From Candidatus Methanomethylophilaceae archaeon (GTDB lineage Archaea; Thermoplasmatota; Thermoplasmata; Methanomassiliicoccales; Methanomethylophilaceae), in NCBI GenBank assembly GCA_029982165.1, contig JARRCN010000004.1, forward strand, positions 8,018-72,017: DNA of 64,000 nt, read 5' to 3'. Positions 1-64,000 of this stretch are shown here, piece by piece (the first letter of the stretch is position 1; the number at the start of each line of letters is the position of its first letter). The translations under genes and the position numbers were made by a program. Below the pieces are notes generated by a model, which saw only the letters and a list, made by a program, of their open reading frames with translations, did not search any database and was not told where the DNA came from.

Positions 1-1
1 G

Positions 2-898
2 ATCGAGGGTCAGAAGCGACTTCACAGGAAATATGGTGGCGATTGTCTATACTCATTTCTTTATGCAGCAATCGAACCCGAGTCTTGGGGTGCGGATGTT
101 ATCTTTATCGATGATGGGCCACCCAACTGCGGCCCTCCAATAATAAAGTGTCCAGAGGACATAGATACTGTAGAACCACCTGACATAGCCGATAGTGTGG
201 CGCTTCAAAGGATCCTGAGTATTACCGAGGGTTTAGTCAAATATTCGAATGGTGAGGTGCCAGTCATAGGGGTAGTCCTCTCCCCTTTCTCTGCTCCTGT
301 TATGCAGATGGGTTTCGAAGCTTATCTGGACACCATCTTCGAGGACCCCACACTCTTCTGGAAGTTAATGGAGAAAAACAAAAAGTTCTGCATAACATGG
401 GCAAAGGCCCAGAAAGAAAGGGGAGCAGATGCCATAACGTATTTTGATCCCCTTTCATCTGTTACCTGCATACCACCGGATATCAGCCGGGAGACGGGTT
501 TTAAGATAGCGCGTGACGTCATCAAAGAGATAGATGGCCCTGTGGCTGTGCATCTAGCATCTGGTTTGGGGCTCCCCATCGCAGAGGACATTATAAGTAC
601 GGGTGCAGCAGCTGTAGGTGTATCGACATTTGAGGACCTGGCTGAATACAAAAAAATATGTAAAGGTCGTTTAACCCTTATAGGGAATCTTAATGGTATT
701 GAAATGGTACACTGGGATGCAAACAAGGTTGAAGCTGAGGTAAAGGAAGCCATCTTTAAGGCCGGAGAAGGGGGTGGTTTTATTCTTTCGGACAATCATG
801 GTGAGATCCCCTGGCAGGTACCTGATGACGTTTTATTGAGTATCAAACACTCAACCGAGAAGTGGGGGCGATATCCTCTAAGGATGGAGATTCTTTGA
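2..898 (+). CDS. URO-D fold methyltransferase (MtaA/MtbA-like methylcobamide:CoM methyltransferase family), 5' end cut by the window edge
   Basis: Frame 2 is open from base 2 (IEGQKRLHRKYGGDCLYSFLYAAIEPESWGADVIFIDDGPP...) and runs into the listed 197..898 ORF. The C-terminal half is URO-D-like (GADAITYFDPLSS, LIGNLNG, GGGFILSDNHGEIP). Confidence 0.7.
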   Translation: MEGQKRLHRKYGGDCLYSFLYAAIEPESWGADVIFIDDGPPNCGPPIIKCPEDIDTVEPPDIADSVALQRILSITEGLVKYSNGEVPVIGVVLSPFSAPVMQMGFEAYLDTIFEDPTLFWKLMEKNKKFCITWAKAQKERGADAITYFDPLSSVTCIPPDISRETGFKIARDVIKEIDGPVAVHLASGLGLPIAEDIISTGAAAVGVSTFEDLAEYKKICKGRLTLIGNLNGIEMVHWDANKVEAEVKEAIFKAGEGGGFILSDNHGEIPWQVPDDVLLSIKHSTEKWGRYPLRMEIL

Positions 899-2625
899 CA
901 AAGTTTGGGATTCTATGTTGTGAGAGTCTTAGTAAAGAACTAGAGCTGGTTCTATCCTCGATCGGTGCAGATGATGTCGAGGTTACATTTTTTCAGACCC
1001 ATTGTCATGCAAAAGAGAATGACGTGGATGAGAGCCAGCACCTTCGCAATCTGCAGAAAGAATGTTCGCGAATAGTCGTACTCGGCTGTGGTTGTCTTTC
1101 AAAATTGAATATCCCTAATGATGAGAATGTTATCATACTCGGCTGTGGCGCTGAATTATTCCTTCCGTCTCGACTCCTTCATTACATGACCTCAAGTGGC
1201 TATATGTTAGTAGTCCCCGGTTGGTTGAGAAAATGGAGGGAGCACATCCAGAAGGCTGGTTTAGATGAGGATACAGCCAGGAGTATGTTTAAAGAAAGTG
1301 TGAAGAGCGTGATGGTTCTGGACACCGGTATTAGTGATGAACTGATTCCGTATACAGAAGAGATAGCTGAATTTTTCGATCTTGAATGTAGAATATTACC
1401 TGTAGGTACAGCTTATCTAGAAAAGACCCTATCTGCAGAAATTTCCAGATGGACCCTTAATGAGAGGACGCGAGTCATGAAAGAGGAGCTCGCCAGCGCC
1501 AACAAAATAGCGGCAGACATGGCTATGGTTTTTGATCTCCTCGATACAATAGTGTCTCAAAAGGAAGAGACGAAACTGATTGAGAACCTTCTGGACATAT
1601 TTATCACACTTTTTTCTCCACAAACAGTGTTGTACGTTGATAGGGGTGCGACTGTCGTGCATTTTGCCGGCAGAACTCCAAACTATGATGTTCCCGACGA
1701 GGATCTCATGGATTTCCTCTCTGGTGATAAGAGTTATGAATTGATAGGAGGCACGGGTTTCATAATACGTCTGCAGCATCAGGGAGAGCCTCTAGGTGCA
1801 ATAATGCTCGAGGGTATGATATACCCTGAGCGTGTAAACGATTATCTTAACATATCTATGGAGATAGTCGGGGTCTTTGGTCTGGCCCTATCTAATTCCA
1901 GAGCGTATCAGCGTCTCAATCTGATTATTTCAGAATTGGCCCAGGAAACGGAAATTCGCAGGCTGACTGAAGAGGCACTCAGGGCCTCAAACCGTAAATT
2001 GAACTTGCTCTCTAGCATCACTAGGCATGATATCAATAACAATCTAACAGTTTTAATGGGATATACAGAGATGCTTTTGAACTTAGAAAGTGACCCCTCG
2101 AAGCGACGCTATCTTGAGGCTATCATGAAGGCCTCTGAAGGTATAGAGTCGATGATAAAGTTCACAAAGGAGTATGATGGTATTGGTGTGAAGAGTCCCG
2201 TATGGAGTAATGTAAGGGCATTGATCGATGATGCCGCCGCCCGTAGCATGCCTTTGCCGTTTAGTGTAATTAATAATGTGCCATCTGATATAGAGATCTT
2301 CATCGATCCCATGGGTGCTAGAGCTTTTTACAACATTGTTGAAAACGCTAAGCGTCACGCTGTCGGAGCTACCCATTTAACCTTCGGAACTAATGACGTA
2401 GGTGAGAGATTGATCATCACAGCAGAGGATGATGGTTCCGGCATACTGTCTGATGAGAAAGAAAGGATATTCGAAAGAGGATTTGGGAAGAATACAGGTC
2501 TAGGCCTTTTCCTAGTCAAGGAAATACTTTCCATCACTGATATAGATATAATTGAGGATGGAAAACCTGGTGAAGGAGCAAGGTTCAGGATAATTGTTCC
2601 CCCAGGATGTCATAGACATCGATAA
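862..2625 (+). CDS. Sensor histidine kinase with an N-terminal Cys-rich DUF1638-like domain, a central GAF-like region and C-terminal HisKA/HATPase
   Basis: N-terminus: ILCCESLSKELE...FFQTHCH...VVLGCGCL...ILGCGAELF, which looks DUF1638-like. H-box: SSITRHDINNNLTVLMGYTEML. ATPase N/G boxes: NIVENAKRHA, EDDGSGI, GFGKNTGLGLFLV. The likely true start is TTG at 895, overlapping the upstream TGA (TTGA coupling). Confidence 0.75.
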   Translation: MGAISSKDGDSLTKFGILCCESLSKELELVLSSIGADDVEVTFFQTHCHAKENDVDESQHLRNLQKECSRIVVLGCGCLSKLNIPNDENVIILGCGAELFLPSRLLHYMTSSGYMLVVPGWLRKWREHIQKAGLDEDTARSMFKESVKSVMVLDTGISDELIPYTEEIAEFFDLECRILPVGTAYLEKTLSAEISRWTLNERTRVMKEELASANKIAADMAMVFDLLDTIVSQKEETKLIENLLDIFITLFSPQTVLYVDRGATVVHFAGRTPNYDVPDEDLMDFLSGDKSYELIGGTGFIIRLQHQGEPLGAIMLEGMIYPERVNDYLNISMEIVGVFGLALSNSRAYQRLNLIISELAQETEIRRLTEEALRASNRKLNLLSSITRHDINNNLTVLMGYTEMLLNLESDPSKRRYLEAIMKASEGIESMIKFTKEYDGIGVKSPVWSNVRALIDDAAARSMPLPFSVINNVPSDIEIFIDPMGARAFYNIVENAKRHAVGATHLTFGTNDVGERLIITAEDDGSGILSDEKERIFERGFGKNTGLGLFLVKEILSITDIDIIEDGKPGEGARFRIIVPPGCHRHR

Positions 2626-2711
2626 TCTGAAGATTGTTTTAGGTTGCACTCATCACCCCTTTGTTACCAGGTTGCGATTTTGTACACGATAATTATTCGG
2701 TAACGCCTAAC

Positions 2712-3875
2712 TCACTTTCTTCCGCAGGTACATAGCGGCGGCAAGGAACGTAAGCGCTCCACTACCAAAGGTGTCTGCACCAATATATGATCTATCTGTT
2801 CCTCTGTGTTCTCTGCTCCAAGGGAGAATCTTATAGAGCCATGGGCAAGGCCGTTCGGTATTCCCATCGCCCGCAGCACATGAGATGCCTCCAAAGATCC
2901 TGTTGAACATGCCGAACCAGTCGATGTTTGTATACCACGATAGTCCAGCATCAGCACTGCCGATTCCCCCTCGATCCCTTCAAAGACAAATGAAGCCAGA
3001 CCGGGCAACCTTTCACACGGATGCCCGGTCAATACCGATCCATCGATTTTGATCACTCCGGCAATGAGGCGGTCTCTCATTTTGCGTAGTCTTTCCACTT
3101 TCTCATCAAGTCTATCGAGTGAGTCTTCGAGTGCAGCGGCCATAGCTAGGATTGCTGCTACATTCTCAGTCCCGGCGCGGCGTCCGCGTTCCTGACCTCC
3201 TCCGTGTATCAGCGGCGGGAGTTTCAATTCGCGTCTGATATACAGGGCACCGATGCCTTTGGGTCCCCCAAACTTATGGCCGGACATGCTGAGCATATCT
3301 ACACCGAGTTCATTGACATCCACTGAAAGGTGCCCAATGGCCTGAACAGCATCGGTGTGAAAAAGAGCACCGCCTTCTTTGGCTACAGAAGCCAACTCCT
3401 TAATCGGTTGAATGGTCCCAACTTCATTGTTGGCCATCATAACCGACACTAGGATGGTATCTTTTCTCATAGCCTCTTTGAGCGAATCCACAGAGACCTG
3501 CCCATTGGCATCTACTGGAAGGTAAGTGACTTCATAACCTCTTTCCTCCAGATATTTGCATGTTGACAATACGGCATGATGCTCGATCGATGAGGTTATT
3601 ACATGTTTACCTTTTTCTTTCATTAATTCCGCAGCGCTTTTGATGGCCCAGTTATCGGCCTCACTGCCATTACTGGTGAAGAATAACTCATTCTTTGTGG
3701 CGCCTATTGCGGAGGCTATTCCTGTACGGGCATCCTCCATTGCCATTCTGGCATTCTGGGATAGTGAATGCACTCCAGATGGATTGCCGTAATTGTCCCG
3801 CAGATAAGAGCACATCGTTTTAAAGGCAGACGAAGACATAGGAGTCGTAGCGGCATGATCAGCATAAACTTGCAT
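2712..3875 (-). CDS. Cysteine desulfurase (NifS/IscS class V aminotransferase)
   Basis: PLP-lysine motif SMSGHKFGGPKGIGALYIR and catalytic Cys loop STGSACSTGSLEASHVL. The whole 387 aa is collinear with NifS/IscS. Confidence 0.9.
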   Translation of the reverse strand: MQVYADHAATTPMSSSAFKTMCSYLRDNYGNPSGVHSLSQNARMAMEDARTGIASAIGATKNELFFTSNGSEADNWAIKSAAELMKEKGKHVITSSIEHHAVLSTCKYLEERGYEVTYLPVDANGQVSVDSLKEAMRKDTILVSVMMANNEVGTIQPIKELASVAKEGGALFHTDAVQAIGHLSVDVNELGVDMLSMSGHKFGGPKGIGALYIRRELKLPPLIHGGGQERGRRAGTENVAAILAMAAALEDSLDRLDEKVERLRKMRDRLIAGVIKIDGSVLTGHPCERLPGLASFVFEGIEGESAVLMLDYRGIQTSTGSACSTGSLEASHVLRAMGIPNGLAHGSIRFSLGAENTEEQIDHILVQTPLVVERLRSLPPLCTCGRK

Positions 3876-3968
3876 TATATGATACCCTCTTGGCCGCCTG
3901 AGCGGTTCTGATAGTCAGCTATAACAATAGTTAATCATAAAAAGTCTCTGTTATCTAGGAGAATGAGT

Positions 3969-4757
3969 TTATGATGACCTTGCCTCAGCGACTTTCCAAC
4001 CCACTGTATCCCGATCAACATCGATAAAATAAGGGAATACTATCAATTTCACGCTGTTCTCGGTACATTCCTTTAAAACGGTATCATCGATGGCCTTTAT
4101 CGACTCCAGTTCTTTGAGGCTTCCTGCTGCCCATGTCTCATAATGTTCTGGCCCACGATGCTCAATTGCAACGCTCATTGAAGGGAGAAAAGCCTGGAGA
4201 GGCCTAATACACCACGAAGGTTGGTATTCTGCCATGAGCTCCTCCTTTGGGTATAGTTCTCTTATGACCTTTAGCAAGTGCTCAGGCTCCACGGTGCTCT
4301 CTCCTCTGGGACGGAAGCCATATCGCTCTATTATGACGTCTGCAGCTTTTCTCCGGCACTCTTCAGCTGTTTTGAACCCGCCTCCATCGGCAATGAGTTC
4401 GATAGCTGTCTTTTCAATATAAGCACCATAACGGCGCTCAAACTCATCTGTCTCCATATCAGAAGTGTATATATGTGTAGAGGGGGCATCCCGGCAGAGT
4501 TCGCAAATCATTCCTTCGTACTCAATTCCTTCGAGCCTTTTCCTCATTTCTTCTACGGTTACACCATGGGCGGCTGCCATGCCCTCCACGTCAAAATCCC
4601 TACTGACACCTAATAAATTGGAGGCCTTTTCGATATTATCGATAGCCTTCTTGAAGCACTTACATATATAGAGGCGCTTACAAAGCTCGCACTCCCATAT
4701 GAGCTTCCATTCACCCTCTATATTGTTAAAGAGTCTATATCTGTGTCTGCAGGGCAT
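3969..4757 (-). CDS. Hypothetical Cys-rich protein with a C-terminal Vsr/DUF559-like (PD-(D/E)xK-fold) module
   Basis: N-terminal Cys clusters: CRH...WECELCKRLYICKC and ICELCRD. The C-terminal pattern GESTVEPEHLLKVIREL...SVAIEHRGPEHY...VKLIVFPY resembles the E..L / aIE.dG..H / ..vlrf signature of Vsr-like endonuclease domains. The acidic residues are partly substituted. Confidence 0.35.
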   Translation of the reverse strand: MPCRHRYRLFNNIEGEWKLIWECELCKRLYICKCFKKAIDNIEKASNLLGVSRDFDVEGMAAAHGVTVEEMRKRLEGIEYEGMICELCRDAPSTHIYTSDMETDEFERRYGAYIEKTAIELIADGGGFKTAEECRRKAADVIIERYGFRPRGESTVEPEHLLKVIRELYPKEELMAEYQPSWCIRPLQAFLPSMSVAIEHRGPEHYETWAAGSLKELESIKAIDDTVLKECTENSVKLIVFPYFIDVDRDTVGWKVAEARSS

Positions 4758-4941
4758 GATTAACCTTTCATTAAGGGAGTCTTAGGTATATTCTTGATGG
4801 ATGAGTGTGTAAGGCCGCTGTTACTGAACGATAGAAGCACCAAGGAGATGATGACCTTCAATACATTGTACCAGACGACCTCCATTGAGTATAGACGAGA
4901 CGGATATAACTCTTTTTTGATAACGGGAGCATATAACAATT

Positions 4942-4961
4942 CTTATGAGTACTTATGAGTA
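4942..4961 (+). repeat. Perfect tandem 10-nt direct repeat (cttatgagta x2) just upstream of the longest ORF start at 4963
   Basis: Read directly: tCTTATGAGTACTTATGAGTAaatg. Confidence 0.6.
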
Positions 4962-5052
4962 AATGGTAGCTGATTGCTATTGGCCTGCAAATCGGTTGTT
5001 GACACCACCTTTGAGAACGCATTTTATATGGCAAATGGAATCACGCATTGGC

Positions 5053-6123
5053 ATGTCTCGATACACTGTGAACAATAACGACTTGCGTAATACATATTTA
5101 CTTGTAGGGGCTCTCACAGTGTTGCTGTTTATAGCCCTTTATACCCTATCCGCAACAGGGGGTATGGAACCATTGGAGCGGATTATCCTTACGATGCCAT
5201 GGGTCCTGTCCTCTGCATATCTCATATACAGTATAGTGGATGTGTACATTTGGAGGGCTTTTAGCCGCATGGGTCTATTTAAGACGCCATCTTTAAACGG
5301 TGTTTATTCTGGTAAGTGCTGGACATCAGACTCATCCTATAGCGAGTCGCATGATGTGACAGTAAACATACAACAATCGTTATCCGAAGTGTCCGTAGAA
5401 ATGGTCACCATAAAAGAAGGAAAGAAAGAGAGTTTTGAGAGTGTCACCGCTTCCATCATTAGCAGACCTTACAACTCGTATATTTACTACCCGTTTTCTT
5501 CCCCCTTTGGGAATGAGGATGAAATGAAACCGATTCATGAAGGATTCTGTGCATTGGAGTTTGATGGTGAAGGATATCACGTCAAAGGTCGGTATTTTAC
5601 TGACAATGGCGGAAAGATCGGTGACGGAGTCTTGAGTTTGGAACGTGCTGTGAAGACTGGAGATGCGAGCATTGCGGATGTGAATATCCCGAAAAGGGCG
5701 GTGCTCCGTCCCCCTATATCGCGGCCAGTCAAGAATAAGGAACGAAAAAAACTGGAAACATCAAGATCCTATTCTGAAAAGATACTCTTAGAGGACAAAC
5801 CCGAGCCTATATCAGAGACATACAGTCTTTTGCGGGAAAGGATCCTTGAGCTAGATGAGGATATAGAGATTTTACCCTTCAAACATCACCTGTCTTTCGT
5901 TGCTATGTCGCCCTTTGTTGACGTGCAGGTGCAGAAGACACAGATTAAGATATGGCTGAACATTAGCATTGGAGAGTTGGACGACCCGAAAGGCGCTGCA
6001 AGGGATGTATCTGATGTCAAGCATTGGGGTAACGGCGAGTATGAGGTAATAATCAAACCCGGAGACGACTTGGATTACGTTATGATGCTCATAAAACAAT
6101 CATATTGTCGGAACAACCTCTGA
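5053..6123 (+). CDS. Membrane protein: 2 TM helices + beta-strand-rich Cap15/S-2TMbeta-like domain + C-terminal DUF5655-like domain
   Basis: The longest ORF starts at 4963. A TATA-like TTTTATAT at 5023..5030 sits about 23 nt before the in-frame ATG at 5053, which suggests a leaderless start at MSRYTVNNN. TM1 is LLVGALTVLLFIALYTLSA and TM2 is WVLSSAYLIYSIVDVYIWRAF. The beta-rich block is LNGVYSGKCWTS...VTVNIQQSLSEVSVEMVT...SVTASII...HEGFCALEFDG...VKGRYFTDNGGKIGDGVLSLER. The C-terminus is LRERILELDEDIEILPFKHHLSFV...DVKHWGNGEYEVIIKPGDDLDYVMMLIKQSY. Confidence 0.6.
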   Translation: MSRYTVNNNDLRNTYLLVGALTVLLFIALYTLSATGGMEPLERIILTMPWVLSSAYLIYSIVDVYIWRAFSRMGLFKTPSLNGVYSGKCWTSDSSYSESHDVTVNIQQSLSEVSVEMVTIKEGKKESFESVTASIISRPYNSYIYYPFSSPFGNEDEMKPIHEGFCALEFDGEGYHVKGRYFTDNGGKIGDGVLSLERAVKTGDASIADVNIPKRAVLRPPISRPVKNKERKKLETSRSYSEKILLEDKPEPISETYSLLRERILELDEDIEILPFKHHLSFVAMSPFVDVQVQKTQIKIWLNISIGELDDPKGAARDVSDVKHWGNGEYEVIIKPGDDLDYVMMLIKQSYCRNNL

Positions 6124-6203
6124 TCTCAGGATAATGTCTGAATTTTGTGAGATATTAACGATGTAGAAAGCCCCTTATATGACACCGTTAATCATGGTGA
6201 ACT

Positions 6204-6878
6204 GTGGCTTTGGAACTCTTCGGTATGGTAATCGACCCTGCCATGGGATCTTCAGATTACCTTCTTTTCCTAATCACTCTTTTGACACTCTTTAACCCAC
6301 CAGCCGCTATAGCGGCCTTTGCCAGTTTGACGGACAGATTCCCGCAGGACATTCAGAAAAAGGTCGCTAAACGTGTTGGGTGTAATTATCTCGTTGTGTT
6401 AGTGATGTCTCTTACTGTTGGAGAGTATATACTCATGCTTCTTGGCATAACAACTCCAGCACTCATGATTACGGGGGGCATTGCTGCCTTTATAGCGGGT
6501 ATGCCAATGATGACTTTTGGCCAGAAACTAAACGTCGTGGTAAGTGAGGATGAATATAACGCAGTTCCTCGCTCGGAATGGGAGCAAGTCGTCGCAGTAC
6601 CGATGACATTTCCCATGGCTATAGGCGGTGCCACAGTGGCCATTGCTATCTCTACCTCCAGTCAGGTCACTACCTTACTGGGTTATGCGTTCCTGATCAT
6701 CATAGCCATCTTAATGTCCATAGTAGTATACATTACAACATTGATGGCTGGTAGCCTTGCAAAACGCTTAGGAGGAAGCATAGATATCCTGACACGCGTA
6801 TCAGGAATAATCATTGTCGCCATATCTATTCAGATCTTAGCAACGGGGTTTTTCGACCTTATAGAGATTTACGGATGA
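6204..6878 (+). CDS. MarC-family (UPF0056) integral membrane protein
   Basis: About 6 TM segments. The N-terminal LFNPPAAIAAFASLT resembles the MarC NP(i/a) motif, and the size (224 aa) is typical. Confidence 0.55.
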   Translation: MALELFGMVIDPAMGSSDYLLFLITLLTLFNPPAAIAAFASLTDRFPQDIQKKVAKRVGCNYLVVLVMSLTVGEYILMLLGITTPALMITGGIAAFIAGMPMMTFGQKLNVVVSEDEYNAVPRSEWEQVVAVPMTFPMAIGGATVAIAISTSSQVTTLLGYAFLIIIAILMSIVVYITTLMAGSLAKRLGGSIDILTRVSGIIIVAISIQILATGFFDLIEIYG

Positions 6879-6960
6879 TTGCAACCCATGTTATTGAATG
6901 ATCCATATGGGCGTTCTGCGCTGAACAATCAACGCTTCCAGCTGTCTAGAAACGAGCATT

Positions 6961-7863
6961 TTAAGTCAATGTCTGTATAGCAGTTATGAATATCCCGATT
7001 CCTAGCAGTGCTTGGGTCATAAGCACCATTTGTATATTCGCCTTCTGTCCCTCTACGAATTTCTTATCGGGGTACATTCTTTGGAGAGCGATACCCGATG
7101 CCTTGTAAGCGATAGGCAGGGTGAGTAATGCCAATAACGCGGTGATAGGCACGTAGCTCAAAACGACAGATGTGATAATGGTCAGGTAAACGCCAGCATT
7201 TATAACAACATAAAATTTGGCAGCCTTTTTTTCTCCAAGAACCATCACTATATTTTTTCTTCCTCCATATCTGTCCGCCTCCTGATCAGGGAATTCATTT
7301 AGCAGCTGGAGGTTGAATGTCAGCATAGCAGATGCAAAGCCGATAAGCCAAACGGACGGGTTGAGCGTCTCTGCCTGTACGAGGTATGCCCCAAGCACAG
7401 GAAGCAGACCGAGCCCAAGACCAGCGGCCATCTCGCCAAGCATCCATTTGGCGAAAATCTGTGTATAAAACAGCGCAAATACACAACCCAGAATTATTAT
7501 GGGTATTACGAGTTCAGTGACTGTAAGAATCAGATGCGCACTTAACAGGACGGCTGTTGCAAAGCATACATAAGCGAATTTACGTGCACTCTCTGGTTTC
7601 ACGGAGCCTTGTTGGAGTGTACCACTGCCGCCGCTGAACATCGTTCTGTCTGTACGAAAGTCTATACCACTGAGGTGGTCGTGATATTCGTTGAGAGTGT
7701 TCACTGTGATATGAAGGAGCACCAAGATCGCTGTGAATGAAAGGAAGGGATACCAATTGAAGTATCCGTCATTCATTGCCAGAAGTGTACCCACTATCGA
7801 AAGAAGGAGGGGTAGAAGCAGGAACGGCGCCCTTACTAAGAATACCCATACCTTAAGATTCAT
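6961..7863 (-). CDS. UbiA-family aromatic prenyltransferase (MenA/UbiA-like)
   Basis: Polytopic membrane protein with the two Asp-rich motifs NEYHDHLSGID and NEFPDQEADRYGGRKN. Confidence 0.8.
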   Translation of the reverse strand: MNLKVWVFLVRAPFLLLPLLLSIVGTLLAMNDGYFNWYPFLSFTAILVLLHITVNTLNEYHDHLSGIDFRTDRTMFSGGSGTLQQGSVKPESARKFAYVCFATAVLLSAHLILTVTELVIPIIILGCVFALFYTQIFAKWMLGEMAAGLGLGLLPVLGAYLVQAETLNPSVWLIGFASAMLTFNLQLLNEFPDQEADRYGGRKNIVMVLGEKKAAKFYVVINAGVYLTIITSVVLSYVPITALLALLTLPIAYKASGIALQRMYPDKKFVEGQKANIQMVLMTQALLGIGIFITAIQTLT

Positions 7864-8004
7864 CGTTTGAAGTATGGCAGCATATAATTAATCTTTCTTG
7901 ATTTAACGATGACCGATTGATACTATTTAGAAAGATTCACGAAAACGGTGGTAAAGATAACCATATTATTTATCCTTCCATGAACCAATTCATTTTCGAT
8001 AAGT

Positions 8005-8559
8005 ATGACAGACGTTTGCGACAGATCTCTTGAAGAGGTCCATGAGCTCATAGGAAGATATGTTTACGATAAGTATCACGGAAAGGATCGTGTCATAGTA
8101 AAGGTAAAAGGTTTGCTTGTATCCGGTGACACCGGCCCATACCCCTTATACAATGATGTGGACGATCGCATCGCTCTGCGTTATTGCGAGCCCGATATCT
8201 TAATGATAAGGGATGGTTTCGTTAAGACTGTCATTGAGATAGACTCAGCGTACATGACGTCTGAGGAGTATATCGGTAGGGCCATTTTACCTATTCTTGC
8301 AAAGAAAATGATACGCGGTGATGAAGAGGTTCCCATAGCCGAGGATGTCCATGTGATGCAGATAGTATGTTATCACGGACAGTCGGGAGACGAGGAGCGT
8401 AAAATGGAGCTGCGTCTCCGTTACCTCTCCGAAGACATTTCCATGTTATTCCGTAATACCGAAAGGGGATGCCGTTATTCGTTGATCCTACCTGTTAATC
8501 GACACGATGATACGATTGACCAGGTCCTGAGCAGGTACCTGGATGGTAAGATCTGGTGA
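8005..8559 (+). CDS. Hypothetical protein, possibly PD-(D/E)xK-like
   Basis: No clear family. CEPDILMIRDG...KTVIEIDS weakly resembles a PD...(D/E)x(K) core, but the Lys position is not conserved. Confidence 0.3.
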   Translation: MTDVCDRSLEEVHELIGRYVYDKYHGKDRVIVKVKGLLVSGDTGPYPLYNDVDDRIALRYCEPDILMIRDGFVKTVIEIDSAYMTSEEYIGRAILPILAKKMIRGDEEVPIAEDVHVMQIVCYHGQSGDEERKMELRLRYLSEDISMLFRNTERGCRYSLILPVNRHDDTIDQVLSRYLDGKIW

Positions 8560-8735
8560 AGATTTTGCTCTTCGTGATATAATCGGTAAAGTTATATTAT
8601 TCTTCATAATAAGGGAAAAGCAGAGCTATCGGGGCCATTGACTGGTCACGGATACTGCTTAAAAGTTGGAACGGTTGCCCTCTTCAGTGGAGGGGGAAAG
8701 ATTGCTACGAAAGATGAGTATAGGCGGCTGACACC

Positions 8736-11270
8736 ATGAAGTTCTTAGAAAAGTTAGGAGAAAAAATTTCTTCCCGTCCTTGGGTTGCTATTGCGGTGGT
8801 ATTATTAATCACCCTATTGGCCTCTGGGGCCATCATTACAGACGGGATATCATTCGACCTCGACGAGGAGGATATGACTCCTCAGTTCGAAGAGTACGAT
8901 GCTCAGAAGCTATTGAATGATGTCTTCGTTTTCGAGACGCAGTCTATTACTCTTATCCGTGGTGACGCGCTTAGCGTAGAGGCGTTCCACGCTGGCATTG
9001 AATTTGAGAAAGGGGTTATGACGGATCCGAATGCCAGTAAGTACCTCATCAGACCCGACGATCCTTCCTCATCTTTCGTCAACCCATATTCGATAATGGC
9101 ATTGGCGATGGCCCCGTCTTTGGGTATTTCGCTAGATCCCTCAGATCCGACGGCATATTATGATGGGCTTAATACTGTTATTCAGCTGCTGGCAGTGGAC
9201 CCTGACCTGTTTAACGAAACTGTACGCGGTAGGCTCGAAGGATCCCCATTGTTATCTTCCCTGTTCACCAAAGACCTTAACTCCACTTCGATGACTGCTT
9301 CCGGGGCGATGATTGTCAGCGTCCTGGACAAAGAGGAGGTGATGGCAGATGGTCCTGCAAATATCTTGGAATACGAGAGTGCGGTCATAGCCATAGCTGA
9401 TGAGGTCAATGAGCTCTACGGCAATTCCGTTCTAGTGCAGGTCTTCGCTGAGAACACTATAATCATGGGCATGGCCGATGTGGCCGTTGATGACCTTTCA
9501 TTTTTGTTTCCACTTGCTGTGCTAATTATGGTCGCCGTGCTCATGCTCATGTATCGCGACTTCGTGGATATGTTGATAGGTATTATCTGCCTGGTATTCG
9601 CGATCATATGGGCTTTCGGTGCAGCCGTTGTTTTCAACATCGGTACGAGCGTCATATCTATCGCTGTACCGGTTCTTCTATTGGGGTTGGGCATTGATTA
9701 CGCTCTACACTTAGTGTTCCGTTACCGCGATGAGCGCGGTGAGGGTATGGGTACAGAGGAAAGCTGTAAAACCTCCATCGGCTCTGTTGGAGAGGCACTT
9801 ATCCTTGCCACAATAACAACCGTGATAGCCTTCCTCTCGAATTCGTTCTCATCGATGAAGATAATTAATGATTTCGGACTGCTGTCGGCGGTCGGTATCA
9901 TTTGTAATTTCATCATAATGATACTCATGATTCCCTCTGTACAGGTGATACGTGATCGCCGTGCAAAGGCAAAGGGGATGGGCGACAAGGATATCAAGCG
10001 TTTCCGTTCTCGTGACATCAATCACAACGATGTTATTGGACGTATATCCATTGCCGGCGGCAAACTGGCAGTGAAGAAGCCCATAGCCGTACTGATAGTC
10101 GGTGTGTTGGTTTTCTCAGGTTTCGCTTACGCCGCATCGAATGTATCCTATAAGTTTGATGTCTTTGACTTCCTCCCTGAAGACAGTGAAGAATATGAGA
10201 TGCTGGATGTGCTCTTCAATGACTTCAACAATACAGGCCAGAGCACTGTGGATGTGCTGATCTATGGCGACCCTCTTGACCCTCTTAACCCAGATCTTAT
10301 ACGGGCAATGGAGCAGAGTCTTGAAAATATCAAAGAAATAGATGCAATTGCCACTGATGGAGAGGGCAATTTGTTGGGAGCTCTGTATCTGAGTCAGACA
10401 TTGTATAATCTGAACGAGAGTCTTAACGATCCAGAATACACAACTCTTTATCTGGATGCCTTCAATTCCGACGGGACAATCAAAGATGATGCGACATCAG
10501 TTCATTTGATGAGTATAGCCGAATACTTGTATTCCCTGGGTAATGAGAGTGTGATCTATGATCTGTCAAAAGTGATAGGTTTCGCTGATGATGAGCCCCT
10601 TACAAGGATGCAAGTTCGTATAAGTGGCAACCCTTCCGACTCTGAGATACTGGCGATCCGTGAGGAGATGCGTGTAGCCCTAAAGCCATTTGAAGATGCC
10701 GGGTACAAGGCAATTCCCACAGGCTTGCTCATCACAGGAGCGGTTATCTTGGATGAGATGGAGAATGACCAAATGACATCGTTGCTGATCACACTGATCT
10801 CCACTCTCGTAGTCTTGTCGATCGCTATGTACTTCTCTACCCGTTCCTTCGTGCTAGGTGCTTTGGCGACTCTGCCTACGTTGTTCTCGGTTGTGATGAC
10901 GTGGGGTTCAATGTATCTCTTGGACATTTCATTGAATGTGATGACCCTTACTATCGGATCATTGGCTGTAGGTATCGGTGTAACTTATGGGATTCATATA
11001 GCTCATAGGTTTAGTAGCGAACTCTCTAAGGGCCATACAGTCGAGGACGCCATACTGATAAGCACTGGAGGTATTGGCAGAGGTGTATTGGGGGCGGCAC
11101 TGACAACAGCACTGGGATTTGCTGTGCTAGGATTTTCCAGCATGATACCATTGGTGCAATTCGGTCTAATCACCGCCATGGCAATCATCTATGCCTACTT
11201 AGGGGCCACTCTGCTTCTCCCTGCACTCTTGGTCATATGGGGTAAAAAACGTGTAGGTGAAAAAGCCTAA
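8736..11270 (+). CDS. MMPL/RND-superfamily exporter
   Basis: 844 aa with two 6-TM bundles, each preceded by a large soluble loop. SSD-like segments: GLGIDYALHLVFRYRDE and GIGVTYGIHIAHRF. Confidence 0.8.
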   Translation: MKFLEKLGEKISSRPWVAIAVVLLITLLASGAIITDGISFDLDEEDMTPQFEEYDAQKLLNDVFVFETQSITLIRGDALSVEAFHAGIEFEKGVMTDPNASKYLIRPDDPSSSFVNPYSIMALAMAPSLGISLDPSDPTAYYDGLNTVIQLLAVDPDLFNETVRGRLEGSPLLSSLFTKDLNSTSMTASGAMIVSVLDKEEVMADGPANILEYESAVIAIADEVNELYGNSVLVQVFAENTIIMGMADVAVDDLSFLFPLAVLIMVAVLMLMYRDFVDMLIGIICLVFAIIWAFGAAVVFNIGTSVISIAVPVLLLGLGIDYALHLVFRYRDERGEGMGTEESCKTSIGSVGEALILATITTVIAFLSNSFSSMKIINDFGLLSAVGIICNFIIMILMIPSVQVIRDRRAKAKGMGDKDIKRFRSRDINHNDVIGRISIAGGKLAVKKPIAVLIVGVLVFSGFAYAASNVSYKFDVFDFLPEDSEEYEMLDVLFNDFNNTGQSTVDVLIYGDPLDPLNPDLIRAMEQSLENIKEIDAIATDGEGNLLGALYLSQTLYNLNESLNDPEYTTLYLDAFNSDGTIKDDATSVHLMSIAEYLYSLGNESVIYDLSKVIGFADDEPLTRMQVRISGNPSDSEILAIREEMRVALKPFEDAGYKAIPTGLLITGAVILDEMENDQMTSLLITLISTLVVLSIAMYFSTRSFVLGALATLPTLFSVVMTWGSMYLLDISLNVMTLTIGSLAVGIGVTYGIHIAHRFSSELSKGHTVEDAILISTGGIGRGVLGAALTTALGFAVLGFSSMIPLVQFGLITAMAIIYAYLGATLLLPALLVIWGKKRVGEKA

Positions 11271-11342
11271 AGTTTCTCTTCGAAACCTTTTAATCTATTC
11301 TTCTTTATTTTTTATTCACTGCCTCTGTAGGTCTCCCCAGCG

Positions 11343-12200
11343 TCACTGTTTTGTTCGGAATGTTGCTATGTATTCGATGTGGTCATTAGGAAGCTCTATG
11401 TTAGGGTCTTCGAGGTACCATTCACCCCCCTCGCCCAACTCTTGACAGACGAGCTGTAAATGGCACATTGCGATTCCTATGTCCAGATACTGAATGTCGT
11501 GGCCGAGGCGTTCCGACTGAAAGGCAGGTGTGTGTTGTAAATAAAGATGTGCCGCCCCATCACTCAGTACCACTCTCCAAGGCTGCCTATTGGATGCCGA
11601 TGGGGCAAGGCGTACAGCCTCTAAACATAGGCTAATCTGAGGGCAATCATCGTTCTCTATGGGGTGACTAAAATCACCTTTGAAGAAGAGCTCTCCCCAT
11701 GCTTTGCGGGTATTGGATCTTATCAGCATCTTTATGGCTTTTTCCATCAGCCTTTTCTTTTCAGGGTAACCATACGAAACAACGGCGGCGATCATCTCTT
11801 CATCTTTAAGCTGTATCATGCTCTGGAGAGGGGACTTTTTAAGGCCCCCCGCCATCCAACAAGTCCCTATTTCAAGTTCTGTCAATTTCAAGACCAACTC
11901 TTCGAGACGGTATCCAAGATCAATGATTTCCTCCCGGAAATTACGACATATGCCGACGATCAGACCCTGATAGTTTTTCACGAATCCGTAAGTGCCTGTT
12001 TTCATTTTTTCCCGATTGACTGGGACCAGCTCTAGCCTGGGGATATTACCGAATGGGCCGCTAAGCTCATTCGAGATCCTCAAAAGTTCATTTATCTGTC
12101 TCTCATCTTCGGGATCAAGAGGCCTATCCGCGTATGTGCGAACCGAGGACCTTTTGCGAATTATTTCAAGAATATTGTTTTCAACCACTGTACATCCCAT
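11343..12200 (-). CDS. Nitroreductase-family protein
   Basis: RSSVRTYADRPL near the N-terminus and LAPSASNRQPWR in the second half, both typical of the FMN nitroreductase fold. Confidence 0.75.
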   Translation of the reverse strand: MGCTVVENNILEIIRKRSSVRTYADRPLDPEDERQINELLRISNELSGPFGNIPRLELVPVNREKMKTGTYGFVKNYQGLIVGICRNFREEIIDLGYRLEELVLKLTELEIGTCWMAGGLKKSPLQSMIQLKDEEMIAAVVSYGYPEKKRLMEKAIKMLIRSNTRKAWGELFFKGDFSHPIENDDCPQISLCLEAVRLAPSASNRQPWRVVLSDGAAHLYLQHTPAFQSERLGHDIQYLDIGIAMCHLQLVCQELGEGGEWYLEDPNIELPNDHIEYIATFRTKQ

Positions 12201-12386
12201 CCTTTTACGATAGTTACCTTTTTTTATATTTTACCCTTTTCATCAATTTTAGTGTTTGGTACAAGACATCTTGATTGAGGGTTTTGAGAGGTATTGAATT
12301 ACGGTAGCGTCTCTCAGGATCTTGCCCCGTCTCAATAAGTAGTCTTTAAGTAAATTTTAATATTATCCAATCCAAACTCTTAAGGT

Positions 12387-12626
12387 ATGCGAACCGATGA
12401 CATTTCATTCTATTTGGAAGGCTGCATCTGTCGGCAATGCCCGAGCAATGTTCGGGGCGCAGAGATAGGTGCGTTCTGCCATCCCTCCCGCTCGATGAAG
12501 GGGATAATGGTATTGGATAGGGGCTGCTTATGCTCATCATGCACTGTTGGTATTACCATAGGGGCAACTGAGGGCTATCATTGCATCTGTACCCCTACGG
12601 ACAGCGGATCGGTGCTTATATTCTGA
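12387..12626 (+). CDS. Small Cys-rich protein, DUF2769-like
   Basis: Pattern CICRQCPS...GAFCHPSRS...RGCLCSSCTV...YHCIC matches the C.C..CP...fC / C.C..C arrangement I recall for DUF2769. Confidence 0.45.
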   Translation: MRTDDISFYLEGCICRQCPSNVRGAEIGAFCHPSRSMKGIMVLDRGCLCSSCTVGITIGATEGYHCICTPTDSGSVLIF

Positions 12627-12877
12627 GAGAAACAGCAATATCGTTGATTTCAGGGTTAGCTGCATTCCGTATCCCGTTCGTAACAATCGGTTTTTTAAAC
12701 GGTTGGATGTTAAGGTTTTTAGATCTGGGAGTAAGAGGCCTCAATGAGAGCGCAGGATGAATGTGATGCGATAGACCACCCTATCTGAATTAGAGGGCAT
12801 ATATCGTGATCGGAAACTCAAACTTAAGAAACCGGAGTCACGTGTGATTTTTCCATGGCTGTATTGAAAGCGGCCCA

Positions 12878-13060
12878 TTATTTCCTGATCTCGCTTATAA
12901 CTATTTCAGTTAGTTTGATACTCTGTGCGTCAAGCCTCTTTTTTATTTCTACTCTGGTCTTACTCTTCATAGCTACTGTTGATGGTAAGTCCTTCACACC
13001 GCAGTTAATCGGTATGATGGCGGGATAACGCTCATCCAATTCGAATTGGATGATGTACAT
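12878..13060 (-). CDS. Small hypothetical protein (60 aa), possibly leaderless
   Basis: An ATTTATT TATA-like element lies about 24-30 nt upstream of the ATG on the minus strand. There are no recognisable family motifs. Confidence 0.25.
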   Translation of the reverse strand: MYIIQFELDERYPAIIPINCGVKDLPSTVAMKSKTRVEIKKRLDAQSIKLTEIVISEIRK

Positions 13061-13150
13061 GAAGATATGGAGTTCTGCAATAAATTTCTCATATCAACAT
13101 TTGTCAACGTTTGGATCCGGCAAGAAAAATTGAAACTTAAATAACAAAAA

Positions 13151-13308
13151 TGGAAAGGAGGGGTTAGCTCCGAAGGATTGCCGAAGCAAGGTGGTTTAAC
13201 GATCCTTTAAACCAAGAGGTTAGAATCCAAAGGATTCATCTTCGATTCAAATGCGACAAACCCTACGAATATTAACTCGTAGGCAGACCTTGCCACCCTG
13301 CCTTTTCG
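13151..13308. ncRNA. Candidate structured RNA or structured intergenic element (multi-helix junction); strand undetermined
   Basis: Closing stem: 13154-13162 (aaaggaggg) pairs with 13296-13305 (ccct[g]ccttt). Inner long-range stem: 13186-13192 (gcaaggt) with 13287-13293 (accttgc). Three perfect hairpins: 13193-13213 (ggtttaa/ttaaacc), 13223-13237 (gaatcc/ggattc) and 13262-13283 (cctacga/tcgtagg). No ORF covers the region. Confidence 0.35.
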
Positions 13309-13399
13309 GTCCTACGTGCTTAAAAATATAGTGATCTTGTTTGTTTATAATCTTTGCTAGAGACCCCTGAAATTACATTTATTGGTAAAACATGCATAG

Positions 13400-13996
13400 T
13401 CAATAATCATCCAGCGTATCCAAAGCCCTGATGAGATCAGGACCCTCGGCGGAAAGATCATTCACAGCATGACCAATCGGGCGATAAGATAGCTCGGGAG
13501 TTCTATGAACAACCTCCAGCGCCCTTTCCTTGGCCCCTTTCAGCCAAACAGTCTCCTCGTTCTTCTCGAGGATACAGGGCATGCGGTTGTGGACTCTATT
13601 CACTGGCGAAGTCGCCTCCTGTGTTAGTAAAACGGCTTTTCTGTCCTCAAAGATGCCAGGTATGGAAAATAACTCTCCTTCGTTAATGGTGAAGAAATAG
13701 GGTCTTTTATTCTCATCCCATTCGTAAAAACCGGTTGTGGGAATTAGACATCGGTTCTTATCAAGAAGATATGAAAACATTCTTTTTTCAGTCACCGTTT
13801 CCACTCTGGCGTTTATGATTTCTCTCCCAGGCATTATTAAACCCCATTTCATGTAAACGGCTTCTCTATCTGGGGTTATCACCAATATGTTTTGCTGAGG
13901 CGCTATATTATATCTAGGCTCCACGGCAGGTGCTGATTTAAGTCCGTATCTTTCAGATAGATCCTCGTGTGGAGCTAGAGCAAATCTTCTGCACAT
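13400..13996 (-). CDS. SOS-response-associated peptidase (SRAP/YedK, DUF159), an abasic-site DNA-protein crosslinking protein
   Basis: N-terminal MCRRFAL supplies the catalytic Cys2. Other matches are YNIAPQQ and ETV..KRMF...RCLIPTTGFYEW, and the size is 198 aa. Confidence 0.85.
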   Translation of the reverse strand: MCRRFALAPHEDLSERYGLKSAPAVEPRYNIAPQQNILVITPDREAVYMKWGLIMPGREIINARVETVTEKRMFSYLLDKNRCLIPTTGFYEWDENKRPYFFTINEGELFSIPGIFEDRKAVLLTQEATSPVNRVHNRMPCILEKNEETVWLKGAKERALEVVHRTPELSYRPIGHAVNDLSAEGPDLIRALDTLDDY

Positions 13997-14072
13997 ACAT
14001 GAATGTATAGGGCTTCTGATTTCAAATAATCGGTCGGTCTTAGCACGGCCGTTGAATGATCTAAGCTCATAT

Positions 14073-15339
14073 TTGGAAAGAAGGTTTCATGTTCACGAGA
14101 GAAACTCCTCTTTGAAACAGGAACTCATAGGCGGAATTGTGACATTCGCGACAATGTCGCATCTCGGTAGTCAACCCCACAATATTGGTTGATGCCGGTA
14201 TGCTATTTGGTCCAGCGATGAAGGCAAGGGCACTGACAGCCCTATTCGGTTGCGTTCTTATGAGGTTGCTGGCCAACCGCCCATATGCAATTGCTCCTTA
14301 TATGGCTCAGAATGCATTCATTGCACACAGCGACTGGGACGATGGGATATAGTTGGCAGACGGCACTTTTTGCCATCTTTATTTCAGGGGTACTTCTCTT
14401 CGCTCTTACATTGAGCGGAGGGCGAAAAGCATTGGCTGATGCCGTCCCGAGACCTTAAAATTTAGTTTTTCGGTTGACATAGATCATTCATAGCTCTCGT
14501 AGGTGCAACTGAACTCTGGGATTATCGTAACGTCTGATGTAGCACCAGTAGGCATAGGAGACCTCTCCCCTTCGGAACTCTCTTTGGCAAAGGTTGTTTG
14601 TTGCTGGTCGTTCTGTTGACAGTGTATAACGTCAAGGGTTCGATACTAATTGGTATGCTTATCTGTACCATTATAGCTTTCCTGTTAGGGATTGTGCCAG
14701 CTCCTCAAGGAATCGTCTCCTCTCTCTATCTCACCCGTCTTACTGCAGTGGGACGTTTCGTTAAGCTATGGGATTATCTCAGTTATAATGACAGTTTTTA
14801 CACTCGGTGTGGTTGACACGACGGGGACCTTTATAGCGTTAGAGAATGAGATGGGGATGCTTGATAAAGAAGGGAGATTGATCGATGTTCAAAAACCCTT
14901 CATAGTCGATTCTTTAACGATAATGTTCGCCGGGGTAATAGGAACCATCTCAAGCGGCGTATTTGTGGAGTCAGAGACTGGCATGAAAAGCGGAGCGCGT
15001 ACAGGCTTTCCTCTCAATAGGTGTGCTCTCGGTCTCTCATTGTTCTTTTCACCGATAATCACTGCCATCCCTATAGCTGTTACAGGGCCCGCATTGATGG
15101 TGGTAGGAGTCATGATGTTAACCTCCACCGCAATATTGATCTCCACGACGCTATAGAGTTCTTTCCAGCAATAATCATTATTTTTCTTATGGTCTTCACT
15201 GCAATATTGAGATAAGAGTATAAGATTTATAGTCTATATGCTAGGAAAGATATTTATTGGGAGGCGTCTAGAGCTGAGCTCTCTTATGTGGGCGCCTTTC
15301 GCCATGAGCGTTCTATTCTTCGCCTTTTACCCCTACTAA
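14073..15339 (+). pseudogene. Degraded NCS2/AzgA-family purine (adenine/guanine/hypoxanthine) permease, with multiple frameshifts and stops
   Basis: Collinear permease-like fragments occur in all three + frames: ELIGGIVTFATMS; NVKGSILIGMLICTIIAFLLGIVPAPQGIVS; ISVIMTVFTLGVVDTTGTFIALENEMGMLDKEGRL...DSLTIMFAGVIGTISSGVFVESETGMKSGARTGF; SLFFSPIITAIPIAVTGPALMVVGVMMLTS; AIEFFPAIIIIFLMVFTAIL. Confidence 0.8.
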
Positions 15340-15734
15340 GAAGTTCACCTGACTCGCTGCCACTAGGGCATTTTTTTTGAAAACGATTACGTCCTTTGTA
15401 TTGGAAATGAGTGAATATCCTCTTTTTGTAATATACTTAACATCAGCCAGAACACTGCTTAAAAAGGGAAGGTAAATTGATAATGAACATAATTTTAGTT
15501 ACATAAACTAATAAATTATATTATTTGTTCTCTCAGATAGCCAGTATGTCTATACAAAGAAATTAATACTACTGATATAATAAGCGAATTCGCAGAAAAT
15601 GCCACTGCATGCTGCGGAGGTGACAAATGCCTAAAGACGCCAAGACCGCGAAGAAGGAGAAGAAGAAATAATTCTTTTCGGTCTGCAGCAATTAGCCTAT
15701 ACGGCGAAACCTTTTCCTATTTATCCTAATCACC

Positions 15735-16391
15735 TCACGGCACCAGGGCCTCATTGCCACGAAACCAAGCTGTGAGGCGTCCGCCATCGTTCAGTAGTAG
15801 CATGGGTTCCAGAAAGTGAATCCACTCATCGCCTCTAAAGCTCATTTGAAGAGCGTAACCGGCTATTGAAGCAACAAAGAAATCATGGGTCACGACCAGT
15901 GCGATTCCCTCCTCTGTGTTTGTGCATAAAATCTCTATGAGAGGACGTAAACCTGAACCCATATCGGTGAATCCGGGTACAGGTTCTCCTGTCAGAAGTC
16001 CATTGCATATCTCTTGCATATGCATGAGCCGAAAGGTCATCTCTGCCATCTCAACATCCTGAATGAAAGGAGTGATACTTCCCAGATGTGGGATTGTCTT
16101 GATATCCAATTCCAATGATGCGCCCTCAAGTATCAGTTTGGCCGTCTCCCAACAACGCTGAACGGGACTGGTAAGACAGCTGGAAGGCAGTATTTCTTGT
16201 TCTCTTAACCACGCACCCAACTCTAGTGAGGATTCACGTCCTTTTTCTGTAAGCATAGCGTGACGATGCTGGGCAGGATCGCTTATTGGATGCCTTTCAG
16301 CATGGCGCATTATTATGATGGCGTCGCCATTGTGTTTCTCCAATCTCTTTTTCAATGGTTCATACCATGAAAGTAGCTCTTCTTCCATCAT
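15735..16391 (-). CDS. Histidine phosphatase family protein (PGAM/SixA-like)
   Basis: RHG-type motif IIIMRHAERH, followed by LTEKG...TSPVQRCWETA and a distal catalytic His in LVVTHDFF. Confidence 0.75.
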   Translation of the reverse strand: MMEEELLSWYEPLKKRLEKHNGDAIIIMRHAERHPISDPAQHRHAMLTEKGRESSLELGAWLREQEILPSSCLTSPVQRCWETAKLILEGASLELDIKTIPHLGSITPFIQDVEMAEMTFRLMHMQEICNGLLTGEPVPGFTDMGSGLRPLIEILCTNTEEGIALVVTHDFFVASIAGYALQMSFRGDEWIHFLEPMLLLNDGGRLTAWFRGNEALVP

Positions 16392-17314
16392 AACTCCCTC
16401 CTTAAATTACAAATTGGGCAATACCATTCTAAGAGATGGTGGAGCATAGGCGATCCACAAGCAGGGCAATCCAGTGTCGGTGCTTTGTATGTTTCCCTTC
16501 CCTTTGAGTCCAGATCATCTGAGCACCATTTTATCAGTTCTGAAAGGGTGGTATGTTCAAAACGCAACTCCTCAGGATAAAGGTGAAGATTGGTTCTCTC
16601 ACGGTATTGTCTGGTTCTCATCTTTTTCAACGAATTCAATATGTTATCACGTGTGCGATCGTCAACCGTCTCTCGCGGATGAACAGTGCGCCGGTATCTC
16701 AGATTGATATATTCAAAGGATCTGTCTAGAAATTTATTATACGAATCTGCATCTGCTTGCAGAGGCCGAGAAAGAATGCCTTCGCGCAGTTCTTCTAACG
16801 AAGGATTGCGGTCTACAATGGCATTTAAGATCCTGCGGAGTAGTTCTCTCCTCTTTTCATCAACCTCTCCCATGATTTTCCTTAACTCGTCTATATGTTC
16901 TATCGAAGCAAGCGGTACTAATTTTTCAGCTGCCTCTCTGAACTCATCACCATATCCGTATCGGAGCAGTTCCATATACTCTTCTGCAATTCGATTACGT
17001 TCGTAGACACCGTTGAGATAAGCAACACAGGCATCTGTGACAATGTCTACATCATGTTTTCTGATATTTTCGATCTCTGCCATAAGCGACGAGTCCTTTA
17101 CTAAGGTCAGAAGGATTATGGCTTCCGCTCTAACAGATGGGGACGGGTGACGTATATACTGAGAGAGTATGTCCACGAATTCAGGAGAGTAGTTCCATCT
17201 AAGCCATTTGCTCTCTGATATGGATCCGCCTCTACCATTCTGAACTAAATCTACGGCGTCAAGGGATCTTCCGAGATATTCCAGTCTAGATACCTTGCCT
17301 GAACGCATGACCAT
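16388..17314 (-). CDS. Hypothetical HEAT-repeat-like protein with a C-terminal zinc ribbon
   Basis: HPSPSVRAEAIILLTLV is a HEAT/PBS-lyase-like repeat. The rest is helical, ending in CPACGSPMLHHLLEWYCPICN. ATGA overlap with the downstream phosphatase gene. Confidence 0.45.
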   Translation of the reverse strand: MVMRSGKVSRLEYLGRSLDAVDLVQNGRGGSISESKWLRWNYSPEFVDILSQYIRHPSPSVRAEAIILLTLVKDSSLMAEIENIRKHDVDIVTDACVAYLNGVYERNRIAEEYMELLRYGYGDEFREAAEKLVPLASIEHIDELRKIMGEVDEKRRELLRRILNAIVDRNPSLEELREGILSRPLQADADSYNKFLDRSFEYINLRYRRTVHPRETVDDRTRDNILNSLKKMRTRQYRERTNLHLYPEELRFEHTTLSELIKWCSDDLDSKGRETYKAPTLDCPACGSPMLHHLLEWYCPICNLRREL

Positions 17315-17317
17315 CCA

Positions 17318-17980
17318 ATGATAGAACTTGTTAATTATGCTTATGGGCGCGGATTCGATAGTTTTTTGTTGTTGCCCCTCGTTGCAGTGGTGGTGAGCAA
17401 CGTCGAAAAGGATCTAGAGGTATTCGTTTTAGATACGGAGACTACCGGTCTTGATGGATGGCCAAAAGATCATGTTGTGGATGTAGCTGTCTGCCGTGTT
17501 CTTCCCTTCCAAGGCATAGTTCAGCCAGTGATGTCTTCCATTGTGGGGCATGACACAACAAAATGGCCAAAGGAACAACAAGAGGCATGGATTTTTCAGA
17601 AAACCGATTTGACACTAGAGATGGTGCAGTCGGCTCCACCAGAGGACCAAATATCTAAAGAATTACAGTCCCTGCTGAGTGGCCGTATGGTCACAAGTTT
17701 CAATGTACAGTTTGATTTCGATAAGTTCCTATTTCACCCTCCTTGGTGCCTTAGGGAAATAGTGCACCTCACTCCATGCCTGATGTTGAGGTCGGCACCT
17801 ATCTGTAAATTACCTGGTCTTTATGATGACTATAAGTGGCCACGCCTTCAACAGGCATACGACATGATTGTTGGTGGAGATCCTGCTAAGATAGGTGGAG
17901 AACAAAAGCATCGCGCTCTGGAAGACGCTCTGATGGCCTCATATATACTCATCGAACTTGTAAGACGACAGCTCTATTGA
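17318..17980 (+). CDS. DEDD (DnaQ-like) 3'-5' exonuclease
   Basis: ExoI motif VFVLDTETTGLD, ExoII-like region NVQFDFDKF and ExoIII HRALEDALMASYILIEL. The true start is probably an internal GTG/ATG near 17390, because 17318 is only 3 nt from the divergent gene. Confidence 0.75.
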   Translation: MIELVNYAYGRGFDSFLLLPLVAVVVSNVEKDLEVFVLDTETTGLDGWPKDHVVDVAVCRVLPFQGIVQPVMSSIVGHDTTKWPKEQQEAWIFQKTDLTLEMVQSAPPEDQISKELQSLLSGRMVTSFNVQFDFDKFLFHPPWCLREIVHLTPCLMLRSAPICKLPGLYDDYKWPRLQQAYDMIVGGDPAKIGGEQKHRALEDALMASYILIELVRRQLY

Positions 17981-20514
17981 TCGCTTTCCATGACTGTTTT
18001 TCCAGAGAAATGATTTCTCTTTGAGAGTTGCGATATAATCGCTTCGCTCAACCATCGGAAGCGACCGGCTCTCAATAGACTGCGAGCGCTAAGGAACCAT
18101 AACGATACCATGCCGGTGATGAAGAAGAAATCGATATATCGCAAAGGTGTAATGCCAGCTACGTACATAGCAGCATCGATCCTGAAGATGACAGCGAAGA
18201 CGAGATAAAGAAGGAAGACCAATACCACCGGCTTCCAGTCCCCGTGCACAGACCCGTCTACTGAGAACCATCTGTTGAATGGGGCTGCGAGAAGAACGAG
18301 TGTAATACCTGCTAGTGTACAGAAGAACACAAGTGCATTTCTTGCGGCCAGCTCGGCCGTTAGATACAATACCGTCGGCTCTGTGGAGCCGGCATATTCG
18401 AGAAACCACGCGTTCTCGAGTTGTTCGGCTGTGAAAGTGATACTTATTACGCCGGACACGACTCCCAAATAGTAAAGGGAGTAGACAATACAGGCAAATA
18501 CCGCAATGCTAAGGGCTGCAGGTACGGCAAAACGAAGTACTATGGGTAGGATGTCCCCCTCAGTCTTCCTGGGTTTGGCCCATACCGTCATGAGGAATGC
18601 CGGTATGGATAGTGAGACAAATGCGTAATATGCATTATTTGTAGGGAGCATAGGGACCGTCTGGAAAACGAAAAGGGTGAACGCTATAATAAAGGCAAGA
18701 ACAAAATTCCTAGCAAGATAAAGGCGCAGGATGCTCCTCATTCCTGTAGTTATCCTGCGGCCCTCTATCAGGGCTGCTGGGAGGGCGGAGAAGCGGTCGT
18801 CGAGTAGGATCATATCGGCCACCCCGCGTGCCGCTCCTGAACCGCTTTGTAGGGCCACCCCCACATTAGCTGTCTTCAGCGATCGAACATCATTAACGCC
18901 ATCGCCTACCATGGCCACATATCTTCCCTGGGATTTCAGCCCATCTATTATGCGCTCTTTATGTTCAGGGCGCATACGGCCAAATATATTCGTTTCCGCA
19001 ACGGTGGAGGGAAACTCCTCAGCTCCGATGGCATCGAGTTCGTCACCGGATATAATCTTCCGGGTGCCAGGGATACCCGCTAGGCTGAATAAAGCGTCCA
19101 CCGTTACAGGGTCGTCACCGGAGATGATCTTTATGTCCATGTTATTATCTATAAAGGTCTGGATTGTTTGAGCACAATCGGGGCGTATTTCATCGCGTAT
19201 GGCGATCAAGGCTAGAGGTGTAAGGGGTGGTACGACGTCTTTTTCGTTTTTGTAAAGATCATTGTCTTGACCTTTGGCTAAAAGCATGACCCTAAGACCC
19301 TGGGCAGCAAGCTCCATTACCTTCTTGGAAACATCTGAATTCCATCGACAATGTTTCTGCAGAACGTCATACGCACCAAGGAAGAGGACCAATTTTTCTT
19401 CTCCGTTGTCGTAGCGTATGGCGCTGTATTTTCTTTGGGATGTGAACGGTATTTCATCGATGAGCTCTCCTTTGCCGTTGGTGTGTTTCTCCAATATGGC
19501 TTTTATGGTTCTGTTTTTGGAGCCTGTTAGGGCGGCAAAATCAGCCAGGTATCGTCCAGGATCCTCATTGCTCAATGGGATAACGGTATCGAGCACCAGA
19601 TTGTTTGTCGTTATTGTTCCAGTTTTGTCCATGCATACGGTGTCCACGTGGCTCATAGACTCCACAGCGTTGGATCGTTGCATCAATGCACCTGAGCCAG
19701 CCATGCGCAGGGCTCCCAGACTATAGGCAATAACAATTAGTAAAAAGAGAGCGACCGGTATGATATCCAGCACAACAACAACCATCTGTGTGGTATGGAT
19801 TAGAGGGATCCTGAAAATAATGGCTGACAATACAATGATGATGGAGTAAATAGCGGCGATGGCCACCAGTAGTGACACTATCTTTCCAGTCTGTTGCTGA
19901 AGAGGCGTCACTTTATTATCGAATTTCTTCGCCTCTGATGTCAGGCGGTTAGCATATGTTTCGTCTCCAACGGCGTTCACACGAAAACAGCCTGAACCGG
20001 CTACACAGTACGACCCTGAATAGATAGTGTCTCCCCTTTTCTTTCTCCTCGGACTGGACTCACCGGTCAGCAGCGATTCATCCATTTCCAATGAATCCGA
20101 TGTGAGGACAACTCCGTCAACTAGTGCCTGGTCTCCCACCCGGAGTAGCACGACGTCATCCATCACTATGCCTTCGGGAGGTACGGCTATCTCTTGGCTG
20201 TTGCGATATACGGTGGCATTTGGGCGAGACAGCAGAGCGATGCGATCCAAGCGGCGTTTGGCCCTTATTTCTTGAATGGTTCCTACAAGCACATTGAAAA
20301 ACACAACACCTGTAGCGGTGAGAGCCTCTAGTGCGTGGTCTAGGGCCAAGAGTATCCCACCCAAGGAGAAAAGTATCAGATTGAACCAATTGAAAACATT
20401 GGTTTTGAATATTTCTTTGTATGTGCGACTTACCTTTTGCTCGTAGGTGTTGTGCAGTCCCTTATCAATACGTTCCTGTACTTCCTCAAAGGTAAGACCA
20501 GTAGGTATGTCCAT
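17974..20514 (-). CDS. Cation-translocating P-type ATPase (HAD-IC family)
   Basis: TGES actuator motif (LTGESSP), phosphorylation site CMDKTGTITTN and hinge motif MVGDGVNDVRSLKTANVGVAL, with about 10 TM segments. Confidence 0.9.
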   Translation of the reverse strand: MDIPTGLTFEEVQERIDKGLHNTYEQKVSRTYKEIFKTNVFNWFNLILFSLGGILLALDHALEALTATGVVFFNVLVGTIQEIRAKRRLDRIALLSRPNATVYRNSQEIAVPPEGIVMDDVVLLRVGDQALVDGVVLTSDSLEMDESLLTGESSPRRKKRGDTIYSGSYCVAGSGCFRVNAVGDETYANRLTSEAKKFDNKVTPLQQQTGKIVSLLVAIAAIYSIIIVLSAIIFRIPLIHTTQMVVVVLDIIPVALFLLIVIAYSLGALRMAGSGALMQRSNAVESMSHVDTVCMDKTGTITTNNLVLDTVIPLSNEDPGRYLADFAALTGSKNRTIKAILEKHTNGKGELIDEIPFTSQRKYSAIRYDNGEEKLVLFLGAYDVLQKHCRWNSDVSKKVMELAAQGLRVMLLAKGQDNDLYKNEKDVVPPLTPLALIAIRDEIRPDCAQTIQTFIDNNMDIKIISGDDPVTVDALFSLAGIPGTRKIISGDELDAIGAEEFPSTVAETNIFGRMRPEHKERIIDGLKSQGRYVAMVGDGVNDVRSLKTANVGVALQSGSGAARGVADMILLDDRFSALPAALIEGRRITTGMRSILRLYLARNFVLAFIIAFTLFVFQTVPMLPTNNAYYAFVSLSIPAFLMTVWAKPRKTEGDILPIVLRFAVPAALSIAVFACIVYSLYYLGVVSGVISITFTAEQLENAWFLEYAGSTEPTVLYLTAELAARNALVFFCTLAGITLVLLAAPFNRWFSVDGSVHGDWKPVVLVFLLYLVFAVIFRIDAAMYVAGITPLRYIDFFFITGMVSLWFLSARSLLRAGRFRWLSEAIISQLSKRNHFSGKTVMESDQ

Positions 20515-20554
20515 CGTTAGTGTAAAGTAGTAGCTCCTTCAAGAATCTATCGAG

Positions 20555-23383
20555 TCAGTTGCCCAGCATCTCTTTTGTACGGGCTTCTATGAATTCAATA
20601 GGTAACGGATCAAAGGGCACACTATTTCCCAACGTAAGGAAATGCACCCAACACTTGACAGGTTTACCGAGTGAAGATGCAGCATGCGCATATACTGAAA
20701 GCTGAAGTTTATACTCCTCTAGATTATCTTTGGAGATGTCAGTTTTCCAATCATGGATCTCGACATGATCTTCGAACTCAGCGAAGATATCCATCCTACC
20801 CTCTATCATGTATTCACTGATAGGCAGTATGCAGGGGAGCTCGGTTGTTATCCTGCTGCCTTTGAGAGAGCTCAGGACCTCCCGTACCATATCAAGTTCA
20901 GGAAAGTCATTCCATGGCGCCATGCCGTGTGCTATTCGCTCGGCGTCGGCATGGATCTTGATACCATATTCTCGGCCGAGACCCTTCTCGATGGGTATAT
21001 GCCTAAGGATCCTATGTACACCCACCTTTCTGCGGACCATCTCCCTTTCAGGCAACTCAGGGCGCAATGTTTTTTTCTGCTCTTCTTCACAGACTAAGGA
21101 CACTGGTGTGACACTCACCTCATCTATTTTACTGTCACTAAGCGAGCTTATAAAATGTGATGGTTTATGGCAGATCATGATTATGTGTTGCATGGCTCGC
21201 GATGTGGAGACATACATGAGGCGCCGCTCTTCGTCGTAGTCCCTGTCAACAAGATTGTGAACTAGTGCATACCTCCAATCCCTGTAGACCTTTGGAAAAG
21301 GATCCCCGATCATCATTTGGGTTAATCTGACGCCATATAATGTATCGAAGCGAAGTATCCCTCTATCACCTGCACGGGATGGCATCTCCCCCTCGTTCAG
21401 ACCGGCAATGATCACCGCAGGATACTCCAGCCCTTTCGAGCTATGCATCGTCTGTATACGGATAGCATTACGGCTGGAGATCATATCTGCAGGGTAGGGG
21501 TCCATATTTGTGATGCTGTCTTCTATCAGCGTTACCATTTCCGAAAGGCTGGAGAGAGTACCACTATACAGTTGTACTAATTGTGATGTGACCGCTTGGG
21601 CCATGTCGCTCCCCATTTGGTAGCGAGCAAATATCGACGTCAAGAGTCGGTTGGTATCTTTTTGAATATCATTAAGATAAGACAGATGATCGCTAATAGC
21701 TTGGGGAAGAGGCGCATTTTTTTCTGAGAAGCGAAGTATTTCCTCATGGCTGTATCCCTCTAAATCCATAACCGCTACTCTACCCCTCTCGTCATGAGGG
21801 TTCATTAGCAAACGTAACCATGCCAGGGCCGTCTTTCCCTCACGGCTACGAAATATGTCTAGATCCCCATCCATACGCAGAGGTATCCTTAGCTCCCTCG
21901 CTCTGCGCTCGATCATATGCAGGAGGTTCCTTCTTCTACTAAGCACTGCCACATCTCCATATGAGAGGGGTCGGTCTTCATATTTTCCATCATCTATCTG
22001 TTCCCGTACGGTCAGCCCAGATTGCACCATATGCTGAGCGGCCCAGAGCACCGCATCTACCTCCGCCGCCTGATCTTCGGCTTTTAGGTATCTTATTATG
22101 CTCATCTCATCCGGTATCTCCTTAACGGAACGGAGTCTGATGAGTTTGCTGCGGATGTATTCCTTTTTCTGGGGATCCATACCGTCGTTAGAAGCGGGAA
22201 GGCAGAGGGTTCTTTCGGAAAGGCGGATGACTTTATCGGAACTTCGGTAGTTGTCCACAAGACTCAGGTGTTTTATATCCGTCACCTGAAATCGGACCCT
22301 TTCTCCCAACGAATCAACCAATATACGGATGCGTTGGTCAAATTCCAAGAGGTTTTCTATATCTGCATATCGGAATCCATAGATCCCTTGTTTCCAGTCA
22401 CCTACAACACACAGATTGGGTTCATTGAGCACTAAGAGAGCTATCAGAAACTGCAATTCATTTGTATCCTGGAACTCATCTATCATGAGATAACGGTAAG
22501 ATTCCTCTTCACGTATACGGGGGTCTTTATAAAGAGAAAGGAACGCAAAAAAGGCAACCATCGCGAATGTGAGTCTGTTCTCTGATATCGCATGGCGAAG
22601 ATATTCCGTGAAAACGTGATGGAGAAAACGAAAGAGCTCGTCCCTATCCCCATCAATAGCCTCTTTGATGAGATTCTCGTCTATAAGAGGGCCCTCCAGC
22701 AAATCATAGAAATTTGGTAGCAGCTCCTTTTCACTCCTCATCTTTTTTGCTAGGGAGACCCTGCCATCATGGTTCATCGCCTTAGCCTTTTCCATCATGC
22801 CAGCGGCATCACCGTAGAGCAGATCCATACCGTGCCTGAACCATCCGCCAGGAACGGGACAGGTACCCAATGTAAGCAGCCTAGAGATAATATCTCTAAC
22901 GTCATCAGGGCGGTCCCATAACAACTGTGCGACATCACCATAGTTCTCTCCATAGGATTCCATAAAACGAGTGTAGAACTCTCTAAAGTCCCGTCTCTCC
23001 ATGGCTTCCGATTCCATCATCCCCACATGTCTAGAGAGTCGCTCTTCAAGTCCCAGGTATTCGTGTATGCGGGAGGTGTCGCGCAGAAGGATGCTATTGC
23101 AAAACGCATCAAAGGTTGATGCCCGCACCGAATTGAGGTCCACGTCTTCTATATTTCGCATATATAGTTCGTTAACTACCCGATCTCTCATTTCCTCAGC
23201 GGCGTTCTTCGTGAAGGTAAGGAGAAATATCTCAGAGGGATCCACACCACTAAGGATGATGTTTATGAAACGATTCGTTATTGTGTATGTCTTCCCAGTA
23301 CCGGGCCCAGCATCGACCACTATGATGCCGTTGAGTGTCTCAGATATTTCCTTCTGTTTTTCGTTCAGGCATCGATCGGTCAT
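20555..23383 (-). CDS. UvrD/PcrA-type SF1 helicase fused to a C-terminal PD-(D/E)xK nuclease (AddA-like)
   Basis: Helicase motifs: DAGPGTGKT (I), LMIDEFQDTNELQ (II), VGDWKQGIYGFRYAD (III), VDNYRSS (IV), TMHSSKGLEYPAVII (V), RRLMYVSTSRA (VI). Nuclease motif: GRMDIFAEF...VEIHDWKTD. Confidence 0.85.
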   Translation of the reverse strand: MTDRCLNEKQKEISETLNGIIVVDAGPGTGKTYTITNRFINIILSGVDPSEIFLLTFTKNAAEEMRDRVVNELYMRNIEDVDLNSVRASTFDAFCNSILLRDTSRIHEYLGLEERLSRHVGMMESEAMERRDFREFYTRFMESYGENYGDVAQLLWDRPDDVRDIISRLLTLGTCPVPGGWFRHGMDLLYGDAAGMMEKAKAMNHDGRVSLAKKMRSEKELLPNFYDLLEGPLIDENLIKEAIDGDRDELFRFLHHVFTEYLRHAISENRLTFAMVAFFAFLSLYKDPRIREEESYRYLMIDEFQDTNELQFLIALLVLNEPNLCVVGDWKQGIYGFRYADIENLLEFDQRIRILVDSLGERVRFQVTDIKHLSLVDNYRSSDKVIRLSERTLCLPASNDGMDPQKKEYIRSKLIRLRSVKEIPDEMSIIRYLKAEDQAAEVDAVLWAAQHMVQSGLTVREQIDDGKYEDRPLSYGDVAVLSRRRNLLHMIERRARELRIPLRMDGDLDIFRSREGKTALAWLRLLMNPHDERGRVAVMDLEGYSHEEILRFSEKNAPLPQAISDHLSYLNDIQKDTNRLLTSIFARYQMGSDMAQAVTSQLVQLYSGTLSSLSEMVTLIEDSITNMDPYPADMISSRNAIRIQTMHSSKGLEYPAVIIAGLNEGEMPSRAGDRGILRFDTLYGVRLTQMMIGDPFPKVYRDWRYALVHNLVDRDYDEERRLMYVSTSRAMQHIIMICHKPSHFISSLSDSKIDEVSVTPVSLVCEEEQKKTLRPELPEREMVRRKVGVHRILRHIPIEKGLGREYGIKIHADAERIAHGMAPWNDFPELDMVREVLSSLKGSRITTELPCILPISEYMIEGRMDIFAEFEDHVEIHDWKTDISKDNLEEYKLQLSVYAHAASSLGKPVKCWVHFLTLGNSVPFDPLPIEFIEARTKEMLGN

Positions 23384-26004
23384 TGGTACGCCTCCAAGCA
23401 GATGTCCAGATATTCGCAGTCCTTACATACACTTGGACTGCGTGGTTTTGCCTGGAATCCCTCACCGCTGTATTTCTCAAGATCATTAAGGGCTTCTTTG
23501 ACTACTAAGAGAAAACTATCCAACACATCAGGCATTATCGCTAAGGCATTCTTGTATGGTATAATGTCCTCACTCAACCCTTCAACGACTCTATTGAACA
23601 ACCTCTCAATAGGTTTCTTCTTTCTTGTCTTTCCGGCAAACATAACACTGAACTCTTCGTAGGCCTTTTCCTTCTCCATATCTCCCTTATCTGGAACTTC
23701 CCAGACCCTTATCTTGCGAAATGCCTCAAGAACAGTTTCTGATCCCACTTCATCTATCAGATCGATTTCGGATTTATTCATAGCATTTAGATATTCGTTT
23801 ATCCACGGATTTTTTGCGGTTACCAGGCCAGCCCGGTCGGTGCCTGTATATATAACGCTGACGCGATGTTTTTCTATATCGTATTCTGTATAGTCCGAAT
23901 CGACTGGTTTCATGTAATTATAATCCATTTGCAGACGTCTGCGCGGATCGCCTTCTGACCGTAAGAGGGCAAGGTACACCAATGGCTGGACGTCTATCTC
24001 GTCACCATCCCATACGCCCTTTATTCTTCTGATGGTTTCGTTCACAGACCGTTTCTTAGCGGTCTTATGGTCCACAATCAAATTCTCAGAAACTCGAAGG
24101 TCTATCCTGCCGTTCAGTCTCAGTTCTTCATTACGTGTGTCGAATTCCGTGTTGCCTATAGTAGGTTCAAGATCAAACGCTCTGAACAGTCTGTTATAAC
24201 CTTGCCTTCTGATCTGTAGGGGTTCGACATCGTAAGACTTCAGAAAATACTCGCAATTAATCATTAATTGATCCATCTTTGCTAGGACGCTGTTAAGGGC
24301 TTTGCGGCTGTTAAGGAATGAGAGGTCATTGCGGAACACCTCTAGACACTCCCTCCTGGTCTCAGGCCCTGACCGTGATGGATAGTGAACGAGAAGCTCT
24401 GCGTATTCGTGTGCCATATTCCCGATGGTCTTTATTATGTGCTCTGGTTCAGGTGTGAGAGATGAGAACTGATACATTTTGGGGCAGAGGAGCAGTTTGT
24501 TAAGCTTACTTTGGGATATGGTGTTTAGAGTTTGCGCACTCCCCCTTCTGCGCGGAAAGAGAGATTCAGACGGGTCATCTAACCATCTGCACTCTCTCAC
24601 TTCCTCTGCCACGTCTTCAAAGTCCAGCACTGGCCGGGCTTCACTGCGATTGAAATAGATACAAGGTAGCACTTTACGCCCTTTGGATACTTTGCTTATC
24701 ATATAGAGGCGTTCCTCTCCCTGCTGGAGCAATATTTCGAAACGGGTAACTTCCTTTCCCAAAACCTCCTCAGAATCAATGTGGCGGCGGCGGGGGATGT
24801 GTTTCGCCCACTCCCTTCCTATACCAACATGGAAAACTATAGGCCGGTCTACATATGTGGATGACTTACAATCCACCAAAACGACGCCCTCGTCCTCTTC
24901 CTCGCTCATGATATCATCGCTAAGATTATCTATCGCGTAAGCGAGAGTGTCAAGCGTTCTCGGTGTCAGAGGGCTTTCGGTCATACCCAATTGTTTGAGC
25001 AGTTCGACAGCATATACCATCTCCTCATCACCCAGCAATGACATGCATGCCTGGAGCAAGGTCCCTGAAGATATCTTATGAATGTATTCCAACAGGGAAG
25101 TCAGTTCCTTGTCATTACCGCTTTCTGCTCTTCGAATAAAAAAGTGATGGTCGTATTTTGCATCGAATGATGTCGGACTTATCTCTAGATCCTTTAACTG
25201 CACACTCTTGAGCATTCTTTTCAAATCGGACATTTTAGCGGTTTCTATACCCAAACAGAAATCAAGGAACTTGAGAAGGCTTCTTATTCCCGGCATGTCG
25301 CGCATGAAGTGCTGCGATGTGAAAGATATGCATTTTTGATAAAGCGCAGACTTTACGGCCTCAAGTATTGAGCCCTCCGTATCAAGGACCACAGCTGTAG
25401 AATTGAGATTTTTTTGGTCTATAAGGTCTGCTATATGGCGGCCAATGAGCCTTTCATTTCCCATATCCATCATGAGCGGTATCTGGTATATTCCATCGTG
25501 ATAAGGCAACACCTCTCGAAAGGAACCAGGTGGCGGCAGAACATGTTTATCCAGCTCATCAAAGAGATCAAGGGCTACCACAACAACATCGATTCCTTCG
25601 AAAAAATCCAATGGGAAACGTTCCATAGCCCTCTCTACACTGGGAATTCTGCGATAGGCTTTCCAAACAAGTTCCGAATCACGTGTGTCAAGATATTTTT
25701 CAACTTGAGATGTCTCGCGGCGTATTTCTTTTATGTTCTCTATCTCACCATGAACGTATGGAATCTCTAATCCTGTGGCTTCGGAGACCTCCGCAACTAT
25801 CTTAGCCTCTGGCCACACCTCTTCCCCGAGCACTTCCAGGGCCATTCGTGAGGCCAATTCTCTGGGCGTGACGGCCAGTTTACCAATCATAGGACGATCG
25901 GCGAGACGGTTCAGAGCAGTAGCCAGAGGGGCTTGGTTGGTTATGACGAGGTCAGCCTCACCAATCTCAACAAATATCTCTTCGATGGACTTCGCTTTTT
26001 TCAT
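23380..26004 (-). CDS. AddB-like inactivated-helicase scaffold with a Cas4/AddB-type Fe-S PD-(D/E)xK nuclease
   Basis: There is no Walker A. The C-terminal nuclease core is GRIDLRV...LIVDHKTAKK, bracketed by a distal Cys (LLCPKMYQF) and C-x2-C-x5-C (CKDCEYLDIC). 4-nt overlap with the AddA-like gene. Confidence 0.75.
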   Translation of the reverse strand: MKKAKSIEEIFVEIGEADLVITNQAPLATALNRLADRPMIGKLAVTPRELASRMALEVLGEEVWPEAKIVAEVSEATGLEIPYVHGEIENIKEIRRETSQVEKYLDTRDSELVWKAYRRIPSVERAMERFPLDFFEGIDVVVVALDLFDELDKHVLPPPGSFREVLPYHDGIYQIPLMMDMGNERLIGRHIADLIDQKNLNSTAVVLDTEGSILEAVKSALYQKCISFTSQHFMRDMPGIRSLLKFLDFCLGIETAKMSDLKRMLKSVQLKDLEISPTSFDAKYDHHFFIRRAESGNDKELTSLLEYIHKISSGTLLQACMSLLGDEEMVYAVELLKQLGMTESPLTPRTLDTLAYAIDNLSDDIMSEEEDEGVVLVDCKSSTYVDRPIVFHVGIGREWAKHIPRRRHIDSEEVLGKEVTRFEILLQQGEERLYMISKVSKGRKVLPCIYFNRSEARPVLDFEDVAEEVRECRWLDDPSESLFPRRRGSAQTLNTISQSKLNKLLLCPKMYQFSSLTPEPEHIIKTIGNMAHEYAELLVHYPSRSGPETRRECLEVFRNDLSFLNSRKALNSVLAKMDQLMINCEYFLKSYDVEPLQIRRQGYNRLFRAFDLEPTIGNTEFDTRNEELRLNGRIDLRVSENLIVDHKTAKKRSVNETIRRIKGVWDGDEIDVQPLVYLALLRSEGDPRRRLQMDYNYMKPVDSDYTEYDIEKHRVSVIYTGTDRAGLVTAKNPWINEYLNAMNKSEIDLIDEVGSETVLEAFRKIRVWEVPDKGDMEKEKAYEEFSVMFAGKTRKKKPIERLFNRVVEGLSEDIIPYKNALAIMPDVLDSFLLVVKEALNDLEKYSGEGFQAKPRSPSVCKDCEYLDICLEAYQ

Positions 26005-26121
26005 ATTTCTTTATTCTCCAAACGAATGACAAATATCATTGCCTTCTATGAAAACAGTTTCGCATGGTACGGGAAGCGGTTGAGGGAAAAATTATAAATC
26101 AGATATTTTGCAGTTGTTTCT

Positions 26122-26685
26122 TTGATGGAAGATAAGATTCACGTGGTCGCTTTGTCTAAAACCGGGGAGAACGGTTTTCCTGTGGATAGTGTGGTAGAAG
26201 TGGCTATATTTGAAGTGGACCGCGAAAAACGTACAATGGAATCCGTATACGACGCAATAATAAAACATGAAACATCATCTTGGCCAGATGAAGTTAAGGA
26301 ACACGTGACGGAGAAATACGGCATACCATTGGAAAAGATTGAGTCAGGACGGGACGAAGACGAGGTAATAGCTGAAGTAAGGGCCATTCTTGATGATAAG
26401 TTCGTCACCGGTTTTGACGTAAAGACAGATTTTAAAGGGTACCTCGTGAACGAACCATGGGATCTGGGGCAGAAAATGGAAGTGTGCTCTTCAATCTCGT
26501 CCCGTAGCTCTATGATATGTCGTTTTCCGATATCCAGAAGGGGGGATCCGGAATTGGTAAGGGACACTTATCGCAAGATCTTCCCTAGTGATCCGGCAGG
26601 GATAGGTGATGGCAAAGGCGCATATGAGGATGCCGCCCGTGCTTCTGCCATTTTGATAGAGTTGCATGAACGTGGCCTCTATTAG
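26122..26685 (+). CDS. DEDD-exonuclease-like paralog with a degenerate active site
   Basis: Collinear with the 17318..17980 product: IHVVALSKTGENGFPVDSVVEVAIFEV vs VFVLDTETTGLDGWPKDHVVDVAVCRV, and AYEDAARASAILIELHERGLY vs HRALEDALMASYILIELVRRQLY. The ExoI D-x-E is replaced by A-x-S/K. Confidence 0.6.
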   Translation: MMEDKIHVVALSKTGENGFPVDSVVEVAIFEVDREKRTMESVYDAIIKHETSSWPDEVKEHVTEKYGIPLEKIESGRDEDEVIAEVRAILDDKFVTGFDVKTDFKGYLVNEPWDLGQKMEVCSSISSRSSMICRFPISRRGDPELVRDTYRKIFPSDPAGIGDGKGAYEDAARASAILIELHERGLY

Positions 26686-26773
26686 TCTGAAGGTTGTTGC
26701 AGAAAAAGGGCGTCATTCACAAACTTTATTTTGTTAGGTCATTATTAACTATTTACAGCCTCCATTATACCTT

Positions 26774-27136
26774 ATGGCAAAGAGACCATTGCTTATAACA
26801 GTCCTCGGTGCACTCTATGCGCTGATGGGTATTTTGATAGTTTTGGCCGCGATAGCGTTGTTCTTCGTAGACCTAAGTACGATCGACTCCGCTCTGGCGG
26901 ATGCGGGGGCGTTGCTCGGAGGTGGAGTACTGGTGTTTGGGTTGGTGTATCTGATAATAGGGTACGGTTTCCTGAATGGCTGGACCATCATGTGGTATCT
27001 AGGTATCATATTCTCAGCAATTGGGGCTTTGGGCTCCTTGCTTACCATTCCAACTGGGTTAGTTAGCCTCGTGATCAACGTTGTGATACTTTACTATCTG
27101 TTCCGTCCGCAGGTCAAAAGCTTTTTCAAGGTATGA
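26774..27136 (+). CDS. Small integral membrane protein (about 4 TM)
   Basis: Hydrophobicity pattern only. It has the same size and topology as the next gene. Confidence 0.5.
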   Translation: MAKRPLLITVLGALYALMGILIVLAAIALFFVDLSTIDSALADAGALLGGGVLVFGLVYLIIGYGFLNGWTIMWYLGIIFSAIGALGSLLTIPTGLVSLVINVVILYYLFRPQVKSFFKV

Positions 27137-27198
27137 CGCTACGCAGTGCGTATTACAATGATAGGAAACATTTTACCTATTTTTTCATATAACGCTCT

Positions 27199-27567
27199 GT
27201 GAAAAAGAGACCGACCCTAGTAAGCCTTACCGCTGTGATATTATTTCTTATAGGGATCGTGAGCATCCTTAGGGGATTTGTTGTGACAGGCTATAGCGAG
27301 ACCGCGCTAAGACTAGGCTCAACAACTTTGAGCATTCTCACTCTAATGATCGGTTTGGTATTGGTATTTTGTGCGGTGCTTTCACTCGCATCTGCTGTAT
27401 GGACGTGGTATATCGTTATAAGCGCATCAGTGATTGCAATGTTGGGATCGGTATGGTTCTTTCCCTATGGTATGGTACAGATCATAATGCTGATAGCAGT
27501 TATGAATTTTCTTCTCTTGCCTCAATATAAAAGATATCACGGGATCAAGATCTCATCAGAACATTGA
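27199..27567 (+). CDS. Small integral membrane protein (about 4 TM), apparent paralog or analog of the preceding gene
   Basis: Hydrophobicity pattern only. Confidence 0.45.
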   Translation: MKKRPTLVSLTAVILFLIGIVSILRGFVVTGYSETALRLGSTTLSILTLMIGLVLVFCAVLSLASAVWTWYIVISASVIAMLGSVWFFPYGMVQIIMLIAVMNFLLLPQYKRYHGIKISSEH

Positions 27568-27954
27568 CTCCCAATCTATTGAGCCGGCTTGGGCAAGCAT
27601 CCAGGCTTCTAAAGCTTGCATGACAAAACCGGCCAACCATATAAGTGCTATCAAGACCAGGCACACTATAGTAATCACAAGGAACCATCCGTAGGCCAAG
27701 GCGGCGAGGAGAAGTGTCAGAATCAGTCCCGATCCTAGAAAATACAACCCTCTCCTGCCAGCTCCTAGATATATATGCCCAAGGCCCCATATGCCCAAGG
27801 CTCCCGGTAGCAATGCTAAGAGCAGGGCGATACGAGGGTCTTTTTCTTTCTTCGTTTTTTCTCCGCCTATGCAGCGGGGAATCTCACGATAACAACCGGG
27901 GCAATTTATACTGTTTGCGGGGACCTCAGTCCCACAATACGGACATCTTCTCAT
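27556..27954 (-). CDS. Zinc-ribbon + TM2-domain-like membrane protein
   Basis: N-terminal CPYCGTEV...CPGC zinc ribbon, followed by LLALLPGALGIWGLGHIYLGAGRRG, which is like the TM2-domain G.H.fYLG motif. Confidence 0.55.
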   Translation of the reverse strand: MRRCPYCGTEVPANSINCPGCYREIPRCIGGEKTKKEKDPRIALLLALLPGALGIWGLGHIYLGAGRRGLYFLGSGLILTLLLAALAYGWFLVITIVCLVLIALIWLAGFVMQALEAWMLAQAGSIDWESMF

Positions 27955-27964
27955 GTGGTCACCC

Positions 27965-28393
27965 TCAAGCTCGTAATGGGTCCAAGCGCACTGAGAGACC
28001 CTGGAACGTAGCTACATGCCTCTCTCCATCTTTTATGATTACCTCATAAAGAGCATGATTGGCCGTTCCACTTACCTTTCTAGAGGTGGCGGTAATCAAT
28101 TTTCCCTTAACAGGACGATGATATACTATATTACAACTAAGCGCCACCCAGACATCATTCCCACGGTTACTGTCCAGTGCGAAGGCCTCATCAGCCAATG
28201 AGAAAATTGCCCCGCCGTGCCCTGTCTCTATACTATTATGTTTTCCGGACATTGACATAGAGACCGTAACTGTATCCGGGCTCATGCTCTCCAATTCTAT
28301 ACCGAGTGTCCTGACAAGTTCGCTGGACAATAGCGTTTTCGCTCTCTCTTTTGTCAGCTCTGAGACATCGGCACTGAATGCCTCTTCTCTCAT
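27965..28393 (-). CDS. PaaI/4HBT-family hotdog-fold thioesterase
   Basis: HGGAIFSLADEAFA core motif, 142 aa. Confidence 0.75.
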   Translation of the reverse strand: MREEAFSADVSELTKERAKTLLSSELVRTLGIELESMSPDTVTVSMSMSGKHNSIETGHGGAIFSLADEAFALDSNRGNDVWVALSCNIVYHRPVKGKLITATSRKVSGTANHALYEVIIKDGERHVATFQGLSVRLDPLRA

Positions 28394-28455
28394 AGCTAAC
28401 TGTGATGAACTGATACCTTAAATAACTTTGAGACAAAGGTTTTAACATCTTCAAG

Positions 28456-29838
28456 TTGTCTCCATCCGATGTTATGAACGAGGTTCAGAAAAAGGGGGCC
28501 AGTATCAATGACCCTATAACCATTAGTGATTTTAACAGAATCACCGCGTCGATCATAAAGTCTGAGCCCCGTCTGCAAGATGTATGGCTCATTGGTGAGA
28601 TATCCAACCTTAAGCTCTCAAATGCTGGTCATTATTACTTCACACTCAAGGACGCTGAGAGTGAAATCAGCTGCACGATGTTCCGCGGGGCTGCCGCCAG
28701 GCTAAAAGAACCCCTGAAGGATAAAAGCAAGGTCCTAGCCTTCGGTTCCGCTAATATATACCATCCACAAGGAAGATATCAGTTTAACGTTATCGATATC
28801 AGGGATCAGGGCATCGGCGACCTGCATGCCCTATTTCAGGAACTTAAGGAGAAGCTGGAAAGGGAGGGGCTCTTTGATAGCTCTCATAAAAAACCATTGC
28901 CGCGTTATCCCGATAAGATCGGAGTGGTCACATCACCAACTGGATCTGTCATACGAGACATCATTAATGTGGCTAGAAGGAGGTATCCGTGTGAGATCAT
29001 CCTCTCGCCTGCACAGGTTCAGGGAAAAGAGGCAGCGGCGTCCATTGTGAAAGCTATTTCCCTCTTAGAGAGATTTGGAGTGGACTTGATAATCGTAGGC
29101 AGAGGTGGTGGCTCCTTAGAGGATCTCTGGCCCTTCAACGAGGAGCTCGTTGCCAGAGCGATATATGCGTGTCCCATACCTGTGATATCCGCAGTCGGTC
29201 ATGAGACTGATTTTTCTATTTCCGATTTTGTTGCAGACCGTAGGGCGGAGACCCCCTCAGCCGCTGCTGAGATGGCCTTGCCGGATCTTAATAAGGAAAG
29301 GCAGAATCTCAAAAATATTTTTGAAAGAGGTGAGAAAGCTCTGAAAAACAAATTGCTACACATACAGAATCTATTCCGCTCGCTTGATGTCAGGCTGAGA
29401 CCGGAGAGAGCTTTAGAAAGGGTGGAGCAAAGTATGCAGGGTTTGGATGTTTTTGAAGATAAGATGAGAAACTCTTTGGAAAGGAAACTGGAGAAACATC
29501 TATCCACATTAAATAAGTGGGATTACACGCTATCCCCCCGCTCCATCATTGAGAAGATTAACTCTCTCTACAGGCTGTGTAAAGACGTTTCCCACCGTGC
29601 CGATATGCTCATGATGATGGTTTTAGACACCGCTGGAGCACGGATAGCGTCCTTGGAGGGGCGCATGGAAGCTTTGAACCCATATCGTGTATTGGATCGA
29701 GGCTACGCTATTGTAATGGACACCGAAGGAAGGCCAATCACCAGTGTTTCGAGGTTGAATACGGGAGACATTATATGGACGCGATTACATGACGGTTCGT
29801 TGCTTTCGGAGATAAAGGAAAAAGAGGAAATCATATGA
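28456..29838 (+). CDS. xseA: Exodeoxyribonuclease VII large subunit
   Basis: OB-fold N-terminus (WLIGEISNLK...HYYFTLKD...ISCTMF). Catalytic region: IGVVTSPTGSVIRDI, VQGKEAA, IIVGRGGGSLEDLWPFNEE, ISAVGHETDFSISDFVADRRAETPSAAAE. Confidence 0.9.
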   Translation: MSPSDVMNEVQKKGASINDPITISDFNRITASIIKSEPRLQDVWLIGEISNLKLSNAGHYYFTLKDAESEISCTMFRGAAARLKEPLKDKSKVLAFGSANIYHPQGRYQFNVIDIRDQGIGDLHALFQELKEKLEREGLFDSSHKKPLPRYPDKIGVVTSPTGSVIRDIINVARRRYPCEIILSPAQVQGKEAAASIVKAISLLERFGVDLIIVGRGGGSLEDLWPFNEELVARAIYACPIPVISAVGHETDFSISDFVADRRAETPSAAAEMALPDLNKERQNLKNIFERGEKALKNKLLHIQNLFRSLDVRLRPERALERVEQSMQGLDVFEDKMRNSLERKLEKHLSTLNKWDYTLSPRSIIEKINSLYRLCKDVSHRADMLMMMVLDTAGARIASLEGRMEALNPYRVLDRGYAIVMDTEGRPITSVSRLNTGDIIWTRLHDGSLLSEIKEKEEII

Positions 29839-30065
29839 ACGAGGAGAGCGAGGAAGGATTGAGTTTTGAAAAAGCTATGTCCAAATTGGAAGAGTTGGTA
29901 ACGAAGCTTGACGAAGGGGACCTGGGGCTAGAGGAAAGCCTCTCCATCTACGAAGAAGCCGTAAAGCTGCGCGACTTTTGCCGTAAGAGACTAGAGGAGT
30001 ATGAACGCAGGGTAAGGAAGCTTGTAGATAAGGACGGAGAGTTGACACTCGAGAATTTCGATTAA
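29835..30065 (+). CDS. xseB: Exodeoxyribonuclease VII small subunit
   Basis: 76 aa, LSFEKAMSKLEELVTKLDEGDLGLEESLSIYEEAVKL, with 4-nt overlap with xseA. Confidence 0.85.
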   Translation: MNEESEEGLSFEKAMSKLEELVTKLDEGDLGLEESLSIYEEAVKLRDFCRKRLEEYERRVRKLVDKDGELTLENFD

Positions 30066-30066
30066 G

Positions 30067-30921
30067 TTATTGCCATATTTCTATGTCTATTGAGCGGCCC
30101 CACTCCATCATGTCTTTATAGAGTTTCGTTGTTTTGAAATCGTCTGCAGTGTATGCAAGCCTCAGGATGCCGGCCAGCATCCCCCTTCCTAGTGTGCGGG
30201 CGTTGTAAAGTCCTATTGTCTCATGGAGGGCGATGAGGAGGATGGCTACCATATCATGTCCCCTGCATATGACCCAAGGATCGTGTCCTTTGCTGATTTC
30301 TGCTTTTATTTCCCTTACCAGCGTTTTTGGGTTAGCGCAATGGTGATCTGAGGAGATGCATAACGATTCCACCATCCTTTGGATATCCGTGCATAGTCTC
30401 ACAGGGTCAACGAAACTGTGGTGGTCTATCTCTTTGAATGAGAGATTATAACCGTTACGCAGGGATATAAACATCAGTGTTCCTAAGGGAATGGTGGCAT
30501 TCAGCAGTGCTTCTCTGACCGTCATGCCTGTCCTTTTCTCAAAAAGGGCTATTTCATCTCTGTCACCGTATTCCCATAAGACAGCATCAAGAGCTGATGA
30601 GCGTATCAACAAGGTCTCCAGATCATGACAGTCAGTCATAAAGAGATTCTCCTCCACTTCTTTCCCCAGAAGAAGGTCATAATCCTGGTCTATAATGCCA
30701 GTTGTGAGGGAGTCGCCCCTCACTTCTCTCATCTCTTTTACCGCTATACGCACATTGTCTTTAGAATGGGCTATAACCATTTGGCATTCGGCAGGATTAC
30801 TGAATTTGCCGTAGAGTCGAAAATCAGTGACTCCTTCTACCACCACAAAGAGCCCTTTGAACTTAGACCTACGCATTCCCATTTCATTGGCTATTTCGAA
30901 TGATTGTATGTAGCGACGCAA
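30067..30921 (-). CDS. DUF4435-type Toprim (OLD-like) nuclease domain protein, AriB-like
   Basis: Toprim Glu in FVVVEGVTDFRLYGKF and a DxD-type motif in GIIDQDYDLLLG. It follows the ATPase gene with a 1-nt gap. Confidence 0.65.
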   Translation of the reverse strand: MRRYIQSFEIANEMGMRRSKFKGLFVVVEGVTDFRLYGKFSNPAECQMVIAHSKDNVRIAVKEMREVRGDSLTTGIIDQDYDLLLGKEVEENLFMTDCHDLETLLIRSSALDAVLWEYGDRDEIALFEKRTGMTVREALLNATIPLGTLMFISLRNGYNLSFKEIDHHSFVDPVRLCTDIQRMVESLCISSDHHCANPKTLVREIKAEISKGHDPWVICRGHDMVAILLIALHETIGLYNARTLGRGMLAGILRLAYTADDFKTTKLYKDMMEWGRSIDIEIWQ

Positions 30922-30922
30922 A

Positions 30923-31954
30923 TCAGATCACCAATTCCACAGTGAGATCCCATTTGTCATGTACTACCTGTGGGGAGTGGGTGGCCATTAGAACCTGGAT
31001 GTCACGTGCCTCGCATATCTCCATAAAAAGTGATGCCAGACGTTGTTGCCAAGTTATATGCATGGAAATCTCCGGCTCGTCTATAATCACCAGGCTTCCA
31101 GGACTGGCTACAAAGACCATCGTGTAGAGCATCAAGAGTAAATGCCTCTCTCCAGATGACAATCTTTCCAGTGGAATGTTCTTGCCATCATCGAAGAAGA
31201 CAGAGAGACCCTCCTCTGCGTTGATAATCAGCTTCTTGCGGAAGAGCATGGGGTTTACAATATCTTGAAGAGTGACTATTTCCTCCGCAAGAGGATAGAG
31301 CACGTCCGCCACACAGATAAGTTTGTGAAGTGTCAGAAGCTTTTTTTCGTCCCAGACCATAGCATCGTTCTCAACCAAATCTCTCAGGATCTCTTCCAGA
31401 ACGGATGGTAAGATTCCGGCATTCTGGATCATTGCCATCTTAGCCTTCAGTTCTGCGAGATGACTTTTAGGGTCCTTTCTTATCTCTTCAGGAATCTTTT
31501 CACACTCTGTCCATCTTTCAAGTGCAAAGGCCTGCTGTTTTTTTATTCTCTCCGACACATCCTCCGCATAGATCTTTAATGTGGATGAGAAATAGCCACC
31601 CTCCTCCTCCTTAAAAAGTCTCTGCGGGCCCAGATACACCACGTTTGTAATTGACTTGACCTCAGTTTTGTCCACTTGAATAATATCTCCGGCATCCAGA
31701 AGTGTGACCTCTAGTGTCTCTTTTTTCAGGAATATCAATCTTCTACCCTCCTCGAAACCGAATTCTAGGCGTTCGAAGGGTATATGATTCAGCTCATCCC
31801 AGCAGCCAGTAAAGGCTAAGAATATCATTTTCATCATGGTACTTTTGCCCAGACCGTTGGGTGAATGAATGATGGTAAGTCCTTCTTCCTTGAGCTCTAT
31901 GGTATGGTTGAACGTGTCGTATAAAGAATTCACTTTTATCCAGCGGAGTTTCAT
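30923..31954 (-). CDS. ABC/SMC-like ATPase (AAA_15/AAA_21 type), AriA-like but compact
   Basis: Walker A HSPNGLGKSTMMK, ABC signature LSSGERHLLLML, Walker B/D-loop LVIIDEPEISMH and H-loop LMATHSPQV. There is a roughly 200-aa helical insert between Walker A and the signature. Confidence 0.75.
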   Translation of the reverse strand: MKLRWIKVNSLYDTFNHTIELKEEGLTIIHSPNGLGKSTMMKMIFLAFTGCWDELNHIPFERLEFGFEEGRRLIFLKKETLEVTLLDAGDIIQVDKTEVKSITNVVYLGPQRLFKEEEGGYFSSTLKIYAEDVSERIKKQQAFALERWTECEKIPEEIRKDPKSHLAELKAKMAMIQNAGILPSVLEEILRDLVENDAMVWDEKKLLTLHKLICVADVLYPLAEEIVTLQDIVNPMLFRKKLIINAEEGLSVFFDDGKNIPLERLSSGERHLLLMLYTMVFVASPGSLVIIDEPEISMHITWQQRLASLFMEICEARDIQVLMATHSPQVVHDKWDLTVELVI

Positions 31955-31995
31955 CTTATCTCCTTCCTGTTTTACATTCTAACATTAAAAGGTTT

Positions 31996-32883
31996 ATGGA
32001 TGCTAATAGAAAGAGGATAAGAACAAATATCCGTGTCCTCTTCACTGCGAACATGGAGGATCTCGACAGTAGATTCCGTCGTGTGAGCTCTCTTATTGCC
32101 TCTAATGACATGGATTCTGCCTATTTGGAGGTGGAGAGGATCGCAAGTATCTCACAAGGCGATCCTTTTGTTCTCGTGAAATGTGCCGCACTCCTTCTCA
32201 CAATGAACCGCAAGGCCCAATCGAGGGAGATAGCCGCTATGGCTTTGGAAACCGTCTCTGAGGATGAGGGGGACCGTTTGCAGTTGGCGATAGCATTACG
32301 CAACCTAAGAATGACTAAGGAGTCACTTTATCTTATAGAGGGCCTTCAAAAGACTGATGCGGTAGCACTGGAGAGGGCTAAAACTCTTTTGGCCATGGAT
32401 CTTTTCGACGAAGCCCTAAAGATATTGGAAAGCTTGGAGGGACGCGAAGCCTTACTGTTGAAGAGTGAATGTTTATCGTTAAGTGGTGAGCATGAAAAAG
32501 CCATATTCTTAGCCAGCAAGCTTACAGAGGGTTCTGGAAGTTATGAAGAAATGTCCCTCTTTGTGGCCAATCTAATCCGTGCCGGGAAGGTCAAAGAGGC
32601 CATAAAAGTCGCTGATAGGTTTTTGAAGAGTAGAAAGAACGCTGACAGCTTAGCCTTAAAGTCCTATGTTATGCGCATCAATGGCCGCCTTAAGGCCTCA
32701 ATGAACTTTGCTAATCAGGCCCTATCGGCCGACAAACGACACATAGGTGCGATGTGGAATATGGCTATCTGCCTTATCGAAAAGGGGAGAATAAATGAGG
32801 CCAAAGTGTTGGCGGGAGCCATAAATGAGGTCGAACCCGGGAGCCATTTGGCCTTGGAGATCCTTGATCTCTGTAATGCCTAG
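31996..32883 (+). CDS. TPR-repeat protein
   Basis: Repeated about 34-aa helical units with the A/L/G spacing typical of TPR, e.g. ALKILESLEG...KAIFLASKL and EAIKVADRFLK. Confidence 0.6.
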   Translation: MDANRKRIRTNIRVLFTANMEDLDSRFRRVSSLIASNDMDSAYLEVERIASISQGDPFVLVKCAALLLTMNRKAQSREIAAMALETVSEDEGDRLQLAIALRNLRMTKESLYLIEGLQKTDAVALERAKTLLAMDLFDEALKILESLEGREALLLKSECLSLSGEHEKAIFLASKLTEGSGSYEEMSLFVANLIRAGKVKEAIKVADRFLKSRKNADSLALKSYVMRINGRLKASMNFANQALSADKRHIGAMWNMAICLIEKGRINEAKVLAGAINEVEPGSHLALEILDLCNA

Positions 32884-34412
32884 GATTTCTTCAATCGGGT
32901 TCCTTGGTTTCTGTGTGCATAACGGCGTAATTCTTTCCAGAAGTCCGGTGTGAGGAGCACGAACACTGTAAGCAGTTCCAAACGGCCTGCCCACATTGTG
33001 AATATTAATACCGCTTTAGACAGTGGGTCCATCCAGGCAAAGTTTCCATAAGGCCCTACTGCGCCCATGCCTGGCCCATGATTGGATATGCAGGCAGCCA
33101 CGGATGTGAAAGACTCCAGAGGCGGGTTCCCAATAGCAAGAAGAATAAATGAGGCTACCACTAATGTGGCGAAGTACAATAATATCGTGGCCATGGCCAC
33201 ACTGACAGCGTCGTCGTTGATTGTTTTGCCATCTATTTTCAAAGAGAGTACTGCCCTGGGGTGTATCTGCCTCATCAATCCTTGATAAATGAATTTGAGG
33301 CCTATTATCGCGCGCCCCATCTTAAGGCCGCCAGCTGTAGAACCGCTGTTAGCCCCGATGAGCATTATAACAAGTATCAGCATCTGAACGACTGCTGGCC
33401 AGGCGTTATAGTCCTCAATAGCATAGCCTGTTGATGTAATGGCAGACACGATTTGAAAAGCAGAGCTTCTCAATACCTCTTCACCCTCTCTGATCTGACT
33501 GAGTCCGCTCATTTGGGCGCCGACTATGAAAAATGTGAACACTGTGGCAATCAGGCATACCAGAGCAAAACCTCGGAATTCAGCGCTGCTTTTGTACGCT
33601 CTTAATTCATGTCGGTATATGGCGCGATAATGAAGATAGAAATTAGTGGCAGCCAGAAACATGAAGATAATTACAATCCATTGGATGATAGGACTGAAAT
33701 AGGCAATACTTTCCGAATGTGGAGAGAACCCTCCTGTGGACATGGTGGAGAACATTATACACAATGCATCGAAAAGGCTCTCACCCATCAAAAGCACTAG
33801 TGCGAGGAGGCAGCCGGAGAGGACCAGATATATTGCATGGAACTCCTTAGCAGCTTCCTGGACACGGAAGGTAAAGTTCTGAACCTCCATCCCAGGAAAT
33901 TCATTTCTGAAAAGAGCCCTGCCGCCTATACCCAATATTGGTAATATTGTGATGAAGACTGTGATTATTCCTGCTCCACCTATCCATTGAATCATACTAC
34001 GCCAGAGAAGCAGGCTTGAAGGCCAGCTCTCTATATCGGTCATTATGGTGGAGCCTGTGGTCGTGAACCCACTCATACTTTCAAAACACGCATCAACGAT
34101 ACCCATCCCTGCCAAAACAAAAGGTATTGCTCCGACTGCCATCGCAAACAACCATGTGATAGAGACCAAGAAAAGACCCTCTACTGGCCTGATTGTAGGG
34201 GATGTTTTGAAGAGAAACACCAGAGGGAGGGCAATTAATAGACATACCAGGGTAGGTATAAGGAATAGCATAATGTCCTCACCCATGAGGAAGGCGGCAA
34301 CTAGCGGCACTAAGAATGATGCCGATAGATAAAGGAGAATCACGCCCGTTAGGTAAATGATGCTGTTCTCAAACAAGGAGAACCGGTATGTTATGCTATC
34401 AATATTGGCCAT
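32880..34412 (-). CDS. trkH: TrkH-family potassium uptake membrane subunit
   Basis: 510 aa polytopic protein with pore-loop motifs SGFTTTGST, MSTGGFS, ITSTGYA and SNHGPGMG. It is adjacent to trkA. Confidence 0.9.
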   Translation of the reverse strand: MANIDSITYRFSLFENSIIYLTGVILLYLSASFLVPLVAAFLMGEDIMLFLIPTLVCLLIALPLVFLFKTSPTIRPVEGLFLVSITWLFAMAVGAIPFVLAGMGIVDACFESMSGFTTTGSTIMTDIESWPSSLLLWRSMIQWIGGAGIITVFITILPILGIGGRALFRNEFPGMEVQNFTFRVQEAAKEFHAIYLVLSGCLLALVLLMGESLFDALCIMFSTMSTGGFSPHSESIAYFSPIIQWIVIIFMFLAATNFYLHYRAIYRHELRAYKSSAEFRGFALVCLIATVFTFFIVGAQMSGLSQIREGEEVLRSSAFQIVSAITSTGYAIEDYNAWPAVVQMLILVIMLIGANSGSTAGGLKMGRAIIGLKFIYQGLMRQIHPRAVLSLKIDGKTINDDAVSVAMATILLYFATLVVASFILLAIGNPPLESFTSVAACISNHGPGMGAVGPYGNFAWMDPLSKAVLIFTMWAGRLELLTVFVLLTPDFWKELRRYAHRNQGTRLKKS

Positions 34413-34421
34413 GCCTCAACC

Positions 34422-35768
34422 TCAAGGCTCTACTGGTATGGTGGCCTGGAACAGCTTTTCCAGTTTGGAGATCTGGGTATTGTAAGCGAACAACAGCACC
34501 TTGTCACCTTCCTCTAGCACTGTGTCTAATCTGGGGAATATGTTCTTTCCCTTCTTCTGAATGAGCGCTATATGTGTACCTGATGGAAGCTTCACATCCC
34601 CTAGAGGTATCCCGATGAGCTTCGATCTCTCGTTGACTGTTATGCTCACGAATTCCTCACCTTCTGTGTGCATAAGAAGTACCGCCTCAGTGTCGGGTAT
34701 CATTCTTTTGATGATCTCATTAGCCACTACACGATGATAACCGATTGCGGATATTATCCCGGTCATCTGGAAGATTTCTTCAAAATCCGGCATTGTATAC
34801 CTGGATACGACCTTCTTTACACCCAGTTTCATTCCTATAAGACAGGAAAGGAGGTTCTTCTCATCGCTATCCGTGGAGCATATCAGCACGTCCGCCTTAC
34901 CTACGTTTTCATTCTTCAGGCTACGTGGATCAACGGCATTTGCATTGATCACGAGCACATGATCGAATTCCCTGGACAGAAGGCGACATTTCTCCTCATC
35001 AGCTTCGAATATACGGACATAGACCTTTTCCTTCTCCAGTATATGAGCTATGGTCCTCCCGATTATCCCTCCGCCCATTATGACGAAGTCCCGAGCTTCG
35101 TTCTCTATCCCTATCATGCGATTGAATTCCATTATGGCGGAGGGTGTCCCTAATACATTTATACGGTCCCCAGGCTTGATCGTGAGCGTTTCATCGATGA
35201 TCATTATAGAATCGCCACGATATATAGAAACAATGGAGCATTCAGCAGGTATGGGCAGGTCCTGCAGATACTTGTCAATTATATGTCGATGATTATCCTT
35301 TATGAGGAAGCTCACTATTTGTAATCCCATAGATTTGATCTCATCAAAGTCAACAGCGTTCTCGATTACGGCTATTTTTGCCATCTTCTCTGCTGTCAAG
35401 AGCTCTGGAGATATTATGTGATCTGCACCAATATAATTACCGTTTTTGTCTTTGTATATATACTCAGGATTGCGGATACGAGCCACAGTGCGGATCTTAG
35501 GGTTTATGACCTTGGCAGACATGCAGGCAAACATATTAATTTCGTCCAACTCCGTGACCGCCAGGATCATATCGGTACTAGGAGTCAAAACCTTCTCTAG
35601 AAGTCGAGGACTGGCACCGTTACCATGGTATGCATCGACGTTAAGTGTCTCCCTGATTTCATTTAGTCGAGATTCCCTTTCTTCGATTATAGTTACCTTA
35701 TGGATGCGAGAAAGTGCCGTTGCCACGGTATATCCCACGTTACCAGCGCCGATGATTACTATCTCCAT
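34422..35768 (-). CDS. trkA: TrkA potassium uptake NAD-binding subunit (two RCK modules)
   Basis: MEIVIIGAGNVGYTVA and FVIMGGGIIGRTIA Rossmann motifs, each followed by an RCK_C-like segment. Confidence 0.9.
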   Translation of the reverse strand: MEIVIIGAGNVGYTVATALSRIHKVTIIEERESRLNEIRETLNVDAYHGNGASPRLLEKVLTPSTDMILAVTELDEINMFACMSAKVINPKIRTVARIRNPEYIYKDKNGNYIGADHIISPELLTAEKMAKIAVIENAVDFDEIKSMGLQIVSFLIKDNHRHIIDKYLQDLPIPAECSIVSIYRGDSIMIIDETLTIKPGDRINVLGTPSAIMEFNRMIGIENEARDFVIMGGGIIGRTIAHILEKEKVYVRIFEADEEKCRLLSREFDHVLVINANAVDPRSLKNENVGKADVLICSTDSDEKNLLSCLIGMKLGVKKVVSRYTMPDFEEIFQMTGIISAIGYHRVVANEIIKRMIPDTEAVLLMHTEGEEFVSITVNERSKLIGIPLGDVKLPSGTHIALIQKKGKNIFPRLDTVLEEGDKVLLFAYNTQISKLEKLFQATIPVEP

Positions 35769-35882
35769 ATAAGCACTCTCTATACAGGGACCCAGTTCTT
35801 TGGAGGTATTTCAGTGTTCAAGATGTATATATTTCATTTGCGGGCACCGTTAAATACAAGTGACATATTACCGCTTCTGTTA

Positions 35883-36248
35883 TCATCCCCTCTCTGGATC
35901 ATTCTTACGCGATCTAAATAATACTGTGAGCACCGCGAAAAGATATACCGTTGCCACAGCGATCCCGAGATAGTAAGCCAATATGTTATCCCGAATAAAT
36001 GTCAACATTTCGTTATACTCAAAAAATGCATAGATGTTGGGATTCTCTGTAATGAAGTCCATCACTTCTTGAAAAAGGATGCGGAAGCTTTCGATGTTGG
36101 GCTCAAAAAGGATGCTAAGTTTTTCAATTGAATTGGACAAAGTGCCTCCAATATCCTCAGTAGGAGATGCTGATACAACGCCAGCCGTCATTATCGTGGC
36201 GATAAGCATTATCGGCAGACTCATCGCGATCATGGCACTCTTCCTCAA
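35883..36248 (-). CDS. Small hypothetical membrane or secreted protein
   Basis: N-terminal signal/TM segment (AMIAMSLPIMLIATIMTAGVVSA) and a C-terminal TM. No family recognised. Confidence 0.4.
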   Translation of the reverse strand: MRKSAMIAMSLPIMLIATIMTAGVVSASPTEDIGGTLSNSIEKLSILFEPNIESFRILFQEVMDFITENPNIYAFFEYNEMLTFIRDNILAYYLGIAVATVYLFAVLTVLFRSRKNDPERG

Positions 36249-36338
36249 TGAACCACCTATCCGATAACTGTCCTAAGGAATAGATAAAAGCTCTTACTAT
36301 CGATCAATTATAATAGGGAATTCGTTTATTGATAGATC

Positions 36339-37595
36339 ATGTTAAAAAGGCTCGATATCGAGACCTGGATAGACTCTCGTAGCAGCGGTGTAGACAGAGT
36401 TGTAGAAAATGTTGCGGATATCATAGCGCAGGTTGAAGAAGGGGGCGACAAGACCCTTATAGATCTCACAAAGAAGTTTGACGGGGTGGAGCTAGATGGC
36501 CTGGTTATAGATAGGGGGCGCGTCGATGATGCATATAATTCTGTCGACCCAGAACTTATAGAAGCTCTCGAAGAGGCCGCATTCAACATTCAGAGATTCC
36601 ACGAATTGCAGAAACGTGACGATATATGGTTCAGAGAGATGGAGCCGGGACTGATCCTTGGAATGAAGACGACACCTTTACAGCGCATAGGTATATATGT
36701 TCCAGGCGGCAGGGCGGCATATCCTAGTTCTGTTCTGATGTGTGCCATACCTGCCAGAGTTGCGGGTGTGGAGGAAGTGATCATGTGTACACCTCCGCCG
36801 GTCCACCCATTGACGTTGGTCGCCGCAGATATAGCGGGCGTTGATGAGGTCTACTCAGTAGGCGGGGCTCAGGCCATTGCCGCTATGGCTATTGGGACTG
36901 AGACGATCGAACAAGTGGATAAGGTCGTCGGTCCAGGGAATGTGTATGTGACGGCAGCCAAGGCATTGCTACGCGGAATTGTCGAGATCGATTTTCTTGC
37001 CGGTCCCAGCGAAATCGGTATCATCGCCGATGATTCTGCAAACCCTGGGTTTATAGCGGCGGACATACTGGCACAAGCGGAGCATGACCCTCAGAGCGCG
37101 TGCATACTGGTAACAGACAGTATGGGCCTGGTGGATAAGGTTAATGATTCTATCTGCGAGATGCTTCCCCTCTGTAAGCGCCATAAAATCGCAGAGCAAG
37201 CGCTGAAATGTTCGGGTTACATACTTGTTGATAATATGGAGGAGGCTGTAGACATCATCAACCTCGTGGCTCCAGAACATCTTTCGTTACAGACATGGGA
37301 TGCATTGGCCCTTCTCGGTAAAGTGAGAAATGCCGGCTCGATATTCGTCGGACCTTATGCAGCGGTGGCATTGGGTGATTACGGCTCAGGAACCAATCAT
37401 GTACTTCCAACAGGTGGCAATGCCACTTACAATTCAGGGCTCAACGTTGCCCATTTCTGTAAAACGAGCACGGTACAAATCATCGGTCGTGAAGGCTTGG
37501 AGTATTTGGCTGATATAGCCATACCGCTAGCGAAAGCTGAGGGTTTGGATGCACATGCCCGCTCTGTGGAAATAAGAAGAACCTGTGAACTCTGA
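36339..37595 (+). CDS. hisD: Histidinol dehydrogenase
   Basis: Motifs GIYVPGGRAAYPSSVLM, GGAQAIAAMAIGTE, VGPGNVYVTAAK, AQAEHDP, GDYGSGTNHVLPT. Confidence 0.92.
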   Translation: MLKRLDIETWIDSRSSGVDRVVENVADIIAQVEEGGDKTLIDLTKKFDGVELDGLVIDRGRVDDAYNSVDPELIEALEEAAFNIQRFHELQKRDDIWFREMEPGLILGMKTTPLQRIGIYVPGGRAAYPSSVLMCAIPARVAGVEEVIMCTPPPVHPLTLVAADIAGVDEVYSVGGAQAIAAMAIGTETIEQVDKVVGPGNVYVTAAKALLRGIVEIDFLAGPSEIGIIADDSANPGFIAADILAQAEHDPQSACILVTDSMGLVDKVNDSICEMLPLCKRHKIAEQALKCSGYILVDNMEEAVDIINLVAPEHLSLQTWDALALLGKVRNAGSIFVGPYAAVALGDYGSGTNHVLPTGGNATYNSGLNVAHFCKTSTVQIIGREGLEYLADIAIPLAKAEGLDAHARSVEIRRTCEL

Positions 37596-37725
37596 AAAGG
37601 ACCGATGTCGCGGTCATTATTTGCTTGCTATTTCGAAACATATTAGTCACAAAGCCTGTAGTTATACAATATCTGCTATATAAAAAGGAAAAGATTTTAA
37701 TTAAGAACAGGAACATATAATCACA

Positions 37726-38088
37726 ATGTCTTCAAGGATCCTTATAGTCGAAGATGAAGTAGTTGTTGCTATGTACATAGAGACACTGCTTGTCACATTC
37801 GGCTATGAGGTTGCTGGTATAGTGACCAACGGAAAGGATGCCATTGATGCCGTTAAGAACAACGGCATTGCCCTTATTCTTATGGATATTAACATTGAAG
37901 GCGATATTGACGGTATTGAGACCGTCAAGCGCATTAAGGAATTCAGTGATGTGCCGGTGATTTATGTCAGTGCATACATCGATAAAGAGACTATAGATCG
38001 AGCCGCTGAAACCAAACCGGCCAGTTATCTTTCCAAACCCTTCAAAAACAAGGATCTCAAGGATATAATTGACAGTATCCTCCGTTGA
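37726..38088 (+). CDS. Stand-alone response regulator receiver domain (CheY-like)
   Basis: ILIVEDE acidic pocket, phospho-acceptor LILMDINIEGDIDG and SKPF near the C-terminus. Confidence 0.85.
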   Translation: MSSRILIVEDEVVVAMYIETLLVTFGYEVAGIVTNGKDAIDAVKNNGIALILMDINIEGDIDGIETVKRIKEFSDVPVIYVSAYIDKETIDRAAETKPASYLSKPFKNKDLKDIIDSILR

Positions 38089-38089
38089 G

Positions 38090-38977
38090 TTACCATAGTT
38101 CGTATGCGGACTGTTCCATCATGGAGGAGGCGAAGGCAGCAGAGTATAGACACCTTTTCGAAGCCTCCAACGGTCCATACATGAGCCAATCAGCCCCCGA
38201 CATCACTGTTATGGCTACGGAGGAGCTGTCAACATGGCGAGCAAAGCCATCAGCATTCTGTGTAACTGGTGGCCAAGTCTCTACTGTGTTGTGTAGTGAA
38301 CATCCAGAGGGCAGCCCCCATTTAGCTTTTGCAAGCATGATTGCCCTTAAGGCCGCTCCGCCTCTTTGCTCATAAGAGGTGGCAGCTAGATCCAAGAGCG
38401 GCTTTTTGATCCCGTATAACGCAGCCTTATCGACCAGCCCCATCGAAGAAAGCGAGCCGCCGTTATCAAGTAAATGTATCCTCCCCTTAACGGTAATATC
38501 TCCTGGATCAAAGGCAGAAATCACTGCAGAATCGACACCATGATCGCGAAGAGAGGACCATTCATCTTCTGGCGAACCTATATGAAGGCTATTATAAACT
38601 ACACGGTCTAATATCCCTGCCGATTCTGCCTCTTCCAACGCTCTCCTTTTTGTCTTCTGACTACTGGAATCCAGGAACAAAGCACCATTGCTGCAGTCTG
38701 CGGCCGCCGAAAGTAGTCCGTGCACTCCACTGGGTGCATCCATGAAAACGGCAAGGGCATGTCCCATATGAAGACGTTCAGCCAATGATTCGGCAGCACT
38801 GACAGCATCTGATAACCTCTCCGTATCGACCCTGCCTTCTTTTCTGTCTATGACGATGCTATGGTCAGGATAGAAAATGGAGCCCACCAATACCGGTGGG
38901 CGTTTACCTGGCTGTCCTCCAAACATCATAACCCCGATAGCGAACGACGATTGATCTTTTTGGAACTTGAACATCAT
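38090..38977 (-). CDS. MtrH-family methyltransferase (tetrahydromethanopterin S-methyltransferase subunit H-like, MtxH-like)
   Basis: The start FKFQKDQSSFAIGVMMFGGQPGKRPPVLVGSIFY is typical of MtrH. It is pterin-binding TIM-barrel sized (295 aa) and overlaps the MtrA-like gene by 4 nt. Confidence 0.65.
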   Translation of the reverse strand: MMFKFQKDQSSFAIGVMMFGGQPGKRPPVLVGSIFYPDHSIVIDRKEGRVDTERLSDAVSAAESLAERLHMGHALAVFMDAPSGVHGLLSAAADCSNGALFLDSSSQKTKRRALEEAESAGILDRVVYNSLHIGSPEDEWSSLRDHGVDSAVISAFDPGDITVKGRIHLLDNGGSLSSMGLVDKAALYGIKKPLLDLAATSYEQRGGAALRAIMLAKAKWGLPSGCSLHNTVETWPPVTQNADGFARHVDSSSVAITVMSGADWLMYGPLEASKRCLYSAAFASSMMEQSAYELW

Positions 38978-39789
38978 AATCCCCCGCTCAGATAATCCCT
39001 AAGATGTCTTATAAGCTCTGCAGAAGGAACCTCACTTACCATTCCGTCAACGGGATTGATCACATAATCCGGATTTCGGTTAAGGATAATGAACCGGGAG
39101 GAGATCGATAGCTTTTCGTCTGAGAACCCCAGCATACCACCGACAATACGATCGGCAATCTGATTCATATCTTCGCCGATATCTTCACGTTCTATTATCG
39201 GCGAATCGTATATGAGCGGTTGACCGAATGGCTCAGTAGGAATCTTCGCTAAAGACTCCAGCAGCTCCTCCAGGCGCCTTTTTGCCATGGAATCCAGATC
39301 ATAACGTGGGTTGTATTCTATTATCTCTTCAGCCTCCTTTGGCTCCACTAAGTCATGTAGTGTAAGTTGCAGACGGAATTTGGCAATGGCCTCCAAGGGT
39401 GTGTTGCAAAGATACGGTATCGGTGCCCTAGTGCCGATTATGCGCTTCTCTCCATCGACACCGTTACGATGTAGGCAAAGAAGGGCATCGGCTGGATAAT
39501 GTCCAAACTCCTCTCTTCCGCAGACCACCAGATGTCTTATTTTGGGCCTCCGGACCAGGAAGGCTATCATTTTCTCAATGCCTAGATTCTCTGTTTTAAA
39601 TCTGCCCAGAGCATGATATAAATGAGGGGCGAGATCGACATTGCCACCTCCTACTATTGCTACAGCCACAGAGGACGTTTCATTTCCTATGTAGCAATCA
39701 CCCGATGGGCTTCGGCGTTTCTCATAAGTCGAAGCGTTCAAATCCTTTGTTGGACTAATCGCCGCCTCGCTCTGTTTTTTCATAGACAA
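38974..39789 (-). CDS. MtrA-like corrinoid-binding protein (soluble, no C-terminal TM; MtxA-like)
   Basis: [64 protein letters not shown] aligns by eye with the MtrA core [34 protein letters not shown]...LHANGV...IPY. Confidence 0.7.
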   Translation of the reverse strand: [271 protein letters not shown]

Positions 39790-39937
39790 AAATAGGCGGT
39801 ACCACTATTATAAAGTGAAGTCTATTCTTATATAATACTTTAGTTATAATATTATTACCCTTTCCACTGTAGTTATGTTCGCCACAGTCAAAAAGAATGT
39901 AAAGCCCAATTGATCTTTGTTAAATTATTAAATCCAA

Positions 39938-40570
39938 TTAAAAAGAAGCTAGAGTTACATCCAGCCACGATCTCTTCCTCTCAGAACAATGGTACCGTTT
40001 GATGGACTGATGTTGCTTCGCATCAAGTAGACGCAGAGAGGGAAAAAGCTCCTTGATCTCGTCCACAGTGAAGAAATGATACATCACACCGTTACCGCGC
40101 ATGAAAGTCATTGGTTCCGTTTCATGACCAAGACCGCAGCGCATATCGTCCTTGTCGAAAGACCTTATGAACACTGTGCCCCCTGCTGCCAATAAGCGTG
40201 CTATCTCGTCCGCAGCCTCTTTTCTGCAAGGAGTCGAGAGGTGATTTAGTGAATGCACAGCTAGAACGAACTCAAAAGACGCGTTTTCATACGGCATATT
40301 ACGCATATCACCAACTATTATCTCAGCTTCTTTTCCGAGTCTTCCCCGGCATCGTTGTACTGCTGTCGAAGATATATCAATCCCGTTAAGTCTAAGGCCT
40401 TTTCCAGTCAGAGATATAAGTGTCTTGCCATTCCCACACCCTACGTCGAGGACTCTAGATCTAGGAGGGATTTCTATAGGTAAAGAAGACTCGCCTCTCC
40501 AACCCATAGGCTGTGAATTGTAATAACTGTTCCATATCTTTGCTTCATCAGACTCTGGCACACTGTTCAC
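39938..40570 (-). CDS. Class I SAM-dependent methyltransferase
   Basis: Motif I VLDVGCGNGK and post-I acidic residue GIDIS. The longest ORF (to 40732) overlaps the divergent HhH gene. In-frame GTG codons at 40570 and 40561, preceded by GAGGGGGG, are more plausible starts. Confidence 0.75.
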   Translation of the reverse strand: MNSVPESDEAKIWNSYYNSQPMGWRGESSLPIEIPPRSRVLDVGCGNGKTLISLTGKGLRLNGIDISSTAVQRCRGRLGKEAEIIVGDMRNMPYENASFEFVLAVHSLNHLSTPCRKEAADEIARLLAAGGTVFIRSFDKDDMRCGLGHETEPMTFMRGNGVMYHFFTVDEIKELFPSLRLLDAKQHQSIKRYHCSERKRSWLDVTLASF

Positions 40571-40622
40571 CCCCCTCAAATATATGCGATAATATTTAAC
40601 TGCATATTGTACTTGATATGGT

Positions 40623-40859
40623 ATGAGTGAAAAAGAAGACATCATCACCGAATTGTCAAAGATACCAGGTCTGAGTGTGAAGGCTGCTGAGGGCATGTAT
40701 CTTCTGGGTATACGCTCCATCGATGATCTCAAAGGAAAGGACGCCGATGAAATGTACGCTGCCTTGAGAGAGCGAAAGGATTTCTACGCCGAACCTTGCA
40801 TGCATAATATGATAAAGATAGCCATAGGAATGGCCGAGAAAGGTTACCTTAGGCGTTGA
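40623..40859 (+). CDS. Small helix-hairpin-helix domain protein (Cdd1-like)
   Basis: LSKIPGLSVKAAEGMYLLGIRSIDDLKGKDADEMY is an HhH motif. Confidence 0.55.
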   Translation: MSEKEDIITELSKIPGLSVKAAEGMYLLGIRSIDDLKGKDADEMYAALRERKDFYAEPCMHNMIKIAIGMAEKGYLRR

Positions 40860-40863
40860 GATA

Positions 40864-42312
40864 ATGCGGGAAAGGTATTGTTTGGTTGCCAAAATGCCTA
40901 ATGAACCGGGGAGCCTGCACAGAGCGGCCGAAATTCTAAAAAGGCATGACGGAAACATAGAGAGAATTCAATACGATCAGAGGATAGATCCGAATACTGT
41001 ATTCTTCGAGGTGGTGGCTGAAGAGGCCTCTTTCCAAGAAGCACTCGCAGAGCTGGATGATATGGGATATCTGCGTCGAAGCCTTCCGGTTCCGGCCTAC
41101 CTCAAATTCGATATCCGTCTGCCGAATGTGCCCGGAACTCTATTCGAATTTCTGGATTGTATAACGGATACGGGCTCGAACATAGCTTATCTTGACTACG
41201 ATGAGACCATTCCTCGCGGAGAGCCATTGCGGGTAGGTATCGTTTTGGATGATGGCAGCAAGGCAAACGAACTCCTCGATAGACTGAAATCAAGATATCC
41301 ACTGGAAATCTTGGAACACAGCAATGTGAACGAGGATTTGGACAACACGGTCTTTTATGTCCGCTTCGCTCAACAGCTGCGCCCTCTGATACCAGAAGAC
41401 AGCGATGAGTTCCTCATGCAGTTCCTAAACGATTCTAACCACATAGCACAGGAACTAAGAAAGAGGGGATTGGACATGCGCCAGGTATTAAACACTATAC
41501 TAAATGCCGGCTATATGCTGCATGAAAGTGTGAGGTCGGGTTGTGCAGAGCTTCAGAGCCTGGATGTGCCTGGGGGGAAGCTTTACTGCATACAATTCCC
41601 ATGCGGCGGTAATACATACATCGTAGATGTCGGATCCAGAATAATGGTAGACACCGGTTTCGGTATCTATCGCGAGCATATCAGGGATGCCCTCCACTCC
41701 CTGAATATACCATTGGAATCGATTGATGCTATCCTCATAACCCACGCTGATGCCGACCATTGCGGCTCGACTGGGTATATCGATGCCCCTACCTATATGT
41801 CACCGGAGTCACTAAAAGTGCTGCAAGAGAACGATAGATCGTACGGTTCGGCAGTTCAGGGTTCCCTGTTAGAGTCCTTCTACACCAATATGATCAATTT
41901 GTTCTCTGATTTCTCACTTTCTTCAGAGATAAGGATAATAGAAGGAGGAGTTGGCTCAATGGGAGGTTTCAAGATACAAGGGAATGTTCGTATAGGCGAT
42001 GTGGAAGTAATAGCGCTCAAAAGCCTTGGCGGCCATCAGGCAGGACAGCTTTTCTATTATTTTCCTCAGCAGAGACTTCTTTTCACAGGTGACAGTCTAA
42101 TAAATATGAATTCTTTGAACGATGAAAAAAGGGAATACATGTCATTGGCAAAGGTTCTTATGACTTCCGTTAACGTCGATCCAGCCCTTGCAAGGGAAGA
42201 AAGAGCTATGCTGGAGAAGCTCATTCGAGAGATGTCAGAAAAGGGGGATGTTAATGTGTGTCCTGGTCATGGCGACATTATCACTGATTCAGATCGAAGG
42301 TGTGATGTATAG
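40864..42312 (+). CDS. ACT-domain + metallo-beta-lactamase-fold hydrolase fusion
   Basis: N-terminal ACT-like repeats (CLVAKMPNEPGSLHRAAEILKRHDGNIERI and DIRLPNVPGTLFEFLDCI). MBL motif ILITHADADHCG, with distal His/Asp residues (GGHQAG, FTGDSL, CPGHG). Confidence 0.65.
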   Translation: MRERYCLVAKMPNEPGSLHRAAEILKRHDGNIERIQYDQRIDPNTVFFEVVAEEASFQEALAELDDMGYLRRSLPVPAYLKFDIRLPNVPGTLFEFLDCITDTGSNIAYLDYDETIPRGEPLRVGIVLDDGSKANELLDRLKSRYPLEILEHSNVNEDLDNTVFYVRFAQQLRPLIPEDSDEFLMQFLNDSNHIAQELRKRGLDMRQVLNTILNAGYMLHESVRSGCAELQSLDVPGGKLYCIQFPCGGNTYIVDVGSRIMVDTGFGIYREHIRDALHSLNIPLESIDAILITHADADHCGSTGYIDAPTYMSPESLKVLQENDRSYGSAVQGSLLESFYTNMINLFSDFSLSSEIRIIEGGVGSMGGFKIQGNVRIGDVEVIALKSLGGHQAGQLFYYFPQQRLLFTGDSLINMNSLNDEKREYMSLAKVLMTSVNVDPALAREERAMLEKLIREMSEKGDVNVCPGHGDIITDSDRRCDV

Positions 42313-42359
42313 ACCTTTCCACACAGCATCTTGAGTGAGTGACGATATTTTGCAAAGCA

Positions 42360-42839
42360 TCAATCTCTGATACCCGTTCTATCCATTAGAATGTAGTGAC
42401 CTAGCGTTAGCATGACTTTCGAATACCGCTCATCAATTTCTCTGTTTATCATCACTTCTATTCTAGGCTCCGACCACGTAGAGACATCAGTGAATTCCAT
42501 TATATTACACAATTCATTATCGAAGAACGCCATAGCAGTGCCAGGATCGTTAAGGTAGCTTAAGAGAAATACTGCCCCGTCTTCAAACCTAAGGTGGGGC
42601 TCGAATGAATGAGGGTCTGAAAGAATGGCTAGGAGATCGCCGGAAGCTACGATCTCCAAACGCGGGTGCAACATACCTTTCTTATTAATAACAATTAGCC
42701 CCTCCGGGAAAGAGTATGCAACCCCTACAGAATCTGAGCACTGGGTACATATCACCGTCTTTCCGTCTTGCAGTTGAAAGGTATTACCCAATCTTAACCA
42801 ATTGAGTTTTTTTCCCGTTATAGCAGGAATGTCGACCAT
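42360..42839 (-). CDS. Hypothetical protein
   Basis: Clean 159-aa ORF in a gap between well-supported genes. No motif recognised. Confidence 0.4.
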   Translation of the reverse strand: MVDIPAITGKKLNWLRLGNTFQLQDGKTVICTQCSDSVGVAYSFPEGLIVINKKGMLHPRLEIVASGDLLAILSDPHSFEPHLRFEDGAVFLLSYLNDPGTAMAFFDNELCNIMEFTDVSTWSEPRIEVMINREIDERYSKVMLTLGHYILMDRTGIRD

Positions 42840-42883
42840 AAGGTATCGTTGGAAATATTGATTTAAAAGAGTATTGACTCACT

Positions 42884-44530
42884 CTATTTATTACTATTAC
42901 CATAGAGAACAAAGGTCACAAGGACGATGGCGGACAATGGCAAAGCAATGATCAAAGGATCGATGTTCTCCCATGGAAGGCCTGGCCAGCTGATATTCCC
43001 GAATAAAAAGGCACGCAGACCCAGCTGTTCGCTGTTAGTTTTGTGGATGAACAGCGCCCATATACTCCATGCAATGGTGCCTGTTAACATGCTCCATTTT
43101 GCGGCCATGGCATCCGGGCGCTTTGCAAAAAGGGCGTAGGTGTAAGAGGGTAACAACGCCGAAGCCGTGAGACCCATAAACACAGCTGTGGAACGTGCTA
43201 TGATATTGGAGGGCATATAGTATGTTATTACGACGGTAGCCACGATCATAAGCATGGTCCCTATGCGACTGGCGCGCATTGACTTGACCATACCCTTATC
43301 TCTTCCATGGAGCACCTCCTCAGGAGTATAACTTCCGTCACGGTATGCTCGAAGATGTCTCCATATGTCATAACCAGCGGATGCTCCCATGGTATGTAGC
43401 AATGAGCTCAGAGTGCTCATTGCCGCTGCAAGCAATGAAAGTAGGAAAATAGCGATGAAGAATTCGCCCATCATCGTTCCAGAGAACAGCTCGTTGACGA
43501 AGACAGGAATTATCATATCAGCATCACCGCCAACGTATTCTATCGCAGTTTGGCCATAGTGGTTATAGAAGTATACATTGCTTAGCGGCCCCACGGTGTA
43601 GGCCGTGCCAACAACTACAAGAATGAATATACCCCCAACCATAAGAGCCCGGTCAAGGGATTTTCCGCTTTCAGCAGTCATATATCGTACTGCGAGCTGG
43701 GGCTGTGCCAATGCCCCGATGCCAACTCCTAATATGAACGTTGTTACAAATGTGTACCATAGGGGGGAGGCAAAGGTCGGAAAGGAAGTCCAACCAGTCA
43801 TACCAATCGCTGCGAGAGCTTCAGGTACACCAGGATCAACTGCCATGTCTGTAAGGGCTTGATTGGCACTCGTAACACCCCCAAGGGTGAAATATGTGAC
43901 TGCCAAGAGCACGATCATACCAAGAAACATTATCCCACCCTGTAAGGCATCATTGTACATCACCGCAATTATCCCCCCGTATGTCACATAGAGAGCAACG
44001 ATTACTGACAAAAGAAGGATAGCAAAATTCTTGTCAATCCCTAATGATGCAACGACGAAATTCACTCCTCCCAAGAGGATGGCAGCAGAATAGATCGGCA
44101 TACCGATGAGCACAAGGGCAGCAGAGAATATCTGTATGAATGGTGAGTTGAAACTTTTTCCCAGAAAATCAGGGAACGTAAGAGCACCGATCTTTTTGCC
44201 TATACGTCGTGTCCTTTTTCCAAACACTATGAAGGCCACAATCAGGCCAACGAAGATGTTAAGAACCACCAACCAAATGGTGCCCATACCGAATTGACCG
44301 GATATTCCCCCGAAACCGATGATCGCGGAGGTACTGAGAAATGTCGCTCCGTAGGAGAGGGCCAGAACGACGGGATTGATTTTTCTCCCTCCGACCATAA
44401 AGTCTTCGTTTCCTATCGTTTTGCGGAAACCATAGTAACCCAGAGCCATTGTAAGTATCAAAAATATTGTCGCTACGATCCCGAAGATGAGGAGGCTGAT
44501 GTTGTTTTCAATCATCGGGATTCTCCTCAT
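42884..44530 (-). CDS. Sodium:solute symporter (SSS family)
   Basis: About 13 TM segments, with GGRKINPVVLALSYGATFLSTSAIIGFGG near the N-terminus as is typical of SSS. The start is either 44530 or the Met at 44515, which overlaps the stop of the upstream micro-ORF. Confidence 0.85.
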   Translation of the reverse strand: MRRIPMIENNISLLIFGIVATIFLILTMALGYYGFRKTIGNEDFMVGGRKINPVVLALSYGATFLSTSAIIGFGGISGQFGMGTIWLVVLNIFVGLIVAFIVFGKRTRRIGKKIGALTFPDFLGKSFNSPFIQIFSAALVLIGMPIYSAAILLGGVNFVVASLGIDKNFAILLLSVIVALYVTYGGIIAVMYNDALQGGIMFLGMIVLLAVTYFTLGGVTSANQALTDMAVDPGVPEALAAIGMTGWTSFPTFASPLWYTFVTTFILGVGIGALAQPQLAVRYMTAESGKSLDRALMVGGIFILVVVGTAYTVGPLSNVYFYNHYGQTAIEYVGGDADMIIPVFVNELFSGTMMGEFFIAIFLLSLLAAAMSTLSSLLHTMGASAGYDIWRHLRAYRDGSYTPEEVLHGRDKGMVKSMRASRIGTMLMIVATVVITYYMPSNIIARSTAVFMGLTASALLPSYTYALFAKRPDAMAAKWSMLTGTIAWSIWALFIHKTNSEQLGLRAFLFGNISWPGLPWENIDPLIIALPLSAIVLVTFVLYGNSNK

Positions 44531-44627
44531 CGTTGAAATGAAGCCATCCGTAGACGAGGCAAAAGAGTGTTAGACCTAAACACAGAAGATAACCCGACCA
44601 TATCCATGGATCTTCGATACCTAACAT
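44508..44627 (-). CDS. Symporter small accessory membrane protein (39 aa)
   Basis: Hand-translated: MLGIEDPWIWSGYLLCLGLTLFCLVYGWLHFNDEENPDD. It has a single TM, and its stop overlaps the symporter ATG (ATGATTGA). It is below the ORF-track size cutoff. Confidence 0.6.
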   Translation of the reverse strand: MLGIEDPWIWSGYLLCLGLTLFCLVYGWLHFNDEENPDD

Positions 44628-44713
44628 ATTATTGCCTCTCCATTCTTGTAACTCGACCAGCCAGACTTTGTATGACCGCTGTCATACTCGCTCCGTTCAT
44701 TTTTTATATCTTC

Positions 44714-45136
44714 CTAGGCCAGATCTTTCTGGTCCAAAAGCTGGAAACCGTCAGCAAGGAGCGCTTTCACTGAGTTGTCCGTATCATCGACCTTTAGTAC
44801 CAATACGGCGTTCCCGTTGTGACGGAAGGCGTAGGCATAGATGATATTCACTCCCAGCTCACCACATCTTTTTGCCACCCTGTGCAGTCCGCCAGGGCGG
44901 TCCTCTATAGATATAGCAATCACGTCGGTACAGGAGACGGTATAGCCATCTGACTTTAGTGCCTTGTAAGCCTTGGCGGGGTGGTCCAGTAAGAAACGCA
45001 GAATACCGAAGTTTTCCTCCTCAGCGATGCTGAAACCTAATATATTGGCTCCGGCCTGGCCTATAGTACCGGTGACTTTCGCTAAACGCCCGATCTTATT
45101 TTCCACCATCACTGAAAGCTGTTTGAGGGTGCTCAC
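44714..45136 (-). CDS. ACT-domain protein (tandem ACT)
   Basis: LSVMVENKIGRLAKVTGTIGQAGANI and AISIEDRPGGLHRVAKRCGELGVNI. 4-nt overlap with the upstream ligase. Confidence 0.8.
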   Translation of the reverse strand: MSTLKQLSVMVENKIGRLAKVTGTIGQAGANILGFSIAEEENFGILRFLLDHPAKAYKALKSDGYTVSCTDVIAISIEDRPGGLHRVAKRCGELGVNIIYAYAFRHNGNAVLVLKVDDTDNSVKALLADGFQLLDQKDLA

Positions 45137-46437
45137 ATTCTCACTCTCCTATCCAATACCCGTTTTGCCTTCTCTTCAAAACGCGGCAAAGAACCAGGTT
45201 CCATCAGCTCAACGTCAACCCTAACGTTAAGTGTGTCCTTTAGGGCTCCAGCAACTTTTGATCTTATCGCTCTGAGCGTGAGTATGTTGTCAGTGAACGC
45301 TTCCGGATCCAGCTCTACCTGTACAGTCATTTTATCTAGGGCCCCGTCCGAATCCACCAATATCATGTAGTGTTGTGTGACCTCTTCAATCTCTCCCAGG
45401 ACGTGTTCCACTTGTGATGGGAAGACGTTTATGCCGCGAATGATTATCATATCGTCCACACGTCCAGCCACCCTCTGTAAACGGGGATGGGTCCTACCGC
45501 ATGCACATCTCTCCCAGGTGATCTCACTTATATCGCCTATACGATACCTAATGATCGGTAAGGCCTCACGTCTCAGCATGGTGAACACGAGTTCGCCCCT
45601 CTCGCCCTCCCCCACATGCTCTCCTGTTTTTGGGTCTATGACCTCTACAAGACAGAGATCTCCCCATACGTGTACACCATCCTGTTCGTTGCATTCGGTA
45701 AAAAGTGGCCCAGATAACTCACTGGCTCCGTAGCAATTCTGAGCCTTTATTCCCATCCAGTCTTCGATATGACGACGTGTATTCTCGGACCACGGCTCAG
45801 CACCAAGTATTGCAGATCCTAGTCGCGTGTCGTTACGAAAGTCCACACCCATAGATTCTGCTACCTCTGCCATATGAAGTAGGTAGGACGGTGTACAGGC
45901 TATCGAGGTGACCTTTAGATCCTTGATGAGTTCTATCTGCCTCTTCGTACCGCCGGTAGAAGCGGGAACCACAGCGGCACCCAGTTTCTCAGCGCCGTAA
46001 TGCATTCCCAGACCGCCAGAGAATAGGCCATAACCATTACTGACTTGAATTACGTCTCTTTTTCCCAGGCCAAAGGAAGTGAAACTTCTTGCCAGAGATT
46101 CTGACCAGTTTTCTATATCATTTTTTGTGTAACCCACTACTGTCGGTTTTCCAGTGGTTCCTGAGGACACATGATATCGTATGATATCCTCAGGATCGGC
46201 TATTATAAGGCGATCGGGATAGTTATCGCGCAAATCTGTCTTGTTCATAGTAGGAAGCTTGACGATATCTTCTAAAGAGATGATGTCAGAAGGATGGACC
46301 CCGACCTCCTTCATGAGGGTATGATAATAATGCGATTTTTCGTAAATTCTTGTAACCAGTTCCTTCAGCAATCGGAGCTGTAATTGCTCTATTTCCTTTC
46401 TTGGCATCGTCTCTATCGTTTTGTTCCAGAACTGCAT
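45133..46437 (-). CDS. Phenylacetate-CoA ligase family (PaaK / coenzyme F390 synthetase-like adenylating enzyme)
   Basis: VSSGTTGKPTVVGYTKND AMP-binding motif, YGASELSGP, RYRIGD, GRVDDMIIIRGINVFP and a C-terminal KAKRVLDRR. Confidence 0.85.
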   Translation of the reverse strand: MQFWNKTIETMPRKEIEQLQLRLLKELVTRIYEKSHYYHTLMKEVGVHPSDIISLEDIVKLPTMNKTDLRDNYPDRLIIADPEDIIRYHVSSGTTGKPTVVGYTKNDIENWSESLARSFTSFGLGKRDVIQVSNGYGLFSGGLGMHYGAEKLGAAVVPASTGGTKRQIELIKDLKVTSIACTPSYLLHMAEVAESMGVDFRNDTRLGSAILGAEPWSENTRRHIEDWMGIKAQNCYGASELSGPLFTECNEQDGVHVWGDLCLVEVIDPKTGEHVGEGERGELVFTMLRREALPIIRYRIGDISEITWERCACGRTHPRLQRVAGRVDDMIIIRGINVFPSQVEHVLGEIEEVTQHYMILVDSDGALDKMTVQVELDPEAFTDNILTLRAIRSKVAGALKDTLNVRVDVELMEPGSLPRFEEKAKRVLDRRVRM

Positions 46438-46514
46438 CTTCCTACCTCATCCATGTTAGATTATATCACGGCCCGGGTCGTTAAGGAAATTAGAATATTT
46501 TATGATAACGCCCA

Positions 46515-47477
46515 TCAAGGTAGGTGGAGCTTTCCAGCCACACGTAGTTTGCCGCCTTCCAGGTGCATTATTACAGCCTCATCGCTTGGTAAATGAATTA
46601 GCCCCTCCTCTGCCTCCAAAGCAATGATGGTATGTCCTTGCGAAGAATCTACTGAGATCACTTTGCAAGGAACCACCTGCATCCAATGGCCCAGATGTAT
46701 GACCATGCCCTCTCTAAGAGGGCTTTTCCAGAAGGGGTTGAATGACACCTCAGCTACGATGGACTTGCTTATAATTATAAGCGGATCGTTGCTCAGGACC
46801 TGACCGCGATCCAAACGATCGGTGTCTATTCCACGTAGCGCCAATCCAACCCTATCGCCAACACTTGCGGATTCGTAATCGTCATCATGCTTCTGTATTG
46901 ATCGAATGATCACATCATTGCCGAGAGGATATACGGTGAGTGTGTCGTGTCTCCGTACAGTTCCTTTTACCACTTTCCCCAAAACAACTGTGCCCACACC
47001 TCGAACATTGAAGTGCTGATTGATAGGTACGGTTCCACTTCTTCCATCAGATTCTGGCTGCTCAATCCCCTCTGCCAGGTCCAAAAGTTCTTCACGCATC
47101 TTGTTGGCATCATCCGGAACAAAGTGGTAGTTTTCACCGACGGTTCCGTTTAGAAGGGGCCTTATTTGTTCTTCTAAAATGTAATTATGGAGAACTATCC
47201 ATCCTTTGTGGATTCCTAGACAATCCAGCATTATCAACATCTCACCGAAAAGATGGTCTATTTTCTCTACCACCAGAATAGCCATATCGGCCATGGAGCA
47301 TGCATAAAATAGGGGTGCCAGTCGTTCAGGGTAGCGAAGAGGTTCTACAAGTGAGACCTGAGCTCCGGCCCTTTTGATATCATAGAAGTTTATGTCTGTC
47401 GATCCACTCTTCTTGGCTATGGTTCCAGCATAACCAGGAAGACCCAGGACTACTACATTGAGGTTGGGCATCCTCAC
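46515..47477 (-). CDS. EF-Tu/SelB-like translational-GTPase paralog with a degenerate G domain (aSelBL-like)
   Basis: Domain II is canonical (NVRGVGTVVLGKVVKGTVRRHDTL...IQKHDDDYESASVGDRVGLALRGI). The P-loop is VVLGLPGYAGT, with no GK[ST]. G3 DxxG is absent and G4 reads EKID instead of NKxD. Confidence 0.65.
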   Translation of the reverse strand: MRMPNLNVVVLGLPGYAGTIAKKSGSTDINFYDIKRAGAQVSLVEPLRYPERLAPLFYACSMADMAILVVEKIDHLFGEMLIMLDCLGIHKGWIVLHNYILEEQIRPLLNGTVGENYHFVPDDANKMREELLDLAEGIEQPESDGRSGTVPINQHFNVRGVGTVVLGKVVKGTVRRHDTLTVYPLGNDVIIRSIQKHDDDYESASVGDRVGLALRGIDTDRLDRGQVLSNDPLIIISKSIVAEVSFNPFWKSPLREGMVIHLGHWMQVVPCKVISVDSSQGHTIIALEAEEGLIHLPSDEAVIMHLEGGKLRVAGKLHLP

Positions 47478-47483
47478 CGCCTT

Positions 47484-47912
47484 TTAGAGGTCCCCTTCTT
47501 TCAAAAGCCTGATCCCATGATTGAGCAGGGTGTTGATAGCGGACTCAGTGTCATTCACACGTATGAAAAAGATTGCGCCCTCTTTGCCAGAATATGCATA
47601 GCCATACTCAATGTTTATGCCCACCTCCCCTAACACCGCAGCGGCCTCAAACAACCCACCAGGGCGATCTTCCATCGGTATTGCTATAACCTCGGTCTCT
47701 TTCACCACTAAATCCCGATCCTTTAATTTCTGGAAGGCTATGTCAGGATCGCGGACTATCGCACGAAACACACCGAAACCGCTGGCCTCAGCGATATTGA
47801 AAGCGTAAATGTCTATACCCTCTTCTTTCATTATTCTCGCGATTTTCGCCAACCGGCCCGGTTCGTTGTTCACGAATATCGAGAGTTGCTTTATCACGTG
47901 CCTTTTCGGCAT
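47484..47912 (-). CDS. ACT-domain protein (tandem ACT), paralog of 44714..45136
   Basis: LSIFVNNEPGRLAKIARIMKEEGIDI and AIPMEDRPGGLFEAAAVLGEVGINI. TAATG overlap with the upstream ligase. Confidence 0.8.
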   Translation of the reverse strand: MPKRHVIKQLSIFVNNEPGRLAKIARIMKEEGIDIYAFNIAEASGFGVFRAIVRDPDIAFQKLKDRDLVVKETEVIAIPMEDRPGGLFEAAAVLGEVGINIEYGYAYSGKEGAIFFIRVNDTESAINTLLNHGIRLLKEGDL

Positions 47913-49210
47913 TAGAACTCCCTCCTATCTATCACTCTTTTGGCCTTACCCTCAAAACGAGGCAAAGAACCAGGATCCATTAATTCCACGTCTACAGAGA
48001 CATTAAGATATCGTTTCAATTCTGAGCTTACTTTATTCTTTATTGCAATCATGTCTGACATCTTATCACTGAAATATTCAGGCGACAGTTCGACTTGCAC
48101 AGTCATAGTATCTAATGCCCCTCGACGATCTAGAATTATCATAAATTGCTCTCCCACCTCAGGGATGTTCATAAGCGTGTGCTCTACCTGTGACGGGAAG
48201 ACGTTTATACCTCTTACTATCAGCATATCATCGCTGCGACCACTTATTCTACCGATGCGCACCGATGTGCGGCCGCAGGAGCACTCATCATCTATAAGAT
48301 AAGTCAGGTCTTTGACGCGATAACGTACCATTGGCAAGGCCTCTTTACGTAAGACGGTCATCACCAGTTCACCAACCTCCCCAGGCGGCAACACCTCTTC
48401 TGTTTCAGGGTCTATGATCTCTACTATTGCCATGTCACCCCATATATGAATCCCATCACGCTCTTCACATTCTGTGAACATCGGACCGGAGAGCTCTGAG
48501 GTACCGTATATGTCATAGGCCTTTACGCCTAAGTCTTCTTCGATATGTCTCCTCATCCCCTCTGACCATGGCTCTGCCCCCAATATTGCTTTGCGAAGCT
48601 TCGTATCCCTCTGGAAATCAATCCCTTGGCTTTTAGCGACCTCGCCTAGATGAATCATGTATGAAGGGGTACAGGCAATCACTGTGACTTCCAGGTCCAT
48701 CATAAGCTCCAGCTGACGTTGGGTATTCCCTACACTGGCGGGAAGGACCGTTGCCCCAACTCTCTCCGCACCGTAATGAAGGCCTAGACCACCTGTGAAC
48801 AGCCCATATCCGTATGAAACCTGCATCACATCACCGGTGCCAACACCGATAGATGTGAGAGCGCGGGCTAAAGACTCTGTCCAGAATTCAATATCGTTTT
48901 TGGTATAACCCACTAAAGTGGGTTTGCCAGTGGTACCTGAGGACACGTGGTAACGTACAACCTCATCCCGGGAGGAAGTGAACATCTGTGTTGGGTAGTT
49001 ATCACGCAGATCCTGTTTGTACATAAAGGGAAGTTTGCATATATCTTCCAGAGTCTTTATATCATCGGGGTGTACACCATGCTCTTTCATACGCTCATGG
49101 TAGAATCTGTTAAAGCTGTAGAGACGGTAGACAAGGGTCTTAAGCTCTCTGAACTGTAGTTCTCTCAACTCATCTTTTGGCATGCATTCGATTCGGGCAT
49201 TCCAATACAT
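47912..49210 (-). CDS. Phenylacetate-CoA ligase family enzyme, paralog of 45133..46437
   Basis: VSSGTTGKPTLVGYTKND, YGTSELSGP, RYRVKD, GRSDDMLIVRGINVFP, KAKRVIDRR. Confidence 0.85.
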   Translation of the reverse strand: MYWNARIECMPKDELRELQFRELKTLVYRLYSFNRFYHERMKEHGVHPDDIKTLEDICKLPFMYKQDLRDNYPTQMFTSSRDEVVRYHVSSGTTGKPTLVGYTKNDIEFWTESLARALTSIGVGTGDVMQVSYGYGLFTGGLGLHYGAERVGATVLPASVGNTQRQLELMMDLEVTVIACTPSYMIHLGEVAKSQGIDFQRDTKLRKAILGAEPWSEGMRRHIEEDLGVKAYDIYGTSELSGPMFTECEERDGIHIWGDMAIVEIIDPETEEVLPPGEVGELVMTVLRKEALPMVRYRVKDLTYLIDDECSCGRTSVRIGRISGRSDDMLIVRGINVFPSQVEHTLMNIPEVGEQFMIILDRRGALDTMTVQVELSPEYFSDKMSDMIAIKNKVSSELKRYLNVSVDVELMDPGSLPRFEGKAKRVIDRREF

Positions 49211-49306
49211 CTTTCACTTCCTCCAGTGTTCAGGGTAATCAGATCTCCATTATTTAATATGTTAAACCTAAGAAATCAATTATATTTCTTTTACCATGGC
49301 GGATTC

Positions 49307-49933
49307 ATGATGGAATTGTTAGAAAGGACAAGAATCCTTATAGAGGAGTCCAGACTCTTTGCATCCATCATATCTGAAGGCCCCGAAGGTCCTGAGGACC
49401 CAGCCGCTATGGCGTTTTCTATGATACACAACAAAACAATGATCACTCAAGAAATGTTGCAATCATATTATCGAATGTGGACAAGTGATCGCGTCTATGA
49501 AGTGGACGAGGATAGATTGAGTTCTGAGATGACGGAAAGGGTTGTCTATCTCAGTAAGATGTTGTTTATTGAGGTTCTCAGCGCCATAGAGTACTCTGCA
49601 AAAAATGTGTGTTCAAAGAGGGCTCCGGAACTCGAAGAGTCATCACACCTGCGCAGTATTATGAGGGAGAGTTTTCAACTAGGTATAATGACCGAAGCAC
49701 GTAATCGAGAATGGAACGATATCATTACCATTCGTAACCTCGCCGTTCACAATAATTCTGTGTCCGACCGCTCAAAAAGGTGCCAGATTGGCGATGTGAA
49801 GATATCGATGCGCCCCAACCGCATGATGAAGGGGCCGCTATATACATTTGTGGAACTCTCCCGCTTGGCGATGGGATATTATTACGAGTGGTTAGGCTCA
49901 CTTATTGCGCTGGATAAAGAAATGTCTATATAG
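49307..49933 (+). CDS. Hypothetical alpha-helical protein with an HEPN-like R-x4-H motif
   Basis: ITIRNLAVHNNS is an R-N-x3-H motif in a predicted helical context. The longest ORF starts at a GTG at 49226. The Met pair at 49307 (MMELLERT) leaves a sensible divergent intergenic region. Confidence 0.45.
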   Translation: MMELLERTRILIEESRLFASIISEGPEGPEDPAAMAFSMIHNKTMITQEMLQSYYRMWTSDRVYEVDEDRLSSEMTERVVYLSKMLFIEVLSAIEYSAKNVCSKRAPELEESSHLRSIMRESFQLGIMTEARNREWNDIITIRNLAVHNNSVSDRSKRCQIGDVKISMRPNRMMKGPLYTFVELSRLAMGYYYEWLGSLIALDKEMSI

Positions 49934-49954
49934 GTTTGTATCTTAAACAATGGA

Positions 49955-50269
49955 TGCTAGGCTTGACCGGGATGCTCGGCGTATCCTTGTATACCGAAAT
50001 CGTCGATATGCGGAGGTGACAGCGGAGGACGACGCGGCTCTAACCTGGAGGCCTGGTATCACAACAATGAGACCCTGTCCACCGGGGTAGGTGTGAGTGG
50101 CTGTGTTCGATCGGAGGATCGTTACCACCACTCTAATTGCGGGGACTGGGCCAGGCCCTGACGGGAGCAGCCTTACCGCAAACTACCGACGCTCGGAGGG
50201 TAGCGGGGTTGAGAAGTGATACCAGATACCTCTTGGCCAAGAGCGCGGCAACCTCCGTGGCCTAGCACC
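49955..50269 (+). ncRNA. Archaeal signal recognition particle RNA (7S/SRP RNA)
   Basis: About 315 nt. The 5' tgctaggc pairs with the 3' gcctagca. The domain IV-like conserved segment is GGGCCAGGCCCUGACGGGAGCAGCC, and the sequence is GC-rich and highly self-complementary (ggtgagtggctgtg... / ...cgctcggagggtagcgggg). Only a spurious antisense ORF overlaps it. Confidence 0.85.
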
Positions 50270-51248
50270 TTCTCTTTCTTATGCATCCCGTTATCTTATC
50301 CTTAGAAAAGTCAAACAACACTCTCTCTTCATCACCATTTTTAATTCTGAAAATGGGACTATCTTCTACAGAGCCTACCACCGCTCCAGTCATGCCCACA
50401 GATGAAAAGAGGTCCAGAACCATGGCTGAGTTTTTAGGAGGGCATGTTATGACAAAACCGCATCCCTGATACGATACCAACCACTGTTTAAAGTCTACGC
50501 CTTCCGGCGTGGGAATACGATTAAGATGAACAAGGGCACCTTTACCACTTGTTTCCAGCAACATTCCTAATGTACCGAGGCATCCAGGGTTGCTCATGTC
50601 CTTGGCGGCAGAGGCCAGACCAGCCTCACCGATCTGGGCCATTATCTCTATTTGCCGGCGCACCAGAGAATCATCTTTATTGGTTGTTGTATCCCACGCA
50701 AAAGAAAGGTCTGGTGGATAAAAACCATCAAGATCCATGACGAAAATCACATCGTCGCCTACCTCTGCCGTGTGACTGTATATAACCGATTCGCAGGGGG
50801 CGGTACCGATGATCGCGATATCTATAGCATTATATTCGCAATCAGGATGAGTGTGACCACCTACTATCGGTACATTGAATTTGCGGACGGCTCTTTCCAT
50901 ACCCTTGAGGACCTGTGCGCATATACGATTGTCCCGTATCGAAACAACATCAACCATTGCCAACGGCCTGCCGCCCATTGCGGCCACATCATTAATGTTT
51001 ACTAAGACAGCAAAATATCCTGCATAGAAGGGATTTACCTTCATAAGTGATTCCATTATGCCGTCTGCGGCAAAAAGGAGGCAATCCTCTTTATATTTGA
51101 TTACTGCGGCGTCCTCTCCGGCCGACGCTAAGATATCTTTGAAATCGGCAGTAGGGAGATATTTTACTACATCCTGTATCGGATGTTTGCGGGTTATCCC
51201 TGGAAAATTTCTCACAATCTCAACAATTTCATTGATATCCATAATCAT
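50262..51248 (-). CDS. AIR-synthase-related (PurM/ThiL/HypE superfamily) protein, possibly methanogenesis marker protein 2
   Basis: AGEDAAVIKY...LLFAADGI...VNINDVAAMGGRPLAMVDVVS is the N-terminal ATP-grasp-like PurM motif, followed by GGHTHPD. 328 aa. Confidence 0.65.
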   Translation of the reverse strand: MIMDINEIVEIVRNFPGITRKHPIQDVVKYLPTADFKDILASAGEDAAVIKYKEDCLLFAADGIMESLMKVNPFYAGYFAVLVNINDVAAMGGRPLAMVDVVSIRDNRICAQVLKGMERAVRKFNVPIVGGHTHPDCEYNAIDIAIIGTAPCESVIYSHTAEVGDDVIFVMDLDGFYPPDLSFAWDTTTNKDDSLVRRQIEIMAQIGEAGLASAAKDMSNPGCLGTLGMLLETSGKGALVHLNRIPTPEGVDFKQWLVSYQGCGFVITCPPKNSAMVLDLFSSVGMTGAVVGSVEDSPIFRIKNGDEERVLFDFSKDKITGCIRKRRC

Positions 51249-51282
51249 GTAAAATCAATCTCCAAATAAATATCTTATCAGT

Positions 51283-51861
51283 TTATAACAAATGACTTTG
51301 CTTAGTATTTAGGACTAGGTGACGCGACCTTGTCAGCGATAGAACCATATGTTCGAGACAACGAATGTACTCTTCCGTTGAAAGGGGTTCATCGGGTACA
51401 TATGAATCCTCTGATACTGAGAAACGCGTACGTAATCTCTTAGGCATAGATTGATGGATGCTCTCCATGACATGCTTCTCCTCGCGTTTACCTTTTATCA
51501 CCTCTACCCCCGCCCGTGCCAGTTCAGACTCCTGAACGGGACGGCGCAATAGGGCATAAAGTATTTGAAGAGTTCTCAGATCAGGATCGTCACTGGTGTC
51601 TATAGCAGTGGCTCTTGCTAGACTATAGATGTCATCATCACGGTTTTGTAAGGGTACGTATAGTTTAGAGGGTGGAACCTCCGTTTCCTTCACCTGATTC
51701 ATATCCGTTAAGGCACGGAGATAACCCGTAACTATCAGCCTGTGCAATCTGTATCCTCGTTTTTCCAACTCCTTTGTCAAGGCACTGATTGATTTGCCCT
51801 CTTTACCAAGAGCTTCTAGCACTATACTCCTAAAATCTTCTTCCACAACAAGCTTGCTCAT
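51283..51861 (-). CDS. Hypothetical protein with an N-terminal winged-helix-like region
   Basis: IVLEALGKEGKSISALTKELEKRGYRLHRLIVTGYLRALTDMNQV resembles wHTH. No family is assigned. Confidence 0.4.
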   Translation of the reverse strand: MSKLVVEEDFRSIVLEALGKEGKSISALTKELEKRGYRLHRLIVTGYLRALTDMNQVKETEVPPSKLYVPLQNRDDDIYSLARATAIDTSDDPDLRTLQILYALLRRPVQESELARAGVEVIKGKREEKHVMESIHQSMPKRLRTRFSVSEDSYVPDEPLSTEEYIRCLEHMVLSLTRSRHLVLNTKQSHLL

Positions 51862-52072
51862 CGTTTCAAGCTTGCTAACAGATATGATAATAAAGAGATT
51901 ACCACCTAACCATTAGATGGAAGAAGCAACCTACAAAGAAATGGATGTTAGTAAAGACATTTGGCTAAATATCGCTTATAAAGATTGAGGGTAATTACAG
52001 CACTATTTATAATTGCTAACGTTCCCAATGCTGAAAGGCGTCAATAGAAAGTGATAAAGTTTCTAGCGTACA

Positions 52073-52771
52073 ATGGTATGTTTGGGTCAACGACGAGGAA
52101 ATATCATGACGGACCGTGAGTGTCTCCACGGACTTAGTCTGATGGAAAATGACGACCTGAGAAGGCAGGATGACCAGGCGAAGATGTCTTCTTGGCGCCT
52201 TAACTGGTTGATCTTTAGACTGTCTAATTTGAGAGTATCAGATCTTGGTAAGATTGTTTTTGTCGCTTCATTGTTGATATTTGTTATTGTATTATCTGTC
52301 TACTCATTATATTTTGGTATCAATGTGGTGTTTCCCCATCTCTTTTATTTACCGATTGTATTCGTTGCCTATTGGTTTCCGAAATATGGTATACCCTTTG
52401 CAGCAGCCATAGCGTTATTTTATACAGCAGAATTTGCAATCTTTAATAATGTATTACATATTGCTGACAACGAACAATGGCCTTGGGTATTTGCCAGAGA
52501 TCTTATTTACGTTCTGGTGGGAAGTGCCTTAACACTTTTACGGTGGGAAACATTCACACTGAGCGGGGTGATGGAGGAGAAGGATAGGTTTACCTACTTA
52601 CGACACCGTAAAAATGGATACATCTACTTCTCGCCCTCCTTCTCCAAAATATTTGGTAATGTTAGCTCTAAGAAACTGAAAGACGAAGGAATAGAATGTT
52701 TTTTGGAAGAGGGTGATAAAGAGAGATTTCGAACTGCAGAAGTGGAGACTCTGCAAGGAGAGAGAAAATGA
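52073..52771 (+). CDS. Sensor histidine kinase, N-terminal part (membrane module + first half of the PAS domain), ending at an in-frame TGA
   Basis: About 4 TM segments, then GYIYFSPSFSKIFGNVSSKKLKDEGIECFLEEGDKERF..LQGERK-TGA. Confidence 0.6.
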   Translation: MVCLGQRRGNIMTDRECLHGLSLMENDDLRRQDDQAKMSSWRLNWLIFRLSNLRVSDLGKIVFVASLLIFVIVLSVYSLYFGINVVFPHLFYLPIVFVAYWFPKYGIPFAAAIALFYTAEFAIFNNVLHIADNEQWPWVFARDLIYVLVGSALTLLRWETFTLSGVMEEKDRFTYLRHRKNGYIYFSPSFSKIFGNVSSKKLKDEGIECFLEEGDKERFRTAEVETLQGERK

Positions 52772-52783
52772 TCTGAGTTTTCC

Positions 52784-53554
52784 TTGATAACATATCAAGG
52801 AGACAAACGCTTGTTCATGTTCAGTATGACACCTATGTGGAAAGGAGAAAAGGTTATTGGCTACCAGGCCATTGCAGAAGACATAACATCTCTAAGGTTA
52901 TATGAAGAGAGTCTGCTGAGAGCACTAGAGGAAAAAAATGCCATACTTTCTGAGCTTCATCACCGGGTCAATAACAACCTCATGGTAATTATCGGCCTTA
53001 TTGATATATATGATTCTGGCAGCCACAGTGATGAGGTCAAGGAAGTTTTGAAGGATATAAAGGCGCGTATATTAGCGATCTCTACGATTCATAAATTCAT
53101 ACACGGTCAAGAAGGCTTTGCTGATGTTGATTTAGAATCGTACTTGCGCTCTTTACTGAACCGCATTGAAGATGTTTACGATGCTCATGGGGTAACGATC
53201 GAGGTCGACGCTACGAATGTGCAACTAGATTACAATACCTTAGCAGATTTGAGCATGGTTATAGGTGAGCTTGCAAGTAATTCATTGAAATACGCTTTTC
53301 CCAGTAGTAAGGGAAATATCCATCTAGCCTTCTATGAGGAAGGGGACAAATACGTTGTTACATACTCTGACGACGGGACCGGATTAAAGGAATTCGATGG
53401 TATCGATAGCGGATTTGGTCTTGAGCTTATTAGGCGCATTATCTTAAATAAAATGAAAGGGAGTATCAACCTTAAGACAGAAAAAGGTACAGATTGGACC
53501 ATCGTATTCCCCAAAAACAGAGTGTCCGACAATCTGGGGATGGTTAAGGAATAG
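52784..53554 (+). CDS. Sensor histidine kinase, C-terminal part (second half of PAS + HisKA_2-type H-box + HATPase)
   Basis: It is in the same frame as 52073..52771, and only the TGA at 52769..52771 separates them. Motifs: LITYQGDKRLFMFSMTPMWKGEKVIGYQAIAEDIT (PAS beta-sheet), SELHHRVNNNLMVI (H-box), ELASNSLKYAF, DDGTG, GFGLELI. Confidence 0.7.
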   Translation: MITYQGDKRLFMFSMTPMWKGEKVIGYQAIAEDITSLRLYEESLLRALEEKNAILSELHHRVNNNLMVIIGLIDIYDSGSHSDEVKEVLKDIKARILAISTIHKFIHGQEGFADVDLESYLRSLLNRIEDVYDAHGVTIEVDATNVQLDYNTLADLSMVIGELASNSLKYAFPSSKGNIHLAFYEEGDKYVVTYSDDGTGLKEFDGIDSGFGLELIRRIILNKMKGSINLKTEKGTDWTIVFPKNRVSDNLGMVKE

Positions 53555-53612
53555 CCTTGATCATCAAAAAGAATAACCTAGCTATATCACTCATTAGCTT
53601 ATCTTTATGTAT

Positions 53613-53646
53613 GATAACAAATATGATAACCATGCGGATAACAAAT
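53613..53646 (+). promoter_or_regulatory. Three phased GATAAC direct repeats (12-bp period) upstream of nrdD; candidate operator
   Basis: tGATAACAAATAtGATAACCATGCgGATAACAAATG, with GATAAC at 53613, 53625 and 53637. It lies about 125-160 nt upstream of the nrdD ATG and upstream of a TATA-like TTTTATAA near 53693. Confidence 0.3.
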
Positions 53647-53770
53647 GTTACATTTATCGGCCCTATAGTTGATCATTTCCGGTCCTCAAAATAATTTTAT
53701 AACCTTATTACATGAGATTCAATGGGATGAATCAATACATGAATAAACCTCATGTAGAGGTGGGAAGAGA

Positions 53771-55873
53771 ATGAAAGCAAAAGAGGTTGTAAACAAAAAA
53801 ACACCTATAAAGGGTGACGAGTCCACAGACCTTACATTATTTGTCAGAACATCGGATGAAGAGCTGAGGAAATGGGACAAGGAAAAGATATTCAATGCCC
53901 TGATACGAGAGACCGATATAAGCGAAGATGCTGCGGCTATAGTTGCCACAGAAGTCGAGAAGATGGTCTCTAAGATGGAGATAGAATACATTACTGCCCC
54001 ACTCATACGCGAACTTACCAATGCCAAACTTGTCGAGTACGGTTTAGAGTCTATACGGAAACAGCATACTAGGTTAGGTGTACCCCTATATGATGCCAGG
54101 CAAATAATAATGAGCCCGAACAAAGAAAACGCTAACGTTCCTCACGGCCCAGAAGCTACCAATCTGACTCTCGCTGAAAATATAAAGAAAGAATTTGCTC
54201 TATTGGAGGTCTTCAGTCCTGATATAGCCGATGCTCACATGAGTGGAACCATACATCTTCACGACCTAGGAATGATAGATCGCCCCTATTGTAGTGGGCA
54301 GTCTATCGAGTATGTGAAAAAGTTTGGGCTCAATCTCCCCAATGCGTTGTCTATAGCAAGACCAGCAAAACACCCAGAGGTTCTCATCGAACAGATCATT
54401 AAATTTTCAGCTGCCCTACAGGGTCATTTTGCAGGTGCCATAGGATGGGACGCACTCAACACCTTCCTAGCTCCCTATCTGGTAGATGTAGATGATAAAA
54501 GGATGAAACAACTGGCGCAAATCTTAGTTTATGAGTTTGCACAGCAGGCAGTAGCCCGTGGCGGGCAATCGATATTCAGTGACATCAACCTATACTGGGA
54601 AACGCCAAAACATTTTGTGGGCGTACCGGCCATAGGGCCTGGTGGGGAATACACCGGGAAGAATTACGAAGACTATGAAACAGAAAGCAGGCGCTTTCTT
54701 AACGCTCTCTTTGACGTTTATATGGAGGGCGATGCCCTGGGCAGACCCTTCTTCTTCCCTAAACCAGAGGTGCATATCACTGACAGATTTTTCCAGACAG
54801 AGGGACATGAAGAATTTCTTTACAAAATCTCCGCTGTGGCTGCCGAGAAGGGCAATACTTACTTTGTTTTTGACCGCGGGGACACAGCTAAGATATCCGA
54901 GTGTTGCCGGCTGTCATTTAGATTGGATGACGCGGATCTTGAAGAAGCAAAGACACCCTGGAAAATGCGCTTTTCTGCCATGCAGAACTGCACGCTTAAC
55001 CTCCCTCGCTTAGCATATATGTCTAACCGAGATGATGCGATGCTGTTAGAGAACATAAGCAAATATATGGAACTAGCTACAAAGGCGCATCTGCAAAAGA
55101 AAGAGTTCATCTCTCACCTTATGAGCATGAAGAACCATGGTCCTCTGGCCCTCTTAGCAATGGATTTGGACGGTGAGCCGTATTATCGCATAGAGAAGTC
55201 CAGTTTCTTAATAGGGATGGTTGGCCTTAACGAGATGGTGCAATACCATACTGGTAAAGAAATACACCAATCCAAAGAAGCTCTTAAATTCGGCCTCAAA
55301 ATCATATCCTTCATGAAACAGGAGGCCGAGCGTCTTGGCAAAGAATATGGCATCAAAATGCCATTAGAGCAGACGCCTGCTGAGAGCACAGCCTACCGTT
55401 TCGCCAAGTTGGATATGAAAGATTTCCCTCTACAGGCTAGTTCGGTCGTCAAAGGTAGCAAAGCCAATGGTGAACTATACTACACTAACTCTACCTATCT
55501 GAATGTCTCAGCAGATGTCAGCCCAATAGAACGAACCAAGATGGAGGGAATGTTTCACCCTCTCATCGAGGCTGGTGCACTTACCCATGTATGGTTAGGA
55601 GAGTCTAAGCCTCCGGCAGAAAATATTGCCGCCTTCGTAAAAAAGACGTTTTACAACACAGACAACGCTCAGATAGCCTTTAGCCCCGAGTTCACATCAT
55701 GTTTGGACTGCGGAAAGACCAGCCGAGGGTTGAGGGAGACCTGCAGTTACTGCCAGTCCCCCAATGTGGAGGGCATCACACGCGTGACCGGATTCTTCTC
55801 CAAGATAAGCGGCTGGAACAAAGGCAAGATCGGCGAACTACATGACCGTAGGAAAGGTCAGAGCCTGGACTGA
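53771..55873 (+). CDS. nrdD: Anaerobic ribonucleoside-triphosphate reductase (class III RNR) with an N-terminal ATP-cone
   Basis: ATP-cone (VRTSDEELRKWDKEKIFNALIRE). Core motifs: HLHDLG, CCRLSF. C-terminal Zn site CLDCG...CSYCQ. Glycyl-radical motif TRVTGFFS. Confidence 0.9.
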   Translation: MKAKEVVNKKTPIKGDESTDLTLFVRTSDEELRKWDKEKIFNALIRETDISEDAAAIVATEVEKMVSKMEIEYITAPLIRELTNAKLVEYGLESIRKQHTRLGVPLYDARQIIMSPNKENANVPHGPEATNLTLAENIKKEFALLEVFSPDIADAHMSGTIHLHDLGMIDRPYCSGQSIEYVKKFGLNLPNALSIARPAKHPEVLIEQIIKFSAALQGHFAGAIGWDALNTFLAPYLVDVDDKRMKQLAQILVYEFAQQAVARGGQSIFSDINLYWETPKHFVGVPAIGPGGEYTGKNYEDYETESRRFLNALFDVYMEGDALGRPFFFPKPEVHITDRFFQTEGHEEFLYKISAVAAEKGNTYFVFDRGDTAKISECCRLSFRLDDADLEEAKTPWKMRFSAMQNCTLNLPRLAYMSNRDDAMLLENISKYMELATKAHLQKKEFISHLMSMKNHGPLALLAMDLDGEPYYRIEKSSFLIGMVGLNEMVQYHTGKEIHQSKEALKFGLKIISFMKQEAERLGKEYGIKMPLEQTPAESTAYRFAKLDMKDFPLQASSVVKGSKANGELYYTNSTYLNVSADVSPIERTKMEGMFHPLIEAGALTHVWLGESKPPAENIAAFVKKTFYNTDNAQIAFSPEFTSCLDCGKTSRGLRETCSYCQSPNVEGITRVTGFFSKISGWNKGKIGELHDRRKGQSLD

Positions 55874-55898
55874 AACCTTTTAATTCCTTTCTTTATCG

Positions 55899-57449
55899 TT
55901 AAGCTATCCTCGGTCCAACAAACTGCCAGATTATCATGAATAGTATGGGGAGTGCTAACCATGTGGTCACGCTTTCTACTAAACGTTGGCGTTCTTCTTC
56001 CCTGATCGCAGGTCTGAGCTTTTTCGTAATGTAATCCACAGCATCCATGAACAGATAACCCCCATCCAGCGGGATTGCTGGCAGGGAGTTCGTGAGAGCG
56101 ATCATCAGATTCATCCAGAACACCCAGTAAAAGGTATTAGCGACGATCCAGAAGAGATCTCCGTCTAATATCCAACCGGTTTCAAAGAGCCACGTCAACT
56201 CAGTAGGCATCGGCGCCAAACCTATGAAAGGAAGTGCCAAATAGCTCAGAGAAGCCATCATCATATCGCTCAATGTCTCTGAGCCCTGAAGAGGGTCTTT
56301 CAAATATGCCAACAGTCCGGAAGGGGTATTGATACCAATACCGGCGAAATTCATAGTGATGCCTAGATAACCTTTAGGTAAAGGCCCACTTGTTAGCTCC
56401 ACTTCGAAATAAGAGTTCTCCCAGGTGGATGTATCTTCGTCAAATTCCAGCATTACCAGCTCTACCACCTGCCCAGGCGTGGTATTAGACAGGTATTTGT
56501 TGAGTTCAGATATCCCCCGTATTTCCTGGCCGTCTATGGAATAAAGGAGCATCCCCGCCCTCACTCCCGATTCATAAGCTGGTTGACCTTTGGTTGCGGA
56601 CTCGATGTAGACTCCTGTCACCATATAAACGATATCTTCCCCATTTTCAGTGACCACTTTAATCTCTGCCAATTCGCCTGGGTTGCTTGCATTGTAATTA
56701 TAGAAGTCATCGATAGTGTTTATCTCAACGCCGCCCATGCTGATTATTACTGTTCCTACATCCAACCCAGCATGTTCCGCAGGAGAGCCGTCTGACAGAA
56801 CTACAACGACGGGATTGTCTGGATATTGGGTTTCAACAGCACCCAACATAGGTATGGTTAGGATCAAGACTAATATGATGGCTACAATAAAATTGGTTGC
56901 GGGCCCGACAGCGTAAACATCGCTACGCTCTTTTTTACCGGCATTTATAAGTTGTTCTTCATCAGGCTCCACGAAGGCACCGATAGGGAAAATTAAAAAG
57001 AGCAGGCCCGTGGTTTTTATGTCCATACCGTTCACTCTGGTAAGGATTCCATGTGCTACCTCATGAATCACGATACATATTATGAGAGCTACGATTCCAT
57101 ATCCGATGGGAATTATGGGATTCAGACCTGGGATGCCCAAAATATATTCCGGACCAAGAGCGCTTTCTTTGGGTATTGTATGGATGATTGTCATCTGCCA
57201 CAGGAGCAGGCCTGTAAAAATGATCATTAATGAGAAAACAACAATCTTGGAGAGAAGGGCGTATCCTTTCCAAAACCGTCTAGGTGCTGCCAGTCTTTCC
57301 ATCAGGCCTTTGCCGGCCTGAGTCTTAAGCATTATAGTAGGGCCATAGGGTACAATTCCCTTCTCCTGAAGTATAGTACTTTTGCGTACGTAAACCCAAA
57401 CAAACACATAAACAGCGATGAGTATCAGTACCAGGAGCAACGTGTCCAT
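55899..57449 (-). CDS. Site-2 protease family (M50) membrane metalloprotease with PDZ domains
   Basis: HEVAHG zinc motif in a TM helix, central PDZ-like repeats (SPAEHAGLDVGTVIISMGG and PAYESGVRAGMLLYSIDG), and a distal NSLPAIPLDGG motif. Confidence 0.85.
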   Translation of the reverse strand: MDTLLLVLILIAVYVFVWVYVRKSTILQEKGIVPYGPTIMLKTQAGKGLMERLAAPRRFWKGYALLSKIVVFSLMIIFTGLLLWQMTIIHTIPKESALGPEYILGIPGLNPIIPIGYGIVALIICIVIHEVAHGILTRVNGMDIKTTGLLFLIFPIGAFVEPDEEQLINAGKKERSDVYAVGPATNFIVAIILVLILTIPMLGAVETQYPDNPVVVVLSDGSPAEHAGLDVGTVIISMGGVEINTIDDFYNYNASNPGELAEIKVVTENGEDIVYMVTGVYIESATKGQPAYESGVRAGMLLYSIDGQEIRGISELNKYLSNTTPGQVVELVMLEFDEDTSTWENSYFEVELTSGPLPKGYLGITMNFAGIGINTPSGLLAYLKDPLQGSETLSDMMMASLSYLALPFIGLAPMPTELTWLFETGWILDGDLFWIVANTFYWVFWMNLMIALTNSLPAIPLDGGYLFMDAVDYITKKLRPAIREEERQRLVESVTTWLALPILFMIIWQFVGPRIA

Positions 57450-57475
57450 TAGGCTACGGGAACACTGTCAGGCAA

Positions 57476-57877
57476 TTAATGGTTTTCATTACGGTCCTTG
57501 GTATTGCGAGACCAAATGTCATCCTCTATCTCCTCATAGATGTGGGCGAATTCGTCCTCGTACCCATCGCCATCCTGATCGTCTTGACACAATCTCTCGA
57601 TCTGATCGCCTTTAAGCACCCAATAATGTATGCGCCACAGCTTTCCCTTCTTAAGATTGATTTGTTCCTGTGTAGTACTCAATATGCCCTCCTCTTCCAG
57701 CATATAAAACACGTCACGATCCTCGGAGGTAAGAATATTGTCTATTACCTCAGTCTCATAACCAAAGAAACTCATGATGTATTCCGCAAGGTCTTTAATC
57801 TCTTCCTCGCTCATTCCTTTCTTTCCGAGTGTGTTGCGCAAAGCAGAAACGATCTTCTCCATTGTCACGAATTTCAA
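57476..57877 (-). CDS. Conserved-looking hypothetical acidic protein
   Basis: Clean ORF between well-supported genes with an acidic C-terminus. No family recognised. Confidence 0.45.
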   Translation of the reverse strand: MKFVTMEKIVSALRNTLGKKGMSEEEIKDLAEYIMSFFGYETEVIDNILTSEDRDVFYMLEEEGILSTTQEQINLKKGKLWRIHYWVLKGDQIERLCQDDQDGDGYEDEFAHIYEEIEDDIWSRNTKDRNENH

Positions 57878-57936
57878 AACCTGAGCCCCCGCCTTGTAAA
57901 GTTATACGCTCTAATATATTGTCGCATTAAAACAAC

Positions 57937-58590
57937 TCACCATATTATCTCAACAGAGGGCGGATTCATATCAAATATGATATGCTTCGCCCATTTTAAC
58001 TTTGTTTTCTTCACTGAAAGGTCCTCTCCCTCTGATACTATTGGCCTTTCAAAATCAAACCCAACCAGTCTTATCTTTTTGGCACCGAGATGCCGTGCCA
58101 TACAGACAGCCCGGTCCCCATCCGTAAAACCACCCATATTCACCATCAAAAGATCAGGACGGCTCTGTGTTGTTGCTATTATAGGCCCATTGAAAAGATG
58201 TAAATGCTGCTGTATGAGATCTGCATTATCGCCATGAGCATGTATGACAGCTACGGCCCCACGGCGACAACATTCGGCCTGCGGAACGAGATCCCCATCG
58301 AGATCAGTAATAAGTATTTCTGGTATCAGATTGGCTTCAATGAGCGTCTTTGCGCTTGAGCCCGCGCAGATAACCGTCCCATCAATGTCAGTCAGCTCCT
58401 CTGGAACAACTGCGGCACCCACCACATTCACTACCCCGCTCATCAGTGGGATTAGATCATCGACATCGATCAGCCTCTTATTAAGTATCATATGACGAAG
58501 CATTCTGGCTGAGGCCTCATCCTGCAAGCGGGAATACCCCATTTCTTTAATTATCCTTTCATATACCGGTTCCCATTCCTCGAAATACAT
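57937..58590 (-). CDS. MptE-like 6-hydroxymethylpterin diphosphokinase (DUF115 family)
   Basis: VVNVVGAA...ICAGSS...ILITDLDGD...AVIHAHGDN...FTDGDRAV resembles the archaeal MptE/DUF115 signature. Confidence 0.55.
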   Translation of the reverse strand: MYFEEWEPVYERIIKEMGYSRLQDEASARMLRHMILNKRLIDVDDLIPLMSGVVNVVGAAVVPEELTDIDGTVICAGSSAKTLIEANLIPEILITDLDGDLVPQAECCRRGAVAVIHAHGDNADLIQQHLHLFNGPIIATTQSRPDLLMVNMGGFTDGDRAVCMARHLGAKKIRLVGFDFERPIVSEGEDLSVKKTKLKWAKHIIFDMNPPSVEIIW

Positions 58591-58600
58591 CGAGCAAATC

Positions 58601-59752
58601 TCACCCCTGGCTTTGTAATGTATAATCCTCTGTGATTATGCGGAAAGTTGACTGCAGAATGCTGGCTATGACAGCGAATGCGAAACCCAACATTAGTTCG
58701 ATAGCTATGACCAACTCCCTTGTGGGAGTGAACCCCAATGCAAGAGCAAAAAGGTCCAGGAGTCCCTGTATTATGAAGGCAAGTGCGAAGAGTGTCATAG
58801 TAGCTATCAAAAAACTATGTCGGATCTGTTGTTTTTCAAGGTATAAGTCTAAGAATTTGCCTGTTTCATAGGATACTATTGCAAATATCCACATCCACAA
58901 TACGCCAGTGCTGAATAGTATCACCATATATATGCCACTCGCCTCAGGTACATCAAGCGCAGATTTGACACCCAAGAACAACCCTGTTACAAAAAGGACG
59001 ATAGAGACAATGGTGAATGGAATCGTTTGATTACCATGGCTTATAGCCCCCCTCAGGTTACGGTACCATTTTATCATTCTTGGAAGAAGCTTATAAGCAT
59101 AACCTAAAGAATAGATGCCCAGGACCAAAAGCAATACCCCACCTACCATGCCAGAGAGATAATGCATTGACCCAGTGCTAAAAAGATAATAGAGATCAGG
59201 TATTATTGAAAAGATACCTAAAACGAGGAATATGATACCAATTGGTATTACAAAACGTTTCCTTTTGTCATCGTCCTGCATTACTTTCATTATGGTGTAG
59301 AGTGCACTCTCAACACCAGGGACCTGTTTGACAAACACACGCCGTACCGAATCAATTTTAGCTCTTGAGGATATGATAGGGTATATATATTCATCCTCAG
59401 CGCCGTCACTGACCAGGATGACCCTGTCTGGTTTAACAGCCTCTAAAACATATTCAAGCTCCTGAGAGATCTTACTGTCAGAACGATATCCTACCTTGGG
59501 ATCGCCACATATGAGAGCTATATCGACATTATGACCTTCGGATGTCATCTCGTCATACATACTCAGCGCAGCGAGTATCATGTTAACGTCTGAGTCCTCA
59601 GGATCGTTAAGGGCAAGGGAGATGGCCGCTTTTTCATTTTCCTCTCGACCTATGACGGGGCTTGTTACATTTGCCTTTTTACCGAAGTCATCATCCCTGT
59701 CAACAGCGAGTATCAAGGTTTTTTTCATTATCCTCAAGGGAAAGGTAACCAT
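58601..59752 (-). CDS. DUF373-family archaeal membrane protein
   Basis: N-terminal soluble domain KKTLILAVDRDDDFGKKA followed by about 7 TM segments. The likely start is the Met at 59728 (MKKTLIL). Confidence 0.65.
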   Translation of the reverse strand: MVTFPLRIMKKTLILAVDRDDDFGKKANVTSPVIGREENEKAAISLALNDPEDSDVNMILAALSMYDEMTSEGHNVDIALICGDPKVGYRSDSKISQELEYVLEAVKPDRVILVSDGAEDEYIYPIISSRAKIDSVRRVFVKQVPGVESALYTIMKVMQDDDKRKRFVIPIGIIFLVLGIFSIIPDLYYLFSTGSMHYLSGMVGGVLLLVLGIYSLGYAYKLLPRMIKWYRNLRGAISHGNQTIPFTIVSIVLFVTGLFLGVKSALDVPEASGIYMVILFSTGVLWMWIFAIVSYETGKFLDLYLEKQQIRHSFLIATMTLFALAFIIQGLLDLFALALGFTPTRELVIAIELMLGFAFAVIASILQSTFRIITEDYTLQSQG

Positions 59753-59869
59753 GTTAATATTAATCTATTTTGTCCAGATCTGTGTCTTATAGGCAAGATA
59801 TACAAAAGAAAAAGGTTTAATTCGAAGGATTGCCTAACCGAGGATCTGTGTATAATTAAAGGTGATTGT

Positions 59870-60508
59870 CTGAAGATCGTATGGCATGGTCATTCCTGTT
59901 TTGAGATCCGTAATGAAAAAACCATTATCACAGATCCTCATGATGGTAAGTCTATAGGCATTCAGCCGCCTCGCACAAAGGCCGATATCATACTTATTTC
60001 TCATGACCATTATGACCACAATGCTTCAAGAGTTATACGCGGCGATCACATTGATTTAATGGCCCAGGAAGGTCTCTTTAGCATCAAGGGGATAGAGATT
60101 GAAGGTCTCCGCACATTTCACGATGAGTCGGATGGCAGGAAACGTGGGATAAATACGATCTATCGTTTCAGAATTGACGATATGAAGTTCTGCCATATGG
60201 GAGATCTGGGCCATACTCTAGACGATAGAATTCTGAAACAGATAGGTAAAGTAGATGTCCTATTCATCCCTGTAGGAGGGGTGACGACGATAAATGCTGA
60301 TCAGGCCAAGGTCCTTATAGAAAAAATAGGACCGAGAATCGCAGTCCCCATGCACTATCGGATCACGGGTCTAGGTCTAGTACTTGATGGACTGGATAAT
60401 TTCTTGAGAGGTATCCCAGAAGAAAAGATATACCGCGTAGGTAATGAGATAGATTTCACCCATGATGATATCGCAGATGATATGGAGTATTGGGTATTCT
60501 CCATGTAA
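59870..60508 (+). CDS. Metallo-beta-lactamase-fold hydrolase (UPF0173-like)
   Basis: Homology-like sequence extends upstream of the listed ORF (60059): LKIVWHGHSCFEIRNEKTIITDPHDG...ILISHDHYDHN (HxHxDH motif). No in-frame ATG/GTG/TTG occurs near the expected N-terminus, so the 5' coordinate is approximate. Confidence 0.65.
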   Translation: MKIVWHGHSCFEIRNEKTIITDPHDGKSIGIQPPRTKADIILISHDHYDHNASRVIRGDHIDLMAQEGLFSIKGIEIEGLRTFHDESDGRKRGINTIYRFRIDDMKFCHMGDLGHTLDDRILKQIGKVDVLFIPVGGVTTINADQAKVLIEKIGPRIAVPMHYRITGLGLVLDGLDNFLRGIPEEKIYRVGNEIDFTHDDIADDMEYWVFSM

Positions 60509-60528
60509 ACCATGTAAAAAATCAGAAG

Positions 60529-61188
60529 TCAATATAAACCAAGGGCTTCCTCAAGATGACCAAGCTCTATTGTGGTACTAATATTACCAACAAGGGCACC
60601 TTTCGAATTCGCCACCACACACGCTCCCACCATAGCAGAACCGTAGTTGAGTGTAATCGGCGAGAATTCAACACCAAGAGCCCCAGAAAGTTCAGCCATT
60701 TCTTCAGGTGTGGCCTTTGGATGGCATATCCCTCCTTTGTTAGTGACCTTGCACACCGATCCTACGGTGTCCATCCCCGCCACACGTAAACGGATACACT
60801 CAAAACCGAAAAAGTTCTCCAACGCTTTTACGGTATGGGGGCGGAGATTGCGGTTGACCACCGCGCCCTTGTCATTTATAAGTATATTATTGCCGGCTGC
60901 GTTTAATTTATCTTCAATCCTTATAACGGGTATGTGACGTTCTAACTTCTCGAGCTCAGAAGCCTCTATTTGACCGGTGACCACAGCTCCCTCCGAATTC
61001 ATGGCCACCAAGGAGCCCAAGATATGAGAGGAAGAAACAGTTATCCTTACGACCTCTACACCCAAGGCCTCACGAAACTCTGATACCATTTGTTCATCGG
61101 CATCAGAGGGGACGAGAGCGATCTTGTCATTGGCAACACAGTATACGCCTATGTATGGGTTACCGCTGTAGCTTGATAACTTCATCAT
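60529..61188 (-). CDS. eif6: Translation initiation factor 6 (aIF6)
   Basis: Collinear with aIF6: GNPYIGVYCVANDKIALVP, LGSLVAMNSEGAVV, AAGNNILINDKGAVV, VGSVCKVTNKGGICHP, MVGACVVANSKGALVG. The start is taken at MMKLSS, since the longest ORF overlaps L31e. Confidence 0.9.
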   Translation of the reverse strand: MMKLSSYSGNPYIGVYCVANDKIALVPSDADEQMVSEFREALGVEVVRITVSSSHILGSLVAMNSEGAVVTGQIEASELEKLERHIPVIRIEDKLNAAGNNILINDKGAVVNRNLRPHTVKALENFFGFECIRLRVAGMDTVGSVCKVTNKGGICHPKATPEEMAELSGALGVEFSPITLNYGSAMVGACVVANSKGALVGNISTTIELGHLEEALGLY

Positions 61189-61204
61189 GACGTAAGTTTC
61201 CTCT

Positions 61205-61468
61205 CTACTCTTTCGCAAGCGATACTTCTACAAGACCGTCTTCGAAACGCACCGCCCTGATCGTGACCTTTGTAGGAGGCTTTTGTATGCCCCGTGACCA
61301 TATCAATTCATTAACGCCTGTGTCTATCCAGACATCATCATCATCGACCTTCATGTGCCGAGCTACATACTCTCTGATCTCTTTGATAGCCCGGTTGGCC
61401 CTTTTACTTCTGGGCACGGCTTTAGTGTCCTTAAGAGGAATATTCATTATTCTCTCATTCTCATCCAT
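61205..61468 (-). CDS. rpl31e: 50S ribosomal protein L31e
   Basis: 87 aa, KAVPRSKRANRAIKEIREYVARHMK...IWSRGIQKPP.KV. Confidence 0.85.
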   Translation of the reverse strand: MDENERIMNIPLKDTKAVPRSKRANRAIKEIREYVARHMKVDDDDVWIDTGVNELIWSRGIQKPPTKVTIRAVRFEDGLVEVSLAKE

Positions 61469-61475
61469 CGACCGC

Positions 61476-61631
61476 TCACTCCTTTATATTGGTCATGCGC
61501 CAGCTCCTCCTCTTAGGATGGCGCAGGAAATTTCTATTGGTACGGACCATGACCCAAGCAGGTACTCTGCGGTTCTGTTTGCCGGCTTTCTTCAGCCTGG
61601 CTTTCATAGCTGGCGGTTTATTCCTTGTCAT
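61476..61631 (-). CDS. rpl39e: 50S ribosomal protein L39e
   Basis: Hand-translated 51 aa: [51 protein letters not shown]. It contains the KQNRRVP.WV and HPKRR.WR signatures and is below the ORF-track cutoff. Confidence 0.85.
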
Positions 61632-61632
61632 C

Positions 61633-61962
61633 TTATCTCCTCTCGATCTTGATATCCCTTTTTTTGGGTGTCATCTGCTTGAGTATCTCACGGAGCGTCC
61701 TATCGTCAATCTGTCCCCTCAAACGGCCACTGTTGGCCAACTGAATGAGCTGATACTCTACTGCTTCCGCAATGTCAGGATGTGCTATACGAACATTGGC
61801 TAATCTCTCGCGGGCCTCGACGGTAAGGATTTGCCTAAGAATAGCCTGCTTTTGCATCTCGCGCTGCTTAGCTAGTTCTTCGGCTCGAATACTTTCTTGC
61901 TGTTGGTGCTGCAACTCTGCCAATCTTTTCTGCCTTATCGCCTCAAGTTCAGACTCATCCAT
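61633..61962 (-). CDS. PDCD5/TFAR19-family DNA-binding protein
   Basis: [14 protein letters not shown]...[41 protein letters not shown]. It also sits in the conserved archaeal position next to S19e and L39e. Confidence 0.8.
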
Positions 61963-61976
61963 ATGACAAACCCCCT

Positions 61977-62414
61977 CTAAGCGTTCAGTTCGTCATATAT
62001 TTCTTTAGCAACATTATCCAATAAGGACATCCCTCTAGGGCTTATTCCCCTACCCTCTTTACCAACCGTCTGGAGTAACCCTGCCGTTTCTAGCTGAATA
62101 AGGCATTTACGCGCAATGTTACGGCTTCCTTTGACCGCCTTATTAGGTTTGGAACCACGATCAGCAAAACCACCATATTCCTCAGCCAGGCGTGAAGACC
62201 CCATGGGACCTTTTACATATATTTTTCTCAGAACGGAGGCAGCCCTAGTATACCACCAATCTTCTTGGGTAGGGGCTTTCTCAGTATGCCTTCCTGTACG
62301 AACGAACTCAGCCCACTCAGGAGGCTCTATTGCATCGAACTCTTTGAGCTTCTCGGCGGTCTTGAGGATAAGTTTCTCAGGAGGGACATCATAGACGGTG
62401 ACCATTTCATTCAA
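61977..62414 (-). CDS. rps19e: 30S ribosomal protein S19e
   Basis: [19 protein letters not shown]...[39 protein letters not shown]...L...YGG. Confidence 0.9.
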
Positions 62415-62559
62415 CCTCTATTAATAGGTACCCAAACCAAAGTGTTGGGGAGTTTGTTATCTGTGTGAATATTGCACCTATATAAAAGTGTTATGCACAG
62501 CTAACAATCTTTGGCCAACAACCAGAAGTTTAATTTATCCCGAGCGAGACTTAACCCTT

Positions 62560-63105
62560 GTGAAATTTGTTGTCTGTATCACTGGGGCTTCGGGCATAGC
62601 ATATGGCGTAAGACTACTTCAAGAGCTCCCAGGCCATAAGACGCTGGTGGTCTCCCGAACGGCAAAAGAGATTTTGAGGTATGAATGCAACACGGCATAT
62701 GAGGAACTTTGTACTCAAGCTGACGAATTCTATGAGGATGATGACCTGATGTCTCCGCTTGCCTCGGGAAGCAACGCCGTGGACGCGGTGTTTATAGCTC
62801 CGTGTAGTATGTCCACTTTATCTAAGATATCGCACGGGATCGCTGATACGCTCATAACACGCATCGCTACAGTGTGTTTAAAAGAGCACAGAAAGCTTAT
62901 TTTGATCCCTCGTGAGACTCCCAAAAGCGAGTTCATGTTAGAAAATGAGCTGCGTCTCGCCCGCATCGGGGCAGTCATACTCGATGCAAATCCTGCATTT
63001 TACCACTTACCTTCCAGTGCTAATGATATGGTGGCATTCATTGTGGGAAGAGCGCTGGAGCAAATAGGGATAAATCATAACTTGTATCGCCGCTGGGGTG
63101 AATGA
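62560..63105 (+). CDS. ubiX: Flavin prenyltransferase UbiX
   Basis: VKFVVCITGASGIAYGVRLL, then APCSMSTLSKISHGIADTLITR and PRETP. An in-frame GTG at 62560 fits the family N-terminus better than the 62488 start. Confidence 0.85.
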   Translation: MKFVVCITGASGIAYGVRLLQELPGHKTLVVSRTAKEILRYECNTAYEELCTQADEFYEDDDLMSPLASGSNAVDAVFIAPCSMSTLSKISHGIADTLITRIATVCLKEHRKLILIPRETPKSEFMLENELRLARIGAVILDANPAFYHLPSSANDMVAFIVGRALEQIGINHNLYRRWGE

Positions 63106-63111
63106 TTTTCA

Positions 63112-64000
63112 TCACTCTAGGTATAGGGCCGGACGCAGTGGCATAGCGACTTTGGCCTTACCTTTGGGGTCATATGTCAACGAGTCACCATCTTGAATAT
63201 CTACACTGAAACCCAACTCAGACTCCAGAAAGCCCCTCGCCTCACGGAGCAACTCTGCCTCGTCAAGCATTACCGACAACCTTTCCAATTCGAAGGGGGA
63301 ACGGTGCATGATATCCTGAGCTATCTTCTTTGCTAGTTCGGACGCCCCCTTCCCGTGTCTGCGAATCTCCTCGTCCCGCATCACCTCTTTAGTTAGTGCT
63401 GGTATGGTAAGATTTCTATCTTTTGCGAGGCGAACAGCAGCGGAGTGTATCCTCTTTTTCCAAGACGGTGCAGTGTAAATGTGGAGCATCGATGGGCTCA
63501 TACCTGTTACACGCAGTATTTCATTCACGTCTTCAAGTACATCCCGTAAATAGGATTCAGACAATTCACTAACTGTATTAACTTTTTGTCCCACTGGGTA
63601 TGCAGAAGATGATAATAGCCCTTTCCCGCCAATAGACTCCCAGAGTTCCTCAGCAAGGTGAGGTGTTATTGGACACATCATATGCAACCATGTATCGATT
63701 ATCATGGATGCAGTCTTGAGAGAACAGCCTCCTCTTCGCAGATACCATCGTATGTCATTAGGTATGTCGAAATACACAGCATTGGCCATCTGCCTCAGAT
63801 CGTAGGATTGCATGTGCTCCCTGCAGGAGTTTACATGCTTGGAGAGACGGGAGGCCATCCACTTGTCTACCACACCCTCTGTCTCACCGCTAAGTTCACA
63901 AAGGTCGGCAATTATACGCACGATCTTCTCAAGACGTACTTTGTATGAGGTTACCGTATCCTCATCCCATTCCACATCTGCAAAGGGTGACGCTACATGA
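63112..64000 (-). CDS. leuS: Leucyl-tRNA synthetase, C-terminal portion (the gene continues beyond the window)
   Basis: Anticodon-binding and C-terminal domain pattern: DKWMASRL...YDLRQMANAVYFDIPNDIRWYLRRGG...MMCPITPHLAEELWE. The reading frame is open to the window edge. Confidence 0.75.
   Translation of the reverse strand, partial: HVASPFADVEWDEDTVTSYKVRLEKIVRIIADLCELSGETEGVVDKWMASRLSKHVNSCREHMQSYDLRQMANAVYFDIPNDIRWYLRRGGCSLKTASMIIDTWLHMMCPITPHLAEELWESIGGKGLLSSSAYPVGQKVNTVSELSESYLRDVLEDVNEILRVTGMSPSMLHIYTAPSWKKRIHSAAVRLAKDRNLTIPALTKEVMRDEEIRRHGKGASELAKKIAQDIMHRSPFELERLSVMLDEAELLREARGFLESELGFSVDIQDGDSLTYDPKGKAKVAMPLRPALYLE

Follow-up and report, generated by a model that had tools for sequence, protein, structure and literature searches.

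The window analysed here, a stretch of 64,000 nucleotides (64 kb) from a Candidatus Methanomethylophilaceae archaeon, which is related to methanogens, contains an open reading frame on the + strand (4963..6123, 386 amino acids at its maximal length) which an earlier note, made from the letters of the sequence, had described as an orphan Cap15-like membrane effector fused to a DUF5655-like domain. Cap15 is the cell-killing half of an antiviral signalling system of bacteria. Effectors of this 2TM-beta type (Cap15, OptE and PanE) have so far been described beside a gene for a nucleotide synthase (CD-NTase, mCpol or minimal diadenylate cyclase, DAC). The question raised by the locus is what triggers such a module when no synthase is encoded beside it. 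An intact, selected and promoter-bearing copy without a synthase, if true, would show the killing module wired to another trigger; alternatively, the fusion may sense a signal, perhaps a housekeeping nucleotide, that is produced in trans. The results described below suggest that this killing module may have a novel trigger.

The fusion gene, its start codon and its promoter

The open reading frame is real and the fusion architecture was confirmed. By alignment position, the start codon is the ATG at 5053 in five of five non-identical homologues (M[SV]RYTVNN...), the start that had also been suggested in the earlier note, and the real product is therefore a protein of 356 amino acids, labelled by NCBI as a hypothetical protein of Candidatus Methanomethylophilaceae archaeon. 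The part of the reading frame upstream of 5053 (from 4963) is without conservation among the homologues. The features of the gene and of the region ahead of it are:

4942..4961, no strand: two perfect tandem copies of the 10-nt unit CTTATGAGTA between the divergent genes, the sole case in 64 kb
5016..5029, + strand: BRE/TATA promoter element AACGCATTTTATAT, ending 23 nt ahead of the ATG, recognized by cross-locus conservation
5053..6123, + strand: coding sequence, with its stop codon, for the fusion protein of 356 aa (2TM, Cap15-like barrel and DUF5655), its start taken from the homologues

The TATA-like box that had been proposed ahead of the gene corresponds to the element at 5016-5029, the AAC..ATTTTATA core of which is identical in all four orthologous loci, at constant spacing to the ATG. 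The remaining intergenic sequence around the promoter is not kept across these four loci. The position of the BRE/TATA element implies that the mRNA of the fusion gene would be leaderless or near-leaderless, and its conservation supports the earlier suggestion of a leaderless start. A scan for sigma-70 promoters and terminators, a method not applicable to archaea, gave none beyond the shuffled expectation.

The perfect 10-nt tandem repeat ahead of the reading frame was also found as described, one such repeat being observed in the window against 0.08 expected from shuffles. It occurs in conspecific contigs only and is missing from the orthologous loci, and is probably incidental or species-specific. 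A function as regulatory element was ruled out for it, since the repeat is species-specific and is not kept in the orthologous promoters.

The membrane part and the Cap15-type barrel

The first 200 residues of the protein form a complete S-2TMbeta module of the Cap15/OptE/PanE type, consisting of two transmembrane (TM) helices and a cytoplasmic beta-barrel which follows them directly:

5053..5097, + strand: N-terminal cytoplasmic tail, aa 1-15 (MSRYTVNNNDLRNTY), near-invariant in the orthologues
5098..5250, + strand: two TM helices, approximately aa 16-35 and 45-66, with a short outside loop between them (hydropathy, AF2, PADLOC)
5278..5643, + strand: Cap15-type beta-barrel, aa 76-197, the S-2TMbeta cyclic-nucleotide receptor domain (PF18153, PDB profile, Foldseek)

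In the N-terminal tail, columns M1, R3-N8 and D10-Y15 of the orthologue alignment are invariant. The two hydrophobic helices described in the earlier note were recovered both by hydropathy (approximately aa 16-35 and 45-66) and in the AF2 model (helices 9-35 and 40-72). The beta-rich block after them, likened in the earlier note to S-2TMbeta/Cap15, matches the PF18153 profile (Cap15_CD_rec) at aa 76-197 with E=2.1e-15 and 57.6 bits, above the gathering cut-off of 31.2, and covers profile positions 1-121 of 122. The CBASS '2TM effector' models of PADLOC align over aa 1-199, with E-values down to 2.9e-20. A sequence-profile search of the PDB found the crystal structure of Cap15 from Yersinia aleksiciae (7N34, E=2.4e-5), which was also the best PDB match in a Foldseek search (E=6.9e-6, rmsd 2.4 A, TM (target) 0.81 over 124 columns) with the AF2 model (mean pLDDT 77 over the full length, 61-84 and approximately 75 on average in the barrel). 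The profile, AlphaFold and Foldseek comparisons thus all agreed on the likeness to Cap15. The identity to Cap15 is only about 22%, and the fusion protein further differs from it in the archaeal host, in 150 extra residues (the basic linker and DUF5655) and in having no CD-NTase partner in an operon.

Within the barrel, the motifs H162-x-G-F and G179-R-Y-F-T183 are invariant across six orthologues. They fall on the segment that has been shown to bind nucleotide in Cap15 and OptE, in an alignment of segments and not of single residues such as EaCap15 T129/Y153/Y155/Y188/M200. The consensus of the segment is xGxYxTxR, and GRYFTD in the last hairpin of the fusion protein is close to the OptE version, GRYYTDR. 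Because the GxYxT segment is kept in the barrel, nucleotide binding may persist.

The linker and the DUF5655 domain

The barrel is followed by a linker and by a second folded domain:

5650..5787, + strand: linker, aa 200-245, basic, disordered and evolving fast (composition, pLDDT, dN)
5788..6105, + strand: DUF5655 domain, aa 246-351, an alpha+beta sandwich (PF18899, PADLOC PDC-S18, AF2)

The linker is rich in Lys and Arg, as had been noted, with 12 K+R against 5 D+E in aa 200-245. Its pLDDT is below 50 at aa 212-237 in the AF2 model, and in distant orthologue pairs its dN is approximately 1 and indels are present. The assignment of the C-terminus to DUF5655, made earlier from its appearance, was borne out by a PF18899 match at aa 246-351 (E=1.3e-10, 41.7 bits, cut-off 24) covering profile positions 5-106 of 109, and an AF2 model of this domain by itself had a pLDDT of 94.8. 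Conservation in the protein is highest in DUF5655, which is 62-70% identical among orthologues in which the linker is no longer recognizable, and the motifs ARDVS..GHWGxGxYE and LIKQSY are common to the fusion and to 21 bacterial and archaeal DUF5655 proteins. A search of the PDB sequences with the DUF5655 profile gave no match, and similarities in fold were weak (YdhG/DUF1801 and YjbR, E ~1e-2, TM 0.57-0.63). A frataxin-like iron domain, tied to the nearby nifS gene, was considered for DUF5655 and rejected, as these fold matches are weak and the contexts of the domain elsewhere are those of restriction and defence.

The C-terminal part is also found in the PADLOC defence candidate PDC-S18, a 'DUF5655 domain-containing protein' of about 305 aa which, like the fusion, is a single-gene unit. 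Over the last 125 residues the identity is 42-57%, and the PDC-S18 profile matches with E=8.5e-35, at aa 227-351 and over profile positions 176-301 of 302 only. The N-terminus of PDC-S18 is nuclease-like (PD-(D/E)XK-like, with a D...ExK motif and a weak HSDR_N_2 match), whereas the fusion has the 2TM-barrel in that place.

DUF5655 is a promiscuous module that recurs at the C-terminus of restriction and abortive-infection enzymes, in accordance with the earlier remark that it is appended to nucleases and defence proteins. With the fusion as query, at least 1,829 representative clusters match at E<=0.001, some of them perhaps in the Cap15 part only. The fusion partners of the domain include GmrSD_N/C, HNH, HEPN_Swt1, AAA_15/21 (OLD-type ATPase), AIPR, T5orf172, TIR_2 and HSDR_N_2 (PD-(D/E)XK). 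In such proteins, as in the fusion studied here, a differing enzymatic or membrane module is N-terminal and DUF5655 C-terminal; TM helices joined directly to DUF5655 were found in proteins P0095, P0117 and P0141. Unlike in the fusion, the Cap15 barrel is absent among the 150 best matches outside its own cluster, none of which aligned beyond the linker and DUF5655. On the one Acinetobacter baumannii plasmid inspected, hsdS and hsdR of a type I restriction-modification (R-M) operon have a DUF5655 gene between them; in a tblastn search plasmids of 15 Acinetobacter records matched, 14 of the listed hits being annotated as DUF5655 domain-containing proteins. In M. smithii U29 a strain-specific DUF5655 gene adjoins BREX (PMC12487256). 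The fusion offers a handle on a little-studied domain, one that many restriction and abortive-infection enzymes carry and that occurs inside type I R-M operons.

Absence of a synthase gene nearby

A dedicated nucleotide synthase is not encoded near the fusion gene. Among the Pfam matches of called genes there was no CD-NTase/SMODS, mCpol, DAC (DisA_N), SAVED or CARF in the 64-kb window, and the same set was absent from the 10 kb on either side of the gene in the two orthologous contexts for which genes had been called (L001-L004 and L005-L008). PADLOC, applied to the window proteins without Pfam matches, found no cyclase. The absence of a cyclase partner, first noted for the window, thus extends to these two contexts. 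The operon with a CD-NTase (SMODS) gene that defines CBASS was accordingly found neither in the 64 kb nor in the two orthologous ±10-kb contexts, and the adjacent mCpol or minimal diadenylate cyclase gene characteristic of Panoptes and PanDA was found in none of the gene tables examined. Small open reading frames beside the fusion gene are not kept between loci. OptE of Panoptes and PanE of PanDA share the 2TM and barrel architecture of the fusion; unlike it, they are without DUF5655 and have the mCpol or minimal DAC gene adjacent.

The synthase could also act in trans, with the barrel as the primary sensor of a nucleotide and DUF5655 as an auxiliary input or localisation module. In a CBASS-like version, the effector would be activated by a cyclic nucleotide from a distant CD-NTase or from the Cas10 of a type III CRISPR system. 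In a version like Panoptes or PanDA, it would be held off by a constitutive pool, for example the cell's own c-di-AMP, and freed when a viral sponge depletes this pool. The match of the barrel to PF18153 extends over the whole profile, and the H-x-G-F and G-R-Y-F-T motifs, invariant in the six orthologues, coincide with the Cap15/OptE segment. OptE and PanE are moreover repressible by c-di-AMP isomers (PMC12657218, PMC13640721); they are held inactive by constitutive c-di-AMP isomers, and the module can kill without an infection-induced signal from the synthase (PMC12657218, PMC12657230, PMC13640721). Control in trans is nevertheless rather unlikely in our judgement, as a synthase gene is absent from the 64 kb and from ±10 kb in both orthologous contexts, the 2TM-beta effectors known so far are described as sharing an operon with their synthase, and the strongest conservation, which is in DUF5655, would be left unexplained.

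Distribution, synteny and selection

The combination of Cap15 barrel and DUF5655 was found in a single 50%-identity cluster among 1.84 billion representative proteins, all members of which come from metagenome-assembled genomes (MAGs) of Methanomassiliicoccales. The gene is syntenic near nifS (and nifU), amid corrinoid/methyltransferase and F430/haem genes and without a defence island. The orthologues of the fusion are 53-55% identical and those of NifS 68-70%, a divergence pattern that fits vertical descent. No contig of IMG/VR encodes a relative, and an origin from a provirus or virus was ruled out on this ground.

In the TM helices, the barrel and DUF5655 alike, dN/dS was 0.08-0.21 where dS was measurable; by this sequence measure, purifying selection acts on each of the three folded modules. 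Together with the kept promoter, these values indicate that the gene is functional. It could otherwise be a decaying relic of a CBASS operon which has lost its cyclase, the fusion being an accidental read-through without function, and an orphan effector with no cyclase nearby would fit such decay. On the metagenomic contig L019 a frameshift in the linker does part the two halves. The reading frame is, however, intact at all other loci, each folded module has the low dN/dS given above, DUF5655 has kept its identity between linkers that are no longer recognizable, and the promoter is conserved. Decay is strongly disfavoured by these observations and is very improbable.

The stable syntenic site, the vertical pattern and the selection on all modules would also be expected of a non-defence, housekeeping membrane sensor or regulator, for instance of nucleotide or iron/Fe-S status, which reuses the Cap15 and DUF5655 folds. 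The gene is on no viral contig, and the best fold matches of DUF5655 include YdhG-like 'frataxin' proteins. The earlier note had named a uniformly conserved core gene in a housekeeping context as an outcome that would speak against its proposal. The context is indeed one of housekeeping genes, among which the gene keeps its place and has been inherited vertically; it occurs, however, in only 3 of the 185,579 GTDB species representatives, is not core in the order, and is therefore lineage-specific. Elsewhere, each of the two domains is known solely in contexts of defence or candidate defence, and the frataxin-like matches are weak (E ~1e-2). A housekeeping role is improbable on this evidence, if less so than decay.

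Possible mode of action

The explanation preferred here, tentatively and at somewhat less than even probability, is that the protein is a membrane-anchored defence-type protein in a single polypeptide, in which DUF5655 would recognise the invader and the 2TM-barrel would kill by membrane disruption. DUF5655 would then be a non-catalytic recognition module, the ligand of which would most plausibly be nucleic acid, or else some other feature that marks the invader or a restriction system; binding to nucleic acid is a guess. Engagement of the ligand would cluster the protomers and, by analogy with Cap15, OptE and PanE, for which oligomerisation of the barrel and permeabilisation of the membrane have been seen experimentally (PMC12657218, PMC12657230, PMC13640721), the clustered barrels would oligomerise and their TM helices permeabilise the cytoplasmic membrane. 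The infected cell would be killed or arrested and virus production stopped. A nucleotide may still bind the barrel as a second input, either activating or restraining it. Against this explanation, the locus is situated among housekeeping genes, as are three PDC-S18-like relatives, and the kept nucleotide-binding segment argues that primary control may still lie with a nucleotide signal.

A more far-reaching proposal, which we regard as doubtful, is that DUF5655 is a widespread invader-recognition domain gating nucleases, TIR, HEPN and membrane disruptors, and that it replaces here the whole cyclase and second-messenger arm of CBASS, giving a one-protein sensor-killer which would fire without nucleotide signalling. 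As a defence-type protein, the fusion would add a candidate immune gene for Methanomassiliicoccales, archaea with little-studied antiviral systems.

Neighbouring genes

The gene upstream of the fusion gene encodes a protein rich in Cys:

3969..4757, - strand: Cys-rich 262-aa protein, divergently transcribed, a syntenic neighbour with homologues near the fusion gene

Homologues 47-49% identical to it are present near the fusion gene at every locus which shows both positions. Co-occurrence of the two genes is no proof of a functional link, because both are clade-restricted. The 262-aa protein had no match in Pfam, PADLOC or the PDB, and was rejected as a partner enzyme on this basis. In PHROGs it matched families with unknown function (best E=4e-10) and, weakly, an 'intron encoded nuclease' (E=0.0085). 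A DUF559/Vsr-like C-terminus, which would have paralleled the DUF559 gene beside a PDC-S18-like gene at one locus (L025), was also considered for it and was discarded at an hhalign probability of 0.1%. MarC, encoded downstream of the fusion gene in the window, was rejected as an operon partner, as it is not downstream in other species. Each of the three PDC-S18-like relatives examined stands alone among its housekeeping genes.

Gene, translation start and upstream region

The fusion gene encodes a Cap15-type membrane effector in an archaeon, without a cyclase and fused to a defence-associated domain, probably of recognition type. The combination of a Cap15 barrel with DUF5655 is not described in the literature searched. 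The NCBI entry reads hypothetical protein, Candidatus Methanomethylophilaceae archaeon, and the protein is hypothetical or nameless in all database sources. The features of the gene and its upstream DNA are:

4942-4961, perfect 10-nt tandem repeat, CTTATGAGTA x2, approximately 55 nt upstream of the BRE/TATA element
4963..6123, + strand, maximal fusion ORF, 386 aa
5016-5029, + strand, BRE/TATA element AACGCATTTTATAT, 3' end 23 nt before the ATG at 5053
5053..5097, + strand, aa 1-15 of the product (M-x-RYTVNN-x-DLRNTY)

All five non-identical homologues (52-55 % identity over the whole length) start at the equivalent of the second in-frame ATG, at 5053 (M[SV]RYTVNN...), and the real product therefore has 356 amino acids. 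In four orthologous loci the core of the BRE/TATA element, AAC..ATTTTATA, is invariant and at fixed spacing to the ATG, and the remaining intergenic DNA is unconserved. AACGCATTTTATAT is thus predicted to be the BRE/TATA promoter of a leaderless or near-leaderless mRNA. Both the start at 5053 and the leaderless transcript with a TATA-like box had been proposed in the earlier note, and the tandem repeat which it reported is real, being the sole perfect 10-nt tandem duplication in the 64-kb window (0.08 expected from shuffles). The repeat is found in all conspecific contigs and is absent from the orthologous loci of other species; it is probably best treated as incidental.

The 15 residues preceding the first transmembrane (TM) helix are nearly invariant, although orthologues are only about 55 % identical overall, and are better conserved than the TM helices in the orthologue alignment. 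This tail could be a gating or oligomerisation element, or its conservation could stem from constraints that a leaderless mRNA places on its 5' end.

Domain architecture

The interpretation of the protein as two TM helices, a Cap15 barrel and a DUF5655 domain is supported. Hydropathy and the AlphaFold2 model place the helices at approximately aa 16-35 and 45-66, and from the flanking charges and the positive-inside rule both termini are probably cytoplasmic. Residues 76-197 match the whole Pfam profile PF18153 (Cap15, cyclic dinucleotide receptor domain; E=2.1e-15, 57.6 bits against a cut-off of 31.2). The PADLOC CBASS '2TM effector' models cover aa 1-199 (E down to 2.9e-20), which makes the TM helices plus barrel, as one unit, a homologue of Cap15-type effectors. 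A six-orthologue profile matched Cap15 7N34 among PDB sequences (E=2.4e-5), and 7N34 was also the best Foldseek match (E=6.9e-6, TM 0.81 on the target, rmsd 2.4 Å) of the full-length AlphaFold2 model, which has a mean pLDDT of 77 (61-84 in the barrel blocks, about 75 on average).

The linker (aa 200-245) is basic, predicted to be disordered and fast-evolving with indels. Residues 246-351 match PF18899 (DUF5655, E=1.3e-10) and the C-terminal part of PADLOC PDC-S18, a single-gene defence candidate (E=8.5e-35). Modelled alone, DUF5655 is an alpha/beta sandwich with pLDDT 94.8. Its nearest PDB folds are weak matches, YdhG-like/DUF1801 and YjbR (E ~1e-2, TM 0.57-0.63), and the DUF5655 profile had no match among PDB sequences. 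Both the Cap15-type and the DUF5655 assignments, made earlier from the sequence alone, were accordingly upheld.

TM topology, profile and fold all place the fusion protein in the S-2TMbeta family, and its DUF5655 domain is bona fide. The protein falls outside PDC-S18, since the match to that profile is confined to the C-terminal third. PDC-S18 is not mentioned, and DUF5655 scarcely mentioned, in the literature searched.

DUF5655 in other proteins

Pfam scans of 20 DUF5655 proteins found the domain C-terminal to GmrSD_N (with or without GmrSD_C), HNH, HEPN_Swt1, AAA_15/AAA_21 ATPases, AIPR, T5orf172/MUG113, TIR_2 and HSDR_N_2-type PD-(D/E)XK modules, as well as in tandem (two or three copies) in some proteins. 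The expectation that DUF5655 is appended to nuclease and defence proteins was borne out by the GmrSD, HNH, HEPN, TIR, AIPR and PD-(D/E)XK fusions. Nearest to the archaeal domain (42-57 % identity over the aligned region) are proteins of about 305 aa carrying a D...ExK nuclease-like motif at the N-terminus. On one Acinetobacter baumannii plasmid, pRBH2-4 (NZ_CP110466.1), the single plasmid from which gene order was read, a 303-aa DUF5655 gene lies between hsdS and hsdR in a type I R-M operon (locus L028, 5192..10259), a placement that recalls the anticodon nuclease PrrC within EcoprrI. With tblastn, plasmids of 15 Acinetobacter records were matched, and 14 of the listed matches are annotated as DUF5655 domain-containing. 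M. smithii U29 has a strain-specific DUF5655 gene of equal size (915 bp), which adjoins a BREX cluster (PMC12487256). The three PDC-S18-like genes inspected all stand alone amid housekeeping genes, which runs counter to a simple 'defence island' picture. Three further proteins from the profile search (P0095, P0117 and P0141; 167-251 aa) have one to several TM helices followed immediately by DUF5655, without the barrel; membrane-anchored DUF5655 therefore recurs outside the archaeal clade of the fusion.

Distribution and selection

When 1.84 billion cluster representatives were searched with a HMMER profile, exactly one 50 %-identity cluster (726 bits) had the full-length architecture; all other matches among the best 150 were confined to the linker/DUF5655 part. 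A scan of one genome per species over 185,579 GTDB species gave three loci, all in MAGs labelled Methanomassiliicoccaceae or Methanomethylophilaceae, and no relative is encoded in the IMG/VR viral contigs. The syntenic order is cobW, URO-D, nifS, a 225-302-aa unknown protein and the fusion gene, with up to three genes intervening before the fusion gene in soda-lake genomes. The adjacent NifS orthologues are 68-70 % identical, whereas the fusion proteins are 53-55 % identical, which is consistent with vertical descent. Where dS was unsaturated, dN/dS was 0.08-0.21 for the TM helices, barrel and DUF5655, and 0.09-0.43 (mostly 0.24-0.43) for the linker; DUF5655 had the lowest dN of all parts. Rarity, synteny, divergence and dN/dS together indicate a functional, lineage-specific and stably inherited gene. 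It does not belong to the core gene set of the order, nor is it a typical defence-island resident. A housekeeping, non-immune role, with which the stable synteny would agree, is less likely.

That the gene is a decaying relic is contradicted by the selection on it and by its conserved promoter. One soda-lake metagenome contig speaks for decay: in SL_3KL_010_SEDDRAFT_10005291 (locus L019, 2862..3964, - strand) the orthologue is frameshifted within the linker, with the Cap15-like half and DUF5655 in different frames. The frameshift could be a sequencing error, a natural split or a pseudogene.

Search for a synthase partner and proposed mode of action

Pfam records of called genes covered almost the entire window, and the remaining ORFs were scanned directly. 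The genes include methyl-corrinoid pathway genes, nifS, MarC, UbiA, MMPL, a P-type ATPase, an AddAB-like helicase-nuclease pair, Trk potassium-uptake genes, MtrA/MtrH and NrdD. As the earlier note had held for cyclase, SAVED and CARF partners, no SMODS/CD-NTase, mCpol, DAC, SAVED, CARF or Cas10 gene was found in the Pfam survey, nor any synthase by PADLOC among window ORFs without a Pfam match. Likewise, none of these genes was present within ±10 kb of the orthologues in the soda-lake MAG contexts with called genes. Because an adjacent synthase is absent, the fusion lies outside CBASS, Panoptes and PanDA as defined. It also calls into question the reported association of 2TM-beta effectors with a nucleotide synthase.

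Cap15 binds a cyclic dinucleotide, oligomerises and disrupts the inner membrane, while the homologous 2TM-beta effectors OptE (Panoptes) and PanE (PanDA) are kept off by constitutively made c-di-AMP isomers and fire once a phage sponge has taken the ligand away (PMC12657218, PMC12657230, PMC13640721). The effector half thus has, by homology, an experimentally grounded mode of action. DUF5655 would be non-catalytic and most likely supplies recognition, since it is a promiscuous fusion partner of DNA-targeting and suicide effectors and is the most constrained part of the protein. Ligand-driven clustering of membrane-anchored protomers would then most likely lead to barrel oligomerisation and membrane permeabilisation. 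In the main alternative the barrel would remain the primary sensor, its signal being supplied by a synthase encoded at another place in the genome or by a housekeeping pool such as c-di-AMP; two barrel segments, H-x-G-F and G-R-Y-F-T, are retained and align with the stretch that binds the nucleotide in Cap15 and OptE (GRYYTDR in OptE). Recognition by DUF5655 and sensing by the barrel are compatible, not mutually exclusive. A membrane-disrupting defence protein with DUF5655 as its recognition module is a plausible reading, and the fusion gives an entry point for working out what DUF5655 does.

Other features of the window

An archaeal SRP RNA (49955..50267, + strand; Rfam RF01857, 187 bits) confirms the archaeal origin of the window. 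Other features are:

3969..4757, - strand, 262-aa Cys-rich protein (CRHRYRLFN...WEC..C...C.C), divergent to the fusion gene
17318..17980, DEDDh/RNase_T exonuclease, 220 aa
20555..26004, - strand, AddAB-like pair, 942-aa UvrD-family helicase and 874-aa PDDEXK_1 nuclease
within 30067..31954, - strand, PARIS-like gene 1, 343-aa AAA_15/AAA_21 ATPase (PADLOC AriA, E=5e-26)
within 30067..31954, - strand, PARIS-like gene 2, 284-aa DUF4435 protein (PADLOC AriB, E=2.7e-17)

The PARIS-like two-gene system lies 25 kb from the fusion gene, and the window therefore holds at least one recognisable defence system. The 942-aa helicase additionally matches GajB and DRT helicase models. The 262-aa Cys-rich neighbour had no Pfam, PADLOC or PDB match; in PHROGs it matched phage families of unknown function (best E=4e-10). 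Its homologues, 41-50 % identical, all came from the archaeal clade of the fusion; in every locus in which the two positions can be seen, they lie close to the fusion gene.

Follow-up and report, generated by a model that had tools for sequence, protein, structure and literature searches.

PARIS systems are generally expected to be carried by mobile elements (PMC9122126, PMC11464382), and what is understood of them comes from one satellite-borne system of E. coli, for which alone the mechanism is known and whose descriptions (Burman 2024, PMC11464382; Deep 2024, PMC10802264; PMC12409363) served here as mechanistic templates. In E. coli B185 (P4-satellite hotspot; PDB 8UX9, 8V45-8V49), the gene of AriA, a 464-aa ABC/SMC-type ATPase (AAA_15/AAA_21), is followed by a co-oriented gene encoding AriB, a DUF4435 Toprim nuclease. 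The two proteins build an AriA6:AriB3 complex, which holds AriB until its trigger- and ATP-dependent release, after which AriB dimerises. The catalytic residues of AriA are K39 (Walker A) and D392/E393 (Walker B), the catalytic Glu of AriB is E26, and the N-terminal helix of AriB is the element docking on AriA (PMC10802264). Residues F137/E285 and K144/R289 belong to the AriB dimer interface, while K60/K64 contact tRNA. Two regions of AriA were implicated in the sensing of Ocr, i.e., a basic loop of the central pore (113-124) and a loop of the radial pore (161-174). As regards Archaea, ariAB was already counted in archaeal genomes by Rousset et al. 2022 (PMC9122126), and no study devoted to archaeal PARIS was found in the literature consulted, as an earlier note on the DNA analyzed here had supposed.

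The analyzed window, a stretch of 64,000 nucleotides from a Candidatus Methanomethylophilaceae archaeon, contains a gene pair arranged likewise (Table 1). The earlier note, prepared from the sequence alone, had described it as an ABC ATPase gene with a DUF4435/Toprim gene 1 nt downstream, and its reading of the motifs proved accurate. In the translation of the ATPase gene, GLGKST is the Walker A motif (G34-T39, with K37), LSSGERHLLL carries the signature (L265-E269), IIDEPEISMH the Walker B motif (I290-E293, with D292/E293), and ATHSP the H-loop (H326), R112 being a further residue of this set; K37, D292/E293, LSSGE 265-269, and H326 do not vary in 32 homologues. The single nucleotide separating the TGA of the ATPase gene from the TTG of the nuclease gene, located on the same strand, is that at position 30922, and in most relatives the two genes overlap by 4-11 nt. 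The nuclease consists of an N-terminal helix (7-17), a Toprim core (~24-105) with the acidic residues E29, D33, D78, D80, D82, D97, D100, and E102, and a C-terminal helical domain with an invariant R220-G221-H222-D223 motif. Its VVEGVTD (E29) and IIDQDYD (D78/D80) motifs are present as described. Among the homologues E29, D78, D80, and D100 are invariant, E102 is conserved in at least 90%, and A11, N12, S15, and M16 of the N-terminal helix are conserved as well; the alignments behind the motif invariance of both proteins comprised 23-35 sequences.

Table 1. Features of the AriA/AriB-like locus and its surroundings in the analyzed window.
Feature	Coordinates	Strand	Description
xseB, exonuclease VII small subunit	29835..30065	+	Pfam Exonuc_VII_S; convergent neighbour, genomic context
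AriB-like DUF4435/Toprim nuclease (predicted)	30067..30921	-	284 aa, TTG start
AriA-like ABC/SMC-type ATPase, compact form	30923..31954	-	343 aa, ATG start
Divergent intergenic region, ATPase/TPR	31955..31995	.	41 nt
TPR-repeat protein	31996..32883	+	295 aa; Pfam TPR_19/ANAPC3; divergent, 41 nt from the ATPase gene
Archaeal SRP RNA	49955..50267		RNA feature in the window

Both proteins are members of the PARIS family, as evidenced by Pfam, PADLOC, and PDB matches at the level of sequence and fold. The ATPase matched AAA_21 (1.8e-20, 74.6 bits) and AAA_15 (1.1e-16, 61.9 bits), and the only Pfam match of the nuclease was DUF4435 (2.3e-10, 41.0 bits). With the genes 1 nt apart, these values place the pair within the PARIS detection rule of Rousset et al. 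2022 (PMC9122126), i.e., adjacent genes with AAA_15 of at least 32 or AAA_21 of at least 27 bits and DUF4435 of at least 27 bits. The PADLOC profiles of AriA (PDLC04164, 5e-26) and AriB (2.7e-17) recognized the ATPase and the DUF4435 protein, respectively, in agreement with the likeness to PARIS in gene order and domain content that the note had pointed out. The ATPase thus shows the characters of AriA (a Rad50/SMC-like ABC ATPase with intact motifs and a short helical-bundle insert), and the nuclease those of AriB (a DUF4435 Toprim protein with the catalytic Glu, metal-binding acidic residues, and a C-terminal domain of the AriB type). The usual, though not strictly defining, context of PARIS, that is a mobile-element hotspot or defence island and a patchy distribution, was not found here.

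The AlphaFold model of the ATPase (pLDDT 91.9) comprises an N-lobe (1-124), a four-helix insert forming the helical domain (~125-233), and a C-lobe (234-343). Its 16 best Foldseek matches were all AriA chains (E 6e-21, TM 0.61-0.66), followed by Rad50 at a value nine orders of magnitude worse (1.5e-12). In a phmmer search of the PDB, the top match was likewise E. coli AriA (2e-18), the OLD structure 6p74 being a weak one (3e-4). In the case of the nuclease, the Toprim fold read from the motifs held under structure prediction (AlphaFold, pLDDT 95), and the sole significant Foldseek matches in the PDB were the AriB chains 8ux9_A and 8v46_D, similar over the full-length fold (prob 1.0, E 5e-6, TM 0.49-0.54). 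By sequence, the solved AriB was not found via phmmer, the clade profile, mobile-element AriB-like bridges, or a broadened profile; these searches returned just weak Toprim matches and spurious de-novo TIM barrels, and the profile matches to RNase M5 and 1t6t were weak, too (E 0.06-0.26). Identity to the proteins of E. coli B185 amounts to ~20% for AriA and ~15% for AriB, with the ATPase catalytic motifs, the Toprim acidic residues, and the N-terminal helix of the nuclease in common.

The same gene order was observed in the E. coli IncF plasmid pDS26_129 and in the Yersinia phage vB_YenM_31.17, a P2-like one in which the genes lie between cI and integrase. With hhalign, the nuclease analyzed here showed full-length profile homology to the AriB-like proteins of this P2-like phage (99.8%, E 1.7e-29) and IncF plasmid (98.4%), with every catalytic motif as well as the C.GHD motif aligned. 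The ATPases of both elements have 423-445 aa with the canonical inserts, and their contexts are classical mobile-element hotspots. The ABC ATPase superfamily (AAA_15/21) is shared also by OLD-family nucleases, Gabija GajA, and Septu/retron PtuA, and OLD and GajA have a Toprim effector in addition. At this superfamily level the split OLD nuclease, considered in the note as an alternative to PARIS, may stand. However, in OLD and GajA an N-terminal ABC ATPase and a C-terminal Toprim_Old domain form one polypeptide, whereas the effector of the archaeal pair is encoded by a gene of its own, as a DUF4435 protein lacking a match to the Toprim_Old profile and matching AriB specifically in fold; moreover, the structural matches of the ATPase to the OLD, GajA, and PtuA families reached 1e-10 to 1e-12 vs. 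6e-21 for AriA. The assignment to the OLD family (classes 1-2) or Gabija was rejected in view of the two separate genes, DUF4435 as the sole Pfam match on the nuclease, and the lack of an adjacent helicase, which in Gabija and class 2 is a UvrD-like one. Septu (PtuA/PtuB) was rejected as well: PADLOC PtuA profiles match the C-lobe of the ATPase, but its partner is a DUF4435/Toprim protein and not an HNH one (PtuB). RNase M5, a 5S rRNA-maturing Toprim ribonuclease, has the Toprim two-metal active site in common with the nuclease, but it is a 116-aa monomer devoid of an ATPase partner and a C-terminal helical domain, and no significant full-length match to it was obtained in fold or in sequence.

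The most conspicuous difference from E. coli AriA is the size of the ATPase, which the note had rightly taken to be short. It is ~100-120 aa (about a quarter) shorter than canonical AriA, with four deletions, after residues 79, 97, 117, and 148. According to the HMMER alignment, the central-pore loop (113-124) falls in an insert absent here, whereas in the MAFFT alignment it is the radial-pore loop (161-174) that lies in an absent insert, the central loop being aligned to an acidic hairpin (85-96). Since the two alignments map the loops differently, the plain statement that both are missing from the short AriA was dropped; in either alignment, one or both of the basic pore loops find no counterpart, and the hairpin that has been kept is of acidic character. 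An Ocr-type DNA mimic is an improbable trigger of the pair, given that the basic loops of E. coli AriA seem to have been lost or to have given way to acidic stretches. Compact pairs of similar sizes and the same domain content were found also outside the archaeal clade, at identities of 29-36%, in L175 (341 and 283 aa), L176 (358 and 287 aa), and the Latescibacterota locus L087 (283 and 288 aa), where the contexts are unrelated and not conserved, with no xse, TPR, or trk neighbours. As the compact size and domains recur in these loci, the compact architecture is an existing natural PARIS subtype. The missing ~100-120 aa are a point against a PARIS-type mechanism, and the 6:3 propeller and viral sensing may both be affected. 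Further alterations of the ATPase, i.e., the loss of its stop codon in one subclade, the in-frame disappearance of the whole helical domain in L075, and an in-frame TAG in L170, do not fit well with the idea of a finely tuned sensor. The pair represents a naturally minimised AriA with an intact AriB, and the ~100 archaeal species possessing it constitute a ready alignment from which to learn what the sensor can do without.

Contrary to PARIS of E. coli B185, residing in a mobile-element hotspot, the archaeal pair occupies a fixed chromosomal locus and is inherited vertically. Pfam searches identified XseA/XseB on one side and TrkH/TrkA on the other. This XseA is 100% identical to a protein of a Candidatus Methanomethylophilaceae archaeon MAG, and the archaeal SRP RNA (Table 1) likewise marks the window as archaeal. 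The stop codons of xseB and the DUF4435 gene are 1 nt apart, and in most relatives the 3' ends overlap by 8-29 nt. Among the pair-anchored loci, the pair adjoins convergent xseB-xseA in 77 of the 79 informative genomes, each representing a species (almost all from Methanomassiliicoccales, predominantly Methanomethylophilaceae), and the same holds for 5/5 loci of an independent XseA-anchored sample, obtained by looking up XseA homologues that the pair-anchored set did not contain. A scan of metagenome contigs, likewise anchored on XseA, provided L089 and otherwise a negative control: among the 80 matches listed, 77 were non-Methanomassiliicoccales, all without the pair, and the three relevant contigs end at xseB. 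The pair is also absent from xseAB of Methanolobus. The locus is fixed in ~100 species-level archaeal genomes, and the position is kept throughout the family, although its orthologues are just 37-65% identical as proteins, with saturated synonymous sites. Mean pairwise identity equals 0.44 for the ATPase and 0.47 for the DUF4435 protein vs. 0.50 for XseA, 0.45 for TrkA, and 0.38 for TrkH, and the distance-matrix correlations range from 0.66 to 0.76. The pair is not recently inserted; it is fixed at one spot across a family of gut and sediment methanogens. Abortive-infection systems are usually patchy and located on mobile elements. Long vertical retention with housekeeping-like conservation is atypical for abortive infection and weighs against the antiviral reading.

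We favour, with moderate confidence, the explanation that a compact PARIS variant entered the lineage prior to the radiation of the Methanomethylophilaceae-type Methanomassiliicoccales and has since been passed on vertically at a single locus, its ATPase sequestering a Toprim tRNase. By analogy with the E. coli system, the two genes would be co-transcribed and translationally coupled, and the ATPase would form a head-to-head dimer enclosing ATP. The Toprim protein may dock with its conserved N-terminal helix at the head-head interface of such a complex, which would keep the nuclease monomeric and inactive until a trigger, acting on the ATPase in an ATP-dependent manner, sets it free. The freed nuclease would then dimerise, and its predicted two-metal Toprim site (E29, D78/D80, D100/E102) would nick tRNA or another structured RNA, leading to a stop of translation and growth, presumably with an antiviral purpose. 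Methanomethylophilaceae are abundant gut methanogens, and a conserved growth-arrest nuclease could matter for their viruses and for their control. More generally, a defence-type module acting like a core gene bears on the vertical persistence of immune systems and on their possible repurposing.

Such repurposing is the content of the first alternative, which we consider rather unlikely but worth keeping in view, namely that the pair is a domesticated PARIS derivative kept for a host function, in which the ATPase answers an endogenous cue and not a viral protein. Growth control through tRNA or rRNA cleavage set off by stress or starvation is one possibility here, RNase M5-like processing another. 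The locus behaves like a core gene, with conservation equal to that of XseA and TrkA, but in small, syntenic genomes position alone is weak evidence of function, and the occasional decay of the ATPase (L075, L170, and the stop-loss clade) suggests that it is non-essential. In variability, the helical (sensor) domain does not exceed the N-lobe (0.39 vs. 0.40), while the trigger-contacting regions of canonical PARIS are poorly conserved (PMC11464382). The loss of the canonical inserts, the acidic character of the retained hairpin, and the lack of relatives on viral contigs point in the same direction, but the compact pairs in unrelated, non-conserved contexts (L087, L175, L176) occur as would be expected for a mobile defence module. 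The active site of AriB has been likened to that of RNase M5 (PMC12409363), toward which the nuclease gave the weak profile matches mentioned above; however, no host substrate or cue is positively indicated. It may also be speculated, with little confidence, that the ancestor of Methanomethylophilaceae captured a PARIS module, part of whose viral-trigger-sensing surface was then stripped, and that the pair is now a core, host-serving one, e.g., an ATP-gated Toprim RNase tuning tRNA or rRNA under stress. If the host-serving reading is true, the locus would clearly exemplify how archaea domesticated an immune system for cellular housekeeping.

It seems quite improbable that the pair is a DNA-repair accessory, i.e., an OLD- or RecF/RecR-type ATPase-Toprim machine acting together with exonuclease VII (xseAB) and a nearby AddAB-like helicase-nuclease. 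The pair adjoins xseB-xseA almost universally and at an extremely short distance, but it is convergent to xseB and hence not in one operon with it, and the overlapping 3' ends, which leave no neutral site for rearrangement, explain the persistent adjacency by themselves. A repair neighbourhood of bacterial type (a PDDEXK_1 AddB-like protein, a UvrD-type helicase, and an RNase T-like exonuclease) is syntenic, and the ATPase distances correlate best with those of XseA (rho 0.71); against this, the 77 non-Methanomassiliicoccales XseA loci among the matches listed and the Methanolobus xseAB are without the pair, and relatives of the pair elsewhere are not located beside xse genes. Although the ATPase resembles Rad50 heads, the folds are specifically those of AriA, nine orders of magnitude above Rad50, and of AriB, with RecF, RecR, and OLD chains not near. 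The RecF/RecR-like repair identity was rejected, as neither fold nor sequence matches: RecF/RecR chains were absent from the significant fold and sequence matches of both proteins, and the nuclease contains no zinc-finger motif.

The note had also proposed the TPR protein, correctly located as a divergent neighbour about 40 bp away, as a third component or trigger sensor of the pair. We regard a three-component system with this protein as a sensor or regulator as very improbable. In most loci the TPR gene lies directly beside the ATPase gene, in divergent orientation, and shares with it a short intergenic region, which presumably contains the promoters of both genes (A/T-rich, TATA-like stretches occur in it, and an AGGAGA Shine-Dalgarno-like element lies 5-10 nt 5' of the ATPase ATG). 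It is, however, a frequent and not an obligatory neighbour. In many lineages unrelated genes (GT87, AAA_14/DUF4143, DUF998) interrupt the adjacency (loci L029, L031, L034, L040, L058, L061, L064, L066, L067, L069, L074, and L168), in four loci (L030, L035, L039, and L055) the upstream neighbour is a different one, and the TPR gene is missing from every non-syntenic relative (L065, L087, and L173-L176), as well as from the canonical and bacterial relatives. The correlation of its distance matrix with the pair (0.58) is no better than that of TrkA or TrkH, and the protein gave no match of note among PADLOC defence profiles. If the pair is an ordinary PARIS, the locus exemplifies that an island does not follow from a defence call based on domains and that assigning neighbours such as the TPR gene needs co-occurrence evidence.

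Finally, a defence island or mobile element recently inserted between the two housekeeping operons, along the lines of the insertion proposed in the note, is hardly credible: apart from the housekeeping flanks and the generic expectation that PARIS is mobile (PMC9122126, PMC11464382) nothing speaks for it, no direct or inverted flanking repeats, integrase, or transposase were found at the pair, nor tRNA genes as possible attachment sites in the window, there is essentially zero intergenic space on both sides, and the GC content of the pair (0.42-0.46) does not deviate from that of the flanks (0.45-0.49). The note itself had named conservation of the locus across the lineage without island-like variability as evidence against its reading; exactly this was revealed by the synteny comparison, in which the junction is constant and the divergence of the pair is congruent with that of its neighbours, and the island reading is therefore refuted.

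The earlier note had read from the sequence a PARIS-like pair of a short AriA-type ATPase and a DUF4435/Toprim nuclease, with a TPR ORF diverging from it nearby. This description was confirmed: both ORFs lie where it had placed them, all the motifs that it quoted are present in the translations, and the TPR ORF is indeed divergent and close. The TGA stop of the ATPase gene and the TTG start of the nuclease gene are separated by a single nucleotide in the window sequence.

Features of the window discussed in the text (strand and basis where recorded)
Feature	Coordinates	Strand	Basis or remark
AriA-like ATPase, 343 aa	30923..31954	-	ORF; Pfam, PADLOC, fold
AriB-like DUF4435/Toprim nuclease, 284 aa, TTG start	30067..30921	-	ORF; Pfam, PADLOC, fold
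TPR protein ORF	31996..32883	+	divergent from ATPase, 41-nt spacer
Flanks of the pair: xseA/xseB; trkH/trkA, then hisD			Pfam
Repair neighbourhood of bacterial type	23380-26685		alongside xseAB
Small RNase T-like exonuclease gene	26122..26685		part of the repair neighbourhood
Small ORF, 120 aa	26774-27136		looks multi-pass membrane; MAKRPLL…
Small ORF, 122 aa	27199-27567		looks multi-pass membrane; MKKRPTL…
Archaeal signal-recognition-particle RNA	49955-50267		Rfam RF01857, 187 bits

The ATPase matched Pfam AAA_21 (1.8e-20) and AAA_15 (1.1e-16) and the nuclease DUF4435 (2.3e-10), the top PADLOC models being AriA (5e-26) and AriB (2.7e-17), respectively; the NCBIfam search gave no equivalog for either protein. 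Among solved structures, E. coli AriA comes closest to the ATPase in sequence (2e-18, over residues 6-79 and 251-336). AlphaFold models built from the clade alignments were confident (nuclease, pLDDT 95.0; ATPase, pLDDT 91.9) and were compared with the PDB using Foldseek. AriB was the sole significant match of the nuclease (8ux9_A, 5e-6; 8v46_D, 3e-5; probability 1.0, TM 0.49-0.54), and the top 16 matches of the ATPase were all AriA chains (6e-21, TM 0.61-0.66), followed by Rad50 (1.5e-12) and then PtuA/retron ATPases (near 1e-11). Canonical relatives on mobile elements, found by tblastn, were a 423+292-aa pair of a P2-like Yersinia phage (between cI and integrase) and a 445+289-aa pair of an E. 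coli IncF plasmid (beside RepB and integrase). In hhalign, the archaeal nuclease profile aligned with these phage and plasmid nucleases over the full length (99.8%, E 1.7e-29 and 98.4%, E 7e-15, respectively), with the VEG.xD, DxDxD, TDxHDxE, and C.GHD motifs in register. The pair is also a PARIS system by the rule of Rousset et al. (PMC9122126), i.e., adjacent AAA_15 (at least 32 bits) or AAA_21 (at least 27 bits) plus DUF4435 (at least 27 bits). Because Pfam, PADLOC, PDB fold, mobile-element homology and this rule all agree, membership of the PARIS family is well supported, and standard defence finders would label the pair as such. The catalytic residues of the ATPase (K37, D292/E293, LSSGE, H326) and of the nuclease (E29, D78, D80, D100, E102) are intact, and invariant or nearly so in the homologues.

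The presence of ariAB in archaeal genomes was already reported by Rousset et al. (PMC9122126), and our literature search found no study of archaeal PARIS or of this clade. The new points are that AriA has a compact architecture in a large clade that can be aligned, and that a PARIS-type module is vertically fixed across a methanogen family. Compared with long AriA, the short clade shows four gaps, which follow residues 79 (39-59 aa missing), 97 (12-33 aa), 117 (7-15 aa) and 148 (14 aa), and the four-helix helical domain is kept (about 125-233 in the AlphaFold model), its variability not being notably above that of the N-lobe (0.39 vs 0.40). Burman et al. (PMC11464382) implicate the central-pore (113-124) and radial-pore (161-174) loops of AriA in the sensing of Ocr; these were placed using E. 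coli AriA residues 6-434, recovered from the profile alignment. In the HMMER alignment the central loop falls in an insert that the short ATPase lacks, and the radial loop on a retained Q/R segment; in the MAFFT alignment it is the radial loop that falls in such an insert, and the central loop pairs with hairpin 85-96, an acidic one here (LLDAGDIIQVDK). The two placements conflict, and under either of them one basic loop would appear to be without a counterpart. The coiled-coil interface of AriA, where Deep et al. (PMC10802264) put Ocr, is kept in the short ATPase.

Compact pairs are not peculiar to archaea, as three were found beyond the archaeal clade in unrelated contexts (L175, 341+283 aa; L176, 358+287 aa; L087, 283+288 aa). 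One Methanomassiliicoccales MAG (L065) carries, at an unrelated locus (6674-10305), a DUF4435 nuclease 44% identical to that of the window, partnered with a 440-aa AriA of canonical length, which suggests that deletion from an ancestor of this kind gave rise to the short ATPase. Directly next to the L065 pair is another ATPase of the SMC_N/AAA_15 type (483 aa), which is convergent with it. The pair itself may represent the long ancestral state or may have been acquired separately.

We consider it probable, though with moderate confidence, that the pair works as E. coli PARIS does. By homology to that system, the ATPase would form ATP-bound head-head dimers keeping the nuclease inactive via its conserved N-terminal helix, and an ATP-dependent trigger event would free the nuclease, which would then dimerise, nick tRNA by its two-metal Toprim site and arrest translation, presumably as an antiviral response.

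Both proteins belong to a tight clade of homologues, in which ATPases measure about 345 aa and nucleases about 285 aa, and all homologues with a source name are from Methanomassiliicoccales. Around homologues at 64%, 46%, 43%, and 42% identity one gene order was found, i.e., TrkA-TrkH, TPR (on the opposite strand), ATPase-DUF4435 and convergent XseB-XseA, with a PD-(D/E)XK/UvrD (AddAB-like) pair farther along in all four. When GTDB species were scanned for the pair, with a single genome standing for each, 102 stretches matched; 80 of them were retrieved and searched by tblastn with the genes that flank the pair in the window. Of the 79 informative loci (L014 was cut off), 77 have xseB and/or xseA directly downstream and convergent, the exceptions being L065 and L087, the latter from a Latescibacterota bacterium. 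As these loci had been found via the pair itself, a second sample was taken via XseA: the nuclease gene adjoins xseB in all five extra Methanomassiliicoccales-type loci (L089, L168, L169, L170, L171), and it is absent at Methanolobus xseAB and at 77 other, mostly bacterial, XseA loci among the matches listed. The ATPase and the nuclease have mean pairwise identities of 0.44 and 0.47 over the 47 loci in which all six genes are complete (XseA 0.50, TrkA 0.45, TrkH 0.38, TPR 0.36), and the identity matrices of the pair and its neighbours are congruent (rho of 0.76 for ATPase-nuclease, 0.71 for ATPase-XseA, 0.66 for nuclease-XseA, and 0.44 for TrkA-TrkH). Such core-gene behaviour would fit domestication of the module for a host function, the main rival of a PARIS-like role; this is nevertheless unlikely. 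No positive evidence for it was found, and lineages tolerating a damaged ATPase fit it uneasily. A repair role together with exonuclease VII, the product of the adjoining xse genes, is poorly supported and improbable.

In most relatives the ATPase and nuclease genes are translationally coupled, typically via an 8-nt ATGCGTGA overlap. The 3' ends of the nuclease gene and xseB usually overlap as well, by 8-29 nt (junctions L005-L086), so that a neutral site is lacking there, and this alone may account for the unbroken junction. The upstream side is more permissive: in several lineages genes for a GT87 glycosyltransferase, AAA_14/DUF4143 ATPases or a DUF998 protein lie between TPR and ATPase, and four loci whose flanks are complete have a wholly different upstream neighbour. 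The TPR protein, suggested earlier as a third component, is missing from all non-syntenic relatives, is the least conserved of the block, and its co-variation with the pair does not exceed that of the Trk genes. Nothing speaks for a three-component system, which is poorly supported and about as improbable as a repair role.

The earlier note had read the pair as inserted between housekeeping operons. A recent insertion is essentially excluded by the synteny comparison, which found the locus conserved across the lineage, an outcome that the note itself had named as refuting an island, and by the lack of a GC anomaly at the pair, of flanking repeats around it and of any relative in the IMG/VR viral contigs searched.

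Several relatives have altered ATPase genes. In a high-GC subclade (L022, L027, L032, L044, L047, L076, L060; e.g., junction L022:7955-8030), the change ATG-CGT-GA to ATG-CGC-GA, synonymous in the nuclease gene, destroys the ATPase stop within the 8-nt overlap, and the ATPase ORF extends for 44-185 Arg/Pro/Gly-rich codons in another frame across the nuclease gene. This tail may be tolerated junk or, more speculatively, may be a substrate of +1 frameshifting yielding an AriA-AriB fusion. The L170 ATPase gene (9647-10666, minus strand) has one in-frame TAG at codon 56 (10502-10504; …KYM*EIPFERL…) and is otherwise intact end to end, the gene caller having divided it into 54-aa and 280-aa pieces; as this order uses UAG for pyrrolysine, the codon could be read through or encode Pyl, rather than mark a pseudogene. 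In a goat-rumen Methanomethylophilaceae MAG (L075, 5768-6556), in-frame loss of the whole helical domain (residues about 113-228 of the ATPase in the window) left a 262-aa head-only ATPase beside an intact nuclease gene.

The full archaeal HisD-Trk-TPR-pair-Xse-AddAB block was also found in bins labelled bacterial (L022, L027, L032, L044, L058, L064, L069), GTDB species representatives from the 'cleanbin' assemblies that are labelled Lachnospiraceae, Bacteroides ovatus, Prevotella hominis, Dialister hominis, Anaerovoracaceae, Bacteroides salyersiae, and Eggerthellaceae; the contigs concerned almost certainly come from Methanomethylophilaceae and were mis-binned. The window itself is archaeal, as shown by its SRP RNA of archaeal type and by its XseA, which has 100% identity to a protein from a Candidatus Methanomethylophilaceae archaeon MAG; the whole 64 kb gave no tRNA gene.

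Genes are packed extremely tightly in the window: only 1 nt lies between the stops of xseB and the nuclease gene (30065-30067), and the TPR and trkH 3' ends share 4 nt (32880-32883). Convergent transcripts of the pair and xseB must overlap, so antisense effects between them are possible. The repair neighbourhood, whose synteny is kept across the family (e.g., L001:12663-16855), includes an 874-aa AddB-like PD-(D/E)XK protein carrying a Cys cluster (…CKDCEYLDIC…) at its C-terminus, its gene being adjoined in related loci by that of a UvrD-type helicase-nuclease. The two adjacent small ORFs for putative membrane proteins, alike at their N-termini, may be tandem paralogues, and related loci have similar small ORFs in their place.
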